Shown: positions 1 through 64,000 of the stretch, piece by piece | How the letters are laid out: every line of letters begins with the position of its first letter | Numbering within the stretch: position 1 is the first letter of the stretch | Translations under genes and position numbers: made by a program | The notes under the pieces: generated by a model | What the model was told of the DNA's origin: nothing | Databases searched by the model: none | Seen by the model: the letters and a program-made list of their open reading frames with translations, nothing else | Source: a virus | IMG/VR virus record: IMGVR_UViG_3300044640_002221 | Coordinates: 1 to 64,000 of that record | Length of the DNA: 64,000 nucleotides | Reading direction: 5' to 3' (one strand)

Positions 1-462
1 TGTAATCGTCTCTCCAAAGTGAAATGGTGTGGTAGTCCCCGCTCGACAGGCATATTCCCATTCTGCTTCACTGGGTAAACGATATTGTCTTTTAGTATGC
101 CTTGAAAGGCGATCGCAAAACTCAACTGCATCATACCAAGAAACTTGCTCAACGGGACGATTATCACCTTTAAATCTAGACGGGTCTAACTTTAGTTCTT
201 TGTTTACTTGTGGAAATGCAGCTACAGCCTTCCATTGTGCTTGTGTAACTTGATATTTACCCAGACAAAAGGCTTTGATGGTGACTTGGTGCTGAGGACG
301 TTCATCAGTGCTACCTTCTTCTGTTTCTGGTGAACCCATGATAAAGCTGCCACTTGGAATCATCACCATTTCTAATTGAATACCATTACCCAAGTCAGCC
401 CCGCTTTGAGGAGGTTGGTAGTCCTGTTTATCTTTTTCTTGATACTCTAGTTTGTCATTCAT
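1..462 (-). CDS. FGE-sulfatase (SUMF1/C-type lectin fold) domain protein, N-terminal part; runs off the left edge and is missing from the ORF track
   Basis: Manual translation from ATG at 462: MNDKLEY...[48 protein letters not shown]...[19 protein letters not shown]...[28 protein letters not shown]. These are the hallmark FGE-sulfatase motifs. Confidence 0.92.
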
Positions 463-464
463 TA

Positions 465-1103
465 TCAACCTTCCTTTGGGTTTCTTCTATTTAACCAGCC
501 TAATGCTTCATCAACAAGCACAAACTTAACTTTAGCTCCCTGCGCTGCAACTAAGTCTTCAGTGCGATCGCCAATCATAATTACATCTTCTAACTCTGGC
601 TCTTTGTTATCTTCTGGGGGCTCATCCATCTTATGAAGTGCGTCTAGCCTAGCTGTTCTGATTGCTATCTTTAACATTCCAGAATCAGGCTTTCTGTACC
701 TACCAGACGTATCTTCCTCTTGTTCTAGCCACCCACCTCTTACGTCTTTAGGCTCAAACAGCCACTCATTTCTTCTGTAAGAATCCTGCCACTTCTGCGG
801 CTCACAATACCAACAAGACTTACTCTCAAAGTCTGGGCAGAAGTAAAACATCTCAAACACTGGTCTGTTTAAAGCTTTTACAAACAGCTGATTGCAGTAA
901 AGCATCTCATCAAACACAGTCTCTAGAGTCTTGTGGTTGTACTCTACTCCACCTTGATTACTAACTACTATTAGAGTGTAGTTTAGTTCCAGTAGGCGGC
1001 TGACTAGCTCTAGAGAACCTTCTTTGATGACTTGCTGCTCTGGTATGGTTACAAACCCACTAGGGTCTGTGGAGTCTACTAACGTTCCATCTTTATCTAG
1101 TAA
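465..1103 (-). pseudogene. HAD-family IIIA phosphatase (GmhB/PNKP-like) lacking an in-frame start
   Basis: The frame of ORF 465-917 stays open up to about 1112 and gives LLDKDGTL (motif I), VVSNQGGV, RKPDSGML and MIGDRTEDL. An in-frame TAG lies just upstream, and there is no ATG/GTG/TTG before motif I. Confidence 0.75.
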
Positions 1104-1300
1104 TGAATCTTTCTAGCTATATCCATAGACTTAGGAAGGTTAACCAAATCAGCTTTTCCAACAATCTCTCAGCCACTTTCCAATTTATAGATAACTACTA
1201 CTGCCTTTTCTCCAGAAGAGGGACTGAAAATTATATGCTCTTTGACCTCAGCCTTACTCAACAAATCTTCTATGTATTCTCTTGTAACTGCGTTACTCAT
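1097..1300 (-). pseudogene. Truncated paralog of the neighbouring phage Gp49/Gp66-like domain with an internal TGA
   Basis: MSNAVTREYIEDLLSKAEVKEHII...YKLESG*EIVGKADLVNL aligns by eye with MTNTVTQQQIDELLDNATTEEHLF...YQLENGWTVDGRAAIVDL of 1392-2120. The TGA at 1169-1171 occupies the Trp position. Confidence 0.65.
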
Positions 1301-1348
1301 TAGATTTAACTGTCGGTGAGTTCTTTCCCTTCTCTTTTCTTTTTTAGC

Positions 1349-1381
1349 TTTTAGGCTAATAACTTAGTTATTAGCCTAAAA
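1349..1381. terminator. Perfect 15-bp hairpin downstream of 1392-2120, putative terminator
   Basis: TTTTAGGCTAATAAC-TTA-GTTATTAGCCTAAAA. Confidence 0.5.
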
Positions 1382-1391
1382 TCCTTGTGGC

Positions 1392-2120
1392 TTAAACTTT
1401 ATGCTTTACTAACACTTCTCGGTTAGCCTCTATAAATTCTTTCAAGTCTCCAAGAACTACTTTTTGTTTTGTACTATCTAGAAAGGTTACTTCAACAAGC
1501 AAAGTACCATTCTTTATATCCCAGTAATTTACTATTCTTTCTCCTTTGTATTCAGAAGTTGTAAGGTAACTACCATACTTATCTGTTAAAGAAACTCTCT
1601 TCTCGGCACAAGCAAGTTCATTTGGTAAAGACTGTACCTCCATTGCGTTTTTCTTAGTCAGCTCTTTTACTTTATCCAGAACAAAGTTCTTTAACTCTTC
1701 TTCACTTAATTTTACTTTTTCACCAGTTTCTGACTCGGCAGCTTGAAGGATTACGCGCTCTCTATCCCAGAACAATACTTTTTTACCCTCTTCTCCTTGA
1801 TACTCAAAATGCACTAAAAAGTCTTTGTAAGGTACTATATCTTTTAAAGGAGTTATTTTACTTCTCTCGTAAAGCTCATTCTGCAAAAGATAACCCTCTA
1901 ATGCCCATAGCTGCCTTACAGCGTCTTGTTTAGCAACTAGTCTACCAATCTTGAGATCAAACCCTGTTAGGTCTACAATAGCTGCTCGCCCGTCAACAGT
2001 CCAGCCATTCTCCAATTGGTAAGAAATAATTAAAGACTTGCCGCCATGAAATAGATGCTCTTCTGTGGTTGCGTTGTCTAGTAACTCGTCAATCTGTTGC
2101 TGTGTAACTGTGTTCGTCAT
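1392..2120 (-). CDS. Phage Gp49/Gp66-family (N4 gp49/Sf6 gp66-like) N-terminal domain protein
   Basis: TVTQQQIDELL...LENGWTVDGRAAIVD..GFDLKIGRLVAKQDAVRQLWALEGYLL pattern. Confidence 0.7.
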   Translation of the reverse strand: MTNTVTQQQIDELLDNATTEEHLFHGGKSLIISYQLENGWTVDGRAAIVDLTGFDLKIGRLVAKQDAVRQLWALEGYLLQNELYERSKITPLKDIVPYKDFLVHFEYQGEEGKKVLFWDRERVILQAAESETGEKVKLSEEELKNFVLDKVKELTKKNAMEVQSLPNELACAEKRVSLTDKYGSYLTTSEYKGERIVNYWDIKNGTLLVEVTFLDSTKQKVVLGDLKEFIEANREVLVKHKV

Positions 2121-2490
2121 TGTTTTAAATGTTGGTAAGTGTTTACTTTAAATTGGGAAGCTTTTAAACTCATCTCAGCCTGGCTTTTTCTAACAAATCT
2201 TGAACAGAGCCATCAACATCAATAGCTAGTTGCTCTACTTTACCTGAGTTAGCGGATTTGTACTCATACTCCTCGTCAATCTCCCAGTTAAGATTGCACT
2301 AATGAAGGCTATTATTTAAGTAATCTAAAGCTCCTTCAATAGCTTCTTTGAGAGAGCCTTTTGCTGTTGTCCAATAAACTGATAAGTCTCCATCACTTAG
2401 TTCTGCTTCTTCAGGCAAAACCTTGGCAATCTGTTGGAGATTACAGCAAGGCGACCTGCTAACAAAAAGGAAAGTGTAACTATTCATTAT

Positions 2491-2751
2491 TTACCCTATA
2501 AAACCTTGATTGCTGTACATCTTATGAAGTTCTTGATCACTTAACTCGGAAAGTTCTAACAGCCTTGCCAGTTCTTTTCTATAGCTCTCCAAGTCATATT
2601 GTCTATGCCAGAGAATCTCTTCTTCTTCTTCTGTCAGAGACACTATAGCCTCTAGTTCAGAAACCCACTCTTGTAGCTTTGATATCTTATCGCTCCAGAT
2701 AGCCCTTTCGTGTTCTATCTCTAGTTGCTTTCTTCTTTTAGCTTCACCCAT
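2491..2751 (-). CDS. Small protein with a cyanobacterial DUF2839-like MGEAKRRK N-terminus
   Basis: Starts MGEAKRRKQ; tightly packed with its neighbours. Confidence 0.4.
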   Translation of the reverse strand: MGEAKRRKQLEIEHERAIWSDKISKLQEWVSELEAIVSLTEEEEEILWHRQYDLESYRKELARLLELSELSDQELHKMYSNQGFIG

Positions 2752-2754
2752 TAG

Positions 2755-3285
2755 TTAACCTATCTCTATCATTCCTTTAGGGTACAGCAACCAGAACTCT
2801 TCCAGCATTTCCCAGTTAACAGGAAAGTCTTCAAAAAGCTGAGGACTTTCTATTTTCTTTTGGTTAAGATACTCCAGCGTCTCTTCAAAACTCCAGAGCG
2901 TTAAGTCATAATCTCCAGTTCTAAAAGGGTTAAACCTTGGTATAGCGTCTTGACCGCAATTAGTATACCAAGTTCTTCTTTCCCTGACATAGGTTAAGTC
3001 TGAGTTGTCTGGCTGAAACTTCCATACTGCTGCTTTAAAAACAGGAAGGTTAGATTCTATTCTTCTTAACCACCTCGTCCTGATTTGGTTTAATTTTCTA
3101 AAATCTGGTATATGCTGTTCTGGACATTTTCTCCTTCCTGAACTCTTGTCACGATTGTCATCTAAGCCAATTGTTATAAACTCTTCTGTCCTTGCTATCT
3201 TCCTCTTTAAAGACCTTATTGCTAACTCTCTAGCTGTTTCAAAGGTTCTGTCAAGGGGTCTATACAGTCTTGTGTGACTTCCCAT
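2755..3285 (-). CDS. Hypothetical protein
   Basis: 176-aa ORF in a minus-strand gene run. Confidence 0.6.
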   Translation of the reverse strand: MGSHTRLYRPLDRTFETARELAIRSLKRKIARTEEFITIGLDDNRDKSSGRRKCPEQHIPDFRKLNQIRTRWLRRIESNLPVFKAAVWKFQPDNSDLTYVRERRTWYTNCGQDAIPRFNPFRTGDYDLTLWSFEETLEYLNQKKIESPQLFEDFPVNWEMLEEFWLLYPKGMIEIG

Positions 3286-3500
3286 TAAACTCCACTCCCT
3301 AAGTGCTGCTCAACTCTAACATCTTTACAAGTTCCTTTTCTTAAGCAATCTCCTGACTGCTCATCCCTTGCGGTAAATACCACAAACATCAGCGCGATCA
3401 CGATTACACTTCTCATAGCTTACTCCTAGTTATCTTTCTTTTATCTTTTTCTTGCAGAAGTATCTTTGTAACGAACTGTTCGTCGCAAGAGTTGAATAGT

Positions 3501-3542
3501 TAGGTAGGATGCAGCTTAACTTTATAAGCTGCATCCTACCTA
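3501..3542. terminator. Perfect 18-bp inverted repeat, putative terminator or processing hairpin
   Basis: TAGGTAGGATGCAGCTTA-ACTTTA-TAAGCTGCATCCTACCTA in an intergenic position. Confidence 0.5.
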
Positions 3543-3588
3543 CTGTTCTTTAAGCCTTCTGTTTACTACTTGACTCTCCGTTGATTTA

Positions 3589-4005
3589 CTATTCTGCTAC
3601 CCACTCTAGTAGGGTGGGATCTATTCCAATCTTTCTCCACTCATCTTGATACTCTTTTATCTCCTGTTCTGTAAGCCCAAGTTCTTGAGCATAAGGGTAT
3701 GGAGCTACACCTGTTACTGTATCATGGTAAGCCATCTCCATTATCGTACTTATACAGCAGTTAGATATTAGACTAGCAAGATGTACTAACCCTTTACAGG
3801 TATTGTTCATCAGAGCAAAAAGACACAACTCTACAGGAGTTAACTGCTCTATAAACACACAAGCTTCTAGCCCTAACTCTTTATCTACTTTTTCTCCATC
3901 ACCTATTTCTACAAGTTTGTTCTTTAGGGCTAAGGTGCTTGGTTTGTTAAGTAGCTTATCAACTAAAGCCTTGTTAATCAAATAGCCTTCATGTTTTATA
4001 TACAT
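3589..4005 (-). CDS. Hypothetical protein
   Basis: 138-aa ORF, stop/start overlap with 4005-4481. Confidence 0.6.
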   Translation of the reverse strand: MYIKHEGYLINKALVDKLLNKPSTLALKNKLVEIGDGEKVDKELGLEACVFIEQLTPVELCLFALMNNTCKGLVHLASLISNCCISTIMEMAYHDTVTGVAPYPYAQELGLTEQEIKEYQDEWRKIGIDPTLLEWVAE

Positions 4006-4481
4006 TAGTTTTCCTCAAGAAACTCTTCTTTTTGTTTGATTAGTCTTTCATGCCAGTTTTTGATTAGAAGTATCAGAGCACTCAAAACAGCTCTGACTTG
4101 AGCTTCGCTATTAACATGGATACCACCCACTTTATGGCTAGAGTAGATATCTAGCTCTACTATAGTGTAAATAGTAAAACTACCGTCTTCTCTGGGGCAA
4201 CTCATGCCAATTGCTGGGTCGTTATCTTCATCAGCTAACTTATGTTTCTGGGGGTCTAAGTTCCAGTAGCAGTGGCTAAACCAGAATCCCTCCTCTTCTA
4301 GAATTTCTTCAGCTAGATTATAAAGATAATCCTTTTCAAGATTTATAGGTCTTCCCACAGCAATGTTTGTGGCACCTTCTATCTCCTGAATTGATAAAAG
4401 AGCTTCATGAGCATTAAAAGCCTCAATTATGTCTTGGTAACTGTGGCTGTCTTTAGTGTATGTCGTTGGATACTTGTTCAT
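4005..4481 (-). CDS. Hypothetical protein
   Basis: 158-aa ORF. Confidence 0.6.
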   Translation of the reverse strand: MNKYPTTYTKDSHSYQDIIEAFNAHEALLSIQEIEGATNIAVGRPINLEKDYLYNLAEEILEEEGFWFSHCYWNLDPQKHKLADEDNDPAIGMSCPREDGSFTIYTIVELDIYSSHKVGGIHVNSEAQVRAVLSALILLIKNWHERLIKQKEEFLEEN

Positions 4482-4718
4482 AATGTTCTATTGTTTTTAC
4501 TCTTTCTCTATTCTTTTTTCTTGCTCAAACTATAGCTTTGTTTAAAGCTGTGTTACAATGATAGTAACCTTGAGAAGGGAAGGAAGGTACTCTCAGTATT
4601 TGAGAGGAACAGCCCAGCTCTCTTTCCAAGCAGGTCTGGGGGGGAAAGCGGCCTATTGCTTTCTAGGTGCTCTGAGGATACTAAGGAGATATGCGAAGGA
4701 CAGGCAAGTGGAAGTGAC

Positions 4719-4930
4719 GTCAATAACTCAGCCCTAAAGGGACTGAGCTTGTAAGAAATCAAGACTTACGTGTTTGACTAGCTCATTGAGACGTAATTTG
4801 GTACGAACTTCCAGATACTTCCCTAGTCTGGATTATCTTCAAGCTATCTTGTAATAGCGTTGGTTAAAGCCAAGACATCTTGATTGCGTTGAGCAAAGGG
4901 ACATTAAACTTTACTCGAAGGATTATCTCT
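4719..4930 (+). ncRNA. Putative omegaRNA scaffold of the IsrB element
   Basis: About 210-nt non-coding leader between the IS left end and the PLMP ORF, the canonical omegaRNA position. Confidence 0.65.
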
Positions 4931-4932
4931 TT

Positions 4933-6048
4933 ATGCGAGTACCCGTAATTTCAGTAGACAATATGCCATTAATGCCAACTAAACCAAGTCGAGCAAGACG
5001 ATGGATCAAAGACGGTAAAGCAATCGGCAAATTTGACAAACTTGGCATTTTCTATGTCCAGTTATTGTCAGAACCAAGTAATAACGAAACGCAAGAAATA
5101 GTTATTGGTTTAGACCCTGGTAAACTCTTTTCAGGCATAGCGGTTCAATCCAAAAAGTTCACCTTACAAATGTTGCATTTAGTTCTACCATTCAAAACAG
5201 TCAAAGACCGGATGGAGCAACGATCAATGATGCGACGTAATAGGCGCGGAAGGCGAATCAATAGGAAACTGTCTTTCAATGTCCGTAATCATCGCCAAGC
5301 AAGACTTGATAATCGTCGTGGCTCAAAATTGCCTCCAAGTATTAGGGCAAACAAAGATTTAGAATATAGAGTAATTAGTTTACTCCTCCAACTTTATCCA
5401 ATTAAAACTATTGTTATTGAAGAGGTTGAAGCACGCGGTAATAAAGGCTTTAGTCCCGTTATGGTTGGTCAAAGATACCAAATTAGCCGACTATCAAAAC
5501 TTACAAATGTCGTTTTGAAGAAGGGCTGGGAAACATCAAACCTTCGTAAGCATCTGGGATTGCATAAAGAAAAATCCGATAAATCTTTGCAAATACCAGA
5601 AACGCACGCTGTTGATGCAGTAACGTTAGCTTGCTCTGAATTTGTTAAATACCAGACATGGGAAGGAGCTAAAAATCATGGTGCATCTTGGGTAGGAGGC
5701 GTAGATGTCACTGAATCCCAATTCACTATTGTGCGTCGCCCACCAATTAGCCGGAGGCAATTACATTTAATGACCTTTAGTAAAGGTGGTAATCGTCGGA
5801 AATATGGTGGATCTACAACTCGTCATGGATTTAGAAAAGGTGACTTTGTGGAAGCAAGTCAGGGCAATAAAACATTCTTTGGTTGGGTTAGTGGAGATAC
5901 TGAAAAACAAGTCTCTGTCAGTGACGCTAATTGGAAAAGACTAGGACAATGCACTGTTAAAAAAGTTAAGTTGATACAAAGACCAACAGGTCTAATTACC
6001 ACTGCGGTTAAAACCGCCCGTGTCGCTTCCCTCTCAGCACTAAAGTGA
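4933..6048 (+). CDS. isrB: IsrB-like RNA-guided nickase (RRXRR/PLMP, split RuvC, no HNH)
   Basis: MPLMPTKPSRARRW (PLMP), IGLDPGK (RuvC-I), Arg-rich bridge helix, IVIEEV (RuvC-II), THAVDA (RuvC-III). 371 aa with no HNH insert. Confidence 0.82.
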   Translation: MRVPVISVDNMPLMPTKPSRARRWIKDGKAIGKFDKLGIFYVQLLSEPSNNETQEIVIGLDPGKLFSGIAVQSKKFTLQMLHLVLPFKTVKDRMEQRSMMRRNRRGRRINRKLSFNVRNHRQARLDNRRGSKLPPSIRANKDLEYRVISLLLQLYPIKTIVIEEVEARGNKGFSPVMVGQRYQISRLSKLTNVVLKKGWETSNLRKHLGLHKEKSDKSLQIPETHAVDAVTLACSEFVKYQTWEGAKNHGASWVGGVDVTESQFTIVRRPPISRRQLHLMTFSKGGNRRKYGGSTTRHGFRKGDFVEASQGNKTFFGWVSGDTEKQVSVSDANWKRLGQCTVKKVKLIQRPTGLITTAVKTARVASLSALK

Positions 6049-6076
6049 CTGAGTTTCCCACTTACCGCGAGGTCTT

Positions 6077-6721
6077 ATGAGAAAGGAAATAGTTCACGAT
6101 GTTGAGCGCTGGGTCCCTAGACTTCAGCGCTTTTTACTTATCAATATAGATAAACTCATCGGCTTTAAAGATGAAGCTGGCTACGTTCACCTAGAACCAC
6201 GTCACAATCGCATCCTCTTCTATTTGCTTCACCAAGCTGGTTTCTTTAACTTCCACGTCACTAACAAAGGTTTTATCGTCTCTCGCCATCAAGTAGTTGC
6301 CTACGCTAACTTTGGCTTTCGTGCTTACCTCAATGGCTTTGTGGCTAAGAAAAATGAAGTAACTGTGCATCATCTAAATTCTACTCCCGGAGATGACCGC
6401 GCCTCAAACCTTGAATACGCGTCACCAACAGATAACCTACTCTGTGCAGAAGCTTCAAGAACAAGTTACAGAGGTAAAGTAGAAAGCACTCAGCCAACAA
6501 TCTTCAACCGCCAAGGTAAAAGAATTAAAGACCACATCCATCATCTACTAATACTCATCAACAGAACAATTGACGCTACAGTCGGTGCTTGTATACCTTA
6601 CACTAAGCTTTTAATGCTGCTAGACGTAAGCTATGGTAAAACAGTAGAACGAGGCTACCCTAAACCTTTCTACGTTTCTGACGCATTGTTTTTCAACCAC
6701 TCAGAATTATCTACCTCATGA
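6077..6721 (+). CDS. HNH endonuclease-like protein
   Basis: VSRHQVVA...TVHHLNSTPGDDRASNLEY, an HNH_3-type pattern. Confidence 0.7.
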   Translation: MRKEIVHDVERWVPRLQRFLLINIDKLIGFKDEAGYVHLEPRHNRILFYLLHQAGFFNFHVTNKGFIVSRHQVVAYANFGFRAYLNGFVAKKNEVTVHHLNSTPGDDRASNLEYASPTDNLLCAEASRTSYRGKVESTQPTIFNRQGKRIKDHIHHLLILINRTIDATVGACIPYTKLLMLLDVSYGKTVERGYPKPFYVSDALFFNHSELSTS

Positions 6722-6799
6722 GTAAGCTGGAACAGTTGTTTCTTTCTCTAAAAGCTTATGCTAGTAAAAGAGCAATATACTGACTTCCTATAATTATTC

Positions 6800-7348
6800 A
6801 TGACTTACTCCTCCTTTAACCTTCCCCTCACTTACGCTCCTATTAAAATTCAATTCGTTCTCCCAGTCCTTATCACAGACTCCGATACCATTGACTACTC
6901 TGATTACTTTATCAAGATAACTTCCCCTCGTAGTAACCGCCCCGGACTGAACTACACCCTCAGCGAACCTATTCTTGTTAACATCCCTACCGACGGTTTA
7001 CTCAACCTCCAACTCGTTCCCTCTGATTCCTTCCTCCCTAAAGGTCGCTACTTCGTTCAATACTACAAACGAGGTAACTCCACACCCCTAGATTCTCAAC
7101 ATTGGATTGTTCCTGTAAAACCTATTCCTAGCAGCTTAAGTCTTTTGTACACAGGTCAACCTCTGCCACTTCCTTACAACGTCTGGAGCGTTAGCAGCGT
7201 ATCCTTTGCTGATAGTTTTGTTTACGAGAACAACACTCTAGTTGCTACAGGTCAGTTGCTACTTGCTGGCATCACTAGTCTTACAGTTAACTATCAACCT
7301 GCTCTCACTCTTGACCAAGTTATAGAAAATACTGTAACCGGAGTGTAG
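6800..7348 (+). CDS. Hypothetical beta-rich protein, possibly virion-associated
   Basis: 182-aa ORF ending 5 nt before the giant ORF, so probably co-transcribed. Confidence 0.5.
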   Translation: MTYSSFNLPLTYAPIKIQFVLPVLITDSDTIDYSDYFIKITSPRSNRPGLNYTLSEPILVNIPTDGLLNLQLVPSDSFLPKGRYFVQYYKRGNSTPLDSQHWIVPVKPIPSSLSLLYTGQPLPLPYNVWSVSSVSFADSFVYENNTLVATGQLLLAGITSLTVNYQPALTLDQVIENTVTGV

Positions 7349-7352
7349 AACA

Positions 7353-10300
7353 ATGGAATACTCTACCAATCCTAAACCAGAAAAGAAATCTTATTCTGTT
7401 AGCTACATTGAAGACGCTGACACTATCTCTGTTAAACGAGGTAGTGAATCCTTCAGCGTCCGCTTTGCTTTAATAGACGCACCAGAAGTTGCTCACTCAC
7501 CTCTAGAGCAGGAGAGCAAACTTCGCTCAGTTCAAAATCAACTTGAATGGGGAGAGAGGGCTAAAGCTCGTGTTACAGAGTTGATTACACAGTCTGGCAA
7601 CCAAGTAGAACTTCAAGTAACAGGAAAGGATAAGTATGGTCGTAGCATTAGTGAAGTGTTCCTTAAGTCTGGTCAATCACTTCAAGAACAACTACTTAAG
7701 GAAGGTTTAGCAAAAGGTAATTACTCTTTTATTACAGACTCTGCTGATAAAACCAGAGTTCAAGCAGCAGAGTCTGTTGCGTTTAAACAGAGTTTGGGAT
7801 TGTGGGGTGATTCTTCTTTTATCAATCCATCTCAATATCGCCAACTTCTAAAAAGTAACGCATTTAGTCCTAATCCTTTTACTTCTTTATCACAGCCTAA
7901 TACAACATTAGGGAGTATCTATCTTCCTACCACTCTCTCAGAAGGTTTTGCTAGTAAGTACCCTAACAGCAAACCACAACTATACACAGATTTCTACTAC
8001 ACCCTCACAGGTAAGATGCCTTCTGGCTTTCAGAAGTATCTAGCTAGAACAGCAGATAGTCAACTCGGCGGCGTAAGCTTTGGTTCTTTCATTAATAGAA
8101 TCTTTCCAGACCTCTACTCTCCTGGTAACGGTTTAGTTGGTACTCTAGCTAAAGGTGTTGGTCGAGTCTTAGACACAGCTACTGGCTTCTACGCTTTTGA
8201 CTATTATGACAAGCTTAGAAATGGAGACTTACGTGGTGGCATTAACAAGTACCACCAGAATCAATATAAAACCAACCAACAACGCGGTCTGTTTGAAAAT
8301 CTATTAGGTGGGCTAACAACTACTGCGGGGGCTACTGCTTCCTCTTTAGCTTTTTACTTTGGTGTAAGCCATACTCTATCAATCGCTCGGTCACACTTTG
8401 AGGATATAGGAGTAGATTACGTTACCAATCTTCTATCTAACTCTCAAAACAATGTAGGCGATAGAGCTCTAAAGAGTTTCTTCTTCTCTGGTGACTTACT
8501 TAACGTATTCACAGAGATAGAAGAAGCAAATATACCAGGCGTAAAGGGTAAACAAGTCCATGACTATTTTGCTTATGTAATGCACAAAGCCGGAGCAGCC
8601 TCGACTTTTGCAGAAAGTAGCAATTTAGACACAACTATTATTACTCATTTAGACAACGCTAACAGCACTGGGAATACTTACACTAACGACTTAATAGAAA
8701 GGTTAACTAGAGAATTAAATGCTTTACATACATCAACTGCCAGCTTTGCTCAAGCTACTCAACAGGTAGAAAGAAACGTATTAGGTCTTAATAAATCAAC
8801 AGGAGAAATTGACCTGTCTAGAGGATTAGCTTCAGGCTACAACCGTCCGGCTGGAGGTCTGTTATCAGCTATAGGTAATTTAAGAAAAGTAGACTCCTCT
8901 AACTTCATTAATATCATTAGACCTGTAATTAATGAAATAGCAGTCGGTACTCCTCAAGAAATAACACAACTAAATATAGAGTTAAGCGAGCTTCAAACTC
9001 AGGTAGGCCGCTCTCCTTTCTTAAAGTATGCGGATGTTAAGGGTGGTACATATACCTTTCTAGAAGACATAACAGCACAGCAGTATGGTTACAAACGTCT
9101 TGAGACTCTTGCTAGTGCTTTAGATAAAGTAGCTGAGTACATCCCTGCCAATCCCTTACTTTACTTCAAGCCTTATAGAGATATGGTAGGCATTACTTCT
9201 CTAAATGTGGATAGAGGTAATGGTAATAGTGAAAACTACTCTTTAAGGTCTTTATTAGGGCCCGGCTTTAGTGGTTTAACTAAGTTTAGCCGTCGGATGA
9301 TGCGATCGCTCGGTGGTCTTGGTAGCACAGAAAATATTGTCAAACAGATGGGTGACAACTTCAGACTATTTGAGCTAGAGCAAGAACTAAACCGCTCTGA
9401 GCAAAGGTTGTTTAAAGATACTACTAAGATTCTTAATAGAATGAAACAGCCCACAGGAAGTGTTGGGATGCTTAATGACTTAATAAAGAATCGTCAACCA
9501 ACTGCAAACATTTTAGCGGACTTAACTGGTGCTTTATACAGCTATGACGGTACTGTAGCGAAGACAGCAGAAGAGCTACTAGCATCTAAAACTAGCGCAA
9601 GACTAATAAATAAATACAAAAGAGATTTTGCAACTTATAACAGTCTTTTACAACAAGTAGATAACTCAACAGAAGCTTTAAGCAGCACTCCTAAAACAAC
9701 CTTTAGGGCTATTAGAGGAGCGTTGTTTAGTGTTGGGCCACTCTTGATATTAGACAAGGTTTTAGACCCTCAGTTCATGCGCTCTCCTAGTGTTGACTTG
9801 ATAACTCAGGTCTTTATGGATGCCAACTTGTTACAAGATAAAGACACTAGACACGCTCAGATAGAATATACAGGTGCGGTTCCTGGTTATATTAAGTATC
9901 CAGCAATGGGTATAGGTTTTATTCTTGGTGGTCACGCTCTACCAAGATTTGAGCAGCAACAAATGGCTGCTGGTGGTTTTATAGAAAAAGCTATTACAAA
10001 AGCAGCTAATGGTACTAACCTGCTAGACCTGTTAAATAGTTCACCGGGAACTACACCGCGCTCTTCCCTCCTATCAGGATTAACAGAGGATGTTGTTAAT
10101 GAGGTAGCTTCTTTAGGTAAATATAGAACCAGAACACGATTTGGTTGGCTGGGAGCTTTCTTAGGGGGAGCTACTGCTCTGTTAGGTACACAAGCAGTTT
10201 TTGGTATGGCTGCCGGGTTTATGAACTTAGTGAGGAGTCCTTTTAGAGATAGTGCTCCTAAAACTCAGCCAGAACCTATGATTGCTGCTTTCTCTTTAGC

Positions 10301-13300
10301 AGCCAGCGTTAGACATAGGTTTAACAATCTTAATGACAAAAACCCTCTTTCTAGAAAAGAGTTAGGGTTGATGGAAGTATCCTACGCCGCTGCTAACTCT
10401 CTTTTGTATGGTAGGCAGAATAGACGCAGAGAAATATTTACGTTTGCCACACAGATACTCAACCCCATCTTTCAGTTTACTGCTGTTAGTAAACTAGACC
10501 CTCAAGGTAACGCTTTAACTTTAGGGGCTGGTTTTCAGTTCTTACCTATCTTAGGAGCTGGTTCTATTCCTCCTGCTCCCTTTGAGATTAGGTTAAAACC
10601 TTTAATGACTAAAGCAGCTTTAAGAAAGCAACAGTTTCTTGCTACTGCGGCTGCTTTAGATGATCAAAATGCTTCAAAATCTAGAGACACTTACAGCAAA
10701 AACCAAAACTCTTCTTTTGCAGCTAACGCCCTTTCCCTTCTATCTTTACCTGGTTTACTGCTATCAGTTAACAAAGATACTTCCTTCTCGCAAATAATAA
10801 GCTTTGTCGGAGCTTCTTCTTATCTAGCTTCTGGAACTAATAGAATAGAAAACTTCTTGAGGACTAACGCCGGACAGGCAGTAAGAACTGAACTTAAGCA
10901 GATAAAGCCTTTATATGATATAGCCAAGTTTGGATTAGGCACAGTAGAGACTATGGCTAGATATAGTCAAGTACCTTTATTAGTGATGCCTAATGCTTTA
11001 ATGAAGGCTACCACTAGCTACTTTAATATTCCTCAACAATCATTAGCTAAGTTTGGTTCTAGAGCAAGAGCGATCGCACCTTACCTTTTAGCTTATGCCT
11101 TTGCTTCTGGTATTACTTCACCGGAAGGTTCTTTCTCAGGAGTAGAAGCAGATAAAGAACCAAACTATGCGGCTGCTGAACTATCTAGGTTTGCTTTTTC
11201 TGTAGCACCAATCACAGCAATTTACGGTTCAGGTTTACAAAAAGCGGGTGTATTTGCCAGAGCCGACAGTTTTGATAATGTTACAGGTAATGGATTTATA
11301 GCTAGAAAGCAACAACAGATAGCGCAGATAGCAAAAGTAGCTAGTGAGTCAGGGGCAGAAGCTCCTTTAATAAGAAGTGCTGCGTTAAGATTGTCTATTG
11401 CATCTAGAAGAATATTTAGTATTAGTGCTGTGTTAGCTGCGGTCGGGCTTGGTGTAAGAGCAACAACAGGTAAGAGTTTAGGATTCTTAGACATTATCTC
11501 AGATTCTAGCCCTGCACCAGCTAATCCTGAACAAGCTGCTTACTGGAGAGCTGCTGGTATTGAGCGGGCTAGATATCAACCTAAGAACTTAGGAGAAGCT
11601 GCGGGCAACTACGCTAACTATCTTGTTAGGTCAATAGGTGGCTTACTAGGAATAGATAGATTAATTTACAGAGATGACTCCAATGCCTTTATGTCTCTTG
11701 GAGGTCCATTTGGGGTATCTGAGGGTAAATCTGGCTTTAGACTGTATACTCAAGCGCAAGCAACCTTTGTAGATATCAGTGGTTCGAGCTACTCTCTTGG
11801 TGAAACAATGATGAGCACCGACCTAGCAATGCAACTGGTAGCTGTTATAGGTGGAATGGAACAAACTGATTATGAGAAGGAAAAAAACATCTCATTATTC
11901 TCAGACCGCTATCAGAAGTTTAGAGGAGCTACACCAAGAAGGACTCCTGCGAAAGTAACAGGAGAACTTTCTAGTTCAGAAGCACAAGCAGCCTCTGGGG
12001 CTAGTAGTGCATTCATTTCTGCCTTGGCTTATAGAAAGGCTTATAGTGATAATCTACGCTATCAACGACCATCTGAGCTTACTTTAGACTTATTGATGGA
12101 GTCAGCTAAAACTGGTAGAATTGCCAGCCGCTTTGGCTTTATAAAACCTTCCTTTAATTCTTTAGCTACTTTAGGTAGTATTAGCGGAGACTTTATAAAA
12201 GGTGGTACGGGCTTACTACAAAGGGCTGCTAATAGCCTTAGCAACTTTGTAAACCAAGTTAGAGGAACAGGAACTACTTACAGCACAGAGTTAATGACTG
12301 AGACACCAAGAGAACAACAAAGTTCTCTTCCAGTAATTGGTTACTTTACAGATACCTTTAAGTACATTCTTGGTGGTTTCTCTGGGACTACAACAGCAGC
12401 AGCTTCGGGAACTTTACTACTTCAACAAGCTCCTTTACTGCTATTAACAGTAGGCTCTTCTTTAACTTTTGCTGTACAGATGACCACAGCTCTAGCGGCA
12501 TACCATCATGGAGGACTAGCTCAAGATGCTCTACGTCAAGTGGAAGATAAACACTTAGACTTCAGACGTAGAGGAGTAGTTAAAGTCGGTTCTAGAGAAG
12601 TTAAGAGTAGTTATTATTTAACTATTGAACCTAAAAGCGGTGGCTCAGTAAAACCTAAAGTTTTATCTTTGAGCTCTCAAATGCTAGAAGACTCTAGTAT
12701 AGTATCTCCAGGTCAAGATATAGGTGTAACTAAAAGCAGGATTGACTCTATAAGTAAATCTGTACAAAAAACTATTAAAGATTACTATACTGGTCTGCAA
12801 AACCTTGTTAACCCTAAAGGTAATAGCAGTCTGAATAGTTTAGATATTAATATTCTTCTTGGTGATAATCCTGACACGACTGATTTTGTCAGCAAACTAA
12901 GAAGTCATGTTAACGACAATTTGCTACAAAGAGGAGTAGTCGCACCTACAAGTAAGGGAAGCCCTCTTGTAAAGTTTTATGAAATCTTATCTATAAAAGA
13001 AGTTGACTCGGTTTTATCTAGACTTGATGGACTAGACGTAGAAATAAACAACATCTTAGCTAAGACAGCTACTGATGATGTTAAAAAGAACTTAATAAAA
13101 GTATCTATAGCTTCTAAACTTCAAAACCTTGATTCTAGTCTGTTTGAGAATGCTACAGCAGGTTATCTAACAGATGCACAAATGGCTGTGCAGTTTGATT
13201 ACAGTCCAGAGATAGGAATGGCTCGAAGTAGAGTTCCTGGTCTATCTGGCTCAACTTTAGCTACTTCAGAGATAATTCGTACAAGCGGCTACCTTGGTTT

Positions 13301-16300
13301 ATTAAAACAAGGTCTACAAGGATTAGGAAGACTAACTAATAGAGTAATAGACGCAGTACCTTTTTATAATATTGCTTCGGCTTTAACAAAAGCTGCAAGT
13401 AGTTCTGACTCTTTAGAAAGAGGAAGAGCTGCTGGTGCTGCAGCCTTCTACACCTCACAACTGCCCCAGATAGGCTTTAGCGTCCTGGCTTTGAGAGGAT
13501 TAGCAGGTTTAGGTTGGGGGGCTGGAATTGGGTTAGTAGCGGCGGGAGTTGGACTTTATTTAGCCGACCAATACTTTTTAAAAGGGGCAACAACCAAAGC
13601 GATTCAAAGAGGAGGGCGCTGGGTTGATAGAAACATAGGCTCTCCTTTTACTAGAATGACTGCTGGAGTTTACGATACTCTTGCTCAGACTCCAGTAGTA
13701 AGTCAGGTTTTGTCAGTAGTGGGATTACCTTTTAGAGCATTAGACCCTTTGTTAGATAGTGCTTGGCAATCTGCAGAAAACAGCCCAGCAGGATACGCTG
13801 CTTTAAGCTTTGTACTTCCTAGAACAATAGACCAAGTTTATCAAGAACAGGCTTTTAAAAATCCTGCTTATAACAGAGCAGGAGAAAGAATGGAATTACT
13901 GTCTAACAGCGAAGTCAGAAATTATTATAAACAGAAGCTACGGTACAACCGATCTAAAGCTGATTCTTTATCAAGTGGTGTATCATCTGCGATCGCTCCC
14001 TTTCTATTAGGAGGAACTTCTTCTGTTGGTGAGCAGCAGATTCAGAGTATGTACTTTGATAGTAAAGGAGGAGCCCCGCGTGTTCTTGCACCTTTTGCTA
14101 ATCAATCAATGGTTAGCGGCATCCAACAGTTAGCTATTGAGCGTAGAGAAGCAATAGCCGCGCATGGCGGTTATGGTTCTTACAAACGCAGAAGACTTTT
14201 AGCTTTTGACGGGTTAGGAAAGTTCTCTATTCTTTCTTCTGTTTACACTAAAGCGAGTCTCGCGTTTAATGGAACTTATCAAGGTTTACTAGCTAAAGGA
14301 TTAACAGAGACAGCAACTACTTTAAGCTGGATTCCTAGAGGCTGGAATAAGTTTACTACTTGGACAGCAGACCAAACTAGAGCTTTAAAAGGTATAGCAA
14401 TAGACAGACCTTTTGTTAACTTCTCTAATTGGGTGGCTAAGAAATGGTCAGGCATTAAAAACATACCTGCTATAAAAGGTCCTGTAACAGCAATAAAAAA
14501 CATACCTAGTGCTATAGGAGGAACGTCTTTAGGCAAAGGTTATACAGCTATAAAAGCTGGTGTTGCTGAAAGATTGACTGACTTCGGGTCTACTTGGGGT
14601 GTAAGGTTTGTTAGAGGCTCTGTTTTTGCCCTCTCAGCTTATGCTATTACTACTTTAGCAAGTCGTATAATACTTAGTGTTGTAGGTTCAATTGGTTCAA
14701 AACTAGACCCAGATAACAAAGAGTCTGCAGAAAGATTCTATAAAGCTGCTGCTATTGCTAGTAATCCTTCTATTGCTACTGGAGTTGCTGCTGTTACTTT
14801 TGCTGCTACTTTAGTTTCTAGAAGAGCTTCACCCTTTTTAGCTAAAGTTAATACTAGTCTTTATAAAGGATTAATTACAGGCTTAGGAGGGGCGGGCTTG
14901 TATGGTGGAACAGCTTATGCTTTTTCTTTCTTACCAGCTTTGTTTATTAAAGACCAAAAGACTAAAGAGTCATTCCAAATGGGGGCCGCTATTTCAGGTG
15001 GCTTAGTTGGTGCTTATAGATATGGCTTATTACAACCTTTTTCTAAGACTTATAGACCATTAGGCGCACTTAATAGTTTTAATATTGTGGGCTCTAAAGG
15101 TTTTCAAGTCCCTCTTAATAGACTCACACTTTTAGAAGCTGACTTCAACAGAGTTAAAGGTATAGGGGTTGGAACAGGAAAGTTTTTTACTGGTTTAGTT
15201 CCTCAACAAACTAGAACTAGCATCAGTAATTATTTTACTAACTCTACTTGGATTAAAAACAGCTTAGGGGCTGTTAAAGGAACATTTTCTAAACTTAACT
15301 TTAAACCAATTAGCTGGTTTAAAGTTAGTCGTCAAACTAAAGTTAAGTTAGGTAGGTTTGGAAGAAGCGTGGGTACTACTACTCGTAATGTGGGCGTATT
15401 TGCTAGAAACTTTGCTCCTTCTTTGCTTGATATAGGTTTAGTAAGTTACGCGGGTACTCAAGTCTTTCAGTTAAATGATCGTTCTACTAGACAGCAGTTT
15501 AGGGCAGAGTACCAAAATCTATCTAGTGTTTCAATTAATGCTGTTGTTGGGTCTTTCTTGGCGTTAAAGATGCAATCGCCGGGAGCAGCCTTAATTGTGG
15601 CGTTAGGATTAGAGCGCACTATAAATCCTTTAGTAGGACAAGTGTTAGGGGATTTAGGGTACAAAGACGAAACAGGTTTAGTAAAAGCAGGTGTGCTTAT
15701 TGGGTCTGGCGCAGCTCTTACTTACTCTGTTCATTCAGGATTTACTTATGGTCTTAAAGCTTTATCAAAAACACCTACCTCCCCAGTAGGTGCTAGTGCT
15801 GCATTAAAAGGTTGGGCTAAACCTGCGTCTCGTATTATAAGCGGGGTGCAGCTAGGTTTAAGTGTTGGAAATATAGTTAACGAAGCCAATAAACCCGCCA
15901 ACAGAGACTACAGAGTAGTAAGTCAAAGTTTAGGTAAAGATGCTGCCGGAATTGTTAGCTCATTCACAACAAGTGTGGGTTTATTAGGAGGTCCAGTTGG
16001 TATCTTTGGTACAGCAGTTGCGTCTTCAGTAGCAGAACCAATCCTTGCAGATTCTTTCTCTAAGACTTTAGAGAGAAGAATGCGTCAAGCAGGTAGAACT
16101 AGTAAACAAAGAGGTAGAGAGTTACAACGAAGTGCAACTGAATGGACTGTTGGAGGATTAGTAGCTGGTGTGGGTATTGGTTTAGCTGCTACTCTTATTG
16201 CTGTGGGTGCTGCTGTAACTGCGCCTATATTAGCTACTGGAGCATTAATAGGAGCAACAGCAGGTGCTCTTATTGGTTTATATATAGGGATTGAAAAATT

Positions 16301-19300
16301 CTTCTGGGGTACGCAAGCCTCACCATTTGACAAAGGAGAGCAAAGAAATAACACACTACCCGCAAGCAGACCAACTAGTTCGTCTAAGACTTTGCAGCAC
16401 GCGCAGTATCTTCAAAAGAGAAACCAACAGCAATCTAAAAATTCAATTCTGGTTGCTTCTGCTGATATTGGTCAAAGTGATATTGGGTATTACTCATTCC
16501 AGAAAGAGAAAGAAGAGTCTTTAAGTCTCTTAGACTACTTTAAAAGCGGGTTGTCCGCTTTAGGCGGAGGGATACTAAACGCGGGTAGAAAGGTTAAAAG
16601 AGTCTTTGAAAGATTAGGCAAGCAAGCACAGGATAATCTCTTCGGCAGTCAAGAGTATGTAGAACCTTCTATAGAAGGAACAGGTGGGATACCTATTGTT
16701 TCTACCTACTATACTCCTGGTGAAGGTGGTTCAATCAATGGACCGAAAGTTGATGCTAGAAGTCAATATATTGACGCAAACTCCAATGTTGCTGCTGTAA
16801 GAAATCTTGGAGTTAGAGGTGGTTTACCTTATGGCTCTGTGATTCAAGTTAGTAATCCTAAAACTGGTCGTTCAGAAATGTTGACTGTACAAGATACAGG
16901 CCCTTTTGTAAAAGGTCAACGAAGAGGTTTAGATATCACAAAGGCTGCTTACGACCGATTAGGTGGAACTGGGTTAACCACTTTTAATGTGAGAATTATT
17001 TCTGCGCCAGGTGCTAAACCAGGACAGGTGTTTAAAGTTGAAACTCCAGATAACTTCTCTTATGAGTTAGTTTATGGAGATCAGCAACGTAGAGAGGGAT
17101 TACTCGAACAAGTGGGCACGGGCTTAGAAAATAGTTATGAACGACTATTTGATAACAATATTATTGTCAGAGAGAAACTTAATGTTAGAAACTCAATAAA
17201 CCAACGTGTTCCTAATTCTTTTGCTGATACAGAAATACATCACCCTTCTAGAGGTAAAAGAGGTAGAGAGGGCAGAAGAAACTATGTAGATATGGGAGGA
17301 GTGCTTGAAGAAGTAAACTCCCGCAATCCAAGCTTGATAAAGAAAGATTTTTTGTTGAGTAAAAACGGCTCTTTAGATGTTAACGTTCCATCCCCTGCTG
17401 CTGGTTATGTAAGTTTAGACTCTAGTTGGGGTGGAGTTTATATCTACGAGGATGCAGCAAGAACTAAACTATTAGCGGTAGTTTTACACTTAGACAACTT
17501 TAAAATAAAAAGTGGTCAGTATGTTAAGTATGGTCAAGATTTAGGTCTGCAGGGTGGTAAAGGTGTTGGCAGAAGGTATGCCAAACACACCCACATGGAG
17601 TTAACTAAAGAAGGGTATGATTACTACTTTAAGGATGTTCAGGATGGTGTGTTTGATAGAAAACTAAATGGAGCATTAAATGTACAAGGGTCAATTCAGC
17701 CTGTAGTTAACACCACCTTAAAAAATAAGCCCTTTGCACAGATTGCTGATTGGGCTACAACTAATCATGGCCAGACACAAAACTCCTTAAATCTAGAGAG
17801 CATTGCAAGAAGAAATAATCTTGAGTCTATTGTTGTGCAAAAACTGGGCAGCAAGCAGCAACAAAGCTTTAATAAAGATAAGTACCTACCCCCTGCTTCT
17901 ACTCTTAAGTTAATAATATCTGACTTAGTTATTCAAGAAGTTAAGTCCGGTAGGCTTTCTGTAAATACTAAAGTTACTGTTTCAAAGTCAGACGTTGCTG
18001 AATACTCTTCTATAAAAGCTGGAAGTTCGCTCTCTGTAGCCTCTTTACTACAACAAACACTGAGATACTCTGAAAATACTTCTTCTAATACTTTAATAAG
18101 ATTACTGGGTGGGACGGAAGCAGCTACCAAGCTTGCTAGAGCTAAAGGATATACTTCTACAACAATAGGTAATCCTTTTAGTATAGTAGGGGCTAAAGGG
18201 TTTAAGAATACTTCTACTGCCTCAGATGTCACTAAAGCAATGAGTAGTATCTTATCTGATAAGTCTGAGGCTGGAGTAGTTGCTTCTAAAGCCTTATACT
18301 CTACAAGAAACTTTGGGTTTAAAGGAGAGATAGGAGGAAAAATAGGTAACACATCTAAAGTTATAGGTGATGTAGGTTTAGCCAATATTAAAGGAGAGAC
18401 TTATATAATAACAGCCTTCTCTTTGAGAAATGGTAATTTAGACTCTTCTAGAAGTGTTATAAAAAATTCAATAAATCAAGTTATTGAGGCTTACTATAAT
18501 CCAGCACCAAATAACCAAAGTCAAGTAACACCAAGAAGTAACAAGGGTCAACTAAAACTCCCTCAAGGCTACGAGTCTCTGAACCTTTTAGCTGAGACAT
18601 TAATCACTAACAAATACTTTGACCAATCAACAGCTAAAGGACGAGCTGCTTTAGCTACAGCTTTATTAATTGGTGGAGGAGAAGCTTTTGGTAAAGGAAC
18701 TACCAGAACAGATTTTTTTACTTACATGGGTGGCACAGGCGACATGATGAAAGGCTTTGCCCAGTTCAACACCACAATCAGGGAGTTCAGAGAAAAGACA
18801 AAATCTCCAGACTCTTATATGAACTTACTGGGAAGTATGTTGACAGGTGAGAGAACACTACCAAGAGGAATAGGTAGGTTCAACTCTGCTGAGTTAGCAA
18901 GTGCCGTTCAACAAGGTAAAGTTACAAGCGGTAAACAGCTTATACAGTTCATACAGAATAGAATTGATAAAGTTAGCTGGCAGGGTTTATATGATGGGAT
19001 GCGCCGTGTTCCTGGACTGGCTGACCAACTTGTAAATTACTTAAGGAACTCACAGTCTGTTAAGCCTACTAAACAAGGCTACGCTACTTCTATTACTCCA
19101 AAGACTGCTCTATCTGAATCTGATAGACAAACTTTAATATCTTCTAGTTTAGGTCTTTCTACAAGTCAACTACAGAAGATAACTAAAGAGTACAAGCAAG
19201 GAACTCAAACTTTAGACCTGGTAAAACAAAAGGTTGCTCAACAAACCCAGAATCTCAACATTCAAGTTGAGGCTGGAGGCGATACACCTAAACCAAGCGA

Positions 19301-19574
19301 TCGCCCTGCTGACCCCTTAGCTAATAGTATTAAAGCTGCTCCAGAGGTACAACAGACAGGAGCTGTGGTTAAGACAGAATCTGGAGTAAGTGTGAGAATA
19401 GAGAAACGAGTAGATGATGCCCACCAGATTGAGAGAGCCGCCAGTCCGTTTCCTACAAGAGTTAACAAAGAAATGGCTAGTAGAGAATCTCAAGGACTTA
19501 GCAGCTTCAACAGCAGTGGGTTTATGGACTTGTTTGGAATGGCTGATGGTTGGACTAGTCAGCAGTATGCTTAA
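7353..19574 (+). CDS. Giant 4073-aa tape-measure-like multidomain protein: N-terminal thermonuclease (SNase), long Ala/Gly/Leu/Ser-rich core with hydrophobic helices, RlpA-like DPBB, M23 peptidase, class A beta-lactamase-fold serine hydrolase, unassigned C-terminal domain
   Basis: SNase (~7390-7810): FALIDAPE, DKYGRSISEV, LLKEGLA, LGLWG. RlpA/DPBB (~16690-17000): STYY...LPYGSVIQVSNPKTGRSEMLTVQDTGPFVKG..RGLDITKAAYDRLG. M23 (~17380-17620): VPSPAAGYV, VLHLD, GQDLGLQG, HTHME. Beta-lactamase fold (~17880-18490): PPASTLK, YSENTSSN, GGKIG. Confidence 0.8.
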   Translation: MEYSTNPKPEKKSYSVSYIEDADTISVKRGSESFSVRFALIDAPEVAHSPLEQESKLRSVQNQLEWGERAKARVTELITQSGNQVELQVTGKDKYGRSISEVFLKSGQSLQEQLLKEGLAKGNYSFITDSADKTRVQAAESVAFKQSLGLWGDSSFINPSQYRQLLKSNAFSPNPFTSLSQPNTTLGSIYLPTTLSEGFASKYPNSKPQLYTDFYYTLTGKMPSGFQKYLARTADSQLGGVSFGSFINRIFPDLYSPGNGLVGTLAKGVGRVLDTATGFYAFDYYDKLRNGDLRGGINKYHQNQYKTNQQRGLFENLLGGLTTTAGATASSLAFYFGVSHTLSIARSHFEDIGVDYVTNLLSNSQNNVGDRALKSFFFSGDLLNVFTEIEEANIPGVKGKQVHDYFAYVMHKAGAASTFAESSNLDTTIITHLDNANSTGNTYTNDLIERLTRELNALHTSTASFAQATQQVERNVLGLNKSTGEIDLSRGLASGYNRPAGGLLSAIGNLRKVDSSNFINIIRPVINEIAVGTPQEITQLNIELSELQTQVGRSPFLKYADVKGGTYTFLEDITAQQYGYKRLETLASALDKVAEYIPANPLLYFKPYRDMVGITSLNVDRGNGNSENYSLRSLLGPGFSGLTKFSRRMMRSLGGLGSTENIVKQMGDNFRLFELEQELNRSEQRLFKDTTKILNRMKQPTGSVGMLNDLIKNRQPTANILADLTGALYSYDGTVAKTAEELLASKTSARLINKYKRDFATYNSLLQQVDNSTEALSSTPKTTFRAIRGALFSVGPLLILDKVLDPQFMRSPSVDLITQVFMDANLLQDKDTRHAQIEYTGAVPGYIKYPAMGIGFILGGHALPRFEQQQMAAGGFIEKAITKAANGTNLLDLLNSSPGTTPRSSLLSGLTEDVVNEVASLGKYRTRTRFGWLGAFLGGATALLGTQAVFGMAAGFMNLVRSPFRDSAPKTQPEPMIAAFSLAASVRHRFNNLNDKNPLSRKELGLMEVSYAAANSLLYGRQNRRREIFTFATQILNPIFQFTAVSKLDPQGNALTLGAGFQFLPILGAGSIPPAPFEIRLKPLMTKAALRKQQFLATAAALDDQNASKSRDTYSKNQNSSFAANALSLLSLPGLLLSVNKDTSFSQIISFVGASSYLASGTNRIENFLRTNAGQAVRTELKQIKPLYDIAKFGLGTVETMARYSQVPLLVMPNALMKATTSYFNIPQQSLAKFGSRARAIAPYLLAYAFASGITSPEGSFSGVEADKEPNYAAAELSRFAFSVAPITAIYGSGLQKAGVFARADSFDNVTGNGFIARKQQQIAQIAKVASESGAEAPLIRSAALRLSIASRRIFSISAVLAAVGLGVRATTGKSLGFLDIISDSSPAPANPEQAAYWRAAGIERARYQPKNLGEAAGNYANYLVRSIGGLLGIDRLIYRDDSNAFMSLGGPFGVSEGKSGFRLYTQAQATFVDISGSSYSLGETMMSTDLAMQLVAVIGGMEQTDYEKEKNISLFSDRYQKFRGATPRRTPAKVTGELSSSEAQAASGASSAFISALAYRKAYSDNLRYQRPSELTLDLLMESAKTGRIASRFGFIKPSFNSLATLGSISGDFIKGGTGLLQRAANSLSNFVNQVRGTGTTYSTELMTETPREQQSSLPVIGYFTDTFKYILGGFSGTTTAAASGTLLLQQAPLLLLTVGSSLTFAVQMTTALAAYHHGGLAQDALRQVEDKHLDFRRRGVVKVGSREVKSSYYLTIEPKSGGSVKPKVLSLSSQMLEDSSIVSPGQDIGVTKSRIDSISKSVQKTIKDYYTGLQNLVNPKGNSSLNSLDINILLGDNPDTTDFVSKLRSHVNDNLLQRGVVAPTSKGSPLVKFYEILSIKEVDSVLSRLDGLDVEINNILAKTATDDVKKNLIKVSIASKLQNLDSSLFENATAGYLTDAQMAVQFDYSPEIGMARSRVPGLSGSTLATSEIIRTSGYLGLLKQGLQGLGRLTNRVIDAVPFYNIASALTKAASSSDSLERGRAAGAAAFYTSQLPQIGFSVLALRGLAGLGWGAGIGLVAAGVGLYLADQYFLKGATTKAIQRGGRWVDRNIGSPFTRMTAGVYDTLAQTPVVSQVLSVVGLPFRALDPLLDSAWQSAENSPAGYAALSFVLPRTIDQVYQEQAFKNPAYNRAGERMELLSNSEVRNYYKQKLRYNRSKADSLSSGVSSAIAPFLLGGTSSVGEQQIQSMYFDSKGGAPRVLAPFANQSMVSGIQQLAIERREAIAAHGGYGSYKRRRLLAFDGLGKFSILSSVYTKASLAFNGTYQGLLAKGLTETATTLSWIPRGWNKFTTWTADQTRALKGIAIDRPFVNFSNWVAKKWSGIKNIPAIKGPVTAIKNIPSAIGGTSLGKGYTAIKAGVAERLTDFGSTWGVRFVRGSVFALSAYAITTLASRIILSVVGSIGSKLDPDNKESAERFYKAAAIASNPSIATGVAAVTFAATLVSRRASPFLAKVNTSLYKGLITGLGGAGLYGGTAYAFSFLPALFIKDQKTKESFQMGAAISGGLVGAYRYGLLQPFSKTYRPLGALNSFNIVGSKGFQVPLNRLTLLEADFNRVKGIGVGTGKFFTGLVPQQTRTSISNYFTNSTWIKNSLGAVKGTFSKLNFKPISWFKVSRQTKVKLGRFGRSVGTTTRNVGVFARNFAPSLLDIGLVSYAGTQVFQLNDRSTRQQFRAEYQNLSSVSINAVVGSFLALKMQSPGAALIVALGLERTINPLVGQVLGDLGYKDETGLVKAGVLIGSGAALTYSVHSGFTYGLKALSKTPTSPVGASAALKGWAKPASRIISGVQLGLSVGNIVNEANKPANRDYRVVSQSLGKDAAGIVSSFTTSVGLLGGPVGIFGTAVASSVAEPILADSFSKTLERRMRQAGRTSKQRGRELQRSATEWTVGGLVAGVGIGLAATLIAVGAAVTAPILATGALIGATAGALIGLYIGIEKFFWGTQASPFDKGEQRNNTLPASRPTSSSKTLQHAQYLQKRNQQQSKNSILVASADIGQSDIGYYSFQKEKEESLSLLDYFKSGLSALGGGILNAGRKVKRVFERLGKQAQDNLFGSQEYVEPSIEGTGGIPIVSTYYTPGEGGSINGPKVDARSQYIDANSNVAAVRNLGVRGGLPYGSVIQVSNPKTGRSEMLTVQDTGPFVKGQRRGLDITKAAYDRLGGTGLTTFNVRIISAPGAKPGQVFKVETPDNFSYELVYGDQQRREGLLEQVGTGLENSYERLFDNNIIVREKLNVRNSINQRVPNSFADTEIHHPSRGKRGREGRRNYVDMGGVLEEVNSRNPSLIKKDFLLSKNGSLDVNVPSPAAGYVSLDSSWGGVYIYEDAARTKLLAVVLHLDNFKIKSGQYVKYGQDLGLQGGKGVGRRYAKHTHMELTKEGYDYYFKDVQDGVFDRKLNGALNVQGSIQPVVNTTLKNKPFAQIADWATTNHGQTQNSLNLESIARRNNLESIVVQKLGSKQQQSFNKDKYLPPASTLKLIISDLVIQEVKSGRLSVNTKVTVSKSDVAEYSSIKAGSSLSVASLLQQTLRYSENTSSNTLIRLLGGTEAATKLARAKGYTSTTIGNPFSIVGAKGFKNTSTASDVTKAMSSILSDKSEAGVVASKALYSTRNFGFKGEIGGKIGNTSKVIGDVGLANIKGETYIITAFSLRNGNLDSSRSVIKNSINQVIEAYYNPAPNNQSQVTPRSNKGQLKLPQGYESLNLLAETLITNKYFDQSTAKGRAALATALLIGGGEAFGKGTTRTDFFTYMGGTGDMMKGFAQFNTTIREFREKTKSPDSYMNLLGSMLTGERTLPRGIGRFNSAELASAVQQGKVTSGKQLIQFIQNRIDKVSWQGLYDGMRRVPGLADQLVNYLRNSQSVKPTKQGYATSITPKTALSESDRQTLISSSLGLSTSQLQKITKEYKQGTQTLDLVKQKVAQQTQNLNIQVEAGGDTPKPSDRPADPLANSIKAAPEVQQTGAVVKTESGVSVRIEKRVDDAHQIERAASPFPTRVNKEMASRESQGLSSFNSSGFMDLFGMADGWTSQQYA

Positions 19575-19815
19575 ACAACTCTTTTAAATCAACAGGTATA
19601 TGTTGACTACTTGCTATAGCGTACACTTTGCACTCACCTTTGTAGTCTGTCAAAAAGAACTTAAGTTGGTTTGAGTTTTTGAATTTAAGTTCTAGTCCAG
19701 GTGCTACAAAAGTAGAGTTTAAAATACTATACCAAAGTTTGGAATCTACCAAAAGATAGTATCTTTGTTCTGCTTGATGGTGTGAACTTACGCTCACCAA
19801 TGTGTATACTATCAA
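19555..19815 (-). CDS. Hypothetical small protein divergent from the recombinase
   Basis: 86-aa ORF between the giant gene and the recombinase. Confidence 0.4.
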   Translation of the reverse strand: MIVYTLVSVSSHHQAEQRYYLLVDSKLWYSILNSTFVAPGLELKFKNSNQLKFFLTDYKGECKVYAIASSQHIPVDLKELFKHTAD

Positions 19816-19837
19816 GTATGATTTTCAAGGTTTTACA

Positions 19838-21430
19838 ATGTCTCAATCTCAAGTATTTGCTTACTGCCGTGTCTCTACTTCTGAACAGGCAGAGGATAGA
19901 GATTCTCTTGTTAAACAGATGCGCCGCCTCCGCGCTGCTGGAGCTACCAAAATCTATTATGATGTGGAATCCAGAACTGTTGACACTCGCCGGGGCTTAA
20001 TGCAGTTAATAGCCGATGTTAGTTCTTCTCCAGCAGGTTTGATATCTAAGTTTCTATTTGTTAGAGTAGACCGTCTCACTTCTTCTAACAACGTATTCTA
20101 CACTTTAATGGATGCTCTTAATAAGAAAGAGATTAAATCTTTTGCTCTTGATGAACCTTTTGACATTGCTAGTATTGGCGGTGAGCTAACTATTGATGTT
20201 AGGTTAGCTGCTGCTAAGTATGAGATTAAAATGTTATCAATGCGCGTTAAAAAAGAACGAGATGCAAGAAAAAAAGATGCTAAAGCACACTGGAACGCTC
20301 CTTATGGTTATATAGTTAACAACGACAGTTATTACCTTGACAACCGAGAAGTTATCTGTCTACTAGAAGGTAAAAGAGTATTGACAAGAGCTGAATTAGT
20401 AAGACACGTCTTTGATACTTTCTTTGAAGTTGGAACTATTAACAAGACAGTTTCTACTCTACACCAAACTTTTGGCATTGAATCAAAAGCAATAGTTAAG
20501 AGTAAGGAAAAAAGACCAAACATAATAAAAGAAGAAGATGAGTTAAACTACGAATCTATCAAGAATATGTCTGGTGGTTCTGTGATAGTTGGTTATTCTG
20601 CTAAGAGTTTAAAATGGACGGTCTCTGGTCTGAAAAATACTCTAGTTAATCCTGTCTACGCTGGTGGTACACCTTATGATATTAACCTTAAACTCAAAAG
20701 CCATAAGAAACCATTTGAACAGTGGACAGTAGCTTGGGGAAGTCATGGTAATACAGATGACTACTCTACCAACAACTTTGGGGCTACAGGAGAAGCAATC
20801 ATTACTAGACTAGAGTACGACAGAGTTAGAGAGGTAATTACTTCTAACCGTCATAACAGATGGTCTAACGAACAGAAGTTTACTAACCCTTTTGCTGGAT
20901 TATTAAAGTGTGCACATTGCGGGGCTGCTTACACCAGACAATCTAAAAAGCTTGTTAAAGGTAAGAACTTTATTAGATACCATTATCAATGCAGCTTTTA
21001 TCACATTAAAGCTTGTACTAACAAAACTATGATCAGTTCTGATGTACTAGAAAAGCAAGTAGTAGAGTTGTTAGTACAGGAAGCAGATAGACTTTCTGTA
21101 ATGGGATCACAGACTAACTTTACTCTACAGGAAAGCCAAGAGCTTAAAACTCTAAGGACTCAGTTAGCTGGACTGGAGGCTTTACCCTCTAGTTTAGATA
21201 TTGCTGGGTTGATAAATAAAGTCAGACAAGATATAGCAGCTATAGACCACTCTACAGCTGCTCAAACAACGCAGTATTTAGTTTCTAAAGATTTGATAAT
21301 TGAGGAGTTCAAACATCCTGAAACTTGGCTGGAGCTAGAGCCTTCTGACAAAACAGCTCTTCTTCAAGCTTGTATCCGAAAGATAATAGTAGGTGGCAAC
21401 CGAGTAGTAAGTATAGAGTATAAGTATTAA
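19838..21430 (+). CDS. Large serine recombinase/integrase (resolvase, recombinase and Zn-ribbon domains; XisF-like)
   Basis: AYCRVSTSEQ (catalytic Ser), RVDRLT, APYGY, LKNTLVNPVYAG, FAGLLKCAHCGAAY, YQCS. The likely start is ATG 19838; the track starts at GTG 19802. Confidence 0.92.
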   Translation: MSQSQVFAYCRVSTSEQAEDRDSLVKQMRRLRAAGATKIYYDVESRTVDTRRGLMQLIADVSSSPAGLISKFLFVRVDRLTSSNNVFYTLMDALNKKEIKSFALDEPFDIASIGGELTIDVRLAAAKYEIKMLSMRVKKERDARKKDAKAHWNAPYGYIVNNDSYYLDNREVICLLEGKRVLTRAELVRHVFDTFFEVGTINKTVSTLHQTFGIESKAIVKSKEKRPNIIKEEDELNYESIKNMSGGSVIVGYSAKSLKWTVSGLKNTLVNPVYAGGTPYDINLKLKSHKKPFEQWTVAWGSHGNTDDYSTNNFGATGEAIITRLEYDRVREVITSNRHNRWSNEQKFTNPFAGLLKCAHCGAAYTRQSKKLVKGKNFIRYHYQCSFYHIKACTNKTMISSDVLEKQVVELLVQEADRLSVMGSQTNFTLQESQELKTLRTQLAGLEALPSSLDIAGLINKVRQDIAAIDHSTAAQTTQYLVSKDLIIEEFKHPETWLELEPSDKTALLQACIRKIIVGGNRVVSIEYKY

Positions 21431-21621
21431 GCAGCTTTATCTAAGCCTGCTTGGTGTTCTTCTCTTGCTAGTCTCTTTTTACGGGCGGCTAAGACTATGC
21501 GGGCAACTAGTTCTGCTAATGTTTCTTTTCTCTTTATCATGTTGTTGACTTTAAACTCTTATCACTTTAATGTTGTAAGCAATTCTTTTCTGCTTTTAGC
21601 TAACTCTTTTGAGGTAGCAAG

Positions 21622-22146
21622 TTAATCAGTAGCCCAGCCTGCTTTTAATAACTGGGCTCTGTTAGTTACTGTTATTCCTGTAGCTAGATACTCTTCTAAG
21701 GAGTTTACTAGCTTACCGTTTAAATCAAGCTTGTAGTCTACTAGGGCTATTAACCAGACTGCTGGCTTGGTTTCTAAATGATCTTTGACTGCCTCTGCGA
21801 TCGCATACTCTGGGGATAGTTTCTCTCTCAGTAGAATAGCTGTTATCAAGATGCTGAGAGATATCTGTTTGTAAGTAGAGTAAATCTTAAGTGTAGAATC
21901 TGCCTCATAGTTACTCAGAAAAGCTAGTAGTGCGGCTGTTGTTTCTACGTCAGCATACTCAAAGTGGTAGTCACTTTCTTCTGGATTATCTGAAGGAAGA
22001 TAAGGGGTGTACCTCTGGTCTAGTACCCTTCTAGCGTTAAAGGCGTATTTTGCATCTTGCAGACTCCAAGTGTGTGAGCAGCTTACATAAACTAAATCAT
22101 CAGTTTTAGTAAGAGCTGAAAGCTGATGTTGGGATATTATCTGCAT
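21622..22146 (-). CDS. Degenerate protein-tyrosine-phosphatase-like protein
   Basis: The C-terminus KPAVWLIALVDYKLDLNGKL resembles predicted PTP (COG5350-like) tails, but the CxxGxSRS loop is replaced by STYKQISLS. Confidence 0.3.
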   Translation of the reverse strand: MQIISQHQLSALTKTDDLVYVSCSHTWSLQDAKYAFNARRVLDQRYTPYLPSDNPEESDYHFEYADVETTAALLAFLSNYEADSTLKIYSTYKQISLSILITAILLREKLSPEYAIAEAVKDHLETKPAVWLIALVDYKLDLNGKLVNSLEEYLATGITVTNRAQLLKAGWATD

Positions 22147-22525
22147 AGCTTAACTCTTCTACTTTTAAAATTAGTTTACTTACTATTGAATTTTTTCTCT
22201 GTGGCTGTAGACCTAGTTTAGTTATATCTAGAACCTCTTTAATTATAAAAGTTTTACTAAACAAGACATCTATAGCTTTGTTAGTTGGAGTATCTACTAA
22301 GACACCATCTATTTTTATAATTACCTTCTGCTCTTTTAGTAAAACACAGAGCGCTTCTTTAGACAATCTTCCTCTTTCTAGAGTCAGTAGTTTTTCCGCA
22401 TGGTTAAACTCTAAGCTAAAAAAGTTACCTATTAGTTTTAATTCTTGATCTAGTAATACAAATAGCTGGATGTTATAACCACTTACAGGGTCTAAGTTAT
22501 AATTGTGCAGTAAAGTCGCTGTCAT
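22106..22525 (-). CDS. Hypothetical protein
   Basis: 139-aa ORF coupled to dps. Confidence 0.55.
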   Translation of the reverse strand: MTATLLHNYNLDPVSGYNIQLFVLLDQELKLIGNFFSLEFNHAEKLLTLERGRLSKEALCVLLKEQKVIIKIDGVLVDTPTNKAIDVLFSKTFIIKEVLDITKLGLQPQRKNSIVSKLILKVEELSYADNIPTSAFSSY

Positions 22526-22983
22526 TTTCCTAGAGTAGCTCCTAGCTTAAATATGTAACTACTATAGCTTTCAGATAAGTCTCCAGCCATGTTTATTACG
22601 GCTTCGCACCCAACAGCTTGAGCTTCTGTTATCACAGTTTTTAGGGAGTCTATAACAATTGACTGGTCTTCATAAAGAATACTTATCATTGTCAGGGCAT
22701 CTTGTGCGCCATCTATCTCTTTAACATCAGATAGTTGTAGATAGACTGTGAGCATTGAGGGGGCTTTGTAACCTAAGCTTCTAATATTCTCGGCTATTCT
22801 ATCAATGTTAGTCCCCATGTCTGTGTACAGGTCAGATAGCAGGGAATGGTATTGAGGGAAGTTTGGACCATTAACATTCCAGTGGCAGCCCCAAGTCTTT
22901 GAATACAATACAAACGCATTTGCTTGGGCTTTGTACAGAGCTCTTACTAGTTCTAAATACTTACCTTCATCCATTGTTATCAC
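22522..22983 (-). CDS. dps: Dps/ferritin-like DNA starvation protein
   Basis: HWNVNGPNFPQYHSLLSDLY...DRIAENIRSLG ferroxidase signature. Confidence 0.93.
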   Translation of the reverse strand: MITMDEGKYLELVRALYKAQANAFVLYSKTWGCHWNVNGPNFPQYHSLLSDLYTDMGTNIDRIAENIRSLGYKAPSMLTVYLQLSDVKEIDGAQDALTMISILYEDQSIVIDSLKTVITEAQAVGCEAVINMAGDLSESYSSYIFKLGATLGK

Positions 22984-23033
22984 CAGTAGTTTAAATAGTT
23001 TAGGGGAGTTATCAGCTTCCCTAGTTGTTTAGA

Positions 23034-24944
23034 TTAACCTTGACAAGGAATACAAACCTCATCATCTGACTTGATTAGAGGACAAGCTTCTGCTGTTGCA
23101 GGTTTAATAGCTTCATAATCAACAACACTTCCAGCTCTGGACTTAGGTTCACCTTTCTGGTAGTAAAGAGATTTAACTCCCAGCTTCCAAGCTGCAAAGT
23201 GAACTTTATTAATCTCAGCTAGTGTGGCACTCTCTGGGAAGAATAAGTTCAGGCTTTGCGATTGGTCAATATATTGCTGACGGGCTGCTGCTTGACGTAC
23301 TAATTCCAACTGATCAATCTCATGAGCTGTTAGGAACACAGCTTTCTCATGCTCGGATAGGAAAGGTAAGTGTTGTACTGACCCAGCGTGAGCTAGAATA
23401 TCTGACCACACTTCGGTCTGGTCATAGCCTTTTTCTTTCAGCAACTCAGCAAAGACAGTGTTGCGTTGAATGAACGCTCCTTTAGTATCTTTGATAAAGT
23501 AGTTGGCTACTATAGGTTCTATACCTTCAGAGACGTTACCACAAATGGTAGAGTTAGATTTGGTAGGAGCACAACAAGTGGTGTGAGTGTTTCTGACTCC
23601 GAAACCTTTACACCATTCTGGCTCCCCAAAGATAAAGGCTAATTCTGCTGTGGCTGCTAATGTACCTTCTTCTAAACGCTCAAACAATTCTTCATTTAGA
23701 ACTCTGGCTTCATTAGACGCAAAAGGAATACTTCTTTGTTGTAAAAGAGTGTGGTAGCCCATTACACCTAAACCTAAAGCCCTAGACTTTTCCGCAAAGG
23801 CTACAGCTTTCTCAAAACCTACTTTGCCTCTAGCTTTCTGGATAAACTCTTCCATCACTGCGTCTAGCAGATAAATGGAGTCTTGAACTACTCTTGAATC
23901 ATTTTTCCACTCATCATACTTTGCTGCATTAAGAGAGGATAAGCAACACACTAAGGTGTAAAGCTCGCTTGTATGCAAATTAATCTCACAGCAGAGATTA
24001 CTACCTTTTACATCCAGTCCAAGCGCTTTATAGCACTCTGGATTTGCTCTGTTAACTGTATCAATAAAGAAAAGGTAAGGCTCTCCTGTCTGTCTGCGTA
24101 ACTGTAAGACCTTAGCCCAACGGCGCCTGGCTTCTTCATCTCCAGCTTGTAATCTTTCCATGAAGCTATCAGGAATTACTACAGCGTGATGAATGTTTAG
24201 ACATTGAAAGTTAGGGTCTCCATGCGGTTGACGCATCTTAATGAAGTCATCAAAGTCTGGATGGTCAATATTTAGATACGCTGCGAGAGCGCCTTTCCTA
24301 AACCCACTCTGCGATACGCCAACTATTTCTGAGTCATGAATCTTTAGCCAAGGTACAACGCCGCTAGATACACCACCATTGGCGATCGCAGCACCTCTAG
24401 CTCTAATGTCTGAGATATGAACTGCAGTGCCACCCCCATTAGAAGTTAGCCAAGGTATCTCTTGAAAGGAAGAGAAAATAGACTCTCTGTTATCTCCTAC
24501 ATAAGAAGCAAAGCAAGAAATTGGATAACCTTTGTCAGTTCCCATGTTAGACAATACAGGGCTGGCTCCTCCAAGCCATCCTTTCCAAAAGAGTTCAAAG
24601 AATCTTTCACAATAGTATCTATACTTGCTACCATTTTCATCTAATATCTTATAGTAACTAGCTGCTGCTTCTGCAACTCGTGCCCACATTTCTTTTGGAG
24701 TCTCGCGCCAAAAGGTTTTAATAGTTCCATCATCTTTTGTTTCTGTTACTTCTTGCCAGAACTGTTTTGGCTCTTCACTTGTTAGCAAATAGCCAGACTT
24801 TAATGTCCCCCAACCTTCAATAGTCAGCCACTCTGGTGCTTCTCCAGCTTCTTTCAAGCCTTGTAACTCATCATTCAACTCTTTATACAAAACGAACTGT
24901 TCGTTGCCGCTCATCTGTCTACTATCCTTATAATGCAAAATCAA
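23034..24944 (-). CDS. nrdA: Class Ia ribonucleotide reductase alpha subunit (no ATP cone)
   Basis: ASPVLSN, ISCF, NGGG, GSNLCCEI, CCLSSLN, APTKSNS, EGIEP, DQSQSLNLF, GVKSLYY, C-terminal CxxC. Confidence 0.96.
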   Translation of the reverse strand: MILHYKDSRQMSGNEQFVLYKELNDELQGLKEAGEAPEWLTIEGWGTLKSGYLLTSEEPKQFWQEVTETKDDGTIKTFWRETPKEMWARVAEAAASYYKILDENGSKYRYYCERFFELFWKGWLGGASPVLSNMGTDKGYPISCFASYVGDNRESIFSSFQEIPWLTSNGGGTAVHISDIRARGAAIANGGVSSGVVPWLKIHDSEIVGVSQSGFRKGALAAYLNIDHPDFDDFIKMRQPHGDPNFQCLNIHHAVVIPDSFMERLQAGDEEARRRWAKVLQLRRQTGEPYLFFIDTVNRANPECYKALGLDVKGSNLCCEINLHTSELYTLVCCLSSLNAAKYDEWKNDSRVVQDSIYLLDAVMEEFIQKARGKVGFEKAVAFAEKSRALGLGVMGYHTLLQQRSIPFASNEARVLNEELFERLEEGTLAATAELAFIFGEPEWCKGFGVRNTHTTCCAPTKSNSTICGNVSEGIEPIVANYFIKDTKGAFIQRNTVFAELLKEKGYDQTEVWSDILAHAGSVQHLPFLSEHEKAVFLTAHEIDQLELVRQAAARQQYIDQSQSLNLFFPESATLAEINKVHFAAWKLGVKSLYYQKGEPKSRAGSVVDYEAIKPATAEACPLIKSDDEVCIPCQG

Positions 24945-25899
24945 ATTCTAATTCATTGGGGTCGAAGCTTTCGCCTCTTGAGTAATTGGTTTCTCTGGTC
25001 AAGAAGAAGTCATGATTTCTTGCCGCACCAGTAAAGATGTCAAACCAACTAGATATAGCAGTGGCACTAGCCGCGTCAAACTCAATAACGGGCTTATACC
25101 CTAACTCCATGAGCTTCTTGTTAGCTCTAGCTCTGATGTAGTTCTTGAGGTCATTGGCTTTAAGACCTAGCAAGTCTCCACCTTCAAAGATAGAGTCTAT
25201 GAAGTCTTCCTCAAGCTTCACACAAGTTCTTGCTGCTTCATAAATATCTTGTTCTAGCTTACCTGTCCGAAGATGTGGTTTCTCGCTTAAATAAGTATTA
25301 AAAAGCCATATACCCGCTTCACTATGTAAGCCTTCGTCCCGACTGCTGTACTCTACAATTGTACCCAACCCCTTCATTTTGTTAAACGCTGGGAAGCGCA
25401 TAAGAACCGCAAAAGAAGAGAATAAAGAAACGCCTTCGGCAAAAGCACTAAATACAGCAAGAGAGCGAGCTATATCCTGCTCATCTTGGTCTCTAGCATC
25501 TACTAAACTATTAAACTTAGCCTTTGCTGTTGGGTCTTGTAAGAAGGCTTCAAAGTCATTAATGCCTAATGTTTCGCTTAAGTAGTTATAAGCCTCGGCG
25601 TGCACGACTTCATAAAAGCTAAAAGTCTTTGCCATGTCCCCAACCTCTGGCTTTGGAAACCATTTACAGACGTTTGACCAGTAGTCACCGATGATAATTT
25701 CTGACTGTGTAAAGCCTTTCAGAACGCCTGCTACCACAGCACGTTCTCTGGCATCTAGCTTACCTTTCCAGTCTAGTAAATCCTCGGTTAACGCGCACTC
25801 ACTGGCTAACCAGGGCATAAGTCGTTGGGTATTGCCGTATTGATATGCCTCTTCATACTCGAAGGGCTTATAGTTAAATCTGGGGTCTACTATTGACAT
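24928..25899 (-). CDS. nrdB: Ribonucleotide reductase beta subunit
   Basis: FTQSE, EVVHAEAY, EGVSLFSSF, RDEGLH, DFF...TNY. Confidence 0.96.
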   Translation of the reverse strand: MSIVDPRFNYKPFEYEEAYQYGNTQRLMPWLASECALTEDLLDWKGKLDARERAVVAGVLKGFTQSEIIIGDYWSNVCKWFPKPEVGDMAKTFSFYEVVHAEAYNYLSETLGINDFEAFLQDPTAKAKFNSLVDARDQDEQDIARSLAVFSAFAEGVSLFSSFAVLMRFPAFNKMKGLGTIVEYSSRDEGLHSEAGIWLFNTYLSEKPHLRTGKLEQDIYEAARTCVKLEEDFIDSIFEGGDLLGLKANDLKNYIRARANKKLMELGYKPVIEFDAASATAISSWFDIFTGAARNHDFFLTRETNYSRGESFDPNELEFDFAL

Positions 25900-25976
25900 A
25901 CAATCATAGTTCTGATGTGTCGGACTCTTTCTAACCTACTATTTAAACAATGTTATTAGCCGACAGTTCTAAAAAA

Positions 25977-26693
25977 TTAACTTACAGGTAAAGCTCCTCT
26001 AAAACCTACTGCAGCAAACCTCTTTATGACTTGTGCCCTCTTTTCTGGCAGCTCATCTATCAATATTTCTAGTACAAGCTGTCCTAAAGTATCCATCTTC
26101 TGTCTGGCTGAGTTCTTTTCTAAAAACTTGTCAGCCAACGCTATTGTTTGCCTCAACTCAGCAGCATACTTAACGTGGTGCTCTGGGTCTGTGTTCTCAA
26201 GTCTAGCTAGTTGTCTGTACAACATAGCTCCCATTTCTTCTATGTTATTTGCAATATCAAAGATAGAGCTCTTTTTCAATTCAGCTTTCTCAGCGGGCGT
26301 AGAAGCATCGTATGCTTTACAAAACTTAGAGACAGAAGAGGGGTCTATATCGAGGTAAGTCCCTATGTCTTTGTAGTTCTGCCCGTTGTTTCTCATTCTG
26401 ACAATCTCAGAACCTAGCTTTAATCTTTCTATCTTTGACATAGACATAGTAGACAACTGCCTACCATTTTCTATTAGTGATGCCCCCTCCTCTGTTTCAT
26501 TTAAGGCTTGGTATAAAGCTTCAGCTCTTGTGGCTACAGCCTTTAGTTCTCCTCTATATTCTGCTCCTACAAGCTCAGATAAACTTGTTAAAGACTTTAC
26601 AATGTACTCTAGTTGCTCAATGTATCCTACAGCTTTGTGAGCCCTCTCTAAGGACAAAGTTTCCTGTTGTGGTTCAAACGTTTGTACCATCAT
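25977..26693 (-). CDS. Putative HTH DNA-binding protein
   Basis: RMRNNGQNYKDIGTYLDIDPSSVSKF helix-turn-helix pattern. Confidence 0.5.
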   Translation of the reverse strand: MMVQTFEPQQETLSLERAHKAVGYIEQLEYIVKSLTSLSELVGAEYRGELKAVATRAEALYQALNETEEGASLIENGRQLSTMSMSKIERLKLGSEIVRMRNNGQNYKDIGTYLDIDPSSVSKFCKAYDASTPAEKAELKKSSIFDIANNIEEMGAMLYRQLARLENTDPEHHVKYAAELRQTIALADKFLEKNSARQKMDTLGQLVLEILIDELPEKRAQVIKRFAAVGFRGALPVS

Positions 26694-27430
26694 TCTCTCC
26701 GAGGTCTTGTTAATAATTCTTTTACTAAGTTAGGAGATATCTCCCTAAACTCTAGTATTACCAGTATGGCATCTACTGCTCGTCCCCAAGACCTTTTTAA
26801 TAACTCTGGTGTATAACCTTCAAACACTGCCAGCTCTCTTCGCTTGTTACACCCCACCCATAAAAGGTACAGGCAAGCAAAGTCCTCTGGGCATACTTGA
26901 GTGTAAATTTTTTCTAACACAGTTTTAACTTCATTAGCTGAAGATTCTTTTTTAGATATAGGATTTACCCAAGGTAGAAAGTAAGGGAACTGTTGCTGTA
27001 AGTAAACTAAGAAGCTTAATCTTACTAGGTCTACTTCTTGAAGGTAAATTTCTGGTAAGTTATCTAACTCTTGTTCTTCTTTCTTTCTCTCTTCTTTTTT
27101 TATAAGTTTATTTTTATTATTTATTCCTACGCTTGTTAGTGCAGGTATTAATTCAATACTCTCAGGCTTGTAACCTATAAAACTTTTCTTTAACCATTCA
27201 TACAGTTTATCTGTCGGAGCAAACTTAAGAGTAGTTCTGACTTTGTTATCTTGTACTCTGAAAGTACCAATATGAGGAAGAACTATCTTGAGTCTTTTGA
27301 TTAGAGATATAACAATAAACTCAGAGAGGGCAAAGACTACTTGTGTAGCTTGCTGGGGCGTTAACCCCGCTCTCTGAGCTATGTACTCTGCTATATCGTC
27401 GTAGTAGATATCAGCTTTGTGTTTGGGCAT
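26690..27430 (-). CDS. HU/IHF-like DNA-binding domain protein with a C-terminal extension
   Basis: IAEYIAQRAGLTPQQATQVV...IVLPHIGTFRV...KFAPTDKL. Confidence 0.7.
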   Translation of the reverse strand: MPKHKADIYYDDIAEYIAQRAGLTPQQATQVVFALSEFIVISLIKRLKIVLPHIGTFRVQDNKVRTTLKFAPTDKLYEWLKKSFIGYKPESIELIPALTSVGINNKNKLIKKEERKKEEQELDNLPEIYLQEVDLVRLSFLVYLQQQFPYFLPWVNPISKKESSANEVKTVLEKIYTQVCPEDFACLYLLWVGCNKRRELAVFEGYTPELLKRSWGRAVDAILVILEFREISPNLVKELLTRPRRE

Positions 27431-28215
27431 TTGGTCTTATTCTTTCATAGTCTTTACAGCTTCTAGCACAGTATAAAGCAAATTCTTCCTGAGTCATTGT
27501 CACGTAGTTTTCTGGCTCTACCCAATCTTCATCTTCACTAAGATTGGGGTGTGTACATTCAAACGTATTAAAGTCTTTGTTATTATAATCTCTGTCAGTC
27601 CAAACATGAGCGTGTGAACAATTAAAGCAAGACCTTGTTTCTTTTAATGGTGATGATAAATTACTCATTCATAGCCTCCACAGCATCATTTAAATCTGTT
27701 CCCTGATAGTAGAGACAAGTAACAGCAGTATTGTAAACTTTATAGCTAAATATCTTTCTAGCATGACAGAAGGAGAACTCAAGCACTCGGTTCCCTCTTC
27801 TAGCCATAACTACATTTAGCTCCATTCCTTCCAACTTGTCATAGTCTAGTTTCCTTTTAGAGTAGACAAGTGGCTTGCTGATATTGTTTTTACTCATTTC
27901 TCTTTTCTCTTAAATAGCTCCGGGGTTGCCTTGGGTCGCTAAAGGTATTTAAGAAGCCCGCGACTCCTAGCATCCCATAACTGCCTGCCACTTCTTCAGG
28001 AGTCATAGAGAAGTAGCACTTATTATTGGCAGTCATTTATATCTCCTTCTGCATCATTTAATTCTGGGTAGTATATAACAACATCAAATCCTTGAGGGTA
28101 GGGTTCTTTTATTTTTGCGTTATTTTCAACACGTTCTTTTAGTCCTTTAAACCTTATTTTCTCACAGTATCTTTTGAACTCTTCATCGTAAGGATGTTTT
28201 GCTTTATCATCTTTT

Positions 28216-29337
28216 TCAGTCATTACCTTCAAAAACCTTTAACTCTTCTTCAATATTAAACGCGTAATCTGGCCAGCAATGTTTAAAGAATTTACACACA
28301 CTTACCAAACCTTTAGTTTGCCAGTCTCTTCTAAAACAAGGAGAGCCATACTCAGCCGGTGATAAGGGCTTTCTCCAGCGATTGCTCTCTTCACAGGACT
28401 GAATCTCATCCTCAATGATTTCCAGACCTTTAATAGTCTGAGCAACAATATTAACATCTACTTGCGCCATTACCAGCTCTCCAGAAGGTAAATGATAAAT
28501 AGCTATGTAATCAGGTAATCTACCAGTGTGCTCGTAGAATAGGCTGGCGTATAGGTTAAGCTGTGGGTGCATCATTACATCTAACCCTGTAGTAGGTTCC
28601 TTCTCTGTTTTAAGGTCACATACTACCACAGCACCTTCATTAGTTACAAAGTCCCAGTCAATACCGCTTAACCAGTGTTTGCCTCGTTTCCAAGGCATAT
28701 TCAAGTCATCAAATCTACGCTCTATGCCTTTGGTTTCTGCCACCCATTCTGGCACTTGGAAGTTGTAAAAGTACCAAGCAGCTTTACTAACCATTTGGCA
28801 AAGGTTCAATCTTCTAAACTGTGGGTTTAATTGAGTAGCTATATTGTTAATCCCTAAAGCTGTTTTGTAAAGGCCTGCTGCATTCAATTCTTTCTTTACT
28901 TGTCCAGGAGGATAGTTAATCGGATCTTTTGGAACAGAGCCATCACTATTTCTGATTGCATCTTCCTCTAAATAGTTAGCTGAGCAGCGGTGGTACAACT
29001 CTCCTGTAGCCACTGCGTAATCTATTAATGACCTTGCGGGAATACCTATAGCTTGTAACTCATCATCATCTTCACTGGCTAAAGGCAGCTTACAATCTTT
29101 TTCTAACCACTTTGGTAACACTATCTCAAAAGCTGATTCTCTCGCAGCACCTTTTAAGAACTGCTCTATTAACTCGTGGGCTAGTCTACCTATTAGTAAA
29201 CTATCCTCCAGAACTTCAATAGTGTTTTCTTTTACTCTGTCAACATAAGCAAGCTTATACTTTAGAGGACATTTAGGGAAGCTACTCAATCTAGTGTAAG
29301 AGGTTGTTTGACTGGGGCTGTAAGTCGAGGAGGGCAT
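28216..29337 (-). CDS. PD-(D/E)XK (RecB-like) exonuclease
   Basis: SYTRLSSFPKCPLKY, IGRLAHELIE, SGIDWD...VVCDLKT, QLNLYA, terminal C..C. Confidence 0.88.
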   Translation of the reverse strand: MPSSTYSPSQTTSYTRLSSFPKCPLKYKLAYVDRVKENTIEVLEDSLLIGRLAHELIEQFLKGAARESAFEIVLPKWLEKDCKLPLASEDDDELQAIGIPARSLIDYAVATGELYHRCSANYLEEDAIRNSDGSVPKDPINYPPGQVKKELNAAGLYKTALGINNIATQLNPQFRRLNLCQMVSKAAWYFYNFQVPEWVAETKGIERRFDDLNMPWKRGKHWLSGIDWDFVTNEGAVVVCDLKTEKEPTTGLDVMMHPQLNLYASLFYEHTGRLPDYIAIYHLPSGELVMAQVDVNIVAQTIKGLEIIEDEIQSCEESNRWRKPLSPAEYGSPCFRRDWQTKGLVSVCKFFKHCWPDYAFNIEEELKVFEGND

Positions 29338-29872
29338 ATTTGGATACTCTAATGATTGGAATAGTTGCTATCTCTTCTGAAGAAAAAGCTTTATATTCTA
29401 CCATTTTAGCCCATAAAATGCCGATTGCGTCATATTCGTGTTCTTCTAATTCCTTAATATCTTCCTTTTGGGGATGTATTTCTAAAAGCCAGTTCTTACA
29501 GTATTCTTTAGTTCCTTTAATGCCAAGCACTGCCGGCCAGCTATTAGGTTGTTTAGCTGATGCGTGTAGTATAGTTGTGGTCACTTGATGGCGGTAACAG
29601 GCATTGGTTACTGTACAGAAGACTTGAGCTAACCTCATAGCTGAGTTTCTGAATCTACCTGGATAGCTTTCTTCTAGAACTATATGCTGAGGCTGTAAAG
29701 TTGTTATCAGGTTACAAAGAAAGGAGTCTATTCTGTGTAGTCGTAAGCTACTAGACTCCTTTGGTTTGGTTTTGAACACTGTAGTGTAGATAGCTTTGCC
29801 ATCAAAGACGGCTACGCCGGTGTTCTCTAAAGCTTGGTCTAAAGCTATAACACACTTTCCTACTTGATACAT
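29291..29872 (-). CDS. ruvC: RuvC-like Holliday junction resolvase
   Basis: VIALDQALENTGVAV, IVLEE, EYDAIGI. Confidence 0.8.
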   Translation of the reverse strand: MYQVGKCVIALDQALENTGVAVFDGKAIYTTVFKTKPKESSSLRLHRIDSFLCNLITTLQPQHIVLEESYPGRFRNSAMRLAQVFCTVTNACYRHQVTTTILHASAKQPNSWPAVLGIKGTKEYCKNWLLEIHPQKEDIKELEEHEYDAIGILWAKMVEYKAFSSEEIATIPIIRVSKYALLDLQPQSNNLLH

Positions 29873-31311
29873 TGCTTAACCTGCTGGCGTAACTGCTCTC
29901 TCAGTTTAAGATAGTTTATAGCTTGCTGGAGGTAGTCTGAGCGACGGCTATTAATCATAGTAGAAGTCTTGTGTCTGTACAGATGATGCTCTGCTAACTC
30001 TTGTAAAGAACTAATAGGCTTGGCTTTTTCTTCTGGTACTTGCTTCAGTAGCACTAGTAGGTCTGGTACTAGCAGTAGGTAATAGTCCAGAAGAGTTACT
30101 CCTAGTTGAAAGAACCATCTCAAGTCTAAGTTACTGCTGATTAACTCAAGCTCGGTAGCTCTACAAGATATCAAGTCTATTTGTAGTAACTTCTCTACTA
30201 AAGGTAAGTTCTGGTCTTGTCTGCTCAGTAGGTCTTCTAGCTTGTTGGTTAGATGTAAAAGGTCTTGAGGCATCAGAACGCACCATAACCTATTTTGGAT
30301 CTTAAAGAAGATAAGTAAACGTCACAGGTTCTTACCAAAGCTGCTAAAAAGGAAGGAGGAAGAATGTAATCCCCAAACTCTGCTCTTTGAGCAAACCAGC
30401 TATTACCTAACTCTACCTCTTGAATAGTTAGGATATTTATATTAAGGGTGGCAGTCTCTAAGCTTACTTTTCCTTCTGCTACTACTAGGTCAATTAGTTG
30501 TTGGTAGTCTTCAGACATTTAGATCCTCTATATCTTTTAGTTTCTGTAAACAACTAGGCATTTCTGAAACTCTTACATTATTTAGCCATTCCATAAACTC
30601 TGGCTCATACTGCCCTGTAGCTACTGCATCTACTACTCCAAACTGTTTATCTGGAAATAGGTCTTTCCACCACAGCGGAGGGTTTGTAGCTGAGTATCGG
30701 GACATTATGGTTTCTGTTGAGAGCGATCGCGCACTCTCTTCCCAAATCCTACTAATTTCTGGCAACCTTTCATTAATGTGAAGATGAGTAACTCCGTGCT
30801 CTAGTATTCTAAAAGCATGGTCTGCTGTCAGTCTTCCTCTATTCTCTTGCCAATTGTATCTTTCATATCCGCTAGAGTATACTTCATCAATTAACCACTG
30901 CCTGCGGTAGTCTGATAAGCACTTTGCCAGATAAGAACCTAAACAATTGGCATCAAACTTTGAATGGTAGAATGAACTGGCTGGTATGTCTTGCCGACTC
31001 AACACCAATTCTATCCGACTATACTCTCTTGATGCTTTAGCTGCCATCCACTCTACTAACCTAGTCAACAATGGTTGCCAGCCGGTGGAGTTTATCTCAG
31101 ATGGAAGGATCAACCTGTCGAAGTATTTGATATTGCCTGCAGTTTCTTCCTGATCAATAGCTTCTATTACTACTTCCTGTGTGCCATCAAAGGTTGGTTG
31201 AGCTAGTAGAACTGGATTGGTTATCTCTCCTACTAGCCACAGACAACATATGTTTAATGGACAAGCTACTAGCAAAGGATCAGTTTGTATTGCTAGATAG
31301 ATTTGTTTCAT
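29860..31311 (-). CDS. Three coupled hypothetical ORFs (29860-30273, 30273-30518, 30511-31311)
   Basis: ORF track; overlapping stops and starts. Confidence 0.55.
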
Positions 31312-31925
31312 GCGGATTCATTAGGTATGCCTAACAGGTCTAGAGCCTCTCTTAATAGCTTTGAGGGGAAACTCCCACCAAATACTGTAATGTAATCATC
31401 TTGATCATTAGGGTCTGGTATAGCTACTGCTGTATAATCATTGTCTATAAGCAGTTTGTTTTCCTTACTAATCTCACCAGAATCATAAGCGGCTTTTAGT
31501 TCTGCTAGTGTCTTGTACGTCTTCACTTCCGTTACTTTCTTTTTGTTCTCTTTTGGTTTGACTACACTACCTACCCATTTAAGGTTTGTCACTGCATTAT
31601 TGAAGGGATTTCCATCTATATGAATAAGACTTGCTACTTTAGGCTCTTTTAGAAAGGTTGAGGCTACTAGCTTGCTAAGTTGAAACCAAGTCTTTATTCC
31701 TTCTTTACTTAGAATTACTCTTTCACTGCCGCTACTGCGCTCTCCTGTTAGTAGTACACCTTTAATCTCAGACTGATATTCTCTTCCTTTATTAGAGGTT
31801 AGTTTTATTCTGTCTAAGCTTCTAACTCTACCTAAATCACTTACTTGATACAGCCCTTCATACTCTGCTACATCTCGCCATTCTTCTTGTTCTAACTGTT
31901 TATCCACTTTAAGTAACTCCTCCAA
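31308..31925 (-). CDS. NUMOD4 + HNH homing-endonuclease-like protein
   Basis: EEWRDVAEYEGLYQVSDLGRVRS; HIDGNPFNNAVTNLKW. Confidence 0.85.
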   Translation of the reverse strand: MEELLKVDKQLEQEEWRDVAEYEGLYQVSDLGRVRSLDRIKLTSNKGREYQSEIKGVLLTGERSSGSERVILSKEGIKTWFQLSKLVASTFLKEPKVASLIHIDGNPFNNAVTNLKWVGSVVKPKENKKKVTEVKTYKTLAELKAAYDSGEISKENKLLIDNDYTAVAIPDPNDQDDYITVFGGSFPSKLLREALDLLGIPNESA

Positions 31926-33100
31926 CTTTCATGTTTCTTCATTATGTAACTTTCTAGCCTTTCTATCTCAACAGGCTCCTCCACAGCTTCATGCAAAGCC
32001 CAAAGCAAACTATGATGCTGCTTTACCTCACTCTTACCAAAGACTTCTAGAGCCACTCTGTGTAGCGGCATCACAGTCTTGTTAAGTAAGTCCTTGTAGG
32101 TATCTACATCATACTCAATAGCGACGAACAGTTCATTGAGGTCTTTAATACCGGGCAGGTCTGGGACTTTCCAAGTAAAGATGGGTATTCTCAGCTCAAT
32201 AGCCAACTCACACAGATAAGGAGTAATCTGACTCCAGCTTTTGTATTGTCCAGCTTGTGCTGTGCCTAGCGGATACTTGTCTCTGTCAAATATTGCTAGT
32301 AGATGCGTGCAGTGTTTTAAGTCCTTAGCATGAGGTAGTAAAGGTATGTTCACATTAAAGGTAGCGATCGCTGGTTCTCCCATTTCCATTAAACTCCGGC
32401 AGTCACTAATGCCCTCTACTATCACAGCATAATCATGAGTTTTAATACCATGAAGATTGTATAAGTAATTAGTTATAGAGGGAGTACCTTTATCTGCCAG
32501 CCAGCGGCGTTGTGGGTCTACACCAAGATTTCTACCTTGTAGGTGAACTAACGAACCTCTGCTGTTGCGAATAGGAAAGATTAGATGCTCATCATAAATC
32601 TCTTTATCCGCAGACCACATCAGACCTAGCTCTTCTAGTTGAGTTTTATCTAAACCCTTCTGTTGTAAAAGAGTAGAACTGTTAGAAAAACCAAAATCTT
32701 TTTGCTGTAGAGTCTGTTTCCAGCCTCTTGACAAACAATACTCTGCTACTCTGTCTTTTGAGCTTTTTAGTTCTTCTTGATAGATGTTAAAGGCTTTATC
32801 CATACCTTTCAAGCGAGCACGGTATTTTCTGGTTTCTACTGTACTATCAACGTGCTGTAAAAGAAGCTGCCACGCCTCTCTAAAGGATGAAGCGAGTTTT
32901 GCATCTTCTAGCAGAGTAAACACGTCTCCCTTAGCTCCACAGCGGAAGCACTTGTAAACCTTCTCGTAATAAACTTTGAATGCTTTAGAAGACTGACAAA
33001 AAGGACAAGGTTGGTAGCTTTGTCCTGGAGTGATTGGGATATTAAAGAGAGAAGCTACCTTAGAAACGGTTAAAGCTTCTTTAATTTGTTGAGCATCCAT
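31892..33100 (-). CDS. dnaG: DNA primase (Zn-binding + TOPRIM)
   Basis: CPFC...YKCFRCGAKGDVF; LIFPIRN; IVEGISD; FDRD. Confidence 0.88.
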   Translation of the reverse strand: MDAQQIKEALTVSKVASLFNIPITPGQSYQPCPFCQSSKAFKVYYEKVYKCFRCGAKGDVFTLLEDAKLASSFREAWQLLLQHVDSTVETRKYRARLKGMDKAFNIYQEELKSSKDRVAEYCLSRGWKQTLQQKDFGFSNSSTLLQQKGLDKTQLEELGLMWSADKEIYDEHLIFPIRNSRGSLVHLQGRNLGVDPQRRWLADKGTPSITNYLYNLHGIKTHDYAVIVEGISDCRSLMEMGEPAIATFNVNIPLLPHAKDLKHCTHLLAIFDRDKYPLGTAQAGQYKSWSQITPYLCELAIELRIPIFTWKVPDLPGIKDLNELFVAIEYDVDTYKDLLNKTVMPLHRVALEVFGKSEVKQHHSLLWALHEAVEEPVEIERLESYIMKKHESWRSYLKWINS

Positions 33101-33140
33101 TTTAGTAGAGGGTAGAGAGCTCTCTCCATTGTATTAAATT

Positions 33141-33557
33141 TTAGTCTTGAACTCTCTTTAACTCTTCAGAATACTTTCTTTGATAAGTCACGTAATAAGT
33201 ACCTGGTGGTAGAATTTGGTCTCCATGTTCAGGATGTGTTAACAAAGTAGGGTTGGGGTTTACCCAAACTGGTCCTTGCAGAGCATTAGGATTGAGTAAG
33301 CTATAAAACTTACCCTCTTTTACAGATTCTTGGTCTAAGCAATGTCTACTACCTCTTGTTGATCCAGGTGCTAATTGATAAACTGGTTTTGACTCTTTTA
33401 ACTCTGGGAAGCCTTCTAAAGAATCAAACCTATATATGTAAATATCTCCTTGGTCTGAACGGCTGTTGGTTAAAGTAAATACCGGGGTTTTTGTGCTATC
33501 ATCAGCATTTGTCTGTCCGTGCTGAAGAATCTCTTTAATTACTGTTGTGGCTGTCAT
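33141..33557 (-). CDS. Conserved small phage protein usually paired with DUF6745 proteins
   Basis: QGDIYI, GSTRGSRH, THPEHGDQILPPGTYYVTYQRKY. Confidence 0.6.
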   Translation of the reverse strand: MTATTVIKEILQHGQTNADDSTKTPVFTLTNSRSDQGDIYIYRFDSLEGFPELKESKPVYQLAPGSTRGSRHCLDQESVKEGKFYSLLNPNALQGPVWVNPNPTLLTHPEHGDQILPPGTYYVTYQRKYSEELKRVQD

Positions 33558-33561
33558 AGTT

Positions 33562-34749
33562 TTAAGTCCTTAATACTGGGTAAGTTTCTGTTGGTCTAAA
33601 CGAAAAGCCAGAAAAAGCTTCTTCTGGGGCTTGTAGGTAATGCTGTGCCTCTTGGCAGGTTTTGCATTTAGGATCAACTTCTAGGGCGTAAGGACGACCA
33701 GTTGAAGGGTCATAAGTGCAGAGAACTTTAATGTCGTTTAATTGCATTAAAGATTCCATCCAAGTTGTACCAGACTGTAGTTTGATAATCTTGGTTTCTA
33801 CCACTTCTGCCTTTGACCGCTGTAAGTAATCTGTCCAGCCATAGCGTTCAATTCTGACTCTCTTCACCTCCTCATTTTCTTCTGAGTTTATCTGCTCCAG
33901 CGTTTGTGTTTTTGGGTGTAATACTATTTGCTCATCTACTTTAACTCCATTAATAGCCCAAATACAAAAACCATCTTTGTATGCAACTGCAGGACTATCT
34001 TCAGAGTGAATTACACCTTCTAATAAATTACACGTTACAGGTTTCTCTGACAGAATACAAATGTTCTCTCTTGGAATCCACCACCCACAGTTATCTACAA
34101 GATTCATTAATGGTTTTAGTTTTTCTGCTTCTTTAATTTTTAACACCTCTAAAAAGAAGTTATAAAAACCTAGCCAATAAGCATCTTGGGAGCCATAAGC
34201 TGAAGCCCAGACTGAATCCCAGACTGAATCCCAGACTGAATCCCCGACTGAAGCCCTGACTGAATCCCCGACTGAAGCCCCGACTGAAGCCCTGACTGAA
34301 TCCCAGACTGAATCCCAGACTGAATACCAGACTGAATCCCCGACTGAAGCCCTGACTGAATCCCCGACTGAAGCCCCGACTGAAGCCCTGACTGAATCCC
34401 AGACTGAATCCCAGACTGAATACCAGACTGAATCCCCGACTGAAGCCCTGACTGAATCCCCGACTGAAGCCCCGACTGAAGCCCTGACTGAATCCCCGAC
34501 TGAAGCCCCGACTGAAGCTTTACTTTTATTTTTCAACACATTGTCAGTAATCACTAAACTTAAAGGAGAGTCGCACCACACAAACTCTTCTGGAGGTTTT
34601 AACCCAGCTATTAGGTAAGCTTCTTTAGCAGCTTTTTCTGCTAGACTTCTATTGCAAGGTTCTGTGCTTAATCCTATCTTCAGCCATTTATCTCTGTAGA
34701 CAGGTAGGAGTGCTTCTTGCTCTGCTGTTAACTTTTCAATTTTGTTCAT
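33562..34749 (-). CDS. DUF6745-like protein with an (A/D/Y)SV(G/R/W) tetrapeptide repeat
   Basis: N-terminal KLTAEQEALLPVYRDKWLKIGLST; after the repeat AYGSQDAYWLGFYNF...CGWWIP...ICILSEKP...HSEDSPAVAYKDGFCIWAINGV. Confidence 0.7.
   Translation of the reverse strand: MNKIEKLTAEQEALLPVYRDKWLKIGLSTEPCNRSLAEKAAKEAYLIAGLKPPEEFVWCDSPLSLVITDNVLKNKSKASVGASVGDSVRASVGASVGDSVRASVGDSVWYSVWDSVWDSVRASVGASVGDSVRASVGDSVWYSVWDSVWDSVRASVGASVGDSVRASVGDSVWDSVWDSVWASAYGSQDAYWLGFYNFFLEVLKIKEAEKLKPLMNLVDNCGWWIPRENICILSEKPVTCNLLEGVIHSEDSPAVAYKDGFCIWAINGVKVDEQIVLHPKTQTLEQINSEENEEVKRVRIERYGWTDYLQRSKAEVVETKIIKLQSGTTWMESLMQLNDIKVLCTYDPSTGRPYALEVDPKCKTCQEAQHYLQAPEEAFSGFSFRPTETYPVLRT
34201..34518. repeat. Coding 12-bp tandem repeat, 26 units, with a 96-bp higher-order block
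   Basis: Units GACTGAA(T/G)(C/A)CC(C/A/T). The eight-unit block ASVG-ASVG-DSVR-ASVG-DSVW-YSVW-DSVW-DSVR occurs twice, plus partial copies. Confidence 0.95.
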
Positions 34750-35100
34750 TTTTATCTTGTTTCTCCTTCTCTTGCCTTTTTTATTGTACCCAACAGTAGA
34801 CGTTTACATTCGGGTTCTTTTTGATGTAGTCTTGAATCTTATCCCAGCTATCTAGTGAGCAGACATAGCTGTGAAGCTGCTGTAGAGTCTGTAATAAGTC
34901 CATAGCCTTGTTACCTGAAAGTTCATTGAGAAAATCACAAACTCTAGTGTCAGAATCCGGCAGGGTATCTCTTGCTCTACCAAAGTCAAAGCAGTTCTCT
35001 GAGGAAGCATGGTCATAAAAGCTCTCACCATACCTAGCTGCTTCTTCTTCTAACCTTTTGTACTCTTCAGCCTCTAAAAGAATTAGGTCTACATCAACAC

Positions 35101-36609
35101 TCATACGCTATCCTGCCTGTAGTTTTCACTCTTGTCATAAGCCTGACAAGCTCTTTCTATCTCAATACCTAAGTAACCTAGATGGGCTGCTTGAATACCT
35201 GGATTAGCCGCAGCTATTTGTCTTACCAGTCTTAGTGGAATAGTGCCCTTATACTCTCTGACTGCTTGACCACCCGGAGTTGTTTGAGTAACCAGTACAT
35301 CAAAGTCTTCTACTGTAATTACGAAGTTACCGACTGGATCGCTGTAATCAACTTTTAGTTGATAGTGTTCTTTCAAGACATCATCTGTATGTTGGAAAGA
35401 ATGACCGTAGATGTGAGCTGACTGTGAATTGATTATTAGTTCTCCTGCGATGTAACTGTCATCCAGATACTTTAATAGCACGTCCTGCAGCCGCCGCAAT
35501 GCCATGACATTACTGGGGTAAGCAGTGTACATATCATGAGAGCGGAAGGTAGCTATCATAATTAATCTTTTATCTATCAGTCGCACCCAGATGTTAGTCA
35601 AGCACGGAGGATTCTTGGAGTTAGTGTCTGTAGCAACATTCCAAAGCGAGATTGTACATTGAGAAGAGTCTGGGTTGGCTATAAGTTTGTTAGCTACTTC
35701 GGCTATCTGGTCTGTGGTTATAATCTCATCTTTGATACCTTCATACCACTTAAAAGCTCTAATCTTAGAGCCATAATTATAAGACACGCCTTCTGATATC
35801 TCACCTGTAACCATATAAGGTAGATAGCCTTCCATGAAGTCTGGTGTTACAGGTAGCCAAGGCTCAAAGTGAAAGTCTGCTGGCTCTGCTGCTACTACAG
35901 AAGTCATTTGAATTAATTCCTGTCTTTCACCGTACTGTGAGGCTGTCAGTCTACCAGTAGACCTGATTAAGTGAATAGCCTTTAACCATACTTCTGCTAC
36001 TGTCTGTCCTTTCACTAGATGCCCAGAGAGATCTCCCGGAAGGGTTGGGGATTCTGGTTTTGGTACTTCTACCATGACTGGTTCAGCATATTGTTTAAAG
36101 GGGTCAGACCCTTCTATAAATAAGTAGTGGCGAACCTTGTTGTGCTCTCTCAAATCTTTTACAAGGGTGTCAAGATTAGAAAACAGCGTGAAGTAGGTTA
36201 AGTTATTAAGAGTTGTTCTTAAAGACTCTTCTGGCACAACTAAGTCTACCCTCCCATTAACTTGAGACTTTGGCTTATAGTAGTTAGACTCTTTAGTAAA
36301 TGTTTCTCTTAAGGAAGAAGTAACATTAATTAAGTCATAGAAGCAACGACTAGCCCCTGCTATCTCATCTTGCCTTGTAGCAGACAGAACATAAACATCC
36401 CAGTTATGAGGATTGGCTAACAGGTTAACTATCAGCGGGGTTAAGCCATACATTGGGCTGTATAAGTTACCAATACAAGCGTACTCATGTGGTTCTAGTA
36501 ACTTAGCCACCCGCTCTTTAGGAGTCCAGCCAGTGATAATGATTGCCCTACCAGTTCCAACGATCAGTTCGTTGGCTCGGCATATTGGTTTGTACTGTGG
36601 GTTATTCAT
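35101..36609 (-). CDS. thyA: Thymidylate synthase with an extra N-terminal domain and a C-terminal DUF4346-like domain
   Basis: PPCLTNIW (catalytic Cys), FRSHDM, YPSNV, SAHIY; C-terminal DPVGNFVI...HLGYLGIEIERA...YRQD. Confidence 0.85.
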   Translation of the reverse strand: MNNPQYKPICRANELIVGTGRAIIITGWTPKERVAKLLEPHEYACIGNLYSPMYGLTPLIVNLLANPHNWDVYVLSATRQDEIAGASRCFYDLINVTSSLRETFTKESNYYKPKSQVNGRVDLVVPEESLRTTLNNLTYFTLFSNLDTLVKDLREHNKVRHYLFIEGSDPFKQYAEPVMVEVPKPESPTLPGDLSGHLVKGQTVAEVWLKAIHLIRSTGRLTASQYGERQELIQMTSVVAAEPADFHFEPWLPVTPDFMEGYLPYMVTGEISEGVSYNYGSKIRAFKWYEGIKDEIITTDQIAEVANKLIANPDSSQCTISLWNVATDTNSKNPPCLTNIWVRLIDKRLIMIATFRSHDMYTAYPSNVMALRRLQDVLLKYLDDSYIAGELIINSQSAHIYGHSFQHTDDVLKEHYQLKVDYSDPVGNFVITVEDFDVLVTQTTPGGQAVREYKGTIPLRLVRQIAAANPGIQAAHLGYLGIEIERACQAYDKSENYRQDSV

Positions 36610-37136
36610 CTACTGACTCCTGTAATCTTTCAGCCTCACAAAGCGACTGGTGAGCCTGCTCCATTAAATGCTTAATCTTAACTACTTTATCTTCTTTTGG
36701 TTCAGCAGCTTCCTTTTGAGATTCTTTGTATAGACGTAGATACTCAGCGGCATCCTCTTTTGAGGCAAAAAAGTAACCTAAACGCCATCTAGCGTTTGTG
36801 GCAGACCAAGCTTTTGTTATGCTTGTTATGTTTCCTTTACAGTCACAGGGCGTAGCTGGTAACAACTGTTGCTCTCCAAAAGTTTCTTCTTTGGCTACTC
36901 CCAAAGCATAAAGGTAAGTAGTTCCTCGCTTTACTACTATCCACTCTGTTATTACTCCTCCCTCTCCAAGTCTGTAAAGGCTTTTATATTTCTCTTTTTT
37001 TGGTTTGGTCATAGTTTAAGATTTGAACTCTTTCTCTTTTCTTTTTTTATTTATAAACACACAAACATCATAAAACTTTTTGAAGCTTTATGATGTAGTT
37101 ATATACGTGCTAATCCTACAGTCTTAAGCTACTAAT

Positions 37137-37931
37137 TTATCTACTTACTAATCTCTTACCTGTACGAACTCTATCCATAGCCCATAGTAACTTTTTGTAT
37201 AACTCTTCTAGCTTCTGTTTGGTACTATCAGAATATCTATCCTCTTCTTCTTCTTCTGCTAGACTTTGCATCTCAAGAATGGCGTAAACACCCACTTCTT
37301 TAGGCTTAAAAAACCTCTTAAATAACTTATTACCAATGCTCTCTTTTGAAGATAGCAGACGAGAGTATACGCTCTTAATTCCCAAACTATCTAGATAAAC
37401 AATACATCCTGGGCTAAGAGTAGAGTCTTCTATTGATAAGTTTAAAAACTTATCATCTGAGTATCTTTTAATCTCTTCGCTTATTCTTTCTATATCTATA
37501 TCTTTTAAAATATTTTTTACAGACTCAATACCTTGTCTGCGGGCTTCATACTTTACAGTCATCTTTGTAAAGTGTAGTTTACCCCAATTAGTTCCATTAT
37601 GTAATATTCCCAAACACACTCTGTCTGAGTGTGATATAGTCAGCATCTCTTTTAAAATATTTTCTATATACTCTCTATCTTGAAAGTGCTCTGGTTTAAG
37701 ATAGGCTACAACGTTCTTTCTTGCTGTCTCACCTGCTTCTACGAGGTTAATTATATTAGTAATTATGTTAGCTGTTAAAAATAAACCTATCACTCCAAGA
37801 ACTAAAGCACCATCGTAAGTTAAATAACCGGTGTCTTTATACTGCTTAATTATTTGTATGCCGGTTTCTACAGAAATATGGTGATTAGACTGTTGTTTTT
37901 CGGTTGGTGTGTGAGCAATTTGGTTAACCAT
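37137..37931 (-). CDS. Membrane-anchored protein with a possible GAF-like domain
   Basis: Hydrophobic GALVLGVIGLFLTANIITNII followed by ENILKEML...DRVCLGILHNG. Confidence 0.4.
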   Translation of the reverse strand: MVNQIAHTPTEKQQSNHHISVETGIQIIKQYKDTGYLTYDGALVLGVIGLFLTANIITNIINLVEAGETARKNVVAYLKPEHFQDREYIENILKEMLTISHSDRVCLGILHNGTNWGKLHFTKMTVKYEARRQGIESVKNILKDIDIERISEEIKRYSDDKFLNLSIEDSTLSPGCIVYLDSLGIKSVYSRLLSSKESIGNKLFKRFFKPKEVGVYAILEMQSLAEEEEEDRYSDSTKQKLEELYKKLLWAMDRVRTGKRLVSR

Positions 37932-40390
37932 TGTTCTAAACTCTGTGAATACACTACCAGCTTAAACTAAGAAGCTGGTAGTGTGGGGCTCAATAATGTT
38001 TTGGTTGTGCAGCTTTATCGCTCTTCACAGTAGAAAAGCCACAAAGTTATACTCAACTCTCTCTCATCAATAGAAGTATTAGCTTTAAATTGGAACCTGT
38101 ACTTTTTACTAGAGTCTACTTTTTCGGCTAGTTCGCTCATTAAAGCTTTGCGAAGATTTCTTTTTACTTCAGTTACTACATCTTCATTCTCATGCTCTTT
38201 ATCTATGTAGAAAACCCTCTGCAAGACTCTTGTGTCTAACCAGCTTTGTCTTCTAGCTTGCTGATGATTTATCAACTCTGTCATGTCAACCGGATTTGTA
38301 GGACACCAAGCATAGTAGCCAGAAGGTAACTGTCTAAGAACAAATTGATGCTCTGAGTAGTTAATTCTTAGCAACCTTGGCGGTGTTAACAAACTATACG
38401 CTTCAAGAGCAACCTTTTCATATAGAGGTTTTCTAATAACAAAAGTCTCACCTCCATTGTAATGATTAGCTTCTAAAGCTTTATTGTAAGTGCAGAACTT
38501 ATCTAAACAAAGCTGTAGTAGGTCGCTATTAGTTGTAAGAATACTATCACTCATCAAAATCCTCCTCTTGCAAGATAAAGTTTGACTCCTCTAATTTGTA
38601 GGGTGTCTTCACACAATCAGCTACTTGCTGCTGTACTTCAGACTTATAAACAATAGTTTCTACTATCTTGTTAGGTACTGTGGCAAGTTTGGCTAAGGCT
38701 GGCAGGCGATCGCTCTTTTTAAGATATACACCACCTTGAAGTACCAGCAAAAGCTTCCCAAAAGCCCAGGCGGCTAGATAAGAACTGTAAGTTCTGTTAT
38801 CTACAGAGGGCATAAAGAAACTGGTAGAGGCTTTTCTGTTAGGCTGCCAAGCCACGTACCAGCTCTTAGTGAACACTCCTTTAAATTCAGGAGAGTTAAA
38901 TAATTTCATTATTTCTTTGTTAGTGGGTTAATAAACACAGCAAACACCCAGGCTATTACAAACGTCCCTACTACTATCCAGAATCTACTTTGGTTTGTTA
39001 TAGTCTGTACAAACAAACTAACTAGATAGGCTATAAAGCTCATAAGTGTAGAAAATAATAGCGGTGCGGCTTCAAACATTTAGTTACCTTCTTTGATTAC
39101 AGATTTTATTATGTCAGTAAGACAAAGATTAACAGATGCTGAGCCTGTTTTTTTAAAAAAACAATGGTAAAAAAAGAAGAAAGAAGAAAGAAGATAATAA
39201 GCCGAGTTCTTTTACCTAGAAACTCTAATGATGCTTTTATCAGGTCAATCATCTGAGAATAGTCTCTTAATTTCTTCTAAGTTATCCCCTCCATTTAGAG
39301 GATGGTCATCATGCCACTCTCCAATCTCTGCTTCTTTCACCTTTATTACTATGGGGTTTATGCAGTGGTTAGGATAACGAGCATTACTTAAGACTTCTTC
39401 AATACCTTCTGCTCCAAGGTTATCGTGATCGTTTATTAATACAGTCAGCAAGTATGCTTTCATGTTATTAAACTCCTCAAAAACTCTGTGAATATTTCTA
39501 CTACCAACTTTCTGTCTGGTGGGTCTTCTTGCTCAAATTCTACTATAGCTGCAAGCCAATACCCTGGTTGGTACAGGTCTATTCTAGTGTCTCGCATAAC
39601 GTGATGCTCTTTATGAATATTCAAGACTAAAATACATCCCGGAAGCTGTGGAGCTATATCAAAGCGAGATTGTCTAGAGCTTTTGGCTATAAAGCCATCA
39701 TTTCTGAGAATAAGAAAAGCTGCCCACTGTGGGAACAATTCAGAGTCCTTGTGCTTCTTCTGCTCTCTACACGCTATGTATTGTAAGTCTTTACCTTCTA
39801 ATAGTTGCTTTAATTTACCTTGAGTCTCTATTGTTTGACCTCTAAGTTGTAAATGAGGAATAGGACTGCTATAAGGATAAAAGTCTTGATGAATACCTGC
39901 TTGGTACATTAATTCACTGCGGGAGCTAAACTCTTGCCATTGATCTATTAACATTGGTCTGCTTGATTATCTAAAAGAAGTTTTAACCATTTGCTTGTTT
40001 TTGTTAGTGTGTTACCCTTTTCTTTTTCTTCAATACTTGCAAGTTGTTCTATTTCTGTAAGGTAGTGGTCATAATTATTAGGGGCGAATAATTTGTCTGG
40101 TATAAGTCCTAGCAATCTCTTTTGAGTCTGGAGTTCTTTACTACCTTTACAGGCTAAAACAAAATCTTCTACAGAATGAAATACACAAACAGTATTAATT
40201 TCTACAAAGCAGTTGATACAAGTATTCCAAAAAGCAAAATCTGTAGCTGCTGGCTCTCCGGTATCTTCCTCAAGTTGTATCTGGTCTCCTATCCAAATAA
40301 ATCTCATCATTTTCTTTACTTCCATGTAATAAATAATCTCTATCTCTAGGAAAGTATTTAATAACAGATACTTTCCTGGAGACTTTTATT

Positions 40391-41347
40391 TTAAACCATT
40401 GCCAGTGCGCGTTCTTCAGCTTTAGCTAAGAAGTTAGCGTCGCTGCCAAACCATATAGAGTTGAATCTGCTATCTTTATTAGAGCTTTTAGCATGAGTAA
40501 CCCACTCCGTCAACGAGTTGAAGGCTGCATAAGCAGTACCACGCACACCATCAACCTGTAGATCAAGTGAGCTATTATAAACAGCTAGAATCTTTCTGCA
40601 AGAACGTAGGTCTTCTAACTCAGCGGTAGTCTCTAATCTTTTACTAGCAGCTTTCAAGTCACTCACAAACAAGTCTTCCAAGTAGTTGCGGAACTGTTTG
40701 GTGCTAATGTTAGTAGCAGCCATTTGACGATACTTTACAACTGTGTTGTCAAAGCTCTTTCGACAGATATCAAGAGAAGCTTGAATCTCGGATAATGCAA
40801 TAGCAGCTTTAGAGTTATGCGAGATAGCTTTAAATGCTCCGCTTTCACCTAATGCCACCCTTAAAGTGTTGGCACAGACTACTCTCTCAGAAACAAACTT
40901 GACAATAGCTTTCATACTACCGTCATGGGAGTTTGCTAGTAGCAAGTAGTTCCTGATGCGATCACCTTCAATAACTTCTGTCTCTGAGTTCTCAATCTCT
41001 GCCGCGATCCAGCACTTTTTCCCGGAGTCTAAAATCCCTGCTGTGCTGATATAACAATCTCTCTCATGCAGAAAGGGGTCAAAGAACTTAAAAGCATCTT
41101 CGTTCTGAATAGGTCGGTAAACCTTCCCTACAGTTGCCAGGTATGCTCCTGTATCGTCTCTGTGGACTGCCTTTTTATCTGGTATCTCTTGACCACAAGA
41201 GCTTACAGGGTGTAAAGACACCTTCCAGTCTGCCCCTGCTAGTTTCAAAGCCTCAGAGGTGCTGTAGACTTTATCTTCTAGAACTGTTCCTAAACCATGC
41301 CAAGTCGGTTCTTTAACAAAGAATCCACTTTCAAATTGATGAGCCAT
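40391..41347 (-). CDS. DUF932 / TIGR03299 phage-plasmid protein
   Basis: MAHQFESGFFVKEPTWHGLG, YRPIQNEDAFKFFD, YLLLANSHDGS, RVVCANTL, GTAYAAFNSLTEW. Confidence 0.9.
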   Translation of the reverse strand: MAHQFESGFFVKEPTWHGLGTVLEDKVYSTSEALKLAGADWKVSLHPVSSCGQEIPDKKAVHRDDTGAYLATVGKVYRPIQNEDAFKFFDPFLHERDCYISTAGILDSGKKCWIAAEIENSETEVIEGDRIRNYLLLANSHDGSMKAIVKFVSERVVCANTLRVALGESGAFKAISHNSKAAIALSEIQASLDICRKSFDNTVVKYRQMAATNISTKQFRNYLEDLFVSDLKAASKRLETTAELEDLRSCRKILAVYNSSLDLQVDGVRGTAYAAFNSLTEWVTHAKSSNKDSRFNSIWFGSDANFLAKAEERALAMV

Positions 41348-42160
41348 ATTATTTATTTCCCTATTATTGATTGTTAATTATCTTTGTCGAAACGTTTAAT
41401 ATCTTCTTCCAGCCAGTAAAAAGCATTGCCAACTGCTTTTCTATATACAGTTTCAGCACTTGTTATTATGGACAGGCAAACTAATAATCTCTGTTCTACT
41501 ATGCCTGGATATTTAAGCTTTAGGTTATTTAGGCTTGTGGCAGATGGCAGAAATTGGTCTGCTAGTTCTTTAACTCTTTGCTCTCTTAATAGCAAAGTTA
41601 GTTCTTGCTTCTCCTGCTCTTTTATATCCAAATAGACATCTTCCCCAAGAACTATTCTGTACTCAGGTATGTTCATCTTTAGTACACAGTGCCTGATTGC
41701 TTCAGAAGCATACTCAAAGCTTCTATTCAGAACTTTACGCCCAACATGGCATACTGTTTTTCCATCTTTAAGCTTTCGTTTGGCACACCTTATCACCCAG
41801 CCCTCTTTATACCAACAGCTTTTTGATCTTCCTTTGACTACTGTTACTAACATCTAAGTCTTAATATTGTTTGCTCTTTCAAAGTCCCTGAAGTCAACAC
41901 TCTCAACTATCTGCTGCAACACAGTTATGTCAAACGACTCAGGTACGACTAACTCACCTACTACTTGTGGGGTTAATACTTTATCTATTTGTTCTACTAA
42001 GTTTGGTTCTAGATTTAATAAGCCCGCCCACAGCGCATGACGAACTGACCTAATAAAGGCAAGTCGCGGGCTTACTATCAATCTTTGCTCTTGCTCTTCT
42101 CTTTTTTCTTCTGGTGCTGCAACAATTTCTTCAACTACTTCTATAGACTCTACAGAGCTT

Positions 42161-43681
42161 CTAATCTTTTGAGCTTGCTGTAGTAGCTTGTCTAAGTCCA
42201 ATAAACTCGGCATACAACTCTTCCTCAGTTACAACCTTACTGCTATCAGGATATAGCTTATTCAAATGTGTAAGCCTCTTTCTAGCTTGGTTTAGGTAGT
42301 AATGAGGTTCTTCATCCCAGAAGTCTATTTGAAAGGCTGCAGTCTTGCGTTTAGATTGGTCTATCCTGATTCCCCTACCTGTCTTTTGAGTTACTCCAAT
42401 AGTTCCGCTTCCAGCTGCAGCATTAATGTTTAACCCAATACTTGGAAAGTCTACCCCTACGTTTAATGCTGGCGAGGAAAGCAATACTCTCATCTGACAG
42501 TTACTAAAGGCATTTTGTATACTTTCCCTTTCCTTTTTTTTAAGCAGTTTAGTATTGCTATGCACAAAAGGAATATCTAAACCTGTATTGGCAAACTCTT
42601 TTTGAAGTATTAGCCCATGTTCATCTATCTCTGTTACTAGAATTAGCACTTGACTATCAGATGTACACTCTAAATACTTTTGTACTACTCTGACGATCAG
42701 TTCGTTGCGGATTTTATTTCTACAGATAGCTGTAAGATAAACCTCTCGCTGCTCTGGCTTATCAGGATAAACTATTTTACCTCCTTTCATCACAGCGTTT
42801 GAGTAAATGGTAACTGATGCAGGCACTTTAATAAATCTTCCTTTAGGTTTATGGATAACTTTTTTATCAACCATCTCCATTTCTGGTATGACTAAGGCTA
42901 GTGGACCATATACACCTTCTAGGAGTAAATCAGCTCCTGATTCTGAGTACGCTGTGGCTGACAATCCTAACCGGAAGAAGGTATTGGGACAATGTTCGCC
43001 AATAGTCTGGTAAGAGTAACAAGAACCTGTGTGGCACTCATCGCCTATTAGAATTTCTGTTTCAGCTAAGTTGTACTTAAACTTACCCCCAGCATGAGAG
43101 AACAGCGAATTGATAATACCTACAGTTACACGCTGCCAGTCTTCTTTACCATCTCCTACTTGACCTATAGGCTCATCAAGAAACTCTGATAGTTGTTTTA
43201 CTAAAGACTTCTGCAAGGCTATTTGGGGTACAGTAATGAGGATTTTCTGGGTAGGGTATTGCTTGACTACCCATACTAAAGTTTTGCTCTTACCACTACC
43301 TGTAGGGGAGCTAATCATACAACGTTGGAAGTCAATAGCTGTCTTAACTGCTAACTCTTGATGATCCCATGCCCACTCAGGTAACTTCCAGGGGGTGTAA
43401 GCTTCTGCTTGGTATAAGCACTCTAGTTCATAGGGTTCTCCAATCTCTACTAAAAACTCTATTACTCTTGGCAACAACCCAGTGGGAAACGAACTGGTTC
43501 CAACGTCGTAGCAGCTTCTTTTAGGGTCTGCTGGATTCCATTTCTGGTAGTAGTTATTTCTTTCTACTTTCTTGTCTATCCACTGTAATAGCTGCTTAAG
43601 CTTGTAGTCTAGGTTTAGACCACCTGCTTGCTCCTTACTTATTACAGTAGCCTTTGCCCCATTAAAAACTATCTTTATCAC
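42161..43681 (-). CDS. Superfamily 2 (UvsW/ResIII-like) helicase
   Basis: SPTGSGKS, GDECH, GLSATA, VGVDFPSI, QKTGRGIR. Confidence 0.92.
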   Translation of the reverse strand: MIKIVFNGAKATVISKEQAGGLNLDYKLKQLLQWIDKKVERNNYYQKWNPADPKRSCYDVGTSSFPTGLLPRVIEFLVEIGEPYELECLYQAEAYTPWKLPEWAWDHQELAVKTAIDFQRCMISSPTGSGKSKTLVWVVKQYPTQKILITVPQIALQKSLVKQLSEFLDEPIGQVGDGKEDWQRVTVGIINSLFSHAGGKFKYNLAETEILIGDECHTGSCYSYQTIGEHCPNTFFRLGLSATAYSESGADLLLEGVYGPLALVIPEMEMVDKKVIHKPKGRFIKVPASVTIYSNAVMKGGKIVYPDKPEQREVYLTAICRNKIRNELIVRVVQKYLECTSDSQVLILVTEIDEHGLILQKEFANTGLDIPFVHSNTKLLKKKERESIQNAFSNCQMRVLLSSPALNVGVDFPSIGLNINAAAGSGTIGVTQKTGRGIRIDQSKRKTAAFQIDFWDEEPHYYLNQARKRLTHLNKLYPDSSKVVTEEELYAEFIGLRQATTASSKD

Positions 43682-43687
43682 GGCATT

Positions 43688-43712
43688 AAAAAGGGGAGTC
43701 TCAGCTCCCCTT
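43688..43712 (-). terminator. Intrinsic terminator
   Basis: Minus strand AAGGGGAG-CTGAGA-CTCCCCTT followed by a U run, downstream of 43735-45078. Confidence 0.7.
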
Positions 43713-43734
43713 AACTTAACTTCACAGATTAGAA

Positions 43735-45078
43735 CTACTCAACTGACTCTAATGTCTTTACTTTTGGTGCGAAGGCACTAAAAAGAGCTGGGTTGGTTTT
43801 TCCAACACTTGAAGAGCTTACAGGTTTAGTAACTACAGGTTCAGTTACAGCTTGCAGAGCAGGCATTCTAGGAGCAGACTCAAAACTAGTCTTACCATTA
43901 GCTACTTCACGCTCTAGCTTTAGAATAGACATAGCATGACGTACCCAGTCTAAAGAAGTCCAGCCTGCTTCAGCCTCAATTACATTTTTATCAGAGACAG
44001 GGTGGAATACTGGGATGTAGTCTTGACCATATTGCTGTTTCTCTAGGTGTCCACAATGCACTTCTGTTACTACTGGATAGCACAACTGACCACCTTGCAG
44101 AACACGGTGGCGTGTACCAGTATAGTTCTGGTCATGCAGGTACTTGAAGTATTCACCTGTAGAATAAATCTCTGAGGGAATGTGAGGGTCTGGTACTACG
44201 TTTCTGTCGAATGTTCCAGTACCAATCCCAGCGTGCTGGGACTTGGATAAACCTTTCAGCTTGAGAATGAATGGACGCTTGAAAGGAACTTTCTGATCTC
44301 CTTCCATTGTGTTAATCTTGGCATCCTCAATGCTTACCCATTTGATAGTAGCTTTTTCAGTATCAATATCATAGTTGTAGATACCTAACTGGAAGACAGC
44401 TATTAAGGCATAACCACCCATACTGCATTTAGCAAACTGAGCATTCTTGTCATTAAACAACTCAGGGTCTCCACCAGTTCCTTCTGGCTTACCATGTAGA
44501 TAATGCTCCCCTGCTTCTACACAAGACTTACAAGTTCGGGGAGTGCTAAAACTTGCGTTAGGATCTGCTCCGATAGGAGGACGACTACCATATAGAACCA
44601 TGTGCTCTTTATCTAACTGAGGGTTAAATACATGAGGATTATTCTTGTTCTGGTACATCCGCTCAAAAGGAAACTTGAGAGGATTGTTGTCGGTGGTATC
44701 TGTACTATTTTTACCTAAATGTTCTACTAAACGAGTAGTACGGCAGATGTTCTTAAAGTTTTTAGGGTCACTATTATCATCAAACGAAGCACCATAATGA
44801 AAGCCTAAGACAATCCCTCTTACAGCACAGAAGTGATGAGAGAAGTGTGATGATACTTCTTTATAAGTTCCAGCACCTTCTTCTCGCTCTTTCTTGGTAG
44901 TAGGTAAAGCCCAATCGAACTTATTAAGAGACTTGATTGAACACTCACGATGAGCTCTCCAAGTGTTGTCAAAGTCTTGACGCTGACCTTCACGCAGGGC
45001 TTGTGGTAATACTTCAGGGTTTTCTTCAAATATTAACTCTTCTGGTTCAAAAGTTGCTAAGTCAGATGTTGTAGTCAT
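43735..45078 (-). CDS. Hypothetical 447-aa protein in the replication cluster
   Basis: Long ORF with a CxxC motif; family not recognised. Confidence 0.6.
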   Translation of the reverse strand: MTTTSDLATFEPEELIFEENPEVLPQALREGQRQDFDNTWRAHRECSIKSLNKFDWALPTTKKEREEGAGTYKEVSSHFSHHFCAVRGIVLGFHYGASFDDNSDPKNFKNICRTTRLVEHLGKNSTDTTDNNPLKFPFERMYQNKNNPHVFNPQLDKEHMVLYGSRPPIGADPNASFSTPRTCKSCVEAGEHYLHGKPEGTGGDPELFNDKNAQFAKCSMGGYALIAVFQLGIYNYDIDTEKATIKWVSIEDAKINTMEGDQKVPFKRPFILKLKGLSKSQHAGIGTGTFDRNVVPDPHIPSEIYSTGEYFKYLHDQNYTGTRHRVLQGGQLCYPVVTEVHCGHLEKQQYGQDYIPVFHPVSDKNVIEAEAGWTSLDWVRHAMSILKLEREVANGKTSFESAPRMPALQAVTEPVVTKPVSSSSVGKTNPALFSAFAPKVKTLESVE

Positions 45079-45750
45079 TTATACTTTTCCTATGATTTCT
45101 CTTTCTCTTTTCTTTTTTCTTTCAACATGAGTAACTTTATTCGTGTTGAATAGCTAGTCTAGCTTACTTTCTCGTAAACCACTTGGAAAGTGTTATGAAG
45201 AACTACTCTTGCTACACTAACTGTCATCTCTAGCCCAACGTTAGTGGCACTCTCCCAAGATTTTATCTGGTATATCTTGTATGGTCTACCATTTGAAAAC
45301 TCTTCAGCAGCTTCTTTGAGAACTTTTAAACAGGTGTTGTACTCGTAAAAGATAGCTTCTACCAGACTCTTTATAGGCATTTGAGGAGGCTCTCCTAGAT
45401 TATGCCCTGTAGCTACGCTTATAGAGATTTTGTGGTCGTAGTCTGAGTTAGAACATCCTTCAAAGTTTCTTTCTGTTACGTTTTCTTTGCCAATAAAACC
45501 ATCAGAAACTCTTGAGAGAAAAGCTTTTGACGTTTTTATTAAATTGTAAGAAAGATACTCTTTTTCTGGTTCTACCTTAGTGGAATCACATTTGGAAAAT
45601 TCTGCTACTGGCAGAAGCTCTGGGCTTCTTTCTATCACTTTTTTAAACCAGTTGAGCATATCTTCAACTGTCAAGCTAGACTGTATACTGTATTGAATTT
45701 CTTCCATTAATCTTTCTTACCATTCTCTTTTCTTTTTTCTTACCTACTTG

Positions 45751-46611
45751 CTACAGTCCTGCCATAGCAAGCCATTTTCGTTTAGCTTTGGGGGAAGGAT
45801 TGAAGTAAAAGTTTACTCCTTCTCCTTTAGGTGCTGTCTTTCTTGTTAGTCCTGGATATCCGCTAACAGCCCAATACTCTGTGGAAAAATAAACCCACTG
45901 TGCAAACCTTTTTAGAAACACACTCTGTCTATTACTAGACCAATGCTTTTCTACTAAATGGCAGAAAGGATTGATAAAAGGTACCAGCCCCTGCGCTTTA
46001 GCTATTTTTAGTAAAATAGGTTCGGATATTCCTGGAGTGACAAACCACTTTCTTAGTTCTCCCTTGGTGAAAGAACCCCACTGTGCCACCCCTTCTATAG
46101 TGGTTAACGAGTCTACAAGCGACTGCTCGTAGCTTAGTGAGTTAGTTCTAGAAAAGCTGTTCTTACCATATTCTAACTCATGCAAAGCTACGTAGGGGTA
46201 GGCGGGGAGGTCTTCTATTCTTCTGAGGTCTAAGATTCTATAACAACCACCTTCTATCTTTTTAGCCGCCCCAGCCAGCTTATCAGAGATCTCTGCTGAG
46301 AGTTCTGTGACAGCTATAAAAGCATAATTGGTTGGGTGAACAAAGAAGAAAGGGTCTGTGGGTAAAAGAAACTCGCTGGTTACTGTTCCTTTAATGCCAC
46401 TACCTTTTAACTCTTTAGGTTGAATAACAAATGCCGCGTCATTAAAAGTTGGGTACTCTAGAGCTTTACGAATCTGGTCTGAAGATGGCTCGTACAAAAG
46501 TTCAGGTTCTAGCCTTAACTTTCTACAAATCCAAGCTATCTGTTCTATAGTACCCAGAGTCAGATAAACACAGCCGGCTCTAAGCTGTGGTAGAACCTCA
46601 GCTAGTAACAT
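45751..46611 (-). CDS. Hypothetical protein, possible clamp-loader accessory (delta-like) subunit
   Basis: Coupled downstream of the dnaX-like gene. The N-terminus LRAGCVYLTLGTIEQ loosely resembles HolA starts. Confidence 0.25.
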   Translation of the reverse strand: MLLAEVLPQLRAGCVYLTLGTIEQIAWICRKLRLEPELLYEPSSDQIRKALEYPTFNDAAFVIQPKELKGSGIKGTVTSEFLLPTDPFFFVHPTNYAFIAVTELSAEISDKLAGAAKKIEGGCYRILDLRRIEDLPAYPYVALHELEYGKNSFSRTNSLSYEQSLVDSLTTIEGVAQWGSFTKGELRKWFVTPGISEPILLKIAKAQGLVPFINPFCHLVEKHWSSNRQSVFLKRFAQWVYFSTEYWAVSGYPGLTRKTAPKGEGVNFYFNPSPKAKRKWLAMAGL

Positions 46612-47719
46612 AGTTTATTACTCCATGATCTTCATCTTGGATGCAAGCTCCTCGTTGAACTAAGTTCTTTCCATACAACTGAGTCACATAAGTAATGAAG
46701 TTAGTTAGTTTAACCTCATATTGTGTGAGAAGGTTTAATGCTACTATTTGGTCTTCGGATAGATTATTAACCATAGCTGCTGAGGTAAGAATGTCATCCT
46801 GCATCTGCTTACAAAGCTGCTCTGGACTTACTCTTTCTAAAAGTTGCTTTGTATAGTGCATTGTATAGAGAAAGTTACTTTTACTCTGTAGCATTTCCCA
46901 TAAAGTCCAGCGCCATTCACCTCTTGCTCTCTGAGCTGTGTATGCTGCTACTTCTGGTGTAACCGTCTCAAACTTTTCTATGCAAGAATCATACAAAGCA
47001 GTAGCCACCCCTATTCTACCTTTAGAGCCTTCTGCTAATATACTTGCAGCTTCTGGGTTCAAGTCTGGGTAGGCTGCTCTCAGAAATACTGCGATAGCTT
47101 CTGGTTCTATTACTCCCAGTCTGATAACACCACTAGCTGACCTTCTTATCAAAGCTGTCCGGTCTTCCTCTGCTAAGTCTTCCTCTTTCATAGTTAGAAA
47201 GATATAACAAACTTGATTACCGGGTACTTCTAGCTCTGTGCGAAGTAAAACTTGCTGCCGAAGGTTTCTAGCGAACTCCTGCCACTCATCAAACACGACG
47301 AACAGTACATCGCGGCTAGGGTCTCCTGTGTTAGTTGCACCTTTAGCAGCAGCATGAAGAGCGTTCTTAACACTTTGGTTAATAGTCTCCTCGGTATAGC
47401 TTCCAGGTTGAACCCAGACTACTCCACTCATAGAGCGGTCTGATAACCTAACATCTATGTCCTTACAGGCTTCACACTCTCCACAAGGTTCATACTCCCC
47501 TTCTACTCTGTTAAGACACCTAAAAGATCGAATCAGAAGTAAGACTAAAGAGGTTTTGCCAACGCCTGACTTCCCTGTAATAAACAAGGAACGAGGTAGA
47601 GCTTTTGCCCCTTTAGTTACTATTCTTTTGAGATAATCAACTTCTGCTTGATTAGTTCCAGAGCCGCAGTAGTAATCTGCCCACCTTTTGGGGGATCTGG
47701 TATAAGGATGATTGTGCAT
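46598..47719 (-). CDS. dnaX: DNA polymerase III gamma/tau-like clamp loader (AAA+)
   Basis: LFITGKSGVGKTS (Walker A), RCLN...PCGECEAC (Zn module), VVFDE (Walker B). Confidence 0.85.
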   Translation of the reverse strand: MHNHPYTRSPKRWADYYCGSGTNQAEVDYLKRIVTKGAKALPRSLFITGKSGVGKTSLVLLLIRSFRCLNRVEGEYEPCGECEACKDIDVRLSDRSMSGVVWVQPGSYTEETINQSVKNALHAAAKGATNTGDPSRDVLFVVFDEWQEFARNLRQQVLLRTELEVPGNQVCYIFLTMKEEDLAEEDRTALIRRSASGVIRLGVIEPEAIAVFLRAAYPDLNPEAASILAEGSKGRIGVATALYDSCIEKFETVTPEVAAYTAQRARGEWRWTLWEMLQSKSNFLYTMHYTKQLLERVSPEQLCKQMQDDILTSAAMVNNLSEDQIVALNLLTQYEVKLTNFITYVTQLYGKNLVQRGACIQDEDHGVINYVTS

Positions 47720-48021
47720 CTAGCTATTAATCCTTTCTAACTTTTTAGCAAGTTCCTCATAAATATCTTGCATCTTTTCTGCAGTTAGCTTGAACAACCT
47801 TAAAGCTTCTCCCGCATCTTCTACATTTTTTGCTTCTTTAAGTAATAAAGAAGCTGATGCTAAAAATGCCAGCGCATTATCTGTCTGCTCATTTGTTTCT
47901 ATAAACATTGGTGCAAACGGTCTAAGAGGGTTTGAAGTAGCTTCTAAAAATCCCTTCTTAAATTCCTCAGGCATATCTGACAAACTCATAAATTTCATAA
48001 CTCTCCCTCCCTTTTCTTTTT

Positions 48022-49683
48022 TTATCGCCCAGCTGTTAATAATCTTCTCAGCACGTCTGCTTGAGACATATCTGTACTATCTTCAGCTTCTAGGTCAAAG
48101 TCTTCTAGCAATCTACTACCTTTAATCTTCTGTGTCGCTAGAACAACCTGATGCTCGTCTACCAGTCCCTTATGATAAATGTAATGTAGAACCACCTCTT
48201 CATTTCTATTACCAGGACGGACGGCACGGTACATTGACTGCCTGAGTTTTTTAACTCCCCAAGGTGGGCAGTAGTAAATTACATCACTAGCGGAAGTTAG
48301 GTTAATGGACTCACTAGCTAGATTAATAGCAAATACTCCAACTTTGATATTGGGGTCAAACTGGAACTGGTCTACTAGTTCTACTCTCTGGGCTGCGGAA
48401 ATACTTTTAACCTCAGCTTGCTCATCAGTAGCATAGATTCTTACTACTTTATCTTTACCTAAAAGACTTTCAAGGTAAGTAGTAACTATGTTTGCTGACT
48501 TGATGTAAGTGCAGAAGACTACTACCTTCCCTGTAGAAGAAGTTACCACCTCACCTAACCTTTCTAGTTTAGGGCTTTCAGGATTATGATTACACAAAGC
48601 TATTAAAGGAAATAGTAGTCTTAATGCTTCTGCTTTCTGTTTTACTCCAACAGCTTGAGAGGCCATTAGTAAGGCTCTCTGGTGTTTGATTGTGTAATCT
48701 AGATGAGTAGCTCTCTGTTCAGGTGTAGGAGTAACGCCATGAATCTTGGTTAGACAGTTTGGTATCTTGATACAATCTTTAACCTGCGGATCTGTGAGTT
48801 TAACTCGGTGGATGAATCTCTTAATCAGAGTGAAATACTCTACCAGCTTTTCCGAGTCTAATTTCTGTAGATACTTGACGTTAGAGTTTTCTTGTAGTCT
48901 AGAGCCATACAGATAGTTGGTAGTTAACTGTTCTTTAGTGCCAAACTTTTTAGCAAACGCTTGGGCACTAGTGAAAGGCCAGACTTTGCCATAAACTAAC
49001 TCACAAAGATTATGAATCTCTGTTAGCTTGCCCTCTGAAGGCGTACCAGTCAACACTAAAACTCTCTTAGCTCTGTTGAGCAAATACTTTATTTGCTCAG
49101 TACGGGCTGTCTTTGGTTGGCAGTTATGCACTTCATCAATAATGATAGTAGCTGGTCTGAAAAGATTGGCTAACCTACGACTGATAAATGGTCTAGCACT
49201 TTCTTTTCTATGCTTAGAGCGGTTCTTCGGAAAGTCTAGGGAGTAGATGATAATAGGCTTTGTGCAGTTATCTAAGTCTCTCTCTGATTTGATTACTTCA
49301 TAGTGTTCTTGCATGGTTGGCGATCGCTCTAGCTCTTCTACCCAGCGTTGAGCGGCTAGTAAGTTGGGAACTAGAAGGTGTATACAACCAGCTCGGCGGC
49401 TATGAAATGTTTGGTATATACCTTGCAGCATAAGCACGCTTATTAAAGTCTTTCCTAGTGACATCTCGTAAGCCATGATGTTGCGGCGGCGTACTGCCAT
49501 GAGAGCAGCATACTCCCACTGGTAAGGACGTGGCTCAAAGTCTGCACCTAGTTGGGCGAAAGCTTCTTTAGTTCTGGTTAGATAAAGTCGGTAAGCAGGA
49601 AGAGCAGTAAGTAACTGCTCTTCTACTAATTCAAACTCTTCTAATTCTGTGTAATGGTCAATTAGTAAGAGTTGGTTGGTCAT
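48022..49683 (-). CDS. SNF2-family helicase/translocase
   Basis: YEMSLGKT, IIIDEVH, LTGTP, SESINL, QSMYRAVRPG. Confidence 0.88.
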   Translation of the reverse strand: MTNQLLLIDHYTELEEFELVEEQLLTALPAYRLYLTRTKEAFAQLGADFEPRPYQWEYAALMAVRRRNIMAYEMSLGKTLISVLMLQGIYQTFHSRRAGCIHLLVPNLLAAQRWVEELERSPTMQEHYEVIKSERDLDNCTKPIIIYSLDFPKNRSKHRKESARPFISRRLANLFRPATIIIDEVHNCQPKTARTEQIKYLLNRAKRVLVLTGTPSEGKLTEIHNLCELVYGKVWPFTSAQAFAKKFGTKEQLTTNYLYGSRLQENSNVKYLQKLDSEKLVEYFTLIKRFIHRVKLTDPQVKDCIKIPNCLTKIHGVTPTPEQRATHLDYTIKHQRALLMASQAVGVKQKAEALRLLFPLIALCNHNPESPKLERLGEVVTSSTGKVVVFCTYIKSANIVTTYLESLLGKDKVVRIYATDEQAEVKSISAAQRVELVDQFQFDPNIKVGVFAINLASESINLTSASDVIYYCPPWGVKKLRQSMYRAVRPGNRNEEVVLHYIYHKGLVDEHQVVLATQKIKGSRLLEDFDLEAEDSTDMSQADVLRRLLTAGR

Positions 49684-51292
49684 TGTTATTAAATCTCTTG
49701 ATAGAACCCGTATCTTTGGTAAAAAGGTGTTTCTACCTCTTCACACCATCTCTCATCCCAAGCAACTTGCTCTTGTTCTGTACCTTGATCTGGATAACCT
49801 TTTAAAGTTGGAGAAAACATCTTTACTAGAGCTCTACCAAGAGGTGTTCTTTCATCATCGTCGAAGTCTACGCCCTGTCCTCTATAGTTATTAGCCACCC
49901 TATCTAAGATGTTCAGGAGTTCTTCTTTTGATAGTTGGTCTATCTCTTGCTCTACTTCGTTAAAGGCTGCATGAATAGCCTTGTAACAAGGCAGTTCAAG
50001 TGATAACTCTCTGTACCTACTAGAGTTGAATATCTCATTGATTGCTGGATTAGTCATCTTTGTAAAGTTCTTCTTCCTTATCCATTTGCTCTTTAGCTTT
50101 TAAGAAGCTTGCTGCTGCTGTATCTAAATTAACATCTTGGTCTGAATCATATGGTCTTAGCCATACCTTTACGTTAGAAGGAAGGTGAGATAAGACTGCA
50201 CTTCTGTAGTCTCTTGTTTCTACTAGCACTGCAATGTCAACTCCTTTCTCACCTTCTGGCGGTTTGACTACCACTATGGCTAACTCATCTTCTTCAAGGA
50301 TTACTTCACTAGGAATAGATATGAATTTATTGTTACCTGGAGAAGGTAAATGAGAAAGCCAGAACTTAACTGTATCTGTTTGAACTCCCTCCCAGCATTT
50401 GTGAACTATTGAGAAGAAAAGCAATTGTCTAAACTCACAACCTGATTCTGTCTCAGCTATGCAATAGTGATATCCTGAGTCAGTTGGATGTTCATCGGCA
50501 GGCTTCCACAATTTATCTACATTAATCAGCATCTGTTACCCCAAATACGTCTTGTATTAACTTCTGTTGAGCTTCTTCCAGTTCTGCTTGTTCTTCTAAC
50601 ACTTTCAAAACTAACTCAGGGTTTGCAGCACCATACTTCTCTTTAACTTTAGACTCTGCATCAAGAACTTTTTGAGCAGCTCTAAAAGGCATAAAGCAAG
50701 GCTTACCCATAGCTAGATTAGCCTCTCCTAAATAAGCCTTAAGATATACGTCTAAGCAAGGCGTTTCTTCTCCATTAACTACTAAATCTTCTATTACTCT
50801 GACAACTACCTCTATACTTGCCCCATCAGCACCTTCTGGAGGGTGAACTACTAAGCTTCCGGTTTCACCTTCCTCTAACTCAAGTTCATTACCTACATTT
50901 AGGAAGCAAACTTCATTAAAGTTATCAGGTACTGGTGGAATAGGCATCCAAGCCTTAATTTTATAAGGGAGACCCCAACACCCATCTGTAAAGTTCTGGA
51001 CTGTTGCCTCGTCTCCACTGCTTGTAGTAATAATTGTCAAGTATCTACCATCCTCTTCAGGACGCGTGGTTACTGGTCTGTAAAGCTTTCCTAATTCCGT
51101 GATCATTCTGATAGTTTAAACTCCTGTGGTATTAGTGGTATCTCCATGTAGGCTAAAGCTCCTAAGCAAGCAAACTTACCATCTTTAAATGGTTGAGCTA
51201 TAAAAGTCTCATTATTCCATAGACATCTATAAACTAAGTAGTGACCTCCTTCTTTAGGGAGAGTCTCAGGGGCGTAAGGTATCCAAGGTGTG

Positions 51293-52111
51293 TTATCCAT
51301 TTAACAGTGGCTCCAAGAACCTCAAATCATTTATAAAAGAAGCAACAGGCGTGCCAGGTAGCGGCGGGTAAAGCCACTCGTTTCTTGTGATAGTTACTCT
51401 ACCATCTTTGGTAACTACTTCACTCTCAATACGGGGTTCAGCTCTGGATATCTTGGTAGTATTTTCTGTAAATACTACAGGTCTGTTACCCAGCATTAAC
51501 CCAGCTCGCCGCCGGCAACCATTCAATCCCCACTCTTGCATCCACAACTCTCTTTTGTAGAGCATCTTGCAAGCTTTAAAAGCCTGTGTACCAGCTACCA
51601 ATAAAGGAACAGAAGGACAATACTCGTTTAAGATATTAAACTCACTAGTCAGCCAATGGCTGACGCAGGGCTTGATGTGTTTAGCTTCAATAATCTTCTG
51701 GTCAAAGGGGTTACATTTTACAGCATTAGTAAACCAACAATCTGTATAAGTGTCTAATCCGAACATTAAATTAAGTGCCATTCTCAGAAAACCACCTGCA
51801 TTACGAGGGCGCAGCAAACCTTTCCTACGTTCCTTTTGCTGCAAGGATAAATCAACCATAGGGTAAAGATTTCTCTCTTGGCTCTCAGAATGCCCTGGAT
51901 GGCAGCTTAAAATTATTAACTTTACTTTGCTAAGGTCATCTGGTCCTGCTCCTCCTACAGTGTAGTGAGCATCTTGGTTAGCTTTCAGAAAGCTGTTTAG
52001 TCTTTGCTTACGTTTACCAAGCTCACACTGCTCACACTTTGGGTCTATTCGGATTAAGCTGTGGGATTCCCTTTGATAAGTTTTAGGTAAGTCATTAAGG
52101 TTTATGTTCAC
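51293..52111 (-). CDS. Family-4-like uracil-DNA glycosylase domain protein
   Basis: CEQCEL, VGGAGP, AGGFL, FTNAVKCNP, CVSHWLTSE, LLVAGTQA. Confidence 0.7.
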   Translation of the reverse strand: MNINLNDLPKTYQRESHSLIRIDPKCEQCELGKRKQRLNSFLKANQDAHYTVGGAGPDDLSKVKLIILSCHPGHSESQERNLYPMVDLSLQQKERRKGLLRPRNAGGFLRMALNLMFGLDTYTDCWFTNAVKCNPFDQKIIEAKHIKPCVSHWLTSEFNILNEYCPSVPLLVAGTQAFKACKMLYKRELWMQEWGLNGCRRRAGLMLGNRPVVFTENTTKISRAEPRIESEVVTKDGRVTITRNEWLYPPLPGTPVASFINDLRFLEPLLNG

Positions 52112-52278
52112 TGCTATCCTGCTCCTCTAACACAATCCTTGGCTGCTCTTCTAGCTTTGAGTGGATAACTTGTTTGACTAGAAACGACTTTCCCTCCTTC
52201 CGCAAAATATCTCCTTGTTTTAGAAGAAATATTTTTTTACTCCAAGGAGTTGTATCGGGGTAGGTATTCTTATATCTA

Positions 52279-53679
52279 TCAGTCTGACTCATTGAGGTCT
52301 TCTGTTCTTTCTTTAGTTTGAACCATTAGGACTATTACACAGCCATCTCGATTAAGAGGTTGTAAATAGAGTAAGTGATGCCCTGTTGTCTTAATATTAG
52401 AAGCCTGGGAGAGCTTAACGAACATCTTGTTAGTTACTTCTTCCTCTTCTTCTATCTGCTCGAAGTCAAAAGAGTCAGACATAACTCCACCCTCTAGCTT
52501 TTGTTGGCGTGTAATGTAAGTCTTTAAGGACTTTAGAGCATCTGTAAGATAAGAATGGTCCACTACTATAGGCATCCATTCTTTATCTAATCCATCAGTA
52601 GAAGGAGGAATAACCTCAGCTCGCTCTGACTTCTTGTTGTCAGAGCGTTTGGATAAAATGGCTTTACCTTCAATAAATTCTATTACTATGTCCTTGCGAG
52701 TGGCGTTCTTTTTAGGAGTACATATCTGAACAGCGTTAATTAGCTCCTGCAAATCAAAAACCCTATAACCTTTCTTTTCTACTTGTAGCCCCTTACCTTC
52801 TTTAAAGAAGTGAGCGGCTGCTCCTCTTGATAAAGCTGGACACTTGTAACCATCAATGGTTGGTATATTGGCATGACCTTGTTTGCCAACTATATGTAAC
52901 CTTTTTCCTTCTTGAGAGTATCTAAGTTCAATTCCTTGTCCTACTTCCTCATCTGAATAGATTGGTTTGGAAACAAAGGTTGTACGAGTAATGTGTCTAC
53001 CTCTTACTCCTAAATCCCAGTCCCTTCCACCTACAGTACCAATTAGAACACACAACAGCCCAGAACCTTGACTCCCATCTCGTTCTGTTGCTGTAAGGTA
53101 TAAGTTTCCTTCTCTACACCACAACCAAGCTTCTTTTTCTGTTGTATCTGCTTTGAGACTGCTGAAAGAATCACAAAGAGCGATCGCATGGAATAAGTCT
53201 AAAACTAACTCCTGGTGCACCTCAGCCAGGGTTTCATAGTCATATTCTTGAACTTTTAACTCTCTATCCTCAAACTCTGCTTCATCACCGTTGAAAGTCC
53301 CTATCAGGACATTGTTTGTAAGTTTCAACCTTTTACTGTTTGGAAGGATACAATCTACCTTCATTTGACTGGAAGGGGTTTGAGTGACTCGTAAGCCGTT
53401 TAGCTTCCAGACGTCCAGTTTTTCATTTACTCGTGTGAGTAGATCGTCTGCGTCAAATAAGTAAGTTGTACCAATAATCCCTGCTGAGTTGACATATCTT
53501 TCAAACCAGACACTTCCCGCTAAATAAGCTGTTAGACGAGAGTTGTCAGTCTCTATTTGCTCTAAACGCATAAAGGTTAAGGCAGACCCTTCTGGTAACT
53601 GTTTGTCTGGGTCATAGAGCGATCGCACTGCGGCGGTTAATTCTTTAGTTGTACCAAAGTCAATTTGAGTGATGGACAT
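52279..53679 (-). CDS. dnaN: Divergent sliding clamp (DNA pol III beta-like)
   Basis: The C-terminal pattern LQELINAVQIC...IVIEF...AILS...ERAEVI...IVVDHSYLTDALKSL...LLYLQP...VIVLMV follows beta-clamp domain III. Located in the replication cluster. Confidence 0.55.
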   Translation of the reverse strand: MSITQIDFGTTKELTAAVRSLYDPDKQLPEGSALTFMRLEQIETDNSRLTAYLAGSVWFERYVNSAGIIGTTYLFDADDLLTRVNEKLDVWKLNGLRVTQTPSSQMKVDCILPNSKRLKLTNNVLIGTFNGDEAEFEDRELKVQEYDYETLAEVHQELVLDLFHAIALCDSFSSLKADTTEKEAWLWCREGNLYLTATERDGSQGSGLLCVLIGTVGGRDWDLGVRGRHITRTTFVSKPIYSDEEVGQGIELRYSQEGKRLHIVGKQGHANIPTIDGYKCPALSRGAAAHFFKEGKGLQVEKKGYRVFDLQELINAVQICTPKKNATRKDIVIEFIEGKAILSKRSDNKKSERAEVIPPSTDGLDKEWMPIVVDHSYLTDALKSLKTYITRQQKLEGGVMSDSFDFEQIEEEEEVTNKMFVKLSQASNIKTTGHHLLYLQPLNRDGCVIVLMVQTKERTEDLNESD

Positions 53680-55871
53680 AAAATAATAGCTGCCTTATTA
53701 GACAGCTTAGAGTAGTATCTCAATTTTTCTTCTTTAACTGTCTGACTGCAGCTTATTAATTGCTTCTTGAGCATCAACAAAACTCTGTAAAGCTTTTGTT
53801 AACTCTTCATCACTAATAAAGAACAAGTTCTTTCTGTCTGTATAAGATAAAGCGTTAATTAGTAGTTGACCTACTCTTAATTCTGGGCAGGCAGTTTTTG
53901 CTACTTGTATTGTTGTTAAAAGGTCTTTCATTTTTCACCTTCTGTTGTTTTGCAATAGCTATTATATTACTCTTCCTCTTTTCTTTTTTCTCTGATTGGG
54001 TTTAACAAACGTCCCCAAGTTGGATTTTTTAAGACCGTAGAGGGTACAAAGTTTAGAGTTTGTTCTAACTCTCTTAGTTTGAACTTACTAGCTAGAAGCC
54101 ATATAGACCTTAGCATAAAAGACCTAAAGTAGTTCTGATCTTCATCTAACTTGTGTCTATGTGCTCTCTCAACCTTTAATCTACTCTCCCAGTTGTTTAT
54201 TCTAGCGTTAGAAGTAATCTGTTCCTGCTTTAAAGTCTCAAGTTTATCTAGAATAATGTTTATGCTTTTATCTAGCTGTTCTACTTTTACCTTTTTATCT
54301 GGAGTATTTACTACTTTCCACTTTGTTAAGATACACATCTGCTGCCGCAGCATTCTTCGCTTATGAATAGCACTTCTCCTCCAGTCTAATCTTTCTGCGG
54401 ATGTGTCTTCTGTTGAACCTTTTAGTTCTCCTGACTTCCAAGCTAGTATTGCTGTTTCTATCTGAGCTGTTATATCTCCTATTACAAAGTAAAGGTCACT
54501 CAACATCTCTTCACACTCTTCTAGAGAAGAAGGCAGCTTTGTAGTTTCATAAACTATTGGTGGCATTCCCCATACTCTGGGAAATCCGTAGGTGTCATGT
54601 TGTTCTTCTACAACCTCTCGGCGGTAACTTTGTAAGTCTTCTTGCATTGCTTTACTCTCTTTAGCTTATTGTGTGAGTATAACCTGTTTATATGGCTAAT
54701 AAACAGTTTCTTTTTACCTGATATAGGGCGTGTCGGCTTCTGCACCTTTACTAAACTGTCTAGGTCAAGCCCTGCCAGCACTTGTAAATCTTCTATGCAC
54801 AAGTCTGAAAAGCTTAACTCATGTAGGTGCATACCTACCTTTGTAATTACTGTATTGCTTGTGAAACCGTTAACAGACTCTTCTACCAAGTCTAAGAACT
54901 TTAGTCTGATCGGTTTCTTTAGTCTGATCGGTTTCTTTAGTAAACATAGCTTTACAGGTTTTCCATTATTCTCTGGTTTATAAAGAGCTGGGCTACTCCA
55001 GGTCTTTTCCTGTCTATACTCACTATCTTTCAGATAAGGTTTCACTATCTGCTTGATAGTCTTAATTAAATGCTTTTTGAGAGTATCTAACTCTTGGTCT
55101 GTTAGTAATGTCATAAACTGCCTTTAGTAATCGCAACCACAATCTGAACTGCTATCGTAAGAGCTGCAATCTGAACTACTATAATCATTACAGTCAAAGG
55201 TACTGCTACTGTCATCAAAAGCAGTGTGGGTAAAACGGTAACTTTCATCAACCCAGTCTTCCACTTTTGCTGTATTTAAGTTGTACTCCTTTTTACTATG
55301 GTATCTACGACTTTCTGAAGTATTTACATTAGTCTGTTTCAAAGGCTTTATATGTAATCCAGCTTTTCTTCTATCTTCTGAGTTATAAGGCCACTGAAAG
55401 TCTGGTGAGTTGAAGAACTCTTCCTTTTCTTTAGTAGTTATCCCTGCTATTTCTTCTTGAGTGGGTGCAGCCTTTCTCTGACCTAAGTTATGCACGGCAG
55501 GGTCATAAGGCCAATCAATATGTTGTTTAACTAATTCATTAAGTTCTTCATTTGTCATAAAGCCTCCTGGTTAAATATTACAAAACTCCCCTAGCTTATT
55601 CTACTAGAGGAGCTTGCGATTTGCTCTATTAGAGTCTAGATAATCATCCAAATATTCTTGTAAGCAGACAGAGCCGCAGAAAGTTCCTTGTTCATTTTGA
55701 GAATGAGGTACTAGGACTTCACTTCTAATAGTTAAAGTAACCAGCAGACTGTGGTTTAAGTCCATCTTTAGACTCCCTCCACACCAGTCGCAGCAATCTT
55801 TCTTACCTATAGCTCCTGTCATTGTTTGCCTCCTAGATATGACAAAGGGAGGGTAATACCCTCCCCTCTTA

Positions 55872-56123
55872 TCAATGAAGCCAGATTGGTCCAATATTGT
55901 ACTCAGCTCGTCCGGTCAAGGGACTGCCAGCAGCTTTAAAGAACTCAGTCTCTACTTCCACCATTATTCTGTGAATCAGCTCTGCTGCTTCTTTAGCCTC
56001 CGCGTCCCAAGCAAACTTAGGTGTAGTTGGTCTACCATCTTTATCAATTACGTTACCGTGTTTATCAAAGAAGGTTTTAGTCTCATCTATCCAAGTCTTA
56101 CCCGGAGCGCGGGCGTTTAGTTC
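55872..56123 (-). CDS. polA: Family A DNA polymerase, last exon (exon 4 in window)
   Basis: Begins GAA CTA (E of VHD-E) and ends AKEAAELIHRIMVEV...GRAEYNIGPIWLH*, a typical PolA C-terminus. Confidence 0.9.
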   Translation of the reverse strand, partial: ELNARAPGKTWIDETKTFFDKHGNVIDKDGRPTTPKFAWDAEAKEAAELIHRIMVEVETEFFKAAGSPLTGRAEYNIGPIWLH

Positions 56124-56274
56124 CACTTGTGTTACGAGTAGCCCGGTTCCGACTACTCTCTCTAGCTTTCACTAGAGGTCAGATCATATCATCCTCAGTT
56201 ATGAGGGAGCCTGTTTCGAGTGTCCGACACCCTACGTCTTGTGACTGACCGTTGAACCTTGTACGTGCTATAAG

Positions 56275-56355
56275 TGGATGCTAAAAGAGTTGAACTTTTC
56301 TTGGGTTTCCCCACGACTTATGAGGTCGTTGCCTAAACCGCTCGGCCAAGCATCC
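56275..56355 (-). tRNA. tRNA with CAU anticodon (elongator Met or Ile2), type II long variable arm, inside intron 4
   Basis: Acceptor GGATGCT/AGCATCC + A; D arm GCC/GGC; anticodon arm ACGAC-CTCATAA-GTCGT; V arm GGG-GAAA-CCC; T arm AAAAG-TTCAACT-CTTTT; 81 nt, CCA not encoded. Confidence 0.9.
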
Positions 56356-56427
56356 ATCTTTATAGTTTAGCACCTTGGCTGCTGATTGTCCATATCCTTG
56401 TTCTTTTTAAACCTGATGACAGCTAGT

Positions 56428-56703
56428 TTAACAAAGGTCTAAGTTACCTTCTGAACTATAATCTACGTCTGTCAGATGGTCTTGACAACATAAGTAAACT
56501 TTTGCGTCTGCTTTTACCAATCCATCTGCTAACAACTTCTGCACCTTATCTAAAAGCTGCTGAACTGTTATTGCTTCTGGGGGTTTAGGAGCATAGTTTT
56601 GAGGTACTAGTAATGCCCCTATGGTCTTTAAACCTGGATGAGGTGCAGCACCACTTTTGGTTATTGTTTTAGGAAGTATGTAAGGTTCTGTCATGTCTTC
56701 CAC
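56428..56703 (-). CDS. Hypothetical 91-aa protein in the P5 region of intron 4
   Basis: ORF flanked by complementary UGAUAGUUA/UAGCUGUCA and CCUUG/CAAGG segments; no endonuclease motif seen. Confidence 0.55.
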   Translation of the reverse strand: MEDMTEPYILPKTITKSGAAPHPGLKTIGALLVPQNYAPKPPEAITVQQLLDKVQKLLADGLVKADAKVYLCCQDHLTDVDYSSEGNLDLC

Positions 56704-56815
56704 TATTTATTAACTATCATTATAATCACGCTTGCCGTTTCCAGCTACGTTGTGGTGAACAAGGCTCTGAGGAATTTCCAGCAATTTAAGCTCTTTACCC
56801 ACGACCAACTAATCA

Positions 56816-56905
56816 ATCGTGCACCGCGTTTAATATTATAATTCCTGTTCCTTTAGCCTCCTTTCGTACGCGTATCATGGCTTCTTTCATCATCTGGGCG
56901 CATTC
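56816..56905 (-). CDS. polA: polA exon 3 (90 nt)
   Basis: Translates ECAQMMKEAMIRVRKEAKGTGIIILNAVHD, the segment between IQG and motif C. Confidence 0.92.
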
Positions 56906-57000
56906 CGATTATGTTATCACTGAGCTTTTTATCTCAGTTTCTAAAGATTTCTCCTTAGTCCAGGGCACGTCTTGAACAGTAAGTGGGTAGTAGGTTTGGT

Positions 57001-57411
57001 CTAGAAGGGAGAGGCGTAACCTTTCCAGTCTTCTATGGTATTTAAGGTTTGAGTCTCAGTGGTCAGTCCAGCTATTAAAGTAGAGACACCTCCTTGTAAG
57101 TTTGGTAGTTTTATTCCTTTAGAAGGATTAGCTCTTTCAAACTCTGCATAAGCTTTATCAGAGTAAAACTGCCCCGTGCTTTGCTGGAGTTGGTCTCTCA
57201 GCTTAGTGTTCTCTTCCATAGCAACAATCAACTTTTCAGTCAATTGTTGGTTCTGTGTTTGCAGGTCAGCTACTAAAGCTTGATAGCTACTGGTGAGAAC
57301 TATCTTGGTGTCAAGTATCTTCTCTAAGTCAGAAGACTCGACGAACTGTTCGTTGTGGTTGTTCATTTGTTTAGATAACGTAAGGTTGAACAATTGCGCG
57401 GTACTCTTCAA
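57001..57411 (-). CDS. Hypothetical coiled-coil protein (intron 3 cargo)
   Basis: 136-aa ORF inside L8 of intron 3. Confidence 0.55.
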   Translation of the reverse strand: MKSTAQLFNLTLSKQMNNHNEQFVESSDLEKILDTKIVLTSSYQALVADLQTQNQQLTEKLIVAMEENTKLRDQLQQSTGQFYSDKAYAEFERANPSKGIKLPNLQGGVSTLIAGLTTETQTLNTIEDWKGYASPF

Positions 57412-57979
57412 GTCTGGCTTCTAAGGTTTGGCACTTAGTTTCAAGTTGATTAATCTGCTCTACATACTTAGGAACTAAGTCTTCAAGCTCTGCCAATCTA
57501 GCTCTCAAGTGTATGAGTTCTGACTTTGAGCTTTCCTTCTTCTCTGTAGCCTTTTCAGACTGTTCATTAAAGTAGTCTTCTGCAGTACCTTCCCATAAAG
57601 GGTTAGCCTCAAGCTTATCAACTGCCCAGCGAAGAATCTTATCACTGATAATTACTTTGAAGCAGCTCTCTTCTTTTAGAAGACCAATCTTTTCCACAAC
57701 GTCCCAATGCTCATAGAGGAAGATACAGCGGTAAGCTTTTCTTCTTTCTACTCTCTCTTCTAAATAATGATTAAAAGAGTTGAAAGTTCCTCTGTCAGTT
57801 TCTACAGGGTTAGACTTAGTAGCTGATGCCAGCATATCTCTAATCTTTGTGAGAGACTCTCCAGCATCTCGGTAATGTTGAAGGCTCTTTCTCCTTAACT
57901 GTTGAGACTCTTTAAAGTTCTCGTCAGCTTCACCAAACTTAGTCATGTAATTTGTTTCTAATAGAGATAGGATAAGCAT
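57371..57979 (-). CDS. Hypothetical protein, DUF3102-like N-terminus and coiled-coil tail (intron 3 cargo)
   Basis: HYRDAGESLTKIRDM...TFNSFNHYLEE pattern. Confidence 0.45.
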   Translation of the reverse strand: MLILSLLETNYMTKFGEADENFKESQQLRRKSLQHYRDAGESLTKIRDMLASATKSNPVETDRGTFNSFNHYLEERVERRKAYRCIFLYEHWDVVEKIGLLKEESCFKVIISDKILRWAVDKLEANPLWEGTAEDYFNEQSEKATEKKESSKSELIHLRARLAELEDLVPKYVEQINQLETKCQTLEARLEEYRAIVQPYVI

Positions 57980-58320
57980 AGAACTTTTATTCTGCTAAAG
58001 GACATGACCTGTGGTTTAAACCACAGGTTCTCATTACTAATATAGCAGCTTATTCTAGAAGAAACATCTTGAGTCTTATTAAACCTTCCAACTACCTTAA
58101 TACGACCTTTGCTGCCTACTTACTGTCCGGGGGCGCTCTTGGGTCTCTTACCGTCTGTTCCTGCAATGCAAGACTGAAGACTTAGACCTGCCCGTCGCAC
58201 CTTCCTACCATTTCTGATAGGCTTGGCTCAAAGTTATCCTCAACATCACTTGGTAGGACTTTCTTATGAGTTCACCCCCTGCACTCTAAAAGTCACCTAA
58301 TAGAGGGGCAATTGTTATTT

Positions 58321-59204
58321 CAGTGTTATTACCGTCAAGGCTCTTTATCCCTGACTTCTACTGGTCACCCAGCAGCTTGGACTATTTCATTATCTAGACT
58401 TAGTAGTAGAACTCTCTTTCTATTTAAGAAGAAACCAGGTTCTTGGTACATAAGCTTGGTCAGCCGTTCAACGCGTTCCTTACTGCCGACTCTTATCACT
58501 TGCACACTCCTATTGTTGTAGATGCTAACCTTAAAGTCATTCTCTCTAAGAAAACTAACTAATTGGTCAACAAACTCTTTACTAGCAGAGCATAAAGTTA
58601 TAGCTTTGTAATCCCCTTTTGCCCCATCCTTTTTGATGTGACCATTCCCATCCATGACACCTCTAAAGAAGCTAAAACTTAAAGGAAAGTTAACCTTTAA
58701 AGATTTACTCTTTCTAGGGGTTATTCCAAGGCTAGTTAAATAAGAAGCAACTTCTTTATTAGTGAAGCTTACCTCGTAATAAGTAGTTTGGTATCTCTTG
58801 TCGAAGATAGGGTAGGGTTTCATCAATTCCCCTAAAAAGCTGCAGAAAGCTAAGGCTAAGTCTTCATCTTTTGTAACTAGACTAACCTTTCCTCTATCAT
58901 GCACGCAGCCATCTGTTGCCATTATTCCCAGCCAGTATTGAACTTCTGGGGCAAGCATTTCTGTAAATGGATTAGTTGTTACTTTCTTAGGGAGTCTTGG
59001 CATCTTTTTCTCTACTACATTCTCAGTCTAGATATCGGGCGCTCGTGGGCAGATTATTATTGGGATTCACTGCCTAGTCTCTGAACCTTCTAGGAAACCT
59101 ATGCCCTTCCTAGCTTGGCTTAGCGTTATCTTACCTTGTAAGACTTTCACTAAATTCACCCGATTTTCATTTATTGATTACTCAATAAAGGGGCTCTCTA
59201 CGGG
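58321..59204 (-). mobile_element. Group I intron 2 of polA (884 nt), with a LAGLIDADG ORF in L8, inserted after IQG
   Basis: P1 GGGU/GCCC; P2 UUAUUGA-GUAA-UCAAUAA; P3 UCGGGUG/CGCCCGA; R GUUCAGAGACUA (59086-59075); P8 UAUCUAGACU/AGUCUAGAUA; S AUGAAAUAGUCC (58390-58379). The 3' end at G58321 is inferred. Confidence 0.88.
58365..59003 (-). CDS. LAGLIDADG homing endonuclease (intron 2)
   Basis: YWLGIMATDGCV and FFRGVMDGNGHI motifs; the 3' end overlaps P8, S and P9. Confidence 0.9.
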   Translation of the reverse strand: MPRLPKKVTTNPFTEMLAPEVQYWLGIMATDGCVHDRGKVSLVTKDEDLALAFCSFLGELMKPYPIFDKRYQTTYYEVSFTNKEVASYLTSLGITPRKSKSLKVNFPLSFSFFRGVMDGNGHIKKDGAKGDYKAITLCSASKEFVDQLVSFLRENDFKVSIYNNRSVQVIRVGSKERVERLTKLMYQEPGFFLNRKRVLLLSLDNEIVQAAG

Positions 59205-59274
59205 ACCCTGGATCGCGTGGTTCACTGCAGCGCGAACCGAGCTTTCTCCTACGCCCTTAGCATTCTCTTCATCT
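59205..59274 (-). CDS. polA: polA exon 2 (70 nt)
   Basis: A + GAT...GGT gives (V)DEENAKGVGESSVRAAVNHAIQG, containing the conserved RxAxNxxIQG motif. Confidence 0.92.
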
Positions 59275-59639
59275 CTATTGTGTTATCGCCAGGGCTCTTT
59301 ATCCTTGGCTTCTGTAGGTTATTTTTCCACTACAGTACAGACTATATCATCAACTTAAAAGCAAGCAATTAGTTAAACGTACGGTGTTTTAGTCACGTAG
59401 ACTATTTTGAGTTATTCTTTCTCTTTTCTTTTTTATTACTCCTACTGCTTAAACACTACTTCTCTGACGCTGCTGTCCTCTCTTTGTAAGAAAAGTTTAG
59501 ACCCTGCTATTCTTTCCTTTAAGAAGTAAGCTCCTGTAACTATAGCTTTTGTACTTACTTCTTCTGTGGTCATATCTTGGCTTCTAAAATGTTTGTAATG
59601 GAAACACTCTGTTTGCTAAGTAGCTTGTCCTCTAGTTGG

Positions 59640-60512
59640 TCAATCTTTGGTATGTTCACTTTGTTGTGCTTGCCAGACAGTAATACCAACTTCATCTTCT
59701 ATAGCTACTAACTCAGCCGTTATGTTAAAGCTCGAAAAATCAAAAACGCTGACTAAATCTACAGATTTAATATGTACCGCTTTTAAAGACAAAGCAGAAA
59801 CTACACGATAGAATAACTCTTCTTGATTACTTACAGAGTTCTTGATTAAGTAAGTTAACTTGTAAAGTTGAGGAGTGGGAGCGGTGTTTTTAACGCTACA
59901 AACTACATTACCCTCTTCATCTTCTACTCTTGTTAAAGACCAAATAGAGTCTTCGGTACTGAACTCTCCCGCAATATCAAAGCCTTTTTGTTTAGCTAAG
60001 TTTTCAGACTCAGTGCTGAATATCTTATAAAACTCACTGACAGAAGCTTTGTTGTTTACAGAGAATACCAGTTTGTAATCTTGAGAATGCTCTTCTTCTA
60101 AGCACTCACCAACTTCACAGTCCCAAACTATCAGGTTGTCTGAGTCATAAATACGTTTTAAAGTTACTAACCTCTCAGAACCTTGAAGTGCATCTATTGT
60201 AATCTCTGCTGCTACTAAAGCTTCTTGCAGGTCTTTAACTATAACTTCTCTTTCTAAGTTAAAGCTTCTTGGTACAATTTGCTTATTAACGTAAAACTCT
60301 AGCCTGAAAGTTTTCAGGTAAGAATATCTACAATGAAGTCTATAAAGAACTGCGCCAGCTCTAGTTTGACCATCTTTAAGAGTCTCTCTAGCTGCATCTA
60401 AGTAACCCTGAAGTACCTCTCTTTCAATGCCTGGATAGCTTTGGATTAGAAACTCTAGGGTCGGGAGTTCTTTTAAAGTATCGGCAATCAAACAATTGTA
60501 TAGTTGTTGCAT
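59640..60512 (-). CDS. Hypothetical protein (intron 1 cargo)
   Basis: 290-aa ORF inside L8. Confidence 0.6.
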   Translation of the reverse strand: MQQLYNCLIADTLKELPTLEFLIQSYPGIEREVLQGYLDAARETLKDGQTRAGAVLYRLHCRYSYLKTFRLEFYVNKQIVPRSFNLEREVIVKDLQEALVAAEITIDALQGSERLVTLKRIYDSDNLIVWDCEVGECLEEEHSQDYKLVFSVNNKASVSEFYKIFSTESENLAKQKGFDIAGEFSTEDSIWSLTRVEDEEGNVVCSVKNTAPTPQLYKLTYLIKNSVSNQEELFYRVVSALSLKAVHIKSVDLVSVFDFSSFNITAELVAIEDEVGITVWQAQQSEHTKD

Positions 60513-60741
60513 GGTTATTTCTTTTAGTCTTGGTAATAATCTGATTGAAATTGTTCTTCTACGAGGTTATCAAGCTGTTCTGTAGCTATATGAGCAAAGC
60601 ATACATGGAGGCTGCTCATATAGTCGGAAGCTTCATTACCTATTACTAAAGCATTCTCTAAGTTACTAGCCAACACATCTCTATAGATTAAAAAGTCTGG
60701 CAAAACCTCTGTACTGACGGTTTAACGTCAGTTTGTATCTA

Positions 60742-64000: not shown

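Follow-up and report, generated by a model that had tools for sequence, protein, structure and literature searches.

A giant protein family of probable cyanophages joining a nuclease, a conserved core and murein enzymes, and its possible role as a tail-delivered conduit through the host envelope

A giant gene of an uncultured phage, whose host is probably a cyanobacterium, encodes a 4073-aa protein that most likely helps the phage to open the host envelope. Its gene context suggests a virion-borne, tail-delivered conduit protein that breaches the envelope and carries a nuclease as a rider, a reading to which we give about even odds (a probability of roughly 0.5). The gene lies in the window analysed here, a stretch of 64,000 nucleotides (positions 1 to 64,000) of IMG/VR record IMGVR_UViG_3300044640_002221, which is itself a 136,923-base fragment with a CheckV completeness of 71%. 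Its single uninterrupted frame (P0001; 7353..19574, + strand) is open throughout, as an earlier note on this DNA had claimed, and we regard it as a real gene because homologues match it at 50% identity across aa 156-3113. The protein contains no Cys, and its commonest residues are Leu (414), Ser (404), Gly (389) and Ala (378). A GGAG stands 9 nt upstream of the ATG, and scans for promoters and terminators gave signals at or near chance level. Domain searches supported the architecture proposed in the earlier note, in which a nuclease comes first, a long hydrophobic stretch second and a set of several murein hydrolases last.

What defines the family is a core of ~2,850 aa (about aa 156-2995; 7818..16337, + strand), delimited by BLASTP, a profile search and local block HMMs. 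The profile search found 39 representative clusters, 33 of them with proteins of 3,244-7,866 aa, and by the block HMMs the core blocks are collinear among members, with fairly constant spacing. The family so defined is previously undescribed and stands outside any named tape-measure family. Towards the C-terminus its members have shuffled cassettes of murein enzymes (M23, VanY, Hydrolase_2; in the L020 member Polysacc_deac_1, Amidase_2 and Phage_lysozyme), and they appear in databases as lysozyme, MepM or RlpA; naming giant genes after one small domain in this way is likely an annotation trap. Scanning IMG/VR for close relatives of the whole protein yielded none, a search of 185,579 bacterial and archaeal genomes gave 114 pattern matches of which 0 were confirmed, and tblastn with aa 1-3000 as query, run on 50,697 phage records, returned only SNase genes of SPbeta-like phages. 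At the level of sequence, the core appears to be absent from every cultured phage searched. The nearest cultured lineage by sheath is Ma-LMM01 (27% identity), where the region 66-112 kb held no BLAST-level homologue of the giant gene or of its upstream partner; the lone exception in this phage is the M23 gene gp095, which matches the protein of the relative G002. The 'moraphages' (PMC12619734) are an unrelated lineage.

The core is predicted to be mostly helical with small beta-sheets. An AF2 model of its part at aa 160-1350 (29% of the protein; pLDDT 70.7, pTM 0.58) consists of helices of at most 50 residues and beta-sheets, and self-BLAST of the core detected no internal repeats. Segmented fold checks, which had been proposed earlier, gave a folded model for this part, and the fold searches with it gave no usable match: nothing reached E<=0.001 against PDB by Foldseek or against BFVD, where some of the weak rows are tape measures or polyvalent proteins (TM 0.06-0.09), and VIA-align wide returned only helical-hairpin matches (Z<=7.4). 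No PHROG or Pfam virion family matched the core. The long hydrophobic region expected between nuclease and enzymes is present as Gly/Ala-rich segments, the strongest of which is a hairpin of two predicted membrane helices at the core end (aa 2931-2981; 16143..16295, + strand; Kyte-Doolittle peak 2.21). P0002 and P0003 have matching hydrophobic peaks at the core end, and the two more distant relatives, P0004 and the G002 protein, have hydrophobic peaks late in the core, which may or may not correspond to this hairpin.

Ahead of the core lies the SNase (thermonuclease) domain that had been recognised from the sequence (aa 36-152; 7458..7808, + strand). It scored far above the Pfam cut-off (PF00565, E 1.2e-16, 61.5 bits vs 21) and matched staphylococcal nuclease in PDB with E 2e-9. 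D23, R37, D42, E45 and R97 of the giant protein align to D21, R35, D40, E43 and R87 of the staphylococcal enzyme, which we take to be its catalytic and Ca-binding residues, and these positions are kept. By HMMs, 29 of 45 family sequences have a nuclease 40-200 aa ahead of the first core block, a PLD in 23 and an SNase in 6, and Pfam agreed in those sequences that could be scanned. The two HMMs (PLD, SNase) found none in 15 of the 45, of which 5 are N-truncated. One clade of 6 members has no nuclease detectable by these HMMs, and the N-terminal 505 aa of its member P0013 had no PDB match. At five places on the core tree, members with an SNase branch as sisters of members with a PLD (support 100, 100, 100, 100 and 87), and such repeated swaps argue that a nuclease of either fold is selected at the pre-core position. 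An active nuclease beside packaged DNA would need restraint, and no restraining factor was identified.

Behind the core, an RlpA-like DPBB (aa 3158-3214; 16824..16994, + strand) was detected by Pfam DPBB_1 (PF03330) with 17.5 bits, below the cut-off of 28.8. The RlpA-like PA4485 (4avr) matches aa 3156-3209 with E 0.015, a D-T-G-P motif is found at 3181-3184 ('DTGPF' aligned with 'DRGPF' of PA4485), and the domain weakly matches residues 324-374 of the baseplate hub of phage A-1(L). The earlier DPBB call therefore draws on these likenesses and not on its Pfam score. The same applies to the M23-type peptidase (aa 3302-3425; 17256..17627, + strand; Peptidase_M23, 23.5 bits, below the cut-off of 28.7), whose best PDB match is the A-1(L) hub (8kea_A residues 769-890, E 8e-9) and for which tblastn found matches in the hub genes of phages that infect Nostoc and Anabaena. 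The domain keeps H3379 (in the 'HLD' of the earlier note), H3412-x-H3414 and D3332, but its HxxxD motif has Leu in place of His four residues before D3332, so that one canonical zinc ligand is absent; the A-1(L) hub also lacks this His in the alignment.

The third enzyme has the fold of class-A beta-lactamases and PBP-A-like DD-peptidases (aa 3484-3726; 17802..18530, + strand; Pfam PF13354). Beta-lactamase2 (PF13354) was found at aa 3492-3689 with E 3.8e-27 and 95.5 bits (cut-off 22), and the motifs that had led to the original call are in place (STLK 3516-3519, SEN 3573-3575, KIG 3663-3665). Class A beta-lactamases in PDB match it with E 5e-11 and Thermosynechococcus Tll2115 (2j7v) aligns across the entire domain; its C-terminal half, when searched alone, had no significant PDB match. 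On reading the sequence against the usual motifs, we saw no acidic residue at the Glu166 position of class A enzymes, which would favour a DD-peptidase over a beta-lactamase. Profile searches, the test suggested earlier for all these domain calls, thus placed the SNase and PBP folds above their cut-offs and DPBB and M23 below. By these scores the SNase and the class-A PBP/beta-lactamase fold are firmly assigned, and we take the enzymes to be real and most of them to be plausibly active.

A further domain (aa 3720-3899; 18510..19049, + strand), which the earlier note had left unassigned at about 18560-19050, had no match in Pfam or PDB and no usable fold match, and was found by a local HMM in 6 of 42 family proteins. 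Feruloyl esterase was rejected as its identity, the PDB profile giving E 0.7-0.9 with a Leu at the nucleophile position of the esterase. An AF2 model of aa 3690-4073 reached a pLDDT of 37, the alignment probably being poor. Beyond the variable enzyme cassettes lies a conserved extreme C-terminal tail (aa 3960-4073; 19230..19571, + strand), detected by a local HMM in P0001-P0004, P0006 and P0007, with BLASTP identities of 43-59% to P0002 and P0003. Its conservation past the variable enzymes fits a docking end. An ESM-Atlas lead for the C-terminal domain (score 0.90, 99 shared features) belongs to a cluster with PhageMin_Tail in 51% of its members, and is the sole hint of a tape-measure family in this protein.

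The gene upstream, which stops 4 nt before the giant ORF, encodes a partner of 182 aa (6800..7348, + strand; ~180 aa in the family). A homologue lies directly 5' of the giant gene in all six loci for which DNA was available (63% identity in G001, 42% in G002 and 35-48% in L020-L022), in SNase and PLD members alike. Searches of Pfam, PHROGs and PDB gave no match for it, and its weak ESM-Atlas leads are beta-sandwich and virion-protein look-alikes. Two HNH-type endonuclease genes are inserted 5' of the partner (4933..6721, + strand; RRXRR/HNH at 4933-6048 and a weak HNH at 6077-6721), and downstream of the giant gene follows a large serine recombinase (19802..21430, + strand; Pfam Resolvase, Recombinase and Zn_ribbon_recom; PHROG integrase), in agreement with the neighbours first described. 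The homologue in G001 likewise has a serine recombinase downstream, and the two recombinases share 24% identity by tblastn.

We also found no recognisable tail gene among the 67 ORFs of the window, as had been noted before. Elsewhere in the record there are, however, a tail-fibre gene (71064-74834), a T4-type lysozyme gene (78557-79105) and an endolysin-like gene (96020-96619), and the structural genes probably sit in the missing part of the record. Once rIIA/rIIB, the tail fibres and the lysozyme had been found, we no longer took the record for a plasmid or a conjugative element. In four of the six loci (G002, L020, L021 and L022) the partner and giant genes follow TerL on the same strand, after baseplate wedge genes, so that the baseplate-terminase operon of these myoviruses, which bear a sheath, ends with them. 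Genes for sheath, major head protein and protease are present in the relatives G001 and G002, with sheath and putative tube genes 7-9 ORFs further upstream; the pair is parted from TerL by an accessory island in G000 and in G001. The position outside any tail module that the earlier note had reported is thus mostly an artefact, the apparent isolation being due to truncation of the contig and to the accessory-gene island.

This context bears on whether the protein is the tape measure proper of its lineage, greatly enlarged and encoded away from the tube genes, which would fill the tail lumen, set tail length and be expelled first. We consider this unlikely, while giving it real weight. The protein has the hydrophobic membrane-type segments and C-terminal murein hydrolases of some tape measures, and its polarity (hydrophobic region, murein hydrolases, conserved C-terminal end) fits lysin-bearing ones such as T5 pb2. 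The reading is kept alive by the lack of another candidate in the tail modules of the relatives: 0 of 43 ORFs (G001 1-41.3 kb and G002 105-125 kb) match a PHROG tape-measure family and 0 of 24 proteins scanned match a Pfam one, and the ORF that follows the putative tube gene, of 656 aa and with 8 Cys, is unlike a tape measure. By a residue-volume estimate, a lumen ~200 nm long would take one to three copies to fill, and the fairly constant spacing of core blocks would suit a ruler.

Nevertheless, in three of the five tape-measure tests run the protein does not behave as one, and the identity proposed in the earlier note was not upheld. None of the 5 Pfam families found at E<=1 is a tape-measure family and none of the 5 PHROGs found at E<=0.01 is a tail family; the gene follows TerL rather than lying in the interval between tube and hub; and a chaperone pair made by programmed frameshift is missing, as the single ORF upstream, of 182 aa, leaves no room for a frameshift extension since it stops 4 nt before the giant start, and by weak scores its product resembles a beta-sandwich rather than the helical chaperone of a tape measure. 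The core, free of internal repeats, was modelled over aa 160-1350 (pTM 0.58) with helices of at most 50 residues and beta-subdomains, with no long coiled coil. With 1.5 A for each residue, as is usual, 4,073-7,866 aa would imply tails of 0.6-1.2 um, and we know of no contractile tails of such length. In addition, a Cys-free 3,920-aa ORF beside the head genes of G001 could equally be the ruler.

The late-operon position, the several membrane-type segments, enzyme types as in endolysins and a weak holin-family match in the family member P0020 could alternatively speak for a non-virion factor of lysis or release. Anchored late in infection by its core in the cytoplasmic membrane, the protein would dismantle murein at burst with its hydrolases, and the nuclease would thin released DNA or destroy superinfecting DNA. 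We find this improbable, as the phage already has its T4-type lysozyme and endolysin-like genes, a conserved core of 2,850 aa far exceeds the needs of lysis, reading of the sequence revealed no signal peptide or N-terminal anchor, and the M23/DPBB pair has its closest homologue in a virion hub and not in an endolysin. Still less credible, and in our view very improbable, is an effector of bacteriocin or polymorphic-toxin type released against neighbours or competitors after lysis, the secreted-effector alternative of the earlier note. Only the joining of wall hydrolases with a usually extracellular type of nuclease in one protein favours it. There is no signal peptide, secretion gene or immunity gene tracking the nuclease type, the partner being the same across SNase and PLD members; the linkage to baseplate and terminase genes is consistent; and the 185,579 bacterial and archaeal genomes held no match.

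Among known systems, lysin-bearing tape measures share with the giant protein the expected role in breaching wall and membrane at ejection, and T5 pb2 and mycobacteriophage TM4 Tmp have the same succession of long helical region, hydrophobic segments and C-terminal murein hydrolase; phiKZ gp181 is reportedly a giant tail lysin. The giant protein differs from the lysin-bearing tape measures by its N-terminal nuclease, by being 3-6 times the usual length, by the absence of a tape-measure match and of a predicted long coiled coil, and by its gene lying after TerL. Polyvalent proteins of phages and conjugative elements resemble it in joining nucleic-acid and murein activities in one chain, here a nuclease and three murein-enzyme folds. 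Of their hallmark domains (for example MuF, ArdC-N, a DarB-type methylase-helicase and the polyvalent-protein-associated domains), none is among its Pfam matches, and the other giant protein of the phage fits the polyvalent class much better. According to the defining paper (Iyer et al. 2017; PMC5512222), polyvalent proteins combine unrelated activities in one polypeptide, are proposed to enter the cell with the DNA, and are listed with lysozyme, SpoIID-like and DD-peptidase domains; its main text has no mention of SNase, 'staphylococcal', HKD, 'phospholipase D', M23, 'tape measure' or 'transmembrane'.

Closer parallels come from tail-tip proteins. The DPBB ('endoglucanase') and M23-type domains of gp15, the baseplate hub of the Anabaena myophage A-1(L) (PDB 8KEA), both lyse Anabaena cells (PMC10966104). 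Like the giant protein, gp15 is a phage protein aimed at cyanobacterial walls, and the two domains are homologous to ours (E 8e-9 for the peptidase; weak for DPBB). Unlike it, gp15 is an 899-aa hub on a gp27-type scaffold, and the giant protein is 4.5 times longer with no detectable hub domain: no hub family is among its Pfam and PHROG matches, and 8kea_A matched only the enzyme domains (the core having been fold-searched over aa 160-1350). The giant protein has, beyond gp15, the nuclease, the 2,850-aa core, the membrane segments and the PBP-like domain. The hub gp147 of Bacillus phage 0305phi8-36 is described as having an N-terminal transglycosylase and C-terminal NlpC and M23 domains, and its homologue in the BtI1 prophage as having an N-terminal staphylococcal-nuclease domain instead of the transglycosylase (PMC2147016). 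In the literature searched, this homologue is the only case found of an SNase on a tail-tip protein that attacks the wall. These proteins share with ours the swappable domains and, if the virion place suggested by gene context is right, the tail-tip location, a likeness of domain layout. They differ in being gp27-like hubs of ordinary size from Firmicute phages, and both the giant core and the membrane segments are missing from them.

Taken as an envelope-breaching virion protein, the giant protein would be made late and move through the contractile tail at infection. Its conserved extreme C-terminus may dock it at the tail tip, and the C-terminal enzymes (RlpA-like DPBB, M23-type peptidase and PBP-A-like DD-peptidase) would exit first and cleave several types of bond in the thick murein of cyanobacteria. 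The Gly/Ala-rich hydrophobic segments in the latter half of the core, which end with the 2931-2981 hairpin, would then enter the cytoplasmic membrane, where they may form or hold open a passage for DNA and perhaps for the second giant protein of the phage. The N-terminal SNase would exit last, as a rider that cuts nucleic acid where the phage enters or close by, and the 182-aa upstream protein may serve the core as its dedicated partner in assembly or docking. The broad notion of a 'drill' delivered by the virion, put forward in the earlier note together with a tape-measure identity, thus gains support from the operon context and the homology to the A-1(L) hub, and the tape-measure part of it does not.

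Several findings speak against such a conduit. The first 1,191 core residues are modelled as a folded multi-helix structure (pTM 0.58), whose passage through a tube of ~4 nm without unfolding is not obvious, and the core matches no virion family in PHROGs or Pfam. The M23 domain is short of one canonical zinc ligand and, with DPBB, stays under the Pfam cut-offs, a nuclease stored in active form would call for a restraint that we did not identify, and no nuclease was detected in the 15 of 45 family sequences that include the clade of 6. The accessory island also parts the pair from TerL in G000 and G001. In a more far-reaching version, to which we give long odds, this lineage of ~200-kb cyanophages would have replaced tape measure and hub lysin by one new-fold 'ejectosome' protein of 3,000-8,000 residues. 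Such a protein would combine an exchangeable drill kit, a membrane conduit for DNA and for a 4,000-residue polymerase-bearing polyvalent protein, and an anchored SNase or PLD/Nuc, of a type that acts outside the cytoplasm, destroying later foreign DNA and so giving virion-delivered superinfection exclusion.

Little is known about the way in which large phages with contractile tails get across the thick and strongly cross-linked cyanobacterial wall, and nothing about how some of them bring a megadalton protein cargo into the cell; the giant family provides a defined candidate for this step. In its C-terminal slot evolution has tried at least eight murein-enzyme families, and its N-terminal slot has stayed occupied by a nuclease, whose fold is one of two that are unrelated, a repeated swap that is unusually clean evidence for selection on nuclease activity itself at the presumed entry step. 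The C-terminal cassettes also make up a natural catalogue of enzymes for the cyanobacterial wall, which could serve work on bloom-forming species.

The open frame at 7353-19574 (+) runs uninterrupted for 4,073 codons, and relatives that are 50% identical across about 2,900 residues demonstrate a real gene. GGAG is found 9 nt upstream of its ATG, and the stop codon of a 182-aa ORF (6800-7348), hereafter the partner, lies 4 nt ahead of that ATG. The giant protein contains no Cys and is abundant in Leu, Ser, Gly and Ala. A profile of residues 160-1350 of its core (aa about 156-2995), based on three genomes, was searched against 1.84 billion proteins and matched 39 representative clusters, all at E<=1e-10 and 31 of them at E<=1e-30. 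Thirty-three representatives measure 3,244-7,866 aa; the other six are shorter and are apparently contig fragments. Members are metagenomic, the contigs reaching about 192 kb, and are named at their source 'MepM', 'phage lysozyme', 'rare lipoprotein A' or hypothetical. In all members the conserved core blocks are collinear and similarly spaced, and no internal repeats were found in the core of the giant protein. The protein has membrane-type segments; the hydrophobic hairpin at the end of the core (aa 2931-2981) is also present in representatives P0002 and P0003, and two more distant relatives show hydrophobic peaks late in the core. An AF2 model of aa 160-1350, obtained with a 25-row alignment (pLDDT 70.7, pTM 0.58), is composed of helices of up to 50 residues and small sheets, one of them built from the family's most conserved motif (around aa 1030-1080). 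For this model no related fold came up in Foldseek (PDB, BFVD) or VIA-align, and searches of open-access text gave no description of the family, which is thus undescribed.

The SNase domain that the earlier note had read at the N-terminus is firm by Pfam (aa 36-152, 61.5 bits versus a cut-off of 21). Residues D23, R37, D42, E45 and R97 align with the Ca-binding and catalytic positions of staphylococcal nuclease, so the nuclease looks active. By Pfam, SNase is found just ahead of the core also in representative P0010 and metagenome contig L020, while PLDc_2, an unrelated nuclease fold, takes this place in the related IMG/VR records G001 (weakly) and G002, in contigs L021 and L022, and in six of the 12 scanned representatives. 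Local PLD and SNase HMMs, made from the Pfam matches and run on 45 family sequences (including near-duplicates such as L022/P0011), detected PLD ahead of the core in 23 sequences, SNase ahead of the core in six (one weak) and SNase elsewhere in the protein in one, leaving 15 with no match to either (five N-truncated, six of a single clade). In a FastTree tree of the core (36 rows; the nine truncated or over-long rows P0005, P0020, P0021, P0033, P0038, P0039, P0041, P0042 and L021 were left out), the SNase members branch as sisters of PLD members five separate times (SH-like support 100, 100, 100, 100 and 87), and the tool warns that some long branches join elsewhere in the tree. Therefore, two unrelated nuclease folds have been repeatedly exchanged at one position. 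The N-terminal nuclease of the family is under selection, and the fold exchange is what most strongly indicates that nuclease activity as such is kept there. The clade of six very long members (P0012, P0013, P0014, P0016, P0017 and P0019; 5,029-7,866 aa) begins with about 480-520 aa in which the local PLD and SNase HMMs found no nuclease, and a PDB search with the N-terminal 505 aa of P0013 gave no match; this region may contain a third or a degenerate nuclease type.

At the C-terminus, the predicted beta-lactamase/PBP fold was borne out by Pfam (Beta-lactamase2, aa 3492-3689, 95.5 bits versus a cut-off of 22), and its motifs S3516-T-L-K, S3573-E-N and K3663-I-G are present. The only PDB chain aligning across the entire domain is Tll2115 of Thermosynechococcus, the cyanobacterial PBP-A, a DD-peptidase. 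As read from the sequence, no acidic residue occupies the class A Glu166 position, which together with the Tll2115 alignment argues for a DD-peptidase. The RlpA-like DPBB and M23 domains fell below the Pfam cut-offs (DPBB_1, 17.5 bits; Peptidase_M23, 23.5 bits), but they are backed by matches to PDB sequences. For aa 3302-3425 the top PDB match is the 'hub' chain of 8KEA (E 8e-9), the baseplate of Anabaena myophage A-1(L) (PMC10966104), and this chain has a faint second match across the DPBB; aa 3156-3209 match RlpA-like PA4485 (E 0.015), with DTGPF aligned to DRGPF. The M23 domain retains H3379 and H3412-x-H3414 and has Leu in place of the His of HxxxD, as does the aligned 8KEA hub sequence. 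The domain previously left unassigned is a conserved unit (aa 3720-3899) found in six of 42 family proteins, for which Pfam and PDB searches gave no identity. These cassettes vary between members (Pfam): DPBB, M23 and PBP-like in the giant protein (P0001), M23, single or doubled, in other members, VanY with or without M23 in some, a weak Hydrolase_2 in one, and polysaccharide deacetylase, Amidase_2 and T4-type lysozyme in L020. Past them, the extreme C-terminal tail (~110 aa) is conserved again in nearer relatives. The family thus carries a swappable set of murein enzymes that are related to a virion hub with lytic activity. That the giant protein is a non-virion lysis factor is improbable in our estimate, and a released effector is considerably more so.

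A family member with surrounding DNA was available at six loci: the present record (G000; 136,923 bases, CheckV 71% complete, the window being its first 64 kb), G001 (196,877 bases, 94% complete), G002 (125,409 bases, 72% complete), L020, L021 and L022. In each of the six, the giant gene is immediately preceded by a partner homologue (35-63% identity), with SNase and PLD members alike, and hence a nuclease-specific inhibitor was ruled out as its role. The same-strand order in G002, L020 and L022 is gp6-like wedge, a 750-850-aa protein, a small ORF, TerL, partner and giant gene, and L021, whose locus starts past the wedge gene, shows the same order. Only L020 and L021 have a small AAA ATPase between TerL and partner (AAA_15/AAA_21, AbiEii-like/OLD-type; L020:7270-8085, L021:4843-5712). 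Further upstream, both G001 and G002 encode a sheath (1,149 and 1,018 aa, respectively), a major head protein and a prohead protease. The TerL genes of these two records contain inteins (L009:12238-14457 of G001, L006:4730-8446 of G002) with Intein_splicing and PT-HINT matches (Pfam), and additionally a LAGLIDADG endonuclease in G002. In G001 the giant gene is at one contig end and TerL is 12 kb from the other; the stretch between them contains a transposase gene along with further accessory genes, and two of the latter (G001 3708-4248) match window genes 1392-2120 and 2491-2751. The island upstream of the partner in the window, 1-4481 (-) and 4933-6721 (+), holds an FGE-sulfatase-like fragment, a HAD-like gene, an N4 gp49-like gene and two HNH endonucleases. 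In the G000/G001 sub-lineage this island, with the two HNH genes, separates TerL from the partner, the break of the G000 contig falls within it, and the part absent from G000 is the structural block. Lying 'outside any tail module', as proposed earlier, is thus no feature of the gene itself, whose product is a late-operon protein with a dedicated partner. Just downstream, a large serine recombinase gene (19802-21430 (+); L005:15092-16456 in G001, mutual identity only 24%) could encode an invertase or else an integrase, in which case the phage would be temperate; a search of 185,579 bacterial and archaeal genomes with the giant protein as probe gave no prophage copy.

Scans of the structural regions of the relatives (43 ORFs with PHROGs, 24 with Pfam) brought up no other tape measure. 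For this reason a tape measure is a serious rival reading of the giant protein, if an unlikely one, and the combination of hydrophobic segments with a C-terminal hydrolase agrees with it. However, three of five features sought, a family match, the gene position and an upstream chaperone, were absent. The remaining one, the architecture of the body, is covered by the AF2 model of aa 160-1350 with its helices and small sheets. At the 1.5 A of tail per residue usual for tape measures the family lengths would imply tails of 0.6-1.2 um. Moreover, G001 has another giant ORF adjoining its head genes (41425-53187 (+), L011:1425-13187; 3,920 aa, Cys-free, divergent from the head genes). Pfam gave no match for it, neither the G000 nor the G002 fragment showed a homologue, and it might be a tape measure or an internal protein in this lineage; the 3,562-aa hypothetical gene gp080 of Ma-LMM01 has a similar position. 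We favor, at about even odds (roughly 0.5), a virion protein that would be expelled through the tail C-terminus first, would cut the host wall and then insert in the membrane, its nuclease presumably arriving last.

The record itself is a phage, encoding rIIA/rIIB, two tail-fibre genes, T4-type lysozyme, a sigma factor, RNR, RecA, primase and a split polA. Of 130 scanned ORFs, none was recognised as a gene for capsid, portal, terminase, sheath or tube. The nearest cultured phages by sheath similarity (27%) infect Microcystis and Microcoleus, and the M23 domain is closest to hubs of Nostoc and Anabaena phages; the host is likely cyanobacterial. Also in the window are a ferritin-like gene adjoining the RNR genes (22522-22983 (-)), a DUF6745 protein (33562-34749 (-)) and a thymidylate-synthase-like protein fused to PterinBD-DUF4346 (35101-36609 (-)). 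Past the window, a second giant ORF of 4,101 aa reaches the other contig end (124613-136918 (-), L004:7613-19918), with a 2OG-Fe(II) oxygenase (aa 711-897), DUF4326 (2985-3103) and a PIF1/AAA_30 helicase (3591-3805); its G001 homologue has 3,918 aa (62070-73826).

The closest published parallels are lysin-bearing tape measures, the polyvalent proteins of Iyer et al. and the enzyme-decorated baseplate hubs A-1(L) gp15 and 0305phi8-36 gp147. The second giant ORF fits the polyvalent class far better than P0001 does, and the main text of Iyer et al. makes no mention of SNase, HKD/PLD, M23, tape measure or transmembrane. In gp15, an 'endoglucanase' domain (266-430) is combined with a peptidase domain (736-899), and both lyse Anabaena cells (PMC10966104); the BtI1 homologue of gp147 is described as bearing an SNase domain of a purpose 'obscure' to its authors (PMC2147016). 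We thus assign the giant protein, with its undescribed core family, as a putative member to a known kind, the virion-associated, wall-breaching multi-enzyme proteins.

Follow-up and report, generated by a model that had tools for sequence, protein, structure and literature searches.

A tRNA gene carried in the P6a loop of a group I intron that interrupts a cyanobacterial virus's DNA polymerase gene

Group I introns of phages are regarded as selfish, with a homing endonuclease as their sole cargo, and phage tRNAs are regarded as free-standing genes. The window analyzed here, a 64,000-nucleotide stretch of DNA (positions 1 to 64,000 of IMG/VR record IMGVR_UViG_3300044640_002221), belongs to a large freshwater virus of cyanobacteria and contains a DNA polymerase gene with an intron, inside which lies a complete tRNA gene. 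This locus raises the question of whether the tRNA is a working gene that the intron carries, and how its maturation could be reconciled with the splicing of the polymerase transcript.

The polymerase gene and its intron

The host gene of the intron encodes a family-A DNA polymerase, the upstream exons of which match Pfam DNA_pol_A together with its exonuclease domain. The intron splits motif C exactly between the D and E codons (..NAVHD/ELNARAPG..), and its excision restores the host reading frame exactly, giving a junction, VHD/ELNARAPG, that is continuous in all three of the intron-less homologues compared (P0005, ..VHDEINIRLPG..; P0009, ..VHDELIVQAPG..; P0015, ..IHDEVLITAPG..). Neither a search for related loci with exon 5 alone nor a search for homologous proteins restricted to longer proteins returned any. 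A further small intron of 184 nt after ..PNLQGG, at about 57087, was considered and dropped, since the motif is missing from the same ORF in a second phage genome. Of the RNA runs, X22, from fish gut, alone has any share, and its coverage is limited to 55879-55985, outside the intron; the shares of the other RNA-labelled runs are tiny.

The intron of this virus (G000) was compared with that of the second phage genome (G001), with a homologous intron at the same ..VHD/E.. site in a third phage (L318), and with the variant X15, which was rebuilt from difference tables only and is uncertain. The exons and the elements of the intron are as follows.

56816-56905, minus strand: polA exon 4 (..ECAQMMKEAMIRV..NAVHD), the last residue being the motif C Asp; read from the letters, with the same exon in G001
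55872-56123, minus strand: polA exon 5 (ELNARAPGKTWID...GPIWLH, then stop); from comparison with homologues
56124-56815, minus strand: group I intron, subgroup IA2, 692 nt, without P2, GUA linking P7.1 to P7.2, the terminal G being 56124; from helices read by hand, the Rfam core alignment and compensatory changes
56800-56811, minus strand: internal guide sequence; read from the letters, identical in G001
56734-56745, minus strand: P5b hairpin GCUG-GAAA-CGGC, capped by a GNRA tetraloop; GUUG-GAAA-CAAC in G001 and GUCG-GUAA-CGGC in L318, both compensatory
56428-56694, minus strand: 88-aa ORF without known family in the P5 extension, closed by UGAUAGUUA (56719-56711) and UAGCUGUCA (56425-56417); read from the letters
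56177-56258, minus strand: 3' half of the catalytic core, with P6 3' GG, J6/7, P7 GGUCAG (56250-56245), P7.1-GUA-P7.2 (56244-56218), P3 3' AGGCUC (56212-56207), P8 (56206-56193), J8/7 and P7 3' CUGACC (56182-56177); read from the letters and Rfam, 94.8% identical to G001
56124-56176, minus strand: P9 (56176-56161), P9.1 (56158-56136) and the terminal G (56124); read from the letters and Rfam, identical in G001

P1 is formed between CACGAU of the exon (56821-56816) and GUCGUG (56805-56800), the 5' splice site being marked by a U.G pair (U56816), and P10 between UAGUU (56811-56807) and AACUA of the 3' exon (56122-56118). On the 3' side of P6a follow the 3' strand of P6 and then J6/7 (UUCAAC), and the P7.1/P7.2 region reads GUC-ACAA-GAC, then GUA, then GGGUGUCGGACACUC (56245-56218). 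The Rfam alignment sets P3, P4, P6, P7, P8 and P9 where the hand reading does, and the elements named in the first-pass annotation were all recovered at the positions it gave, on the minus strand. Moreover, P3, P5, P5a, P5b, P6a and P7 keep their pairing through two-sided changes among the four variants (G000, G001, L318 and the X15 reconstruction). Absence of P2, a GUA between P7.1 and P7.2, and an endonuclease gene in P6a have been described for IA2 introns of phage polymerase genes (PMC3428280). By its fold, the intron is an IA2 group I intron, and self-splicing is predicted for it.

The Rfam tRNA model RF00005 scored 50.8 bits (cut-off 29; E about 1e-9) for 56275-56355, whereas the group I model RF00028, of the kind proposed as a check on the first reading, aligned the core of the G000 intron correctly but reached only 13.7 bits against a cut-off of 50, a low score that we attribute to the inserts of about 110 nt in P6 and about 300 nt in P5. 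At E <= 0.01, Rfam reported neither the G001 intron nor any group I intron in a stretch of Bacillus phage DNA that has 65 nt of P3-P5 in common with it.

The larger of these inserts carries the ORF in the P5 extension. It had been described as a 91-aa non-endonuclease ORF in P5, and both its place and its non-endonuclease character hold, but its length is 88 aa from the ATG and 92 aa from stop to stop. Only two homologues (P0002 and P0003) were found among 5.8e9 proteins, and the best Pfam match is a weak one to Mnd1-HTH (E 0.018). Comparison with Pfam, with LAGLIDADG, HNH and GIY-YIG considered, gave no match to a homing-endonuclease family or its motifs. The AlphaFold model has a pLDDT of 49, and among look-alikes in Atlas none is named and none has a family. 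The ORF of the X15 variant has an in-frame 3-nt deletion, and the G001 and L318 introns lack the ORF.

Identity and conservation of the tRNA

The tRNA gene was said to lie within P6a, and this is what the strands GUGCUA (56373-56368) and UAGCAC (56270-56265) on either side of the cloverleaf confirm. ARAGORN, a tRNA finder of the kind suggested for the locus, calls a tRNA(CAT) at 56274-56355. The region is made up as follows, in the order of transcription.

56368-56373, minus strand: 5' strand of P6a, GUGCUA; AAGCU/AGCUU in the X15 reconstruction and GUCUAG/CUAGAU in L318 at the same place
56356-56367, minus strand: 12-nt tRNA leader AACUAUAAAGAU, overlapping a -10-like TAAACT; from the letters and the predicted pairing with the trailer
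56275-56355, minus strand: tRNA(CAU), 81 nt, of the cyanobacterial/plastid trnI-CAU type, with discriminator A and CCA unencoded; from ARAGORN, Rfam and alignment
56265-56274, minus strand: 4-nt trailer CUUA, then the 3' strand of P6a, UAGCAC (56270-56265); read from the letters

The canonical tRNA features are intact in both G000 and G001, namely U8, A14, G18G19, U33, the CAU anticodon, A37 and the T loop UUCAACU. When the tRNA is aligned with 14 relatives from cyanobacteria and phages, each of the 23 cloverleaf pairs is kept in every sequence (312/312 cells), and 19 of the 23 change on both sides, which none of 500 shuffles reached; slid controls of the same alignment were 29-42% paired. The variable region of 13 nt consists of a 3-bp stem and a GAAA loop, its arm having the sequence GGGGAAACCC, and the region as a whole (GGGGAAACCCAAG) matches GGGGCAACCCAAG in a free-standing chromosomal gene of a Crinalium MAG. 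Such a GNRA-capped expansion of the variable arm is rare and is also present in a few cyanobacterial chromosomes. A class II tRNA of Leu/Ser type with a mutated anticodon was considered and then dropped once 73-nt cyanobacterial tRNA(CAU) and 81-nt variants of it were found.

The D arm and the anticodon loop match a chromosomal tRNA(CAU) that is confined almost entirely to cyanobacterial genomes. Microcystis carries three CAU tRNAs, namely the initiator, another whose D arm is standard, and one of the type of the phage tRNA, with a D arm like that of plastid trnI-CAU. In addition, the antisense strand of the phage tRNA fits the Rfam Plastid-ycf2 model from one end to the other, with 23.4 bits, which is below the cut-off of the model, and we take this match to be to the complement of plastid trnI-CAU. 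Initiator traits are absent from the tRNA, in which G1 pairs with C72 and three consecutive G-C pairs are missing from the anticodon stem. These comparisons suggest that the tRNA is a diverged copy of cyanobacterial tRNA-Ile(CAU), and the assignment to Ile rather than to elongator Met would follow by elimination and from the likeness to the plastid gene. Lack of an encoded CCA is likewise found in the cyanobacterial homologues. All seven acceptor pairs differ from those of the host-type tRNA, so that TilS and IleRS need not recognize the phage tRNA.

A tRNA-Ile(CAU) reads AUA once TilS has turned C34 into lysidine. The phage tRNA probably decodes AUA, to judge from its type, and the share of AUA among Ile codons is 39% in the phage compared with 9.8% in 582 cyanobacterial ORFs. 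The intron-nested tRNA is the only CAU tRNA found in each of the G000 and G001 phage records. Genes for a phage TilS and a phage CCA-adding enzyme were not found in the G000 record, which is 71% complete.

G001 has the same arrangement of a tRNA in P6a, as do two metagenomic variants, the contigs of which derive from seawater and from a run that bears the label of one organism. Between G000 and G001, identity is 98.8% in the tRNA, 94.8% in the 3' half of the intron and 76.3% in exon 5, the third codon positions of which are 56.6% identical; lateral exchange of the intron 3' half could be a partial cause of the near-identity between the two genomes here. The homologous intron of L318 holds in its P6a (GUCUAG/CUAGAU) a LAGLIDADG_2 ORF and no tRNA, and a search of the L318 phage record (72% complete) for a copy of the tRNA found none. 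The anticodon arm of the X15 reconstruction has a 4-bp stem and an 8-nt loop, for which ARAGORN gives no isotype, and the tRNA region is more diverged than the exon; decoding may therefore not persist in every lineage. A search of viral contigs with an intron-specific 22-mer returned G001 only, and the same 22-mer was found in no metagenome contig. The intron 3' half and exon 5 had no match in 401 sampled cyanobacterial genomes.

Proposed release of the tRNA from the intron

A complete tRNA lies in the loop where a related phage keeps an endonuclease gene, which suggests that the intron probably doubles as a tRNA precursor. We consider it moderately probable that a working phage tRNA is the cargo in the P6a endonuclease slot of this IA2 intron and is freed by host RNase P and RNase Z. 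The tRNA would be transcribed within the polA precursor, and, since P6a is directed away from the core, the ribozyme could fold with the tRNA in place and would then join the exons, in what seems the most plausible order of events. Host RNase P would cut the 5' end of the tRNA, RNase Z and the CCA-adding enzyme would complete its 3' end, and the tRNA would be set free mainly from the excised intron. The freed tRNA might then serve AUA decoding in the AUA-rich phage genome. We infer that it would be modified to carry lysidine, charged with Ile and of benefit to the phage. A helix between the leader and the trailer is predicted, which would lengthen the acceptor stem, including U(-1) with A73, and would slow both RNase P and RNase Z. 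Together with a promoter-like site near the leader, the pairing weakens the case for a strict coupling of the tRNA to splicing.

That promoter-like site, TGGACA-17-TGcTAAACT at 56392-56364, is the basis of a different reading, in which the tRNA is functional and driven by an intron-internal promoter, P4', P6 and P6a doubling as a -35 and an extended -10, so that the nesting would be a parking place and the supply of tRNA untied from polA transcription or splicing. Its -10 stops 8 nt short of the 5' end of the tRNA. Upstream of the free-standing cyanobacterial homologues, TAAACT or TAGACT stands at a distance of about 14 nt, so the captured gene may have brought part of a native promoter along. 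Promoter-like sites nevertheless barely exceed chance (three seen against 1.7 expected), and although TGCTAAACT is retained in G001, the -10 overlaps P6a, and its conservation is explained by RNA structure. As the -35 is moreover changed in G001 (TAGTCA) and no terminator is present 3' of the tRNA, such a promoter appears distinctly unlikely. A second possibility, raised in the first-pass annotation alongside maturation from the excised intron, keeps the tRNA in the polA precursor and reverses the order of events, with RNase P and RNase Z cutting the unspliced precursor into a two-piece ribozyme that is held by P3, P6 and P6a and either splices or fails, tuning polymerase output. The tRNA does lie in a terminal loop, the removal of which leaves the intron halves joined by P6a (6 bp), P6 and P3, and the T4 td intron, when split in L6a, can reportedly splice in trans (Galloway Salvo et al. 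1990). However, group I splicing is usually fast and co-transcriptional. The Pf-WMP3 polymerase intron, for instance, splices during transcription (PMC3428280), and the predicted leader-trailer helix should delay RNase P; we therefore regard cleavage before splicing as very unlikely.

It was also considered that the cloverleaf is not used as a tRNA at all, being either a decaying passenger after its capture or a part of the ribozyme that lends it structure or recruits protein, such as a rigid extension of P6a. The X15 reconstruction speaks for this, in that its anticodon arm is disturbed, whereas compensatory changes preserve the pairing of P6, P6a, the leader-trailer helix and the remaining tRNA stems. 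Against it, all canonical tRNA features are intact in G000 and G001, and the tRNA is 98.8% conserved while the nearby structural helices P5, P5a and P5b have changed freely, with compensation. For a strut alone, the exact cyanobacterial D arm and anticodon loop would be superfluous, and the homologous L318 intron has the same design with no tRNA, so that a non-tRNA role is judged unlikely. The reading of a working tRNA as intron cargo can also be extended, to phage introns as mobile tRNA carriers, the P6a slot of which is repeatedly refilled and the tRNAs of which spread with the intron, with RNase P and RNase Z cuts setting the timing or level of the polymerase, and maturation and splicing controlling each other. 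We hold this wider scheme to be a doubtful one.

With an apparently working, conserved tRNA in the endonuclease slot, two subjects become linked, phage introns and phage tRNAs. The intron would gain a benefit to offer its phage, that is, AUA decoding for an AUA-rich genome, and the tRNA would gain a means of expression that needs no promoter and perhaps transport from genome to genome. Moreover, the substrates of RNase P and RNase Z would sit inside a ribozyme whose folding is required for production of the DNA polymerase, and the interplay of tRNA processing with self-splicing thus becomes directly testable in a natural system.

Comparison with known systems

No paper on a tRNA-in-group-I-intron design in phages was found in the literature, and tRNA carriage may be a general and undescribed use of phage introns. 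Among the closest known systems is the intron of cyanophage Pf-WMP3 with its endonuclease I-PfoP3I (PMC3428280), which shares with the G000 intron the DNA polymerase host gene, the IA2 subgroup, the absence of P2, the P7.1-GUA-P7.2 arrangement, P10, and P6a as the cargo loop. The L318 intron matches the Pf-WMP3 type exactly, with a LAGLIDADG gene in P6a and the VHD/E site. In the td intron of T4, the P6 loop likewise holds I-TevI (PMC3073962). Unlike Pf-WMP3 and T4 td, G000 carries an RNA gene as its cargo and no recognizable endonuclease, and has a second insert, the 88-aa ORF, in P5.

Fungal mitochondrial group I introns provide other cases of a tRNA gene within an intron of a protein-coding gene (PMC7902536). 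In Ophiostoma minus, atp6-i1 contains a LAGLIDADG ORF followed by tRNA-Ile, and the cox1-1281 intron contains tRNA-Arg (PMC7902536). These cases are organellar and were mentioned as asides of annotation, with no placement in the ribozyme and no conservation analysis, and the tRNA stands beside an endonuclease ORF (PMC7902536), whereas in G000 the intron is that of a phage, and the tRNA is alone in P6a and conserved across related phages. The tRNA-Leu(UAA) and tRNA-fMet genes of cyanobacteria and plastids, which have group I introns (PMC3984707, PMC3428280), involve the same partners and the same host phylum, but the nesting is reversed, and the contrast that the first-pass annotation drew with them is a fair one: there the intron lies in the anticodon loop and is removed to make the tRNA, and here the tRNA would be cut from the intron loop.

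On 48 IMG/VR contigs, presumably free-standing tRNA(CAU) genes of phages were found that belong to the cyanobacterial trnI type. Their D and anticodon arms are nearly identical to those of the intron-nested tRNA, and they share its presumed role in AUA decoding for AT-rich phage genes. They are 73 nt long and their flanks share nothing with the G000 intron, whereas the G000 tRNA is 81 nt long, has a GNRA-capped variable arm and other acceptor and T stems, and sits inside a ribozyme. Eukaryotic intronic snoRNAs and tRNA genes are similar in that an intron of a protein gene houses, and may set free, a small functional RNA (PMC10324135, PMC4999229), although those introns are spliceosomal and other processing enzymes are at work, so that the likeness is an analogy only.

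Position and fold of the intron in polA

The phage record whose first 64 kb form the window is 136,923 nt long, about 71% complete and 40% in G+C, and lake-water metagenomes contain sequence matching the window. The polA gene, the intron, the tRNA and the open reading frame (ORF) in P5 all lie on the minus strand, and the upstream polA exons carry DNA_pol_A and 3'-5' exonuclease domains (Pfam). A group I intron had been claimed at 56124-56815 in the first-pass annotation, and its exact ends, P1, P10, terminal G and core helices were all found.

Intron and flanking exons (all minus strand; P3 to P9.1 placed by hand)
56816: last nucleotide of exon 4 (..AAC GCG GUG CAC GAU, ..NAVHD)
56815: 5' end of the intron, read from the sequence
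56805-56800: guide GUCGUG, forming P1 with exon CACGAU, in which the splice-site pair is U.G
P10: pairing of UAGUU, immediately 5' of the guide, with the 3'-exon sequence AACUA
P3: GAGCUU/AGGCUC
P4: UUGCUGG/UCAGCAG
P5a: CCUUGUUC/GAACAAGG
P5b: hairpin with a GAAA loop
P7: GGUCAG/CUGACC
P5, P6, P6a, P7.1-GUA-P7.2, P8, P9 and P9.1: also placed
56694-56428: P5 ORF, 88 aa
56124: terminal G, 3' end of the intron; exon 5 opens GAA CUA AAC (ELN..)

With exon 5 as the query, an exhaustive phmmer search for intron-less polA relatives returned sequences that run uninterrupted across the junction (..NVVHDEINIRLPGNCWLD.., ..QVHDELIVQAPGRSWID.. and ..IHDEVLITAPGRCWLD..), and motif C's catalytic Asp and Glu codons therefore flank the intron directly. 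Rfam's group I model placed the helices as in the hand reading, but the intron scored 13.7 bits, under the cut-off of 50, probably because approximately 300 nt are inserted in P5 and 110 nt in P6. P2 is absent and P7.1 and P7.2 are linked by GUA, which are the IA2 hallmarks described for introns in phage polymerase genes (PMC3428280).

The polA stop codon is immediately followed by a likely terminator, made up of a G+C-rich hairpin (GGGGAGGG-UAUUA-CCCUCCC, 55845-55872) and then a U-rich stretch. A similar hairpin follows the polA gene of G001, a second phage record with a tRNA-bearing intron. The polA pieces of G001 (G001:C1:135378-137756 and 138670-140469; L007-L010) lie in stop-free frames of 806 and 638 aa, with in-frame inserts of about 320 and 420 aa where the window phage (G000) has intron/endonuclease inserts, and these look like inteins.

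Identity and kinship of the tRNA

A complete tRNA within the P6 loop, as first proposed, was confirmed: ARAGORN calls a tRNA(CAT) at 56274-56355, the sole tRNA called in the window, and Rfam RF00005 scores it at 50.8 bits. The P6a strands GUGCUA and UAGCAC flank it with a leader of 12 nt and a trailer of 4 nt, and folding the P6 region to minimum energy yields the complete cloverleaf. The discriminator is A, and CCA is not encoded.

Viral, metagenome and genome contigs were scanned with a pattern made of the D arm and anticodon loop of the phage tRNA, which matched 48 viral, more than 120 metagenome and more than 120 genome contigs, the last almost all cyanobacterial. The cyanobacterial counterpart is a 73-nt tRNA(CAU) with identical D and anticodon arms. 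An 81-nt version, an ordinary free-standing chromosomal gene, occurs in two cyanobacterial MAGs, one of them Crinalium sp., and in one metagenome contig, and shares with the phage tRNA an 8-nt variable-arm expansion (3-bp stem and GNRA loop), the variable region being GGGGCAACCCAAG or CUCGAAAGAGAAG in these relatives versus GGGGAAACCCAAG in the phage.

Chromosomal 81-nt tRNA(CAU) genes with the expansion (Crinalium MAG and related cyanobacterium)
L205:4602-4682
L264:1122-1202
L114:3833-3913

The expansion stem co-varies among these genes (GGG/CCC versus CUC/GAG), and its presence in the phage tRNA hints at the donor lineage. The long variable region had initially suggested a class II tRNA, which was rejected in favor of this 73-nt and 81-nt tRNA(CAU) kin. 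In an alignment of 15 tRNA(CAU) of this type, all 23 cloverleaf pairs are paired in every member and 19 of them show two-sided changes, a count matched by none of 500 shuffles. The phage tRNA differs from the host type at 7/7 acceptor pairs and 4/5 T-stem pairs, with pairing complete.

The phage tRNA is quite probably a tRNA-Ile(CAU) decoding AUA, with elongator Met as the alternative. This reading is based on the cyanobacterial tRNA(CAU) type, on the three CAU tRNAs of Microcystis, of which one is an initiator, another has a standard D arm and the third is of the phage type, and on the end-to-end alignment of its complement with Rfam Plastid-ycf2, the reverse complement of which is the plastid trnI-CAU gene. 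An AUA decoder also fits the apparent need, as AUA makes up 39% of phage Ile codons (21 per 1000 codons) versus 9.8% in cyanobacterial loci (582 ORFs, 6 per 1000 codons), and no other CAU tRNA was found in the G000 record or in G001.

A tRNA(CAU) family of 84-88 nt was seen in about 30 metagenome loci besides L058, L063-L067 and L077; its members combine a long variable arm with a Ser-like D arm, and their acceptor stem (GCAUCY..) is plastid trnI-like. L077 is a 102-kb contig that is probably an algal plastid, since it also has SSU rRNA, tmRNA and many tRNAs, and trnI-CAU genes with a long arm may be widespread among certain plastids. In addition, the 216-kb viral contig L040 has an Rfam permuted tmRNA (2984-3306, 86.8 bits) overlapping two tRNA matches, as well as a free-standing tRNA(CAU) of cyanobacterial type.

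Related introns and their cargo

G001 (IMGVR_UViG_3300046777_002658; 196,877 nt, 94% complete) has the same intron at the same site (..SVHD|EL..), where P6a frames the tRNA in the same way and the P5 ORF is missing. At the nucleotide level the two phages are 80% identical in exon 4 and 76.3% in exon 5 (56.6% at its third codon positions), versus 94.8% in the 3' half of the intron and 98.8% in the tRNA. The sole change in the tRNA (GAAA to GAGA in the variable loop) leaves the loop GNRA. Compensatory changes in P5, P5a and P5b argue against recent transfer of the whole intron, and together with the near-identity of the tRNA they suggest tighter sequence constraint on the tRNA than on the structural helices.

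In the third phage, L318 (IMGVR_UViG_3300007177_000055), a homologous intron interrupts ..NTVHD|EINFEAPG.., and its 5' half has 81% column identity to that of the G000 intron. Its P6a (GUCUAG/CUAGAU) encloses a LAGLIDADG_2 ORF (27.9 bits) and no tRNA, indicating that the slot taken by the tRNA is the one this intron lineage uses for an endonuclease. The LAGLIDADG gene is apparently split over two overlapping reading frames (L318:1710-2430) and may be a frameshifted, decaying endonuclease gene.

The sequencing run X15, labelled with a single organism, contains at a depth of about 64-71 a version approximately 91% identical to the window, including the P5 ORF with an in-frame 3-nt deletion. Its intron, reconstructed from difference tables against the window and not from its contig, has compensated changes in P6 (GAG/CUU), P6a (AAGCU/AGCUU), the leader-trailer helix, the ORF-closing stem and one T-stem pair. 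The reconstructed anticodon arm has 4 bp and an 8-nt loop, for which ARAGORN gives no isotype; if the reconstruction is right, decoding would not be retained in every lineage. Another X15 contig, 45 nt long and about twice as deep as the phage-like ones, aligns with the 5' half of the tRNA (window 56312-56349) with three changes, the pattern expected of a host-type, Microcystis-like tRNA(CAU), and may be from the labelled organism, perhaps a cyanobacterial host.

As for P5, the claimed 91-aa non-endonuclease ORF is in its stated place and matches no endonuclease family in Pfam, but is 88 aa long. Only two homologues (84% and 65% identity) were found among 5.8 billion proteins, and structure prediction gave no usable fold. 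Compared with G001 and L318, the ORF represents an insertion. A contig of the seawater run X17 keeps the intron and tRNA, while 435 other nt replace the 283-nt ORF segment (window 56427-56711), which points to the P5 extension as a second, variable cargo site.

Probable expression of the tRNA and comparison with known introns

P6a of IA2 introns accommodates inserts of hundreds of nt, as in Pf-WMP3 (PMC3428280) and T4 td (PMC3073962); being insert-tolerant and directed away from the catalytic core, it should hold the 81-nt cloverleaf without disturbing folding. In the most economical reading, the polA precursor is probably also a tRNA precursor: the intron would splice out, after which the tRNA would be freed by RNase P, RNase Z and the CCA-adding enzyme of the host. 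Neither a phage-encoded CCA-adding enzyme nor TilS was found in the 71%-complete G000 record. Two features make other routes possible. One is a promoter-like element whose -10 box (TAAACT) ends 8 nt upstream of the tRNA; boxes like it also stand ahead of the chromosomal tRNA(CAU) homologues. The other is a predicted leader-trailer helix, which could delay processing. The sole RNA run matching the window covers just the 3' end of exon 5.

Full-text searches found no report of a tRNA inside a phage or bacterial group I intron; intronic tRNAs are described in eukaryotic spliceosomal introns and, as annotation remarks only, in fungal mitochondrial group I introns (PMC7902536). Both the tRNA-in-P6a arrangement of G001 and the endonuclease-bearing relative L318 were verified directly in sequence. 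The window intron is of the same kind as the known phage IA2 introns, but its cargo is a tRNA.

Follow-up and report, generated by a model that had tools for sequence, protein, structure and literature searches.

Two independent, complete group I introns very probably share a single phosphodiester bond in the gene for a phage family A DNA polymerase (PolA), the bond that follows the GGU codon of the ..IQG stretch, and the upstream intron (intron 2) most likely splices first, ahead of the downstream one (intron 3). Tandem group I introns of this kind are a known layout in fungal mitochondria, and the present case is that layout in a new host class, a phage.

The window that we analysed is the first 64 kb (64,000 nt) of a 136,923-bp IMG/VR virus record. 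By PolA, the nearest cultured kin are Microcystis phages (Ma-LMM01 group) and Pseudanabaena phages, at only 23–28% identity; the closest PolA relatives overall are 97% (P0001) and 90% (P0002) identical. The source DNA occurs in lake and freshwater metagenome runs, with no RNA run listed among them, and contigs that are 100% identical to parts of both introns come from lake and freshwater runs dated 2016 to 2025. The host gene of both introns, PolA, lies on the minus strand and consists of six exons (67560-66232, 65946-65878, 64154-63724, 59274-59205, 56905-56816 and 56123-55872), of which the fourth and fifth flank the tandem and are called exons 2 and 3 here. Spliced translation of the six joined exons gives a single open PolA frame of 746 aa that contains motifs A, B and C, and the gene as a whole contains at least five group I introns.

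Exon 2 ends with ..AUC CAG GGU (U59205) and exon 3 starts with GAA UGC (G56905), 2299 nt apart on the minus strand. In 11 homologues that are uninterrupted at this site (L007-L013, L076-L078 and L035), ..AIQG/E.. aligns without gaps, so that no residue is missing and there is no room for a micro-exon. Between the two exons there are exactly two group I cores, as judged by a model of the P3-P7 core (R1). Six short introns without ORFs, all taken from other phage genomes and none from the 2299-nt interval, were used to build this model. Both matches are full length (Table 1), and no third match is present anywhere between exons 2 and 3.

The border between the two introns, G58321/A58320, is fixed independently by a relative in IMG/VR (L006), the first PolA exon of which is 73% identical and the introns of which occupy the same PolA positions. 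At the IQG/E bond L006 carries intron 3 only (16904-18328), with one R1 core in the interval. Its exon ..AUC CAA GGU is directly joined to AAAU.., the same intron 3 start as A58320 here, and its intron 3 ends with ..UUG, after which the exon continues with GAA UGU. Compared with L006, the extra DNA here is exactly 59204-58321, a segment that cannot slide in either direction because its first base is C, compared with the A at the start of intron 3, and its last base is G, compared with the U at the end of the exon. The exon between introns 2 and 3 is zero nucleotides long. The arrangement is that of a side-by-side group I twintron: both modules are complete, they adjoin each other directly, they differ in origin, and at least one of them (intron 3) is found alone at the site elsewhere, in L006. 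No genome was found with intron 2 alone at the site.

Table 1 Features of the tandem introns and their flanking PolA exons; R1 is the P3-P7 core model and L006 the relative with intron 3 only.
Feature	Coordinates	Strand	Basis and details
PolA exon 2, 70 nt, ends ..DEENAKGVGESSVRAAVNHAIQG	59205..59274	-	Spliced translation and ungapped alignment to uninterrupted homologues
Intron 2, complete group I intron, 884 nt	58321..59204	-	Rfam RF00028, 63.7 bits; helices P1-P9.1 located; absent from L006
Intron 2 guide GCCC	59191..59194	-	P1 with exon GGGU (59208-59205); U59205-G59194 at the splice site
Intron 2 catalytic core, 5' part (P3 5' strand, P4-P6, J6/7, P7 5' strand)	59072..59169	-	R1, 60 bits, E 1.3e-14
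Intron 2 homing-endonuclease gene, 212 aa, double-motif LAGLIDADG	58365..59003	-	ORF; Pfam PF14528, 2.5e-12
Intron 2 3' core	58321..58399	-	P8 3' 58399-58392, J8/7, P7 3' UAGUC 58384-58380, P9 58372-58361
Intron 2 3' end	Hairpin with AUAAAGAG loop 58354-58335, 14-nt tail, terminal G58321	-	Helix placement and 3'-end alignment
Intron 3, complete group I intron, 1415 nt, A58320 to G56906	56906..58320	-	R1; L006 orthologue
Intron 3 guide UUGCCC	58306..58311	-	Pairs with GGGU/AA only once intron 2 is removed
Intron 3 P10 strand ACAAUU	58310..58315	-	Partner of the exon 3 start
Intron 3 catalytic core, 5' part (P3, P4-P6, J6/7, P7 5' strand GGGCA)	58186..58285	-	R1, 35.1 bits, E 9e-8
Two intron 3 non-endonuclease ORFs (202 and 136 aa), P8 loop	57001..57979	-	Both retained in L006
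Intron 3 3' core	56906..56994	-	P8 3' 56984-56976, J8/7, P7 3' UGCCC 56967-56963, P9 56958-56941
Intron 3 3' end	Hairpin 56937-56920, 14-nt tail, terminal G56906	-	Helix placement
PolA exon 3, 90 nt, ECAQMMKEAMIRVRKEAKGTGIIILNAVHD	56816..56905	-	Spliced translation and homologue alignment

All paired elements of introns 2 and 3 were placed with standard pairs, P3 to P9 with the P3/P7 pseudoknot included, and a clade alignment of the introns displays covariation in P4, P5, P6a, P7 and P9. The G-binding pair of P7 falls at 59079/58380 in intron 2 and at 58193/56963 in intron 3. Both introns have a P1 and a terminal G, with GGGU pairing with GCCC and G58321 at the end of intron 2, and GGGUAA pairing with UUGCCC (after intron 2 removal) and G56906 at the end of intron 3. 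The terminal G's of the aligned introns share one column, after a conserved hairpin, and the tail that follows the hairpin with the AUAAAGAG-type loop is 14 nt in each of introns 0-3, as counted on their 3' ends. In our own reading, the CU before the terminal G can pair with AG in J7/9 as P9.0.

Much of this layout had been proposed in a first-pass annotation, which saw two complete ribozyme cores side by side after IQG with no residue needed between G and ECAQ, ended exon 2 at 59205, started exon 3 at 56905 and pointed to the resemblance between the intron tails; all of this agrees with the core matches, the uninterrupted homologues and the aligned 3' ends. It had also set intron 2 exactly on the exon/intron-3 border, flagged the 3' end of intron 2 as the least certain boundary and suggested a search for relatives with one intron at the site. 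L006 is such a relative, its intron 3 starts at the same nucleotide, and it confirms the 3' end of intron 2 at G58321.

A scan of IMG/VR viral contigs with the exon peptide, the intron 2 endonuclease and intron 2/3 motifs found only L006 and L156, neither with an intron 2 orthologue at the bond, and a metagenome scan found relatives at ≤53% identity only, none with an intron at the IQG/E bond. An intron in L157 was considered as an orthologue at this bond and rejected, given that it lies 7 nt upstream, after the AU of the Ile codon. In four DNA runs covering 55500-64000, no contig joint skips intron 2, either intron or both, and none of the contig pieces listed for these runs over the same region spans the intron 2/3 junction.

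Intron 2 is a member of the Rfam group I family, with RF00028 matching 59214-58358 over model positions 1-253 at 63.7 bits (cut-off 50 bits). Its endonuclease gene extends from the P8 loop through the P8 3' strand, J8/7 and the P7 3' strand, with the UGA stop in the P9 tetraloop. The product has the two motifs and the acidic residues of a LAGLIDADG protein in an intact frame: PF14528 matches in two stretches, the 212-aa frame is open, and D31 and G119 both fall in columns listed as invariant when the two motif regions are aligned.

For intron 3, RF00028 gives no match at E up to 10, even in a 1.4-kb search, and its orthologue in L006 scores 25.5 bits. This failure may be due to the 1.1-kb P8 insert, to the P7.1/P7.2 extension and to the changed P7 sequence. 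Intron 3 is assigned to group I by a clade-specific criterion, the recognition of its P3-P7 core by R1, which was built without it. Between the two genomes intron 3 has ~90% identity in the 5' core and 73% overall. Seven pairs have changed on both sides in a compensatory way (four in P6a and one each in P5, P9.0 and P9.1), one more pair is altered on one side and still pairs, and not a single pair from P2 to P9 is broken. Compensatory changes of this kind are, on comparison of the two sequences, the signature of a selected RNA structure. The first ORF of intron 3 has relatives among other metagenome proteins, and P0090 is a 92% identical intron 3 ORF relative.

As to how the pair arose, intron 3 would be the older resident; in a related phage its orthologue is the only intron at the bond, and compensatory changes have preserved its helices. 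Intron 2 is a different intron with its own LAGLIDADG gene and lies exactly where the exon stops and intron 3 starts. Two simple sources for intron 2 were rejected. It is not a tandem duplicate of intron 3, as the cores share ~50% identity and intron 2 falls outside the clade (support 100/100) that unites the two intron 3 copies, nor is it a copy of intron 1, to which its core is 56-61% identical and the endonuclease of which is unrelated. The nearest core to that of intron 2, with 70-72% identity, belongs to an ORF-less intron at the intron 1 site of phage L157. A maximum-likelihood tree built on 97 core columns gives good support to two groupings only, the pair of intron 3 copies and the intron 0 pair, and the placement of intron 2 next to its kin is without support. 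Intron 2 DNA was searched in the records of four relatives, with a tail similarity of 63 nt as the only result. On other metagenome contigs there is an endonuclease (P0086) that is 80% identical to that of intron 2, with a conserved C-terminus. This is the part encoded by the ribozyme 3' core, which indicates that an intron 2-like intron exists elsewhere.

With two intron 3-bearing taxa only, the sequences would fit a gain of intron 2 here and a precise loss in the L006 lineage alike. We nevertheless regard it as rather unlikely that the tandem is ancestral and that intron 2, lost precisely by the L006 lineage, is no newcomer. This reading draws on the fact that just two intron 3-bearing genomes are available and on P0086, by which intron 2 is not unique to this genome. 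However, precise loss of one of two abutting introns needs a cDNA intermediate or a donor allele without intron 2, the other PolA relatives fetched besides L006 have no intron at all at the IQG/E bond, and the L006 record contains no intron 2-like sequence elsewhere.

If intron 2 arrived later than intron 3, either endonuclease-driven insertion or reverse splicing is possible, and the homing into the exon/intron-3 boundary that the first-pass annotation proposed is one candidate route. It is conceivable, although we hold it to be doubtful, that intron 2 targets the border of another intron, with an endonuclease that recognises the exon 2/intron 3 junction or by reverse splicing into an intron 3-bearing transcript. 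One possibility under this reading is that the endonuclease would let intron 2 spread only through intron 3-bearing alleles. Another is that reverse splicing would be guided only by the GGGU-GCCC pairing common to introns 1, 2 and 3, in which case the tandem would preserve a rare natural trace, in a phage, of a group I intron that had transposed at the RNA level.

The guides of introns 2 and 3 both have the last four bases of exon 2, GGGU, as their 5' splice-site partner, and the match of exon 2 to the guide of intron 3 is equal to or better than that to the guide of intron 2. In predicted folds, the intron 2 tail followed by the start of intron 3 has no structure (0.0 kcal/mol), whereas exon 2 followed by the start of intron 3 folds into a canonical 6-bp P1 (-6.3 kcal/mol) that has a U-G pair at the splice site. 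Exon 2 followed by the start of intron 2 folds into a weaker hairpin (-4.6 kcal/mol), and the minimum-energy fold puts P1 one base out of register. As the guide of intron 3 finds a partner only after the removal of intron 2, upstream-first ('ratchet') splicing, with intron 2 leaving before intron 3, would be the likeliest order, and we infer that both ribozymes are active. The guide and core of intron 2 would emerge first during transcription, and intron 2 would splice first, joining exon 2 to A58320 and recreating a single-intron precursor of the L006 type. Intron 3 would then form P1 (GGGUAA with UUGCCC) and P10 and join exon 2 to exon 3.

The first-pass annotation had argued that the guide of intron 3 lacks a partner until intron 2 is gone, which matches the predicted folds; its conclusion that intron 2 must normally splice first is, on this pairing, likely rather than obligatory. 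It had read that guide rightly as UUGCCC and put it at 58312-58307, one base off its position at 58311-58306. The P10 that it had proposed for intron 3 is present and imperfect here, with four of six pairs formed compared with all six in L006. It had seen no P10 for intron 2, and no recognisable one was found by us either.

Improbable, in our view, is a composite ('zombie') excision, in which the guide of intron 3 pairs with exon 2 across the 884-nt intron 2 and the core of intron 3 removes the 2299 nt whole, leaving the ribozyme of intron 2 dispensable and merely a passenger. It would be in keeping with two guides that both present GCCC to one GGGU, with a P1 of intron 3 that is, once adjacent, more canonical and more stable (-6.3 versus -4.6 kcal/mol), with an intron 2 without P10, and with a fungal cox3 tandem intron that is thought to leave as one unit (PMC8393795). 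Against it, the guide of intron 2 lies at a distance of 10 nt from the splice site and emerges in the transcript ~900 nt ahead of that of intron 3, and the core of intron 2 is intact and well over the Rfam cut-off, consistent with an intron that either is active as a ribozyme or arrived very recently. Other architectures for the interval are highly improbable, be it one long intron whose second core has decayed, a nested twintron, or a pair of introns that retains a micro-exon. Rfam does give one group I match only, but the independent model R1 finds a second core, which compensatory changes have preserved and which occurs by itself in L006. The last base of intron 2 directly precedes the first nucleotide of intron 3, so that intron 2 lies inside no intron 3 helix, and the protein alignment of 11 homologues leaves no space for a micro-exon.

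With the single-intron state (L006) and the tandem state both at hand, the borders are fixed to the base, and two independent introns on one bond, with upstream-first splicing as the preferred reading, offer a simple and testable system for a question left by the fungal cases: is a tandem pair spliced as a ratchet or as one unit? Introns 2 and 3 have one four-base guide in common, which sets them in competition for a single exon end. The pair gains interest from its setting in a polymerase gene with at least five group I introns: although the gene is an essential one for phage replication, it is densely packed with self-splicing elements and has kept its reading frame intact. Introns 1, 2 and 3 of PolA are each preceded by GGGU and each have the guide GCCC, and across these phages three distinct insertion points fall within 77 nt of PolA coding sequence, which makes the ..N-x-A-I-Q-G.. 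stretch a repeated landing place for introns.

Twort and SPO1-like phages have several self-splicing introns per essential gene, often with homing-endonuclease genes, and their closely spaced introns are separated by real exons, unlike the zero-nucleotide exon here. Such closely spaced group I introns in genes of Staphylococcus phage Twort and SPO1-like Bacillus phages are among the cases cited in PMC3984707. In our text searches of the literature, zero-exon tandem group I introns came up in fungal mitochondria only, never in a phage or a bacterium, and neither 'twintron' nor 'tandem' occurs as a word in a 2014 review of bacterial group I introns. That side-by-side twintrons are described in fungal mitochondria, as the first-pass annotation had stated, is documented in three papers (PMC6279837, PMC4964425 and PMC8393795). 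Intron cox3-i2 of Hypomyces aurantius is a side-by-side twintron of two intact group IA-type introns and resembles the present tandem in that each member has relatives occurring singly (PMC4964425). Its authors proposed that the downstream intron splices first, with the upstream tail as a pseudo-exon (PMC4964425). In contrast, the upstream tail here (..CACUG) cannot pair with the guide of intron 3, and hence the downstream-first order of cox3-i2 is unavailable.

In Ophiostoma ips, the cob I4 trintron is predicted to splice as a 'ratchet', upstream and then downstream, and one-piece excision is predicted for the cox3 I2 'zombie' tandem intron (PMC8393795). These are the same two alternatives as here, although the O. 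ips cases are fungal mitochondrial and predicted in silico, and cob I4 also includes a group II module (PMC8393795). Endoconidiophora resinifera WIN(M)1410B has the tandem group I introns mS917a/b in its mitochondrial rns gene, with no apparent exon between them (PMC6279837). As in our phages, other strains or relatives have a single intron at the site, and one intron is read as the resident and the other as an ectopic arrival (PMC6279837). The fungal pair differs in that it sits in a mitochondrial rRNA gene, that both introns are group ID with related LAGLIDADG genes and that the 3' member is the newcomer (PMC6279837), whereas here the gene is a protein-coding one of a phage, the additional intron lies on the 5' side, and two ORFs that do not encode endonucleases are found in the presumed resident.

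The PolA gene, which encodes a family A DNA polymerase on the minus strand in six exons and carries at least five group I introns, has introns 1, 2 and 3 each preceded by GGGU and each carrying the guide GCCC. Because they share these elements, the ends of exon 1 and exon 2 are interchangeable for all three guides. Judged from sequence, such exon ends would in principle permit skipping of the 70-nt exon 2, and the shared GGGU and GCCC may account for the ability of such an intron to insert after another GGGU in the gene. The intron 1 site lies 70 nt upstream of the IQG|E junction, at which introns 2 and 3 abut, and a further phage, L157, has an ORF-less group I intron with a P1 of six pairs only 7 nt upstream of the same junction, after the AU of the Ile codon in ..AIQ... 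A short conserved stretch of PolA thus holds three different intron insertion points. Coordinates are listed below.

Positions of features in and around PolA
Feature	Position	Strand	Remark
GGGU exon ends	window 63727-63724 (exon 1), 59208-59205 (exon 2)		
GCCC guides of introns 1, 2 and 3	window, about 63714-63711, 59194-59191 and 58309-58306		
Intron 1, 4.4 kb	window 59275-63723		as delimited in the first-pass annotation
Stretch with 91-aa ORF	window 56392-56761		inside intron 4
tRNA-Met (CAT) gene	window 56274-56355	minus	within intron 4; long variable arm
Identical stretch, ~26 nt	L006 about 16780-16810 and 18270-18300		J7/9 and the whole P9 hairpin
ORF-less group I intron, 260 nt	L157 2452-2690 (record G005)	minus	
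PolA interruption after ..SQQI, ~285 nt	G000 66231-65947 (= L005 11231-10947)		just past window end; also L158-L160

In L006, a relative with a 73% identical PolA, the identical stretch is common to intron 3 and the intron that occupies the intron 1 site, and the P9 of intron 3 in the window is quite different from that of L006; the comparison suggests that two introns within one gene have exchanged sequence. The L006 intron at the intron 1 site is 1.8 kb long, compared with 4.4 kb in the window, where intron 1 contains a LAGLIDADG gene and about nine further ORFs on the same strand. For intron 4, contigs of two lake runs have the ORF-bearing stretch replaced by 29 other letters, and in one of these runs the replaced form exceeds the window's own form in depth. 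It seems that an ORF-less variant of intron 4 is also present in these waters.

The insert after ..SQQI in G000, the full virus record, gave no match to R1, a model of the group I P3-P7 core built from six ORF-less introns of other phages, and is hence not a group I core. PolA is broken at this same place in all relatives, many of which carry the intein domains PF14890, PF07591 and PF05203 there, including a 617-aa protein with 97% identity. Three other phages have distant homologues of the intron 2 endonuclease (33-37%) adjoining PolA sequence near this point. The break resembles a 'fractured gene' or split-intein site, which may have decayed in G000.

Follow-up and report, generated by a model that had tools for sequence, protein, structure and literature searches.

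The window analysed here covers positions 1 to 64,000 of IMG/VR record IMGVR_UViG_3300044640_002221, which has a length of 136,923 nt and an estimated completeness of 71%. On its minus strand lies a gene for a family A DNA polymerase (polA), present as exon fragments with recognisable polymerase motifs and interrupted by several group I introns. Rfam found one of these introns outright (58358-59214, 63.7 bits) together with the 5' half of another at 63587-63677, and all Rfam group I intron matches, both in this record and in that of the related phage described below, fall inside the polA gene region. The intron of interest, intron 3, parts the codons for G and E in IQG/ECA, between polymerase motifs B and C, and shares the gene with four other loaded introns. 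Its peripheral helix P8 opens into a long loop that holds two genes, ORF A and ORF B (Table 1).

Table 1. Positions of intron 3, its neighbours, its structural parts and its cargo genes, with the free-standing relatives of ORF A
Feature	Position	Strand	Remarks
Upstream polA exon, ends ...AIQG	59205..59274	-	
Intron 2, LAGLIDADG-bearing	58321..59204	-	Rfam RF00028 63.7 bits; LAGLIDADG_3 match; without counterpart in ortholog
Intron 3, group I, IA-like, one P7.1-type hairpin	56906..58320	-	1415 nt; ortholog L005 7609-9033, same exon bases at both ends
5' catalytic half	58129..58320	-	MFE folding; 91% identical to ortholog
P1 guide GCCCC	58309-58305	-	part of 5' catalytic half
P3 GGGGGUG	58279-58273	-	pairs with P3'
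P2, P4-P6	within 58129..58320	-	5' catalytic half; compensatory changes in P5 and P6
P7 5' strand	58193-58189	-	part of 5' catalytic half
P7.1 hairpin	58188-58142	-	between P7 and P3'
P3' CGCCCCC	58135-58129	-	pairs with P3
P8 5' arm	58112..58128	-	directly after P3'; pair probabilities 0.8-1.0
15-nt element AGGUCGUAUUAAGGU just inside P8	58094..58108	-	identical in both phages; leader otherwise 41% identical
Loop leader upstream of ORF A	57980..58093	-	41% identical overall to L005
TATATT box	58044-58039	-	conserved in both phages; TGC in front in window
Hairpin, 8-9 bp	58028-58007	-	downstream of TATATT box, upstream of ORF A
ORF A, 202 aa	57371..57979	-	helical globular domain and long C-terminal helix; without nuclease domain
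ORF B, 121 aa	57001..57366	-	coiled-coil N-terminus, conserved GYASPF tail
P8 3' arm	56974..56990	-	best duplex partner of 5' arm in whole intron, both phages
3' catalytic half: J8/7, P7', P9, P9.1, terminal G	56906..56973	-	compensatory changes: P9 4, P9.1 1
P7' (S element)	56967-56963	-	sole UGCCC after P7 5' strand
Downstream polA exon (ECAQMMKEAM...NAVHD)	56816..56905	-	
Free-standing ORF A paralog	own genome 119576-120247	+	outside window (L011 1441-2112)
Free-standing ORF A paralog	L013 1420-2232	-	related phage
Free-standing ORF A paralog	L014 1483-2118	-	related phage

Placement of intron 3 within polA

In a related phage (IMGVR_UViG_3300046777_002658, 196,877 nt; L005), this intron interrupts the gene at the identical codon, but the LAGLIDADG intron found ahead of it in the window is missing. 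There, the exon ending in ...AUCCAAGGU directly adjoins AAAUUACAUUUGCCCC. From this abutment, the first base of intron 3 in the window is 58320 (AAAUAACAAUUGCCCC), and intron 2 (59204-58321) is placed exactly on its 5' splice site. When compared with L005 7590-7625, intron 2 lies between the last U of the exon and the first base of intron 3. Intron 2 probably arrived later, given that in the related phage this site is occupied by intron 3 only. At its other end intron 3 closes with ...AAUCG, the terminal G being 56906. Exon GGGU and intron GCCCC form a P1 with a U-G pair at the 5' splice site, and the ligated exons are in frame (...RAAVNHAIQG followed by ECAQMMKEAMIRV...) and can be aligned, with no gap, with 6vdc, a DNA polymerase I (...RAALNAPIQGSAADIIKVAMINV...).

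In both introns it is the same exon GGGU that pairs with GCCCC, and intron 2 would have to leave before intron 3 could form a compact P1. The P7 pairings of the two introns differ (AGACUA/UAGUC in intron 2 and GGGCA/UGCCC in intron 3), a difference that would prevent cross-pairing between them.

The ribozyme core and the helix that closes its loop

Intron 3 has the core helices of a group I intron in their proper order, with P3 and P7 nested as a pseudoknot. Folding recovers P2, P3, P4/P5, P6, the P7.1 hairpin, P8, P9 and P9.1; P7 was assigned manually as GGGCA/UGCCC, for which the intron offers no alternative pair. No core helix is broken between the window and the related phage, and the two orthologous introns differ by 11 two-sided compensatory changes, distributed over P5 (1), P6 (4), P8 (1), P9 (4) and P9.1 (1). 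The contribution of P8 to this two-intron comparison is one compensatory pair and one one-sided change. Sequence identity to the ortholog falls from 91% in the 5' core through 72% in ORF A and 54% in ORF B to 41% in the loop leader.

A search of 58320-56906 with Rfam RF00028 gave no match at the gathering threshold or at E values up to 10; the score of the ortholog is 25.5 bits, where the gathering cut-off is 50. Scores are probably lowered by the large P8 insert and by P7.1, an extra hairpin of IA type. Scans of viral contigs with protein patterns and core motifs for further orthologs of the intron yielded one relative contig only, metagenome scans returned nothing or two chance matches, and neither DNA nor protein comparison with GenBank phages gave a match.

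The sequence-only reading of this locus had drawn a P8 helix around two ORFs in one of two introns of a single gene, and this picture holds: the intron is a distinct one within polA, both arms lie where they had been placed and both ORFs are real genes. The loop is slightly longer than the 1116 nt it had given. In the best gapless register, 58128-58112 with 56990-56974, 15 of 17 positions pair, and the base of the helix consists of 11 uninterrupted pairs; an inverted-repeat search gives 87% complementarity for the inner 15 nt and a spacing of 1121 nt from arm to arm. Contrary to the description of the helix as rich in wobble, with differences between the arms kept paired through G-U, there is a single G-U pair (58127/56975) and there are two true mismatches, A-C at 58117/56985 and C-A at 58114/56988. 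Many inverted repeats in the same 1.7 kb are just as good, so that the repeat alone is not significant. Its position is more telling, as P8 begins at the base after P3' and ends five bases before the UGCCC of P7'. When the 5' arm was scanned against every 25-nt window of the intron, the 3' arm was its best partner at -19.6 kcal/mol (next best -15.4); in the related phage the arms reach -23.6 kcal/mol (next best -13.0) in the same structural place. In partition-function folding of all 1415 nt, the P8 pairs of the window have probabilities between 0.8 and 1.0. The same range applies to the 12 proximal pairs of the ortholog; its five distal pairs lie at about 0.5, because a 7-nt repeat offers an alternative register. 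A chance inverted repeat is ruled out by the position, the best-partner scans and the ortholog. A nearer S element (P7') had been named as a finding that would speak against this helix, and none was found in intron 3.

Comparison with the related phage also clarifies how selection may have acted on the helix. Its closing pair is G-C in the window and A-U in the ortholog, the G-U of the window is there an A-U, and the mismatch at 58117/56985 is likewise replaced by an A-U pair; the distal stem of the ortholog, GGUAG/CUACC, pairs perfectly if one bulged U is allowed. The earlier proposal of selection at the RNA level is thus retained by way of compensatory changes and not by way of G-U wobble, and the covariation check that had been proposed, made between the two orthologous introns, shows P8 kept through one compensatory change among the 11 found across five helices. 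As a separate observation, the 3' arm region (56974-56994; L005 8930-8965) is built on a short CUAC/UACUACC repeat, present in two and a half copies in the related phage and providing alternative registers for distal P8. Just inside P8, GGUC at 58107-58104 is predicted by MFE folding of both phages to pair with GACC at 57001-56998, at the stop of ORF B. This segment may extend the closure of P8 beyond what was originally drawn.

Cargo genes of the loop and their relatives

Both open reading frames are real genes under purifying selection. Between the window and the related phage dN/dS is 0.12 for ORF A and 0.24 for ORF B, at a dS of about 1.5, which is near saturation. To judge from the two orthologous introns, the two-gene cassette is older than the split of the two phage lineages. 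ORF B begins 4 nt after the stop codon of ORF A and has ten relatives with a strongly conserved coiled-coil N-terminus and the GYASPF tail. All ten begin M-N-N-x-N-E-Q-F-V, and this shared start makes ATG 57366 the most likely start of ORF B instead of TTG 57411, where it had previously been set. In both phages ORF B occurs as a single copy, in the intron only, and it was not found beside the free-standing copies of ORF A; the pair therefore does not move as a unit. Intron 1 holds no homolog of this cargo, which indicates that the two introns were loaded by separate events, as had been suggested from the sequence alone.

Neither ORF A nor ORF B has a nuclease match in Pfam or PHROGs. ORF A has six close relatives (58-92% identity) and 48 representative relatives in all, with residues G40, W92 and W118 invariant across the family. 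AlphaFold2 gives confident models for the whole protein (pLDDT 94.9) and for residues 1-135 (pLDDT 95.7), with a long helix, a beta hairpin, a small bundle of helices and, at the C-terminus, a helix of 70 residues. No informative match came from Foldseek; fold searches with the whole model recovered generic coiled coils only, as did the ORF A profile against solved structures. A wide structural search listed the DNA-binding domains of VirB, KorB, SopB, ParB and Spo0J among its top rows, matching residues 31-135 at Z scores of only 3.3-4.8, below the trustworthy level. Within that range, VirB (3vwb) was aligned over 82 residues at Z 4.8 and rmsd 3.2, followed by KorB (1r71, Z 4.2), SopB (3mkw, Z 4.0) and ParB (1zx4, Z 3.4). 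Weak leads to DUF3102 (PF11300) came from BFVD (Foldseek) and the ESM Atlas, and among 42 members of the ORF A family Pfam gave no DUF3102 match at E 0.01. Taking the fusion partners and these weak fold matches together, it is reasonable to infer that ORF A is a dimerising, DNA-binding module. The C-terminal coiled coil of ORF A (columns 150-200 of the family alignment) is almost identical in relatives whose N-terminal domains are only about 60% identical, which hints at recombination or at a strongly constrained partner surface.

The earlier statement that the loop lacks an endonuclease motif is correct for ORF A and ORF B themselves and does not extend to the family. Four of the 48 representatives (P0031, P0035, P0038 and P0042), all longer than ORF A, have at their N-terminus a GIY-YIG domain in which the expected motif residues are present, and as a profile this domain matches the GIY-YIG domain of UvrC (1yd6) at E 0.0011. 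ORF A itself has no Pfam match to a GIY-YIG domain and does not class as a homing endonuclease, and no such domain was found anywhere in the phage record that contains the window. On these comparisons ORF A is best described as a relative of the non-catalytic module of such proteins, not as an endonuclease. In a quick, unfinished and unrooted tree the four GIY-YIG members are scattered, and three of them adjoin nuclease-less sisters. Repeated loss of the domain is a simpler account of this pattern than repeated gain, as far as an unrooted tree can be read in this way. In the quick tree the intron copies group in a clade of seven of their own and have thus not been copied recently from free-standing members.

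Free-standing paralogs of ORF A occur once in the genome of the window and twice in the related phage. Each is antisense to its neighbours, with no intron nearby. A free-standing, antisense and multi-copy habit is typical of homing-endonuclease-like genes. Two of these paralogs start with PSVYLLSYH, which resembles the first GIY strand of P0031 and may be what is left of a nuclease domain.

Upstream of ORF A, the loop leader has retained the 15-nt block, the TATATT box and the position of the hairpin. Box and hairpin lie about 30-70 nt upstream of ORF A, and the ortholog has a hairpin of different sequence in the same place (box and hairpin region about 7920-7960). ORFs in T4 introns are expressed from their own promoters. 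A consensus scan found no sigma-70-type promoter in the leader of the window, and the one it called in the leader of the related phage is at chance level. The same type of scan lists the hairpin of the window as terminator-like, its tail being a poor T-run, and the hairpin of the ortholog failed the terminator scan. The box and hairpin provide a lead, to be taken as such, towards an internal promoter with a protective 5' hairpin. Alternatively, the hairpin may be a leaky terminator, in which case it could in principle cut the pre-mRNA short.

Origin of the cassette and comparison with known introns

The reading that best accounts for these observations, at a probability of roughly three in four, is that polA contains, at bases 58320-56906 of the minus strand, a working group I intron whose P8 loop houses a cassette related to endonucleases and without a nuclease. 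The P8 hairpin would have been opened and extended by the insert, leaving a 15-pair stem, probably lengthened by GGUC/GACC, to join the halves of the ribozyme core across 1121 nt, and the intron as a whole would splice, judging by its sequence. ORF A would be a dimeric protein, probably DNA-binding, from a multi-copy, selfish-looking family in which the longer members begin with a GIY-YIG nuclease domain. This domain would have been lost from its lineage, as opposed to never having been present, and ORF A would then be a nuclease-less relative of homing endonucleases that is kept for another job. ORF B would be a small coiled-coil protein translated directly after it, and the cassette is perhaps expressed from the conserved TATATT box inside the loop.

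It is very improbable that intron 3 is a decayed relic which no longer self-splices, being removed only together with intron 2 or leaving polA broken. Such decay would agree with the missing Rfam match, with the two mismatches in P8 of the window, with the position of intron 2 on the 5' splice site and with a record that is only 71% complete, but the core helices are intact, carry the 11 compensatory changes relative to a phage that has intron 3 alone, and are far better conserved than synonymous sites; as both introns use GGGU/GCCCC, P1 can reform once intron 2 has left. A two-piece intron can be given similarly little credence. Transcription would in that case stop at 58028-58007 and restart internally, with the P8 arms joining the two RNAs for splicing in trans, and the terminator-like hairpin, the conserved box just upstream of it and a long P8 suited to pairing between molecules would all find a place. 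However, both P8 arms lie outside the pair of hairpin and promoter, on one strand and in one orientation, the T-run is poor and the hairpin of the ortholog failed as a terminator. In addition, a promoter at the box would fire before the hairpin, which more simply caps the 5' end of the ORF transcript, and a stop at this point would starve the essential 3' exons of the polymerase.

More weight, though still well short of an even chance, can be given to the idea that ORF A and ORF B are ordinary accessory genes captured in L8, perhaps displacing an endonuclease, with the GIY-YIG fusions as secondary gains. The replacement of a former endonuclease by other genes had also been named in the sequence-only reading, as an example of a recurring mechanism. 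This would fit the lack of a nuclease motif in both proteins, the 44 of 48 family representatives without GIY-YIG, invariant residues that do not look catalytic and a 130-nt leader in which no remnant of a nuclease domain is visible. It fits poorly with fusion of the domain at the same end at four separate positions in the tree, of which three have sisters lacking the nuclease, and with the free-standing, antisense and multi-copy paralogs. A family that includes GIY-YIG-bearing members points instead to a relative of the endonucleases that is itself without the nuclease, and replacement by unrelated genes is not upheld.

The usual description of a phage group I intron is that of a ribozyme with one homing endonuclease; P8 is a normal site of insertion and 1.4 kb a normal size. 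The ND5-717 group I intron of hexacoral mitochondria reportedly holds whole genes in P8. In both introns, genes other than endonucleases occupy a P8 loop that a long-range helix closes; ND5-717 is organellar, much larger and filled with host housekeeping genes, whereas intron 3 has an insert of 1.1 kb with cargo of seemingly selfish origin.

Among phages, group I (IA) introns with an ORF in a peripheral loop are known from DNA polymerase genes, as in cyanophage Pf-WMP3 with I-PfoP3I (PMC3428280), and SPO1 and Bastille are cited as further examples in a review (PMC3984707). Intron 3 shares with these introns a site in a conserved stretch of the polymerase gene, an ORF of the same strand looped out from a peripheral helix, an IA-like core and an extra hairpin between P7 and P3'. 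It differs from them in holding two ORFs instead of one, neither with a nuclease motif, and in residing in a polymerase gene that it shares with four other introns, one of which adjoins it with no exon between. Another parallel for ORF A is I-TevIII of the T4 nrdB intron, a defunct homing endonuclease whose intron is moved in trans by MobE (PMC2790892; reviewed in PMC3984707). Like I-TevIII, ORF A is related to an endonuclease family without being able to cut, and mobility of its intron would need a nuclease supplied in trans. Unlike the decaying I-TevIII, it is under clear purifying selection, and a dN/dS of 0.12 makes it look retained for function. A domesticated relative of homing endonucleases that serves as a DNA-binding regulator is reported from the PLE satellite of Vibrio phage ICP1 (PMC8096241). 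That protein and ORF A would be alike in being endonuclease-family proteins kept for a role other than homing; the former is the gene of a phage satellite and the latter an intron ORF, for which a regulatory role is only a guess.

Perhaps, the P8 loops of the polymerase introns in these cyanophages act as safe harbours for genes, with ORF A and ORF B as a domesticated GIY-YIG descendant that forms a ParB/KorB-like, sequence-specific DNA-binding dimer and its coiled-coil partner. This broader view is speculative and on balance improbable. If true, the two proteins might regulate polA or their own internal promoter, or help the intron to persist, and would represent a new functional class of intron-encoded protein. 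Independently of this, intron 3 presents a conserved two-gene, nuclease-free cassette maintained by purifying selection despite nearly saturated synonymous sites, and makes ORF A and ORF B a concrete, testable case for what becomes of intron endonucleases after cutting stops, whether decay or a new job. Knowledge of group I folding is left unchanged by intron 3; together with the four other loaded introns in polA, it contributes to the view of these polymerase introns as carriers of genes.
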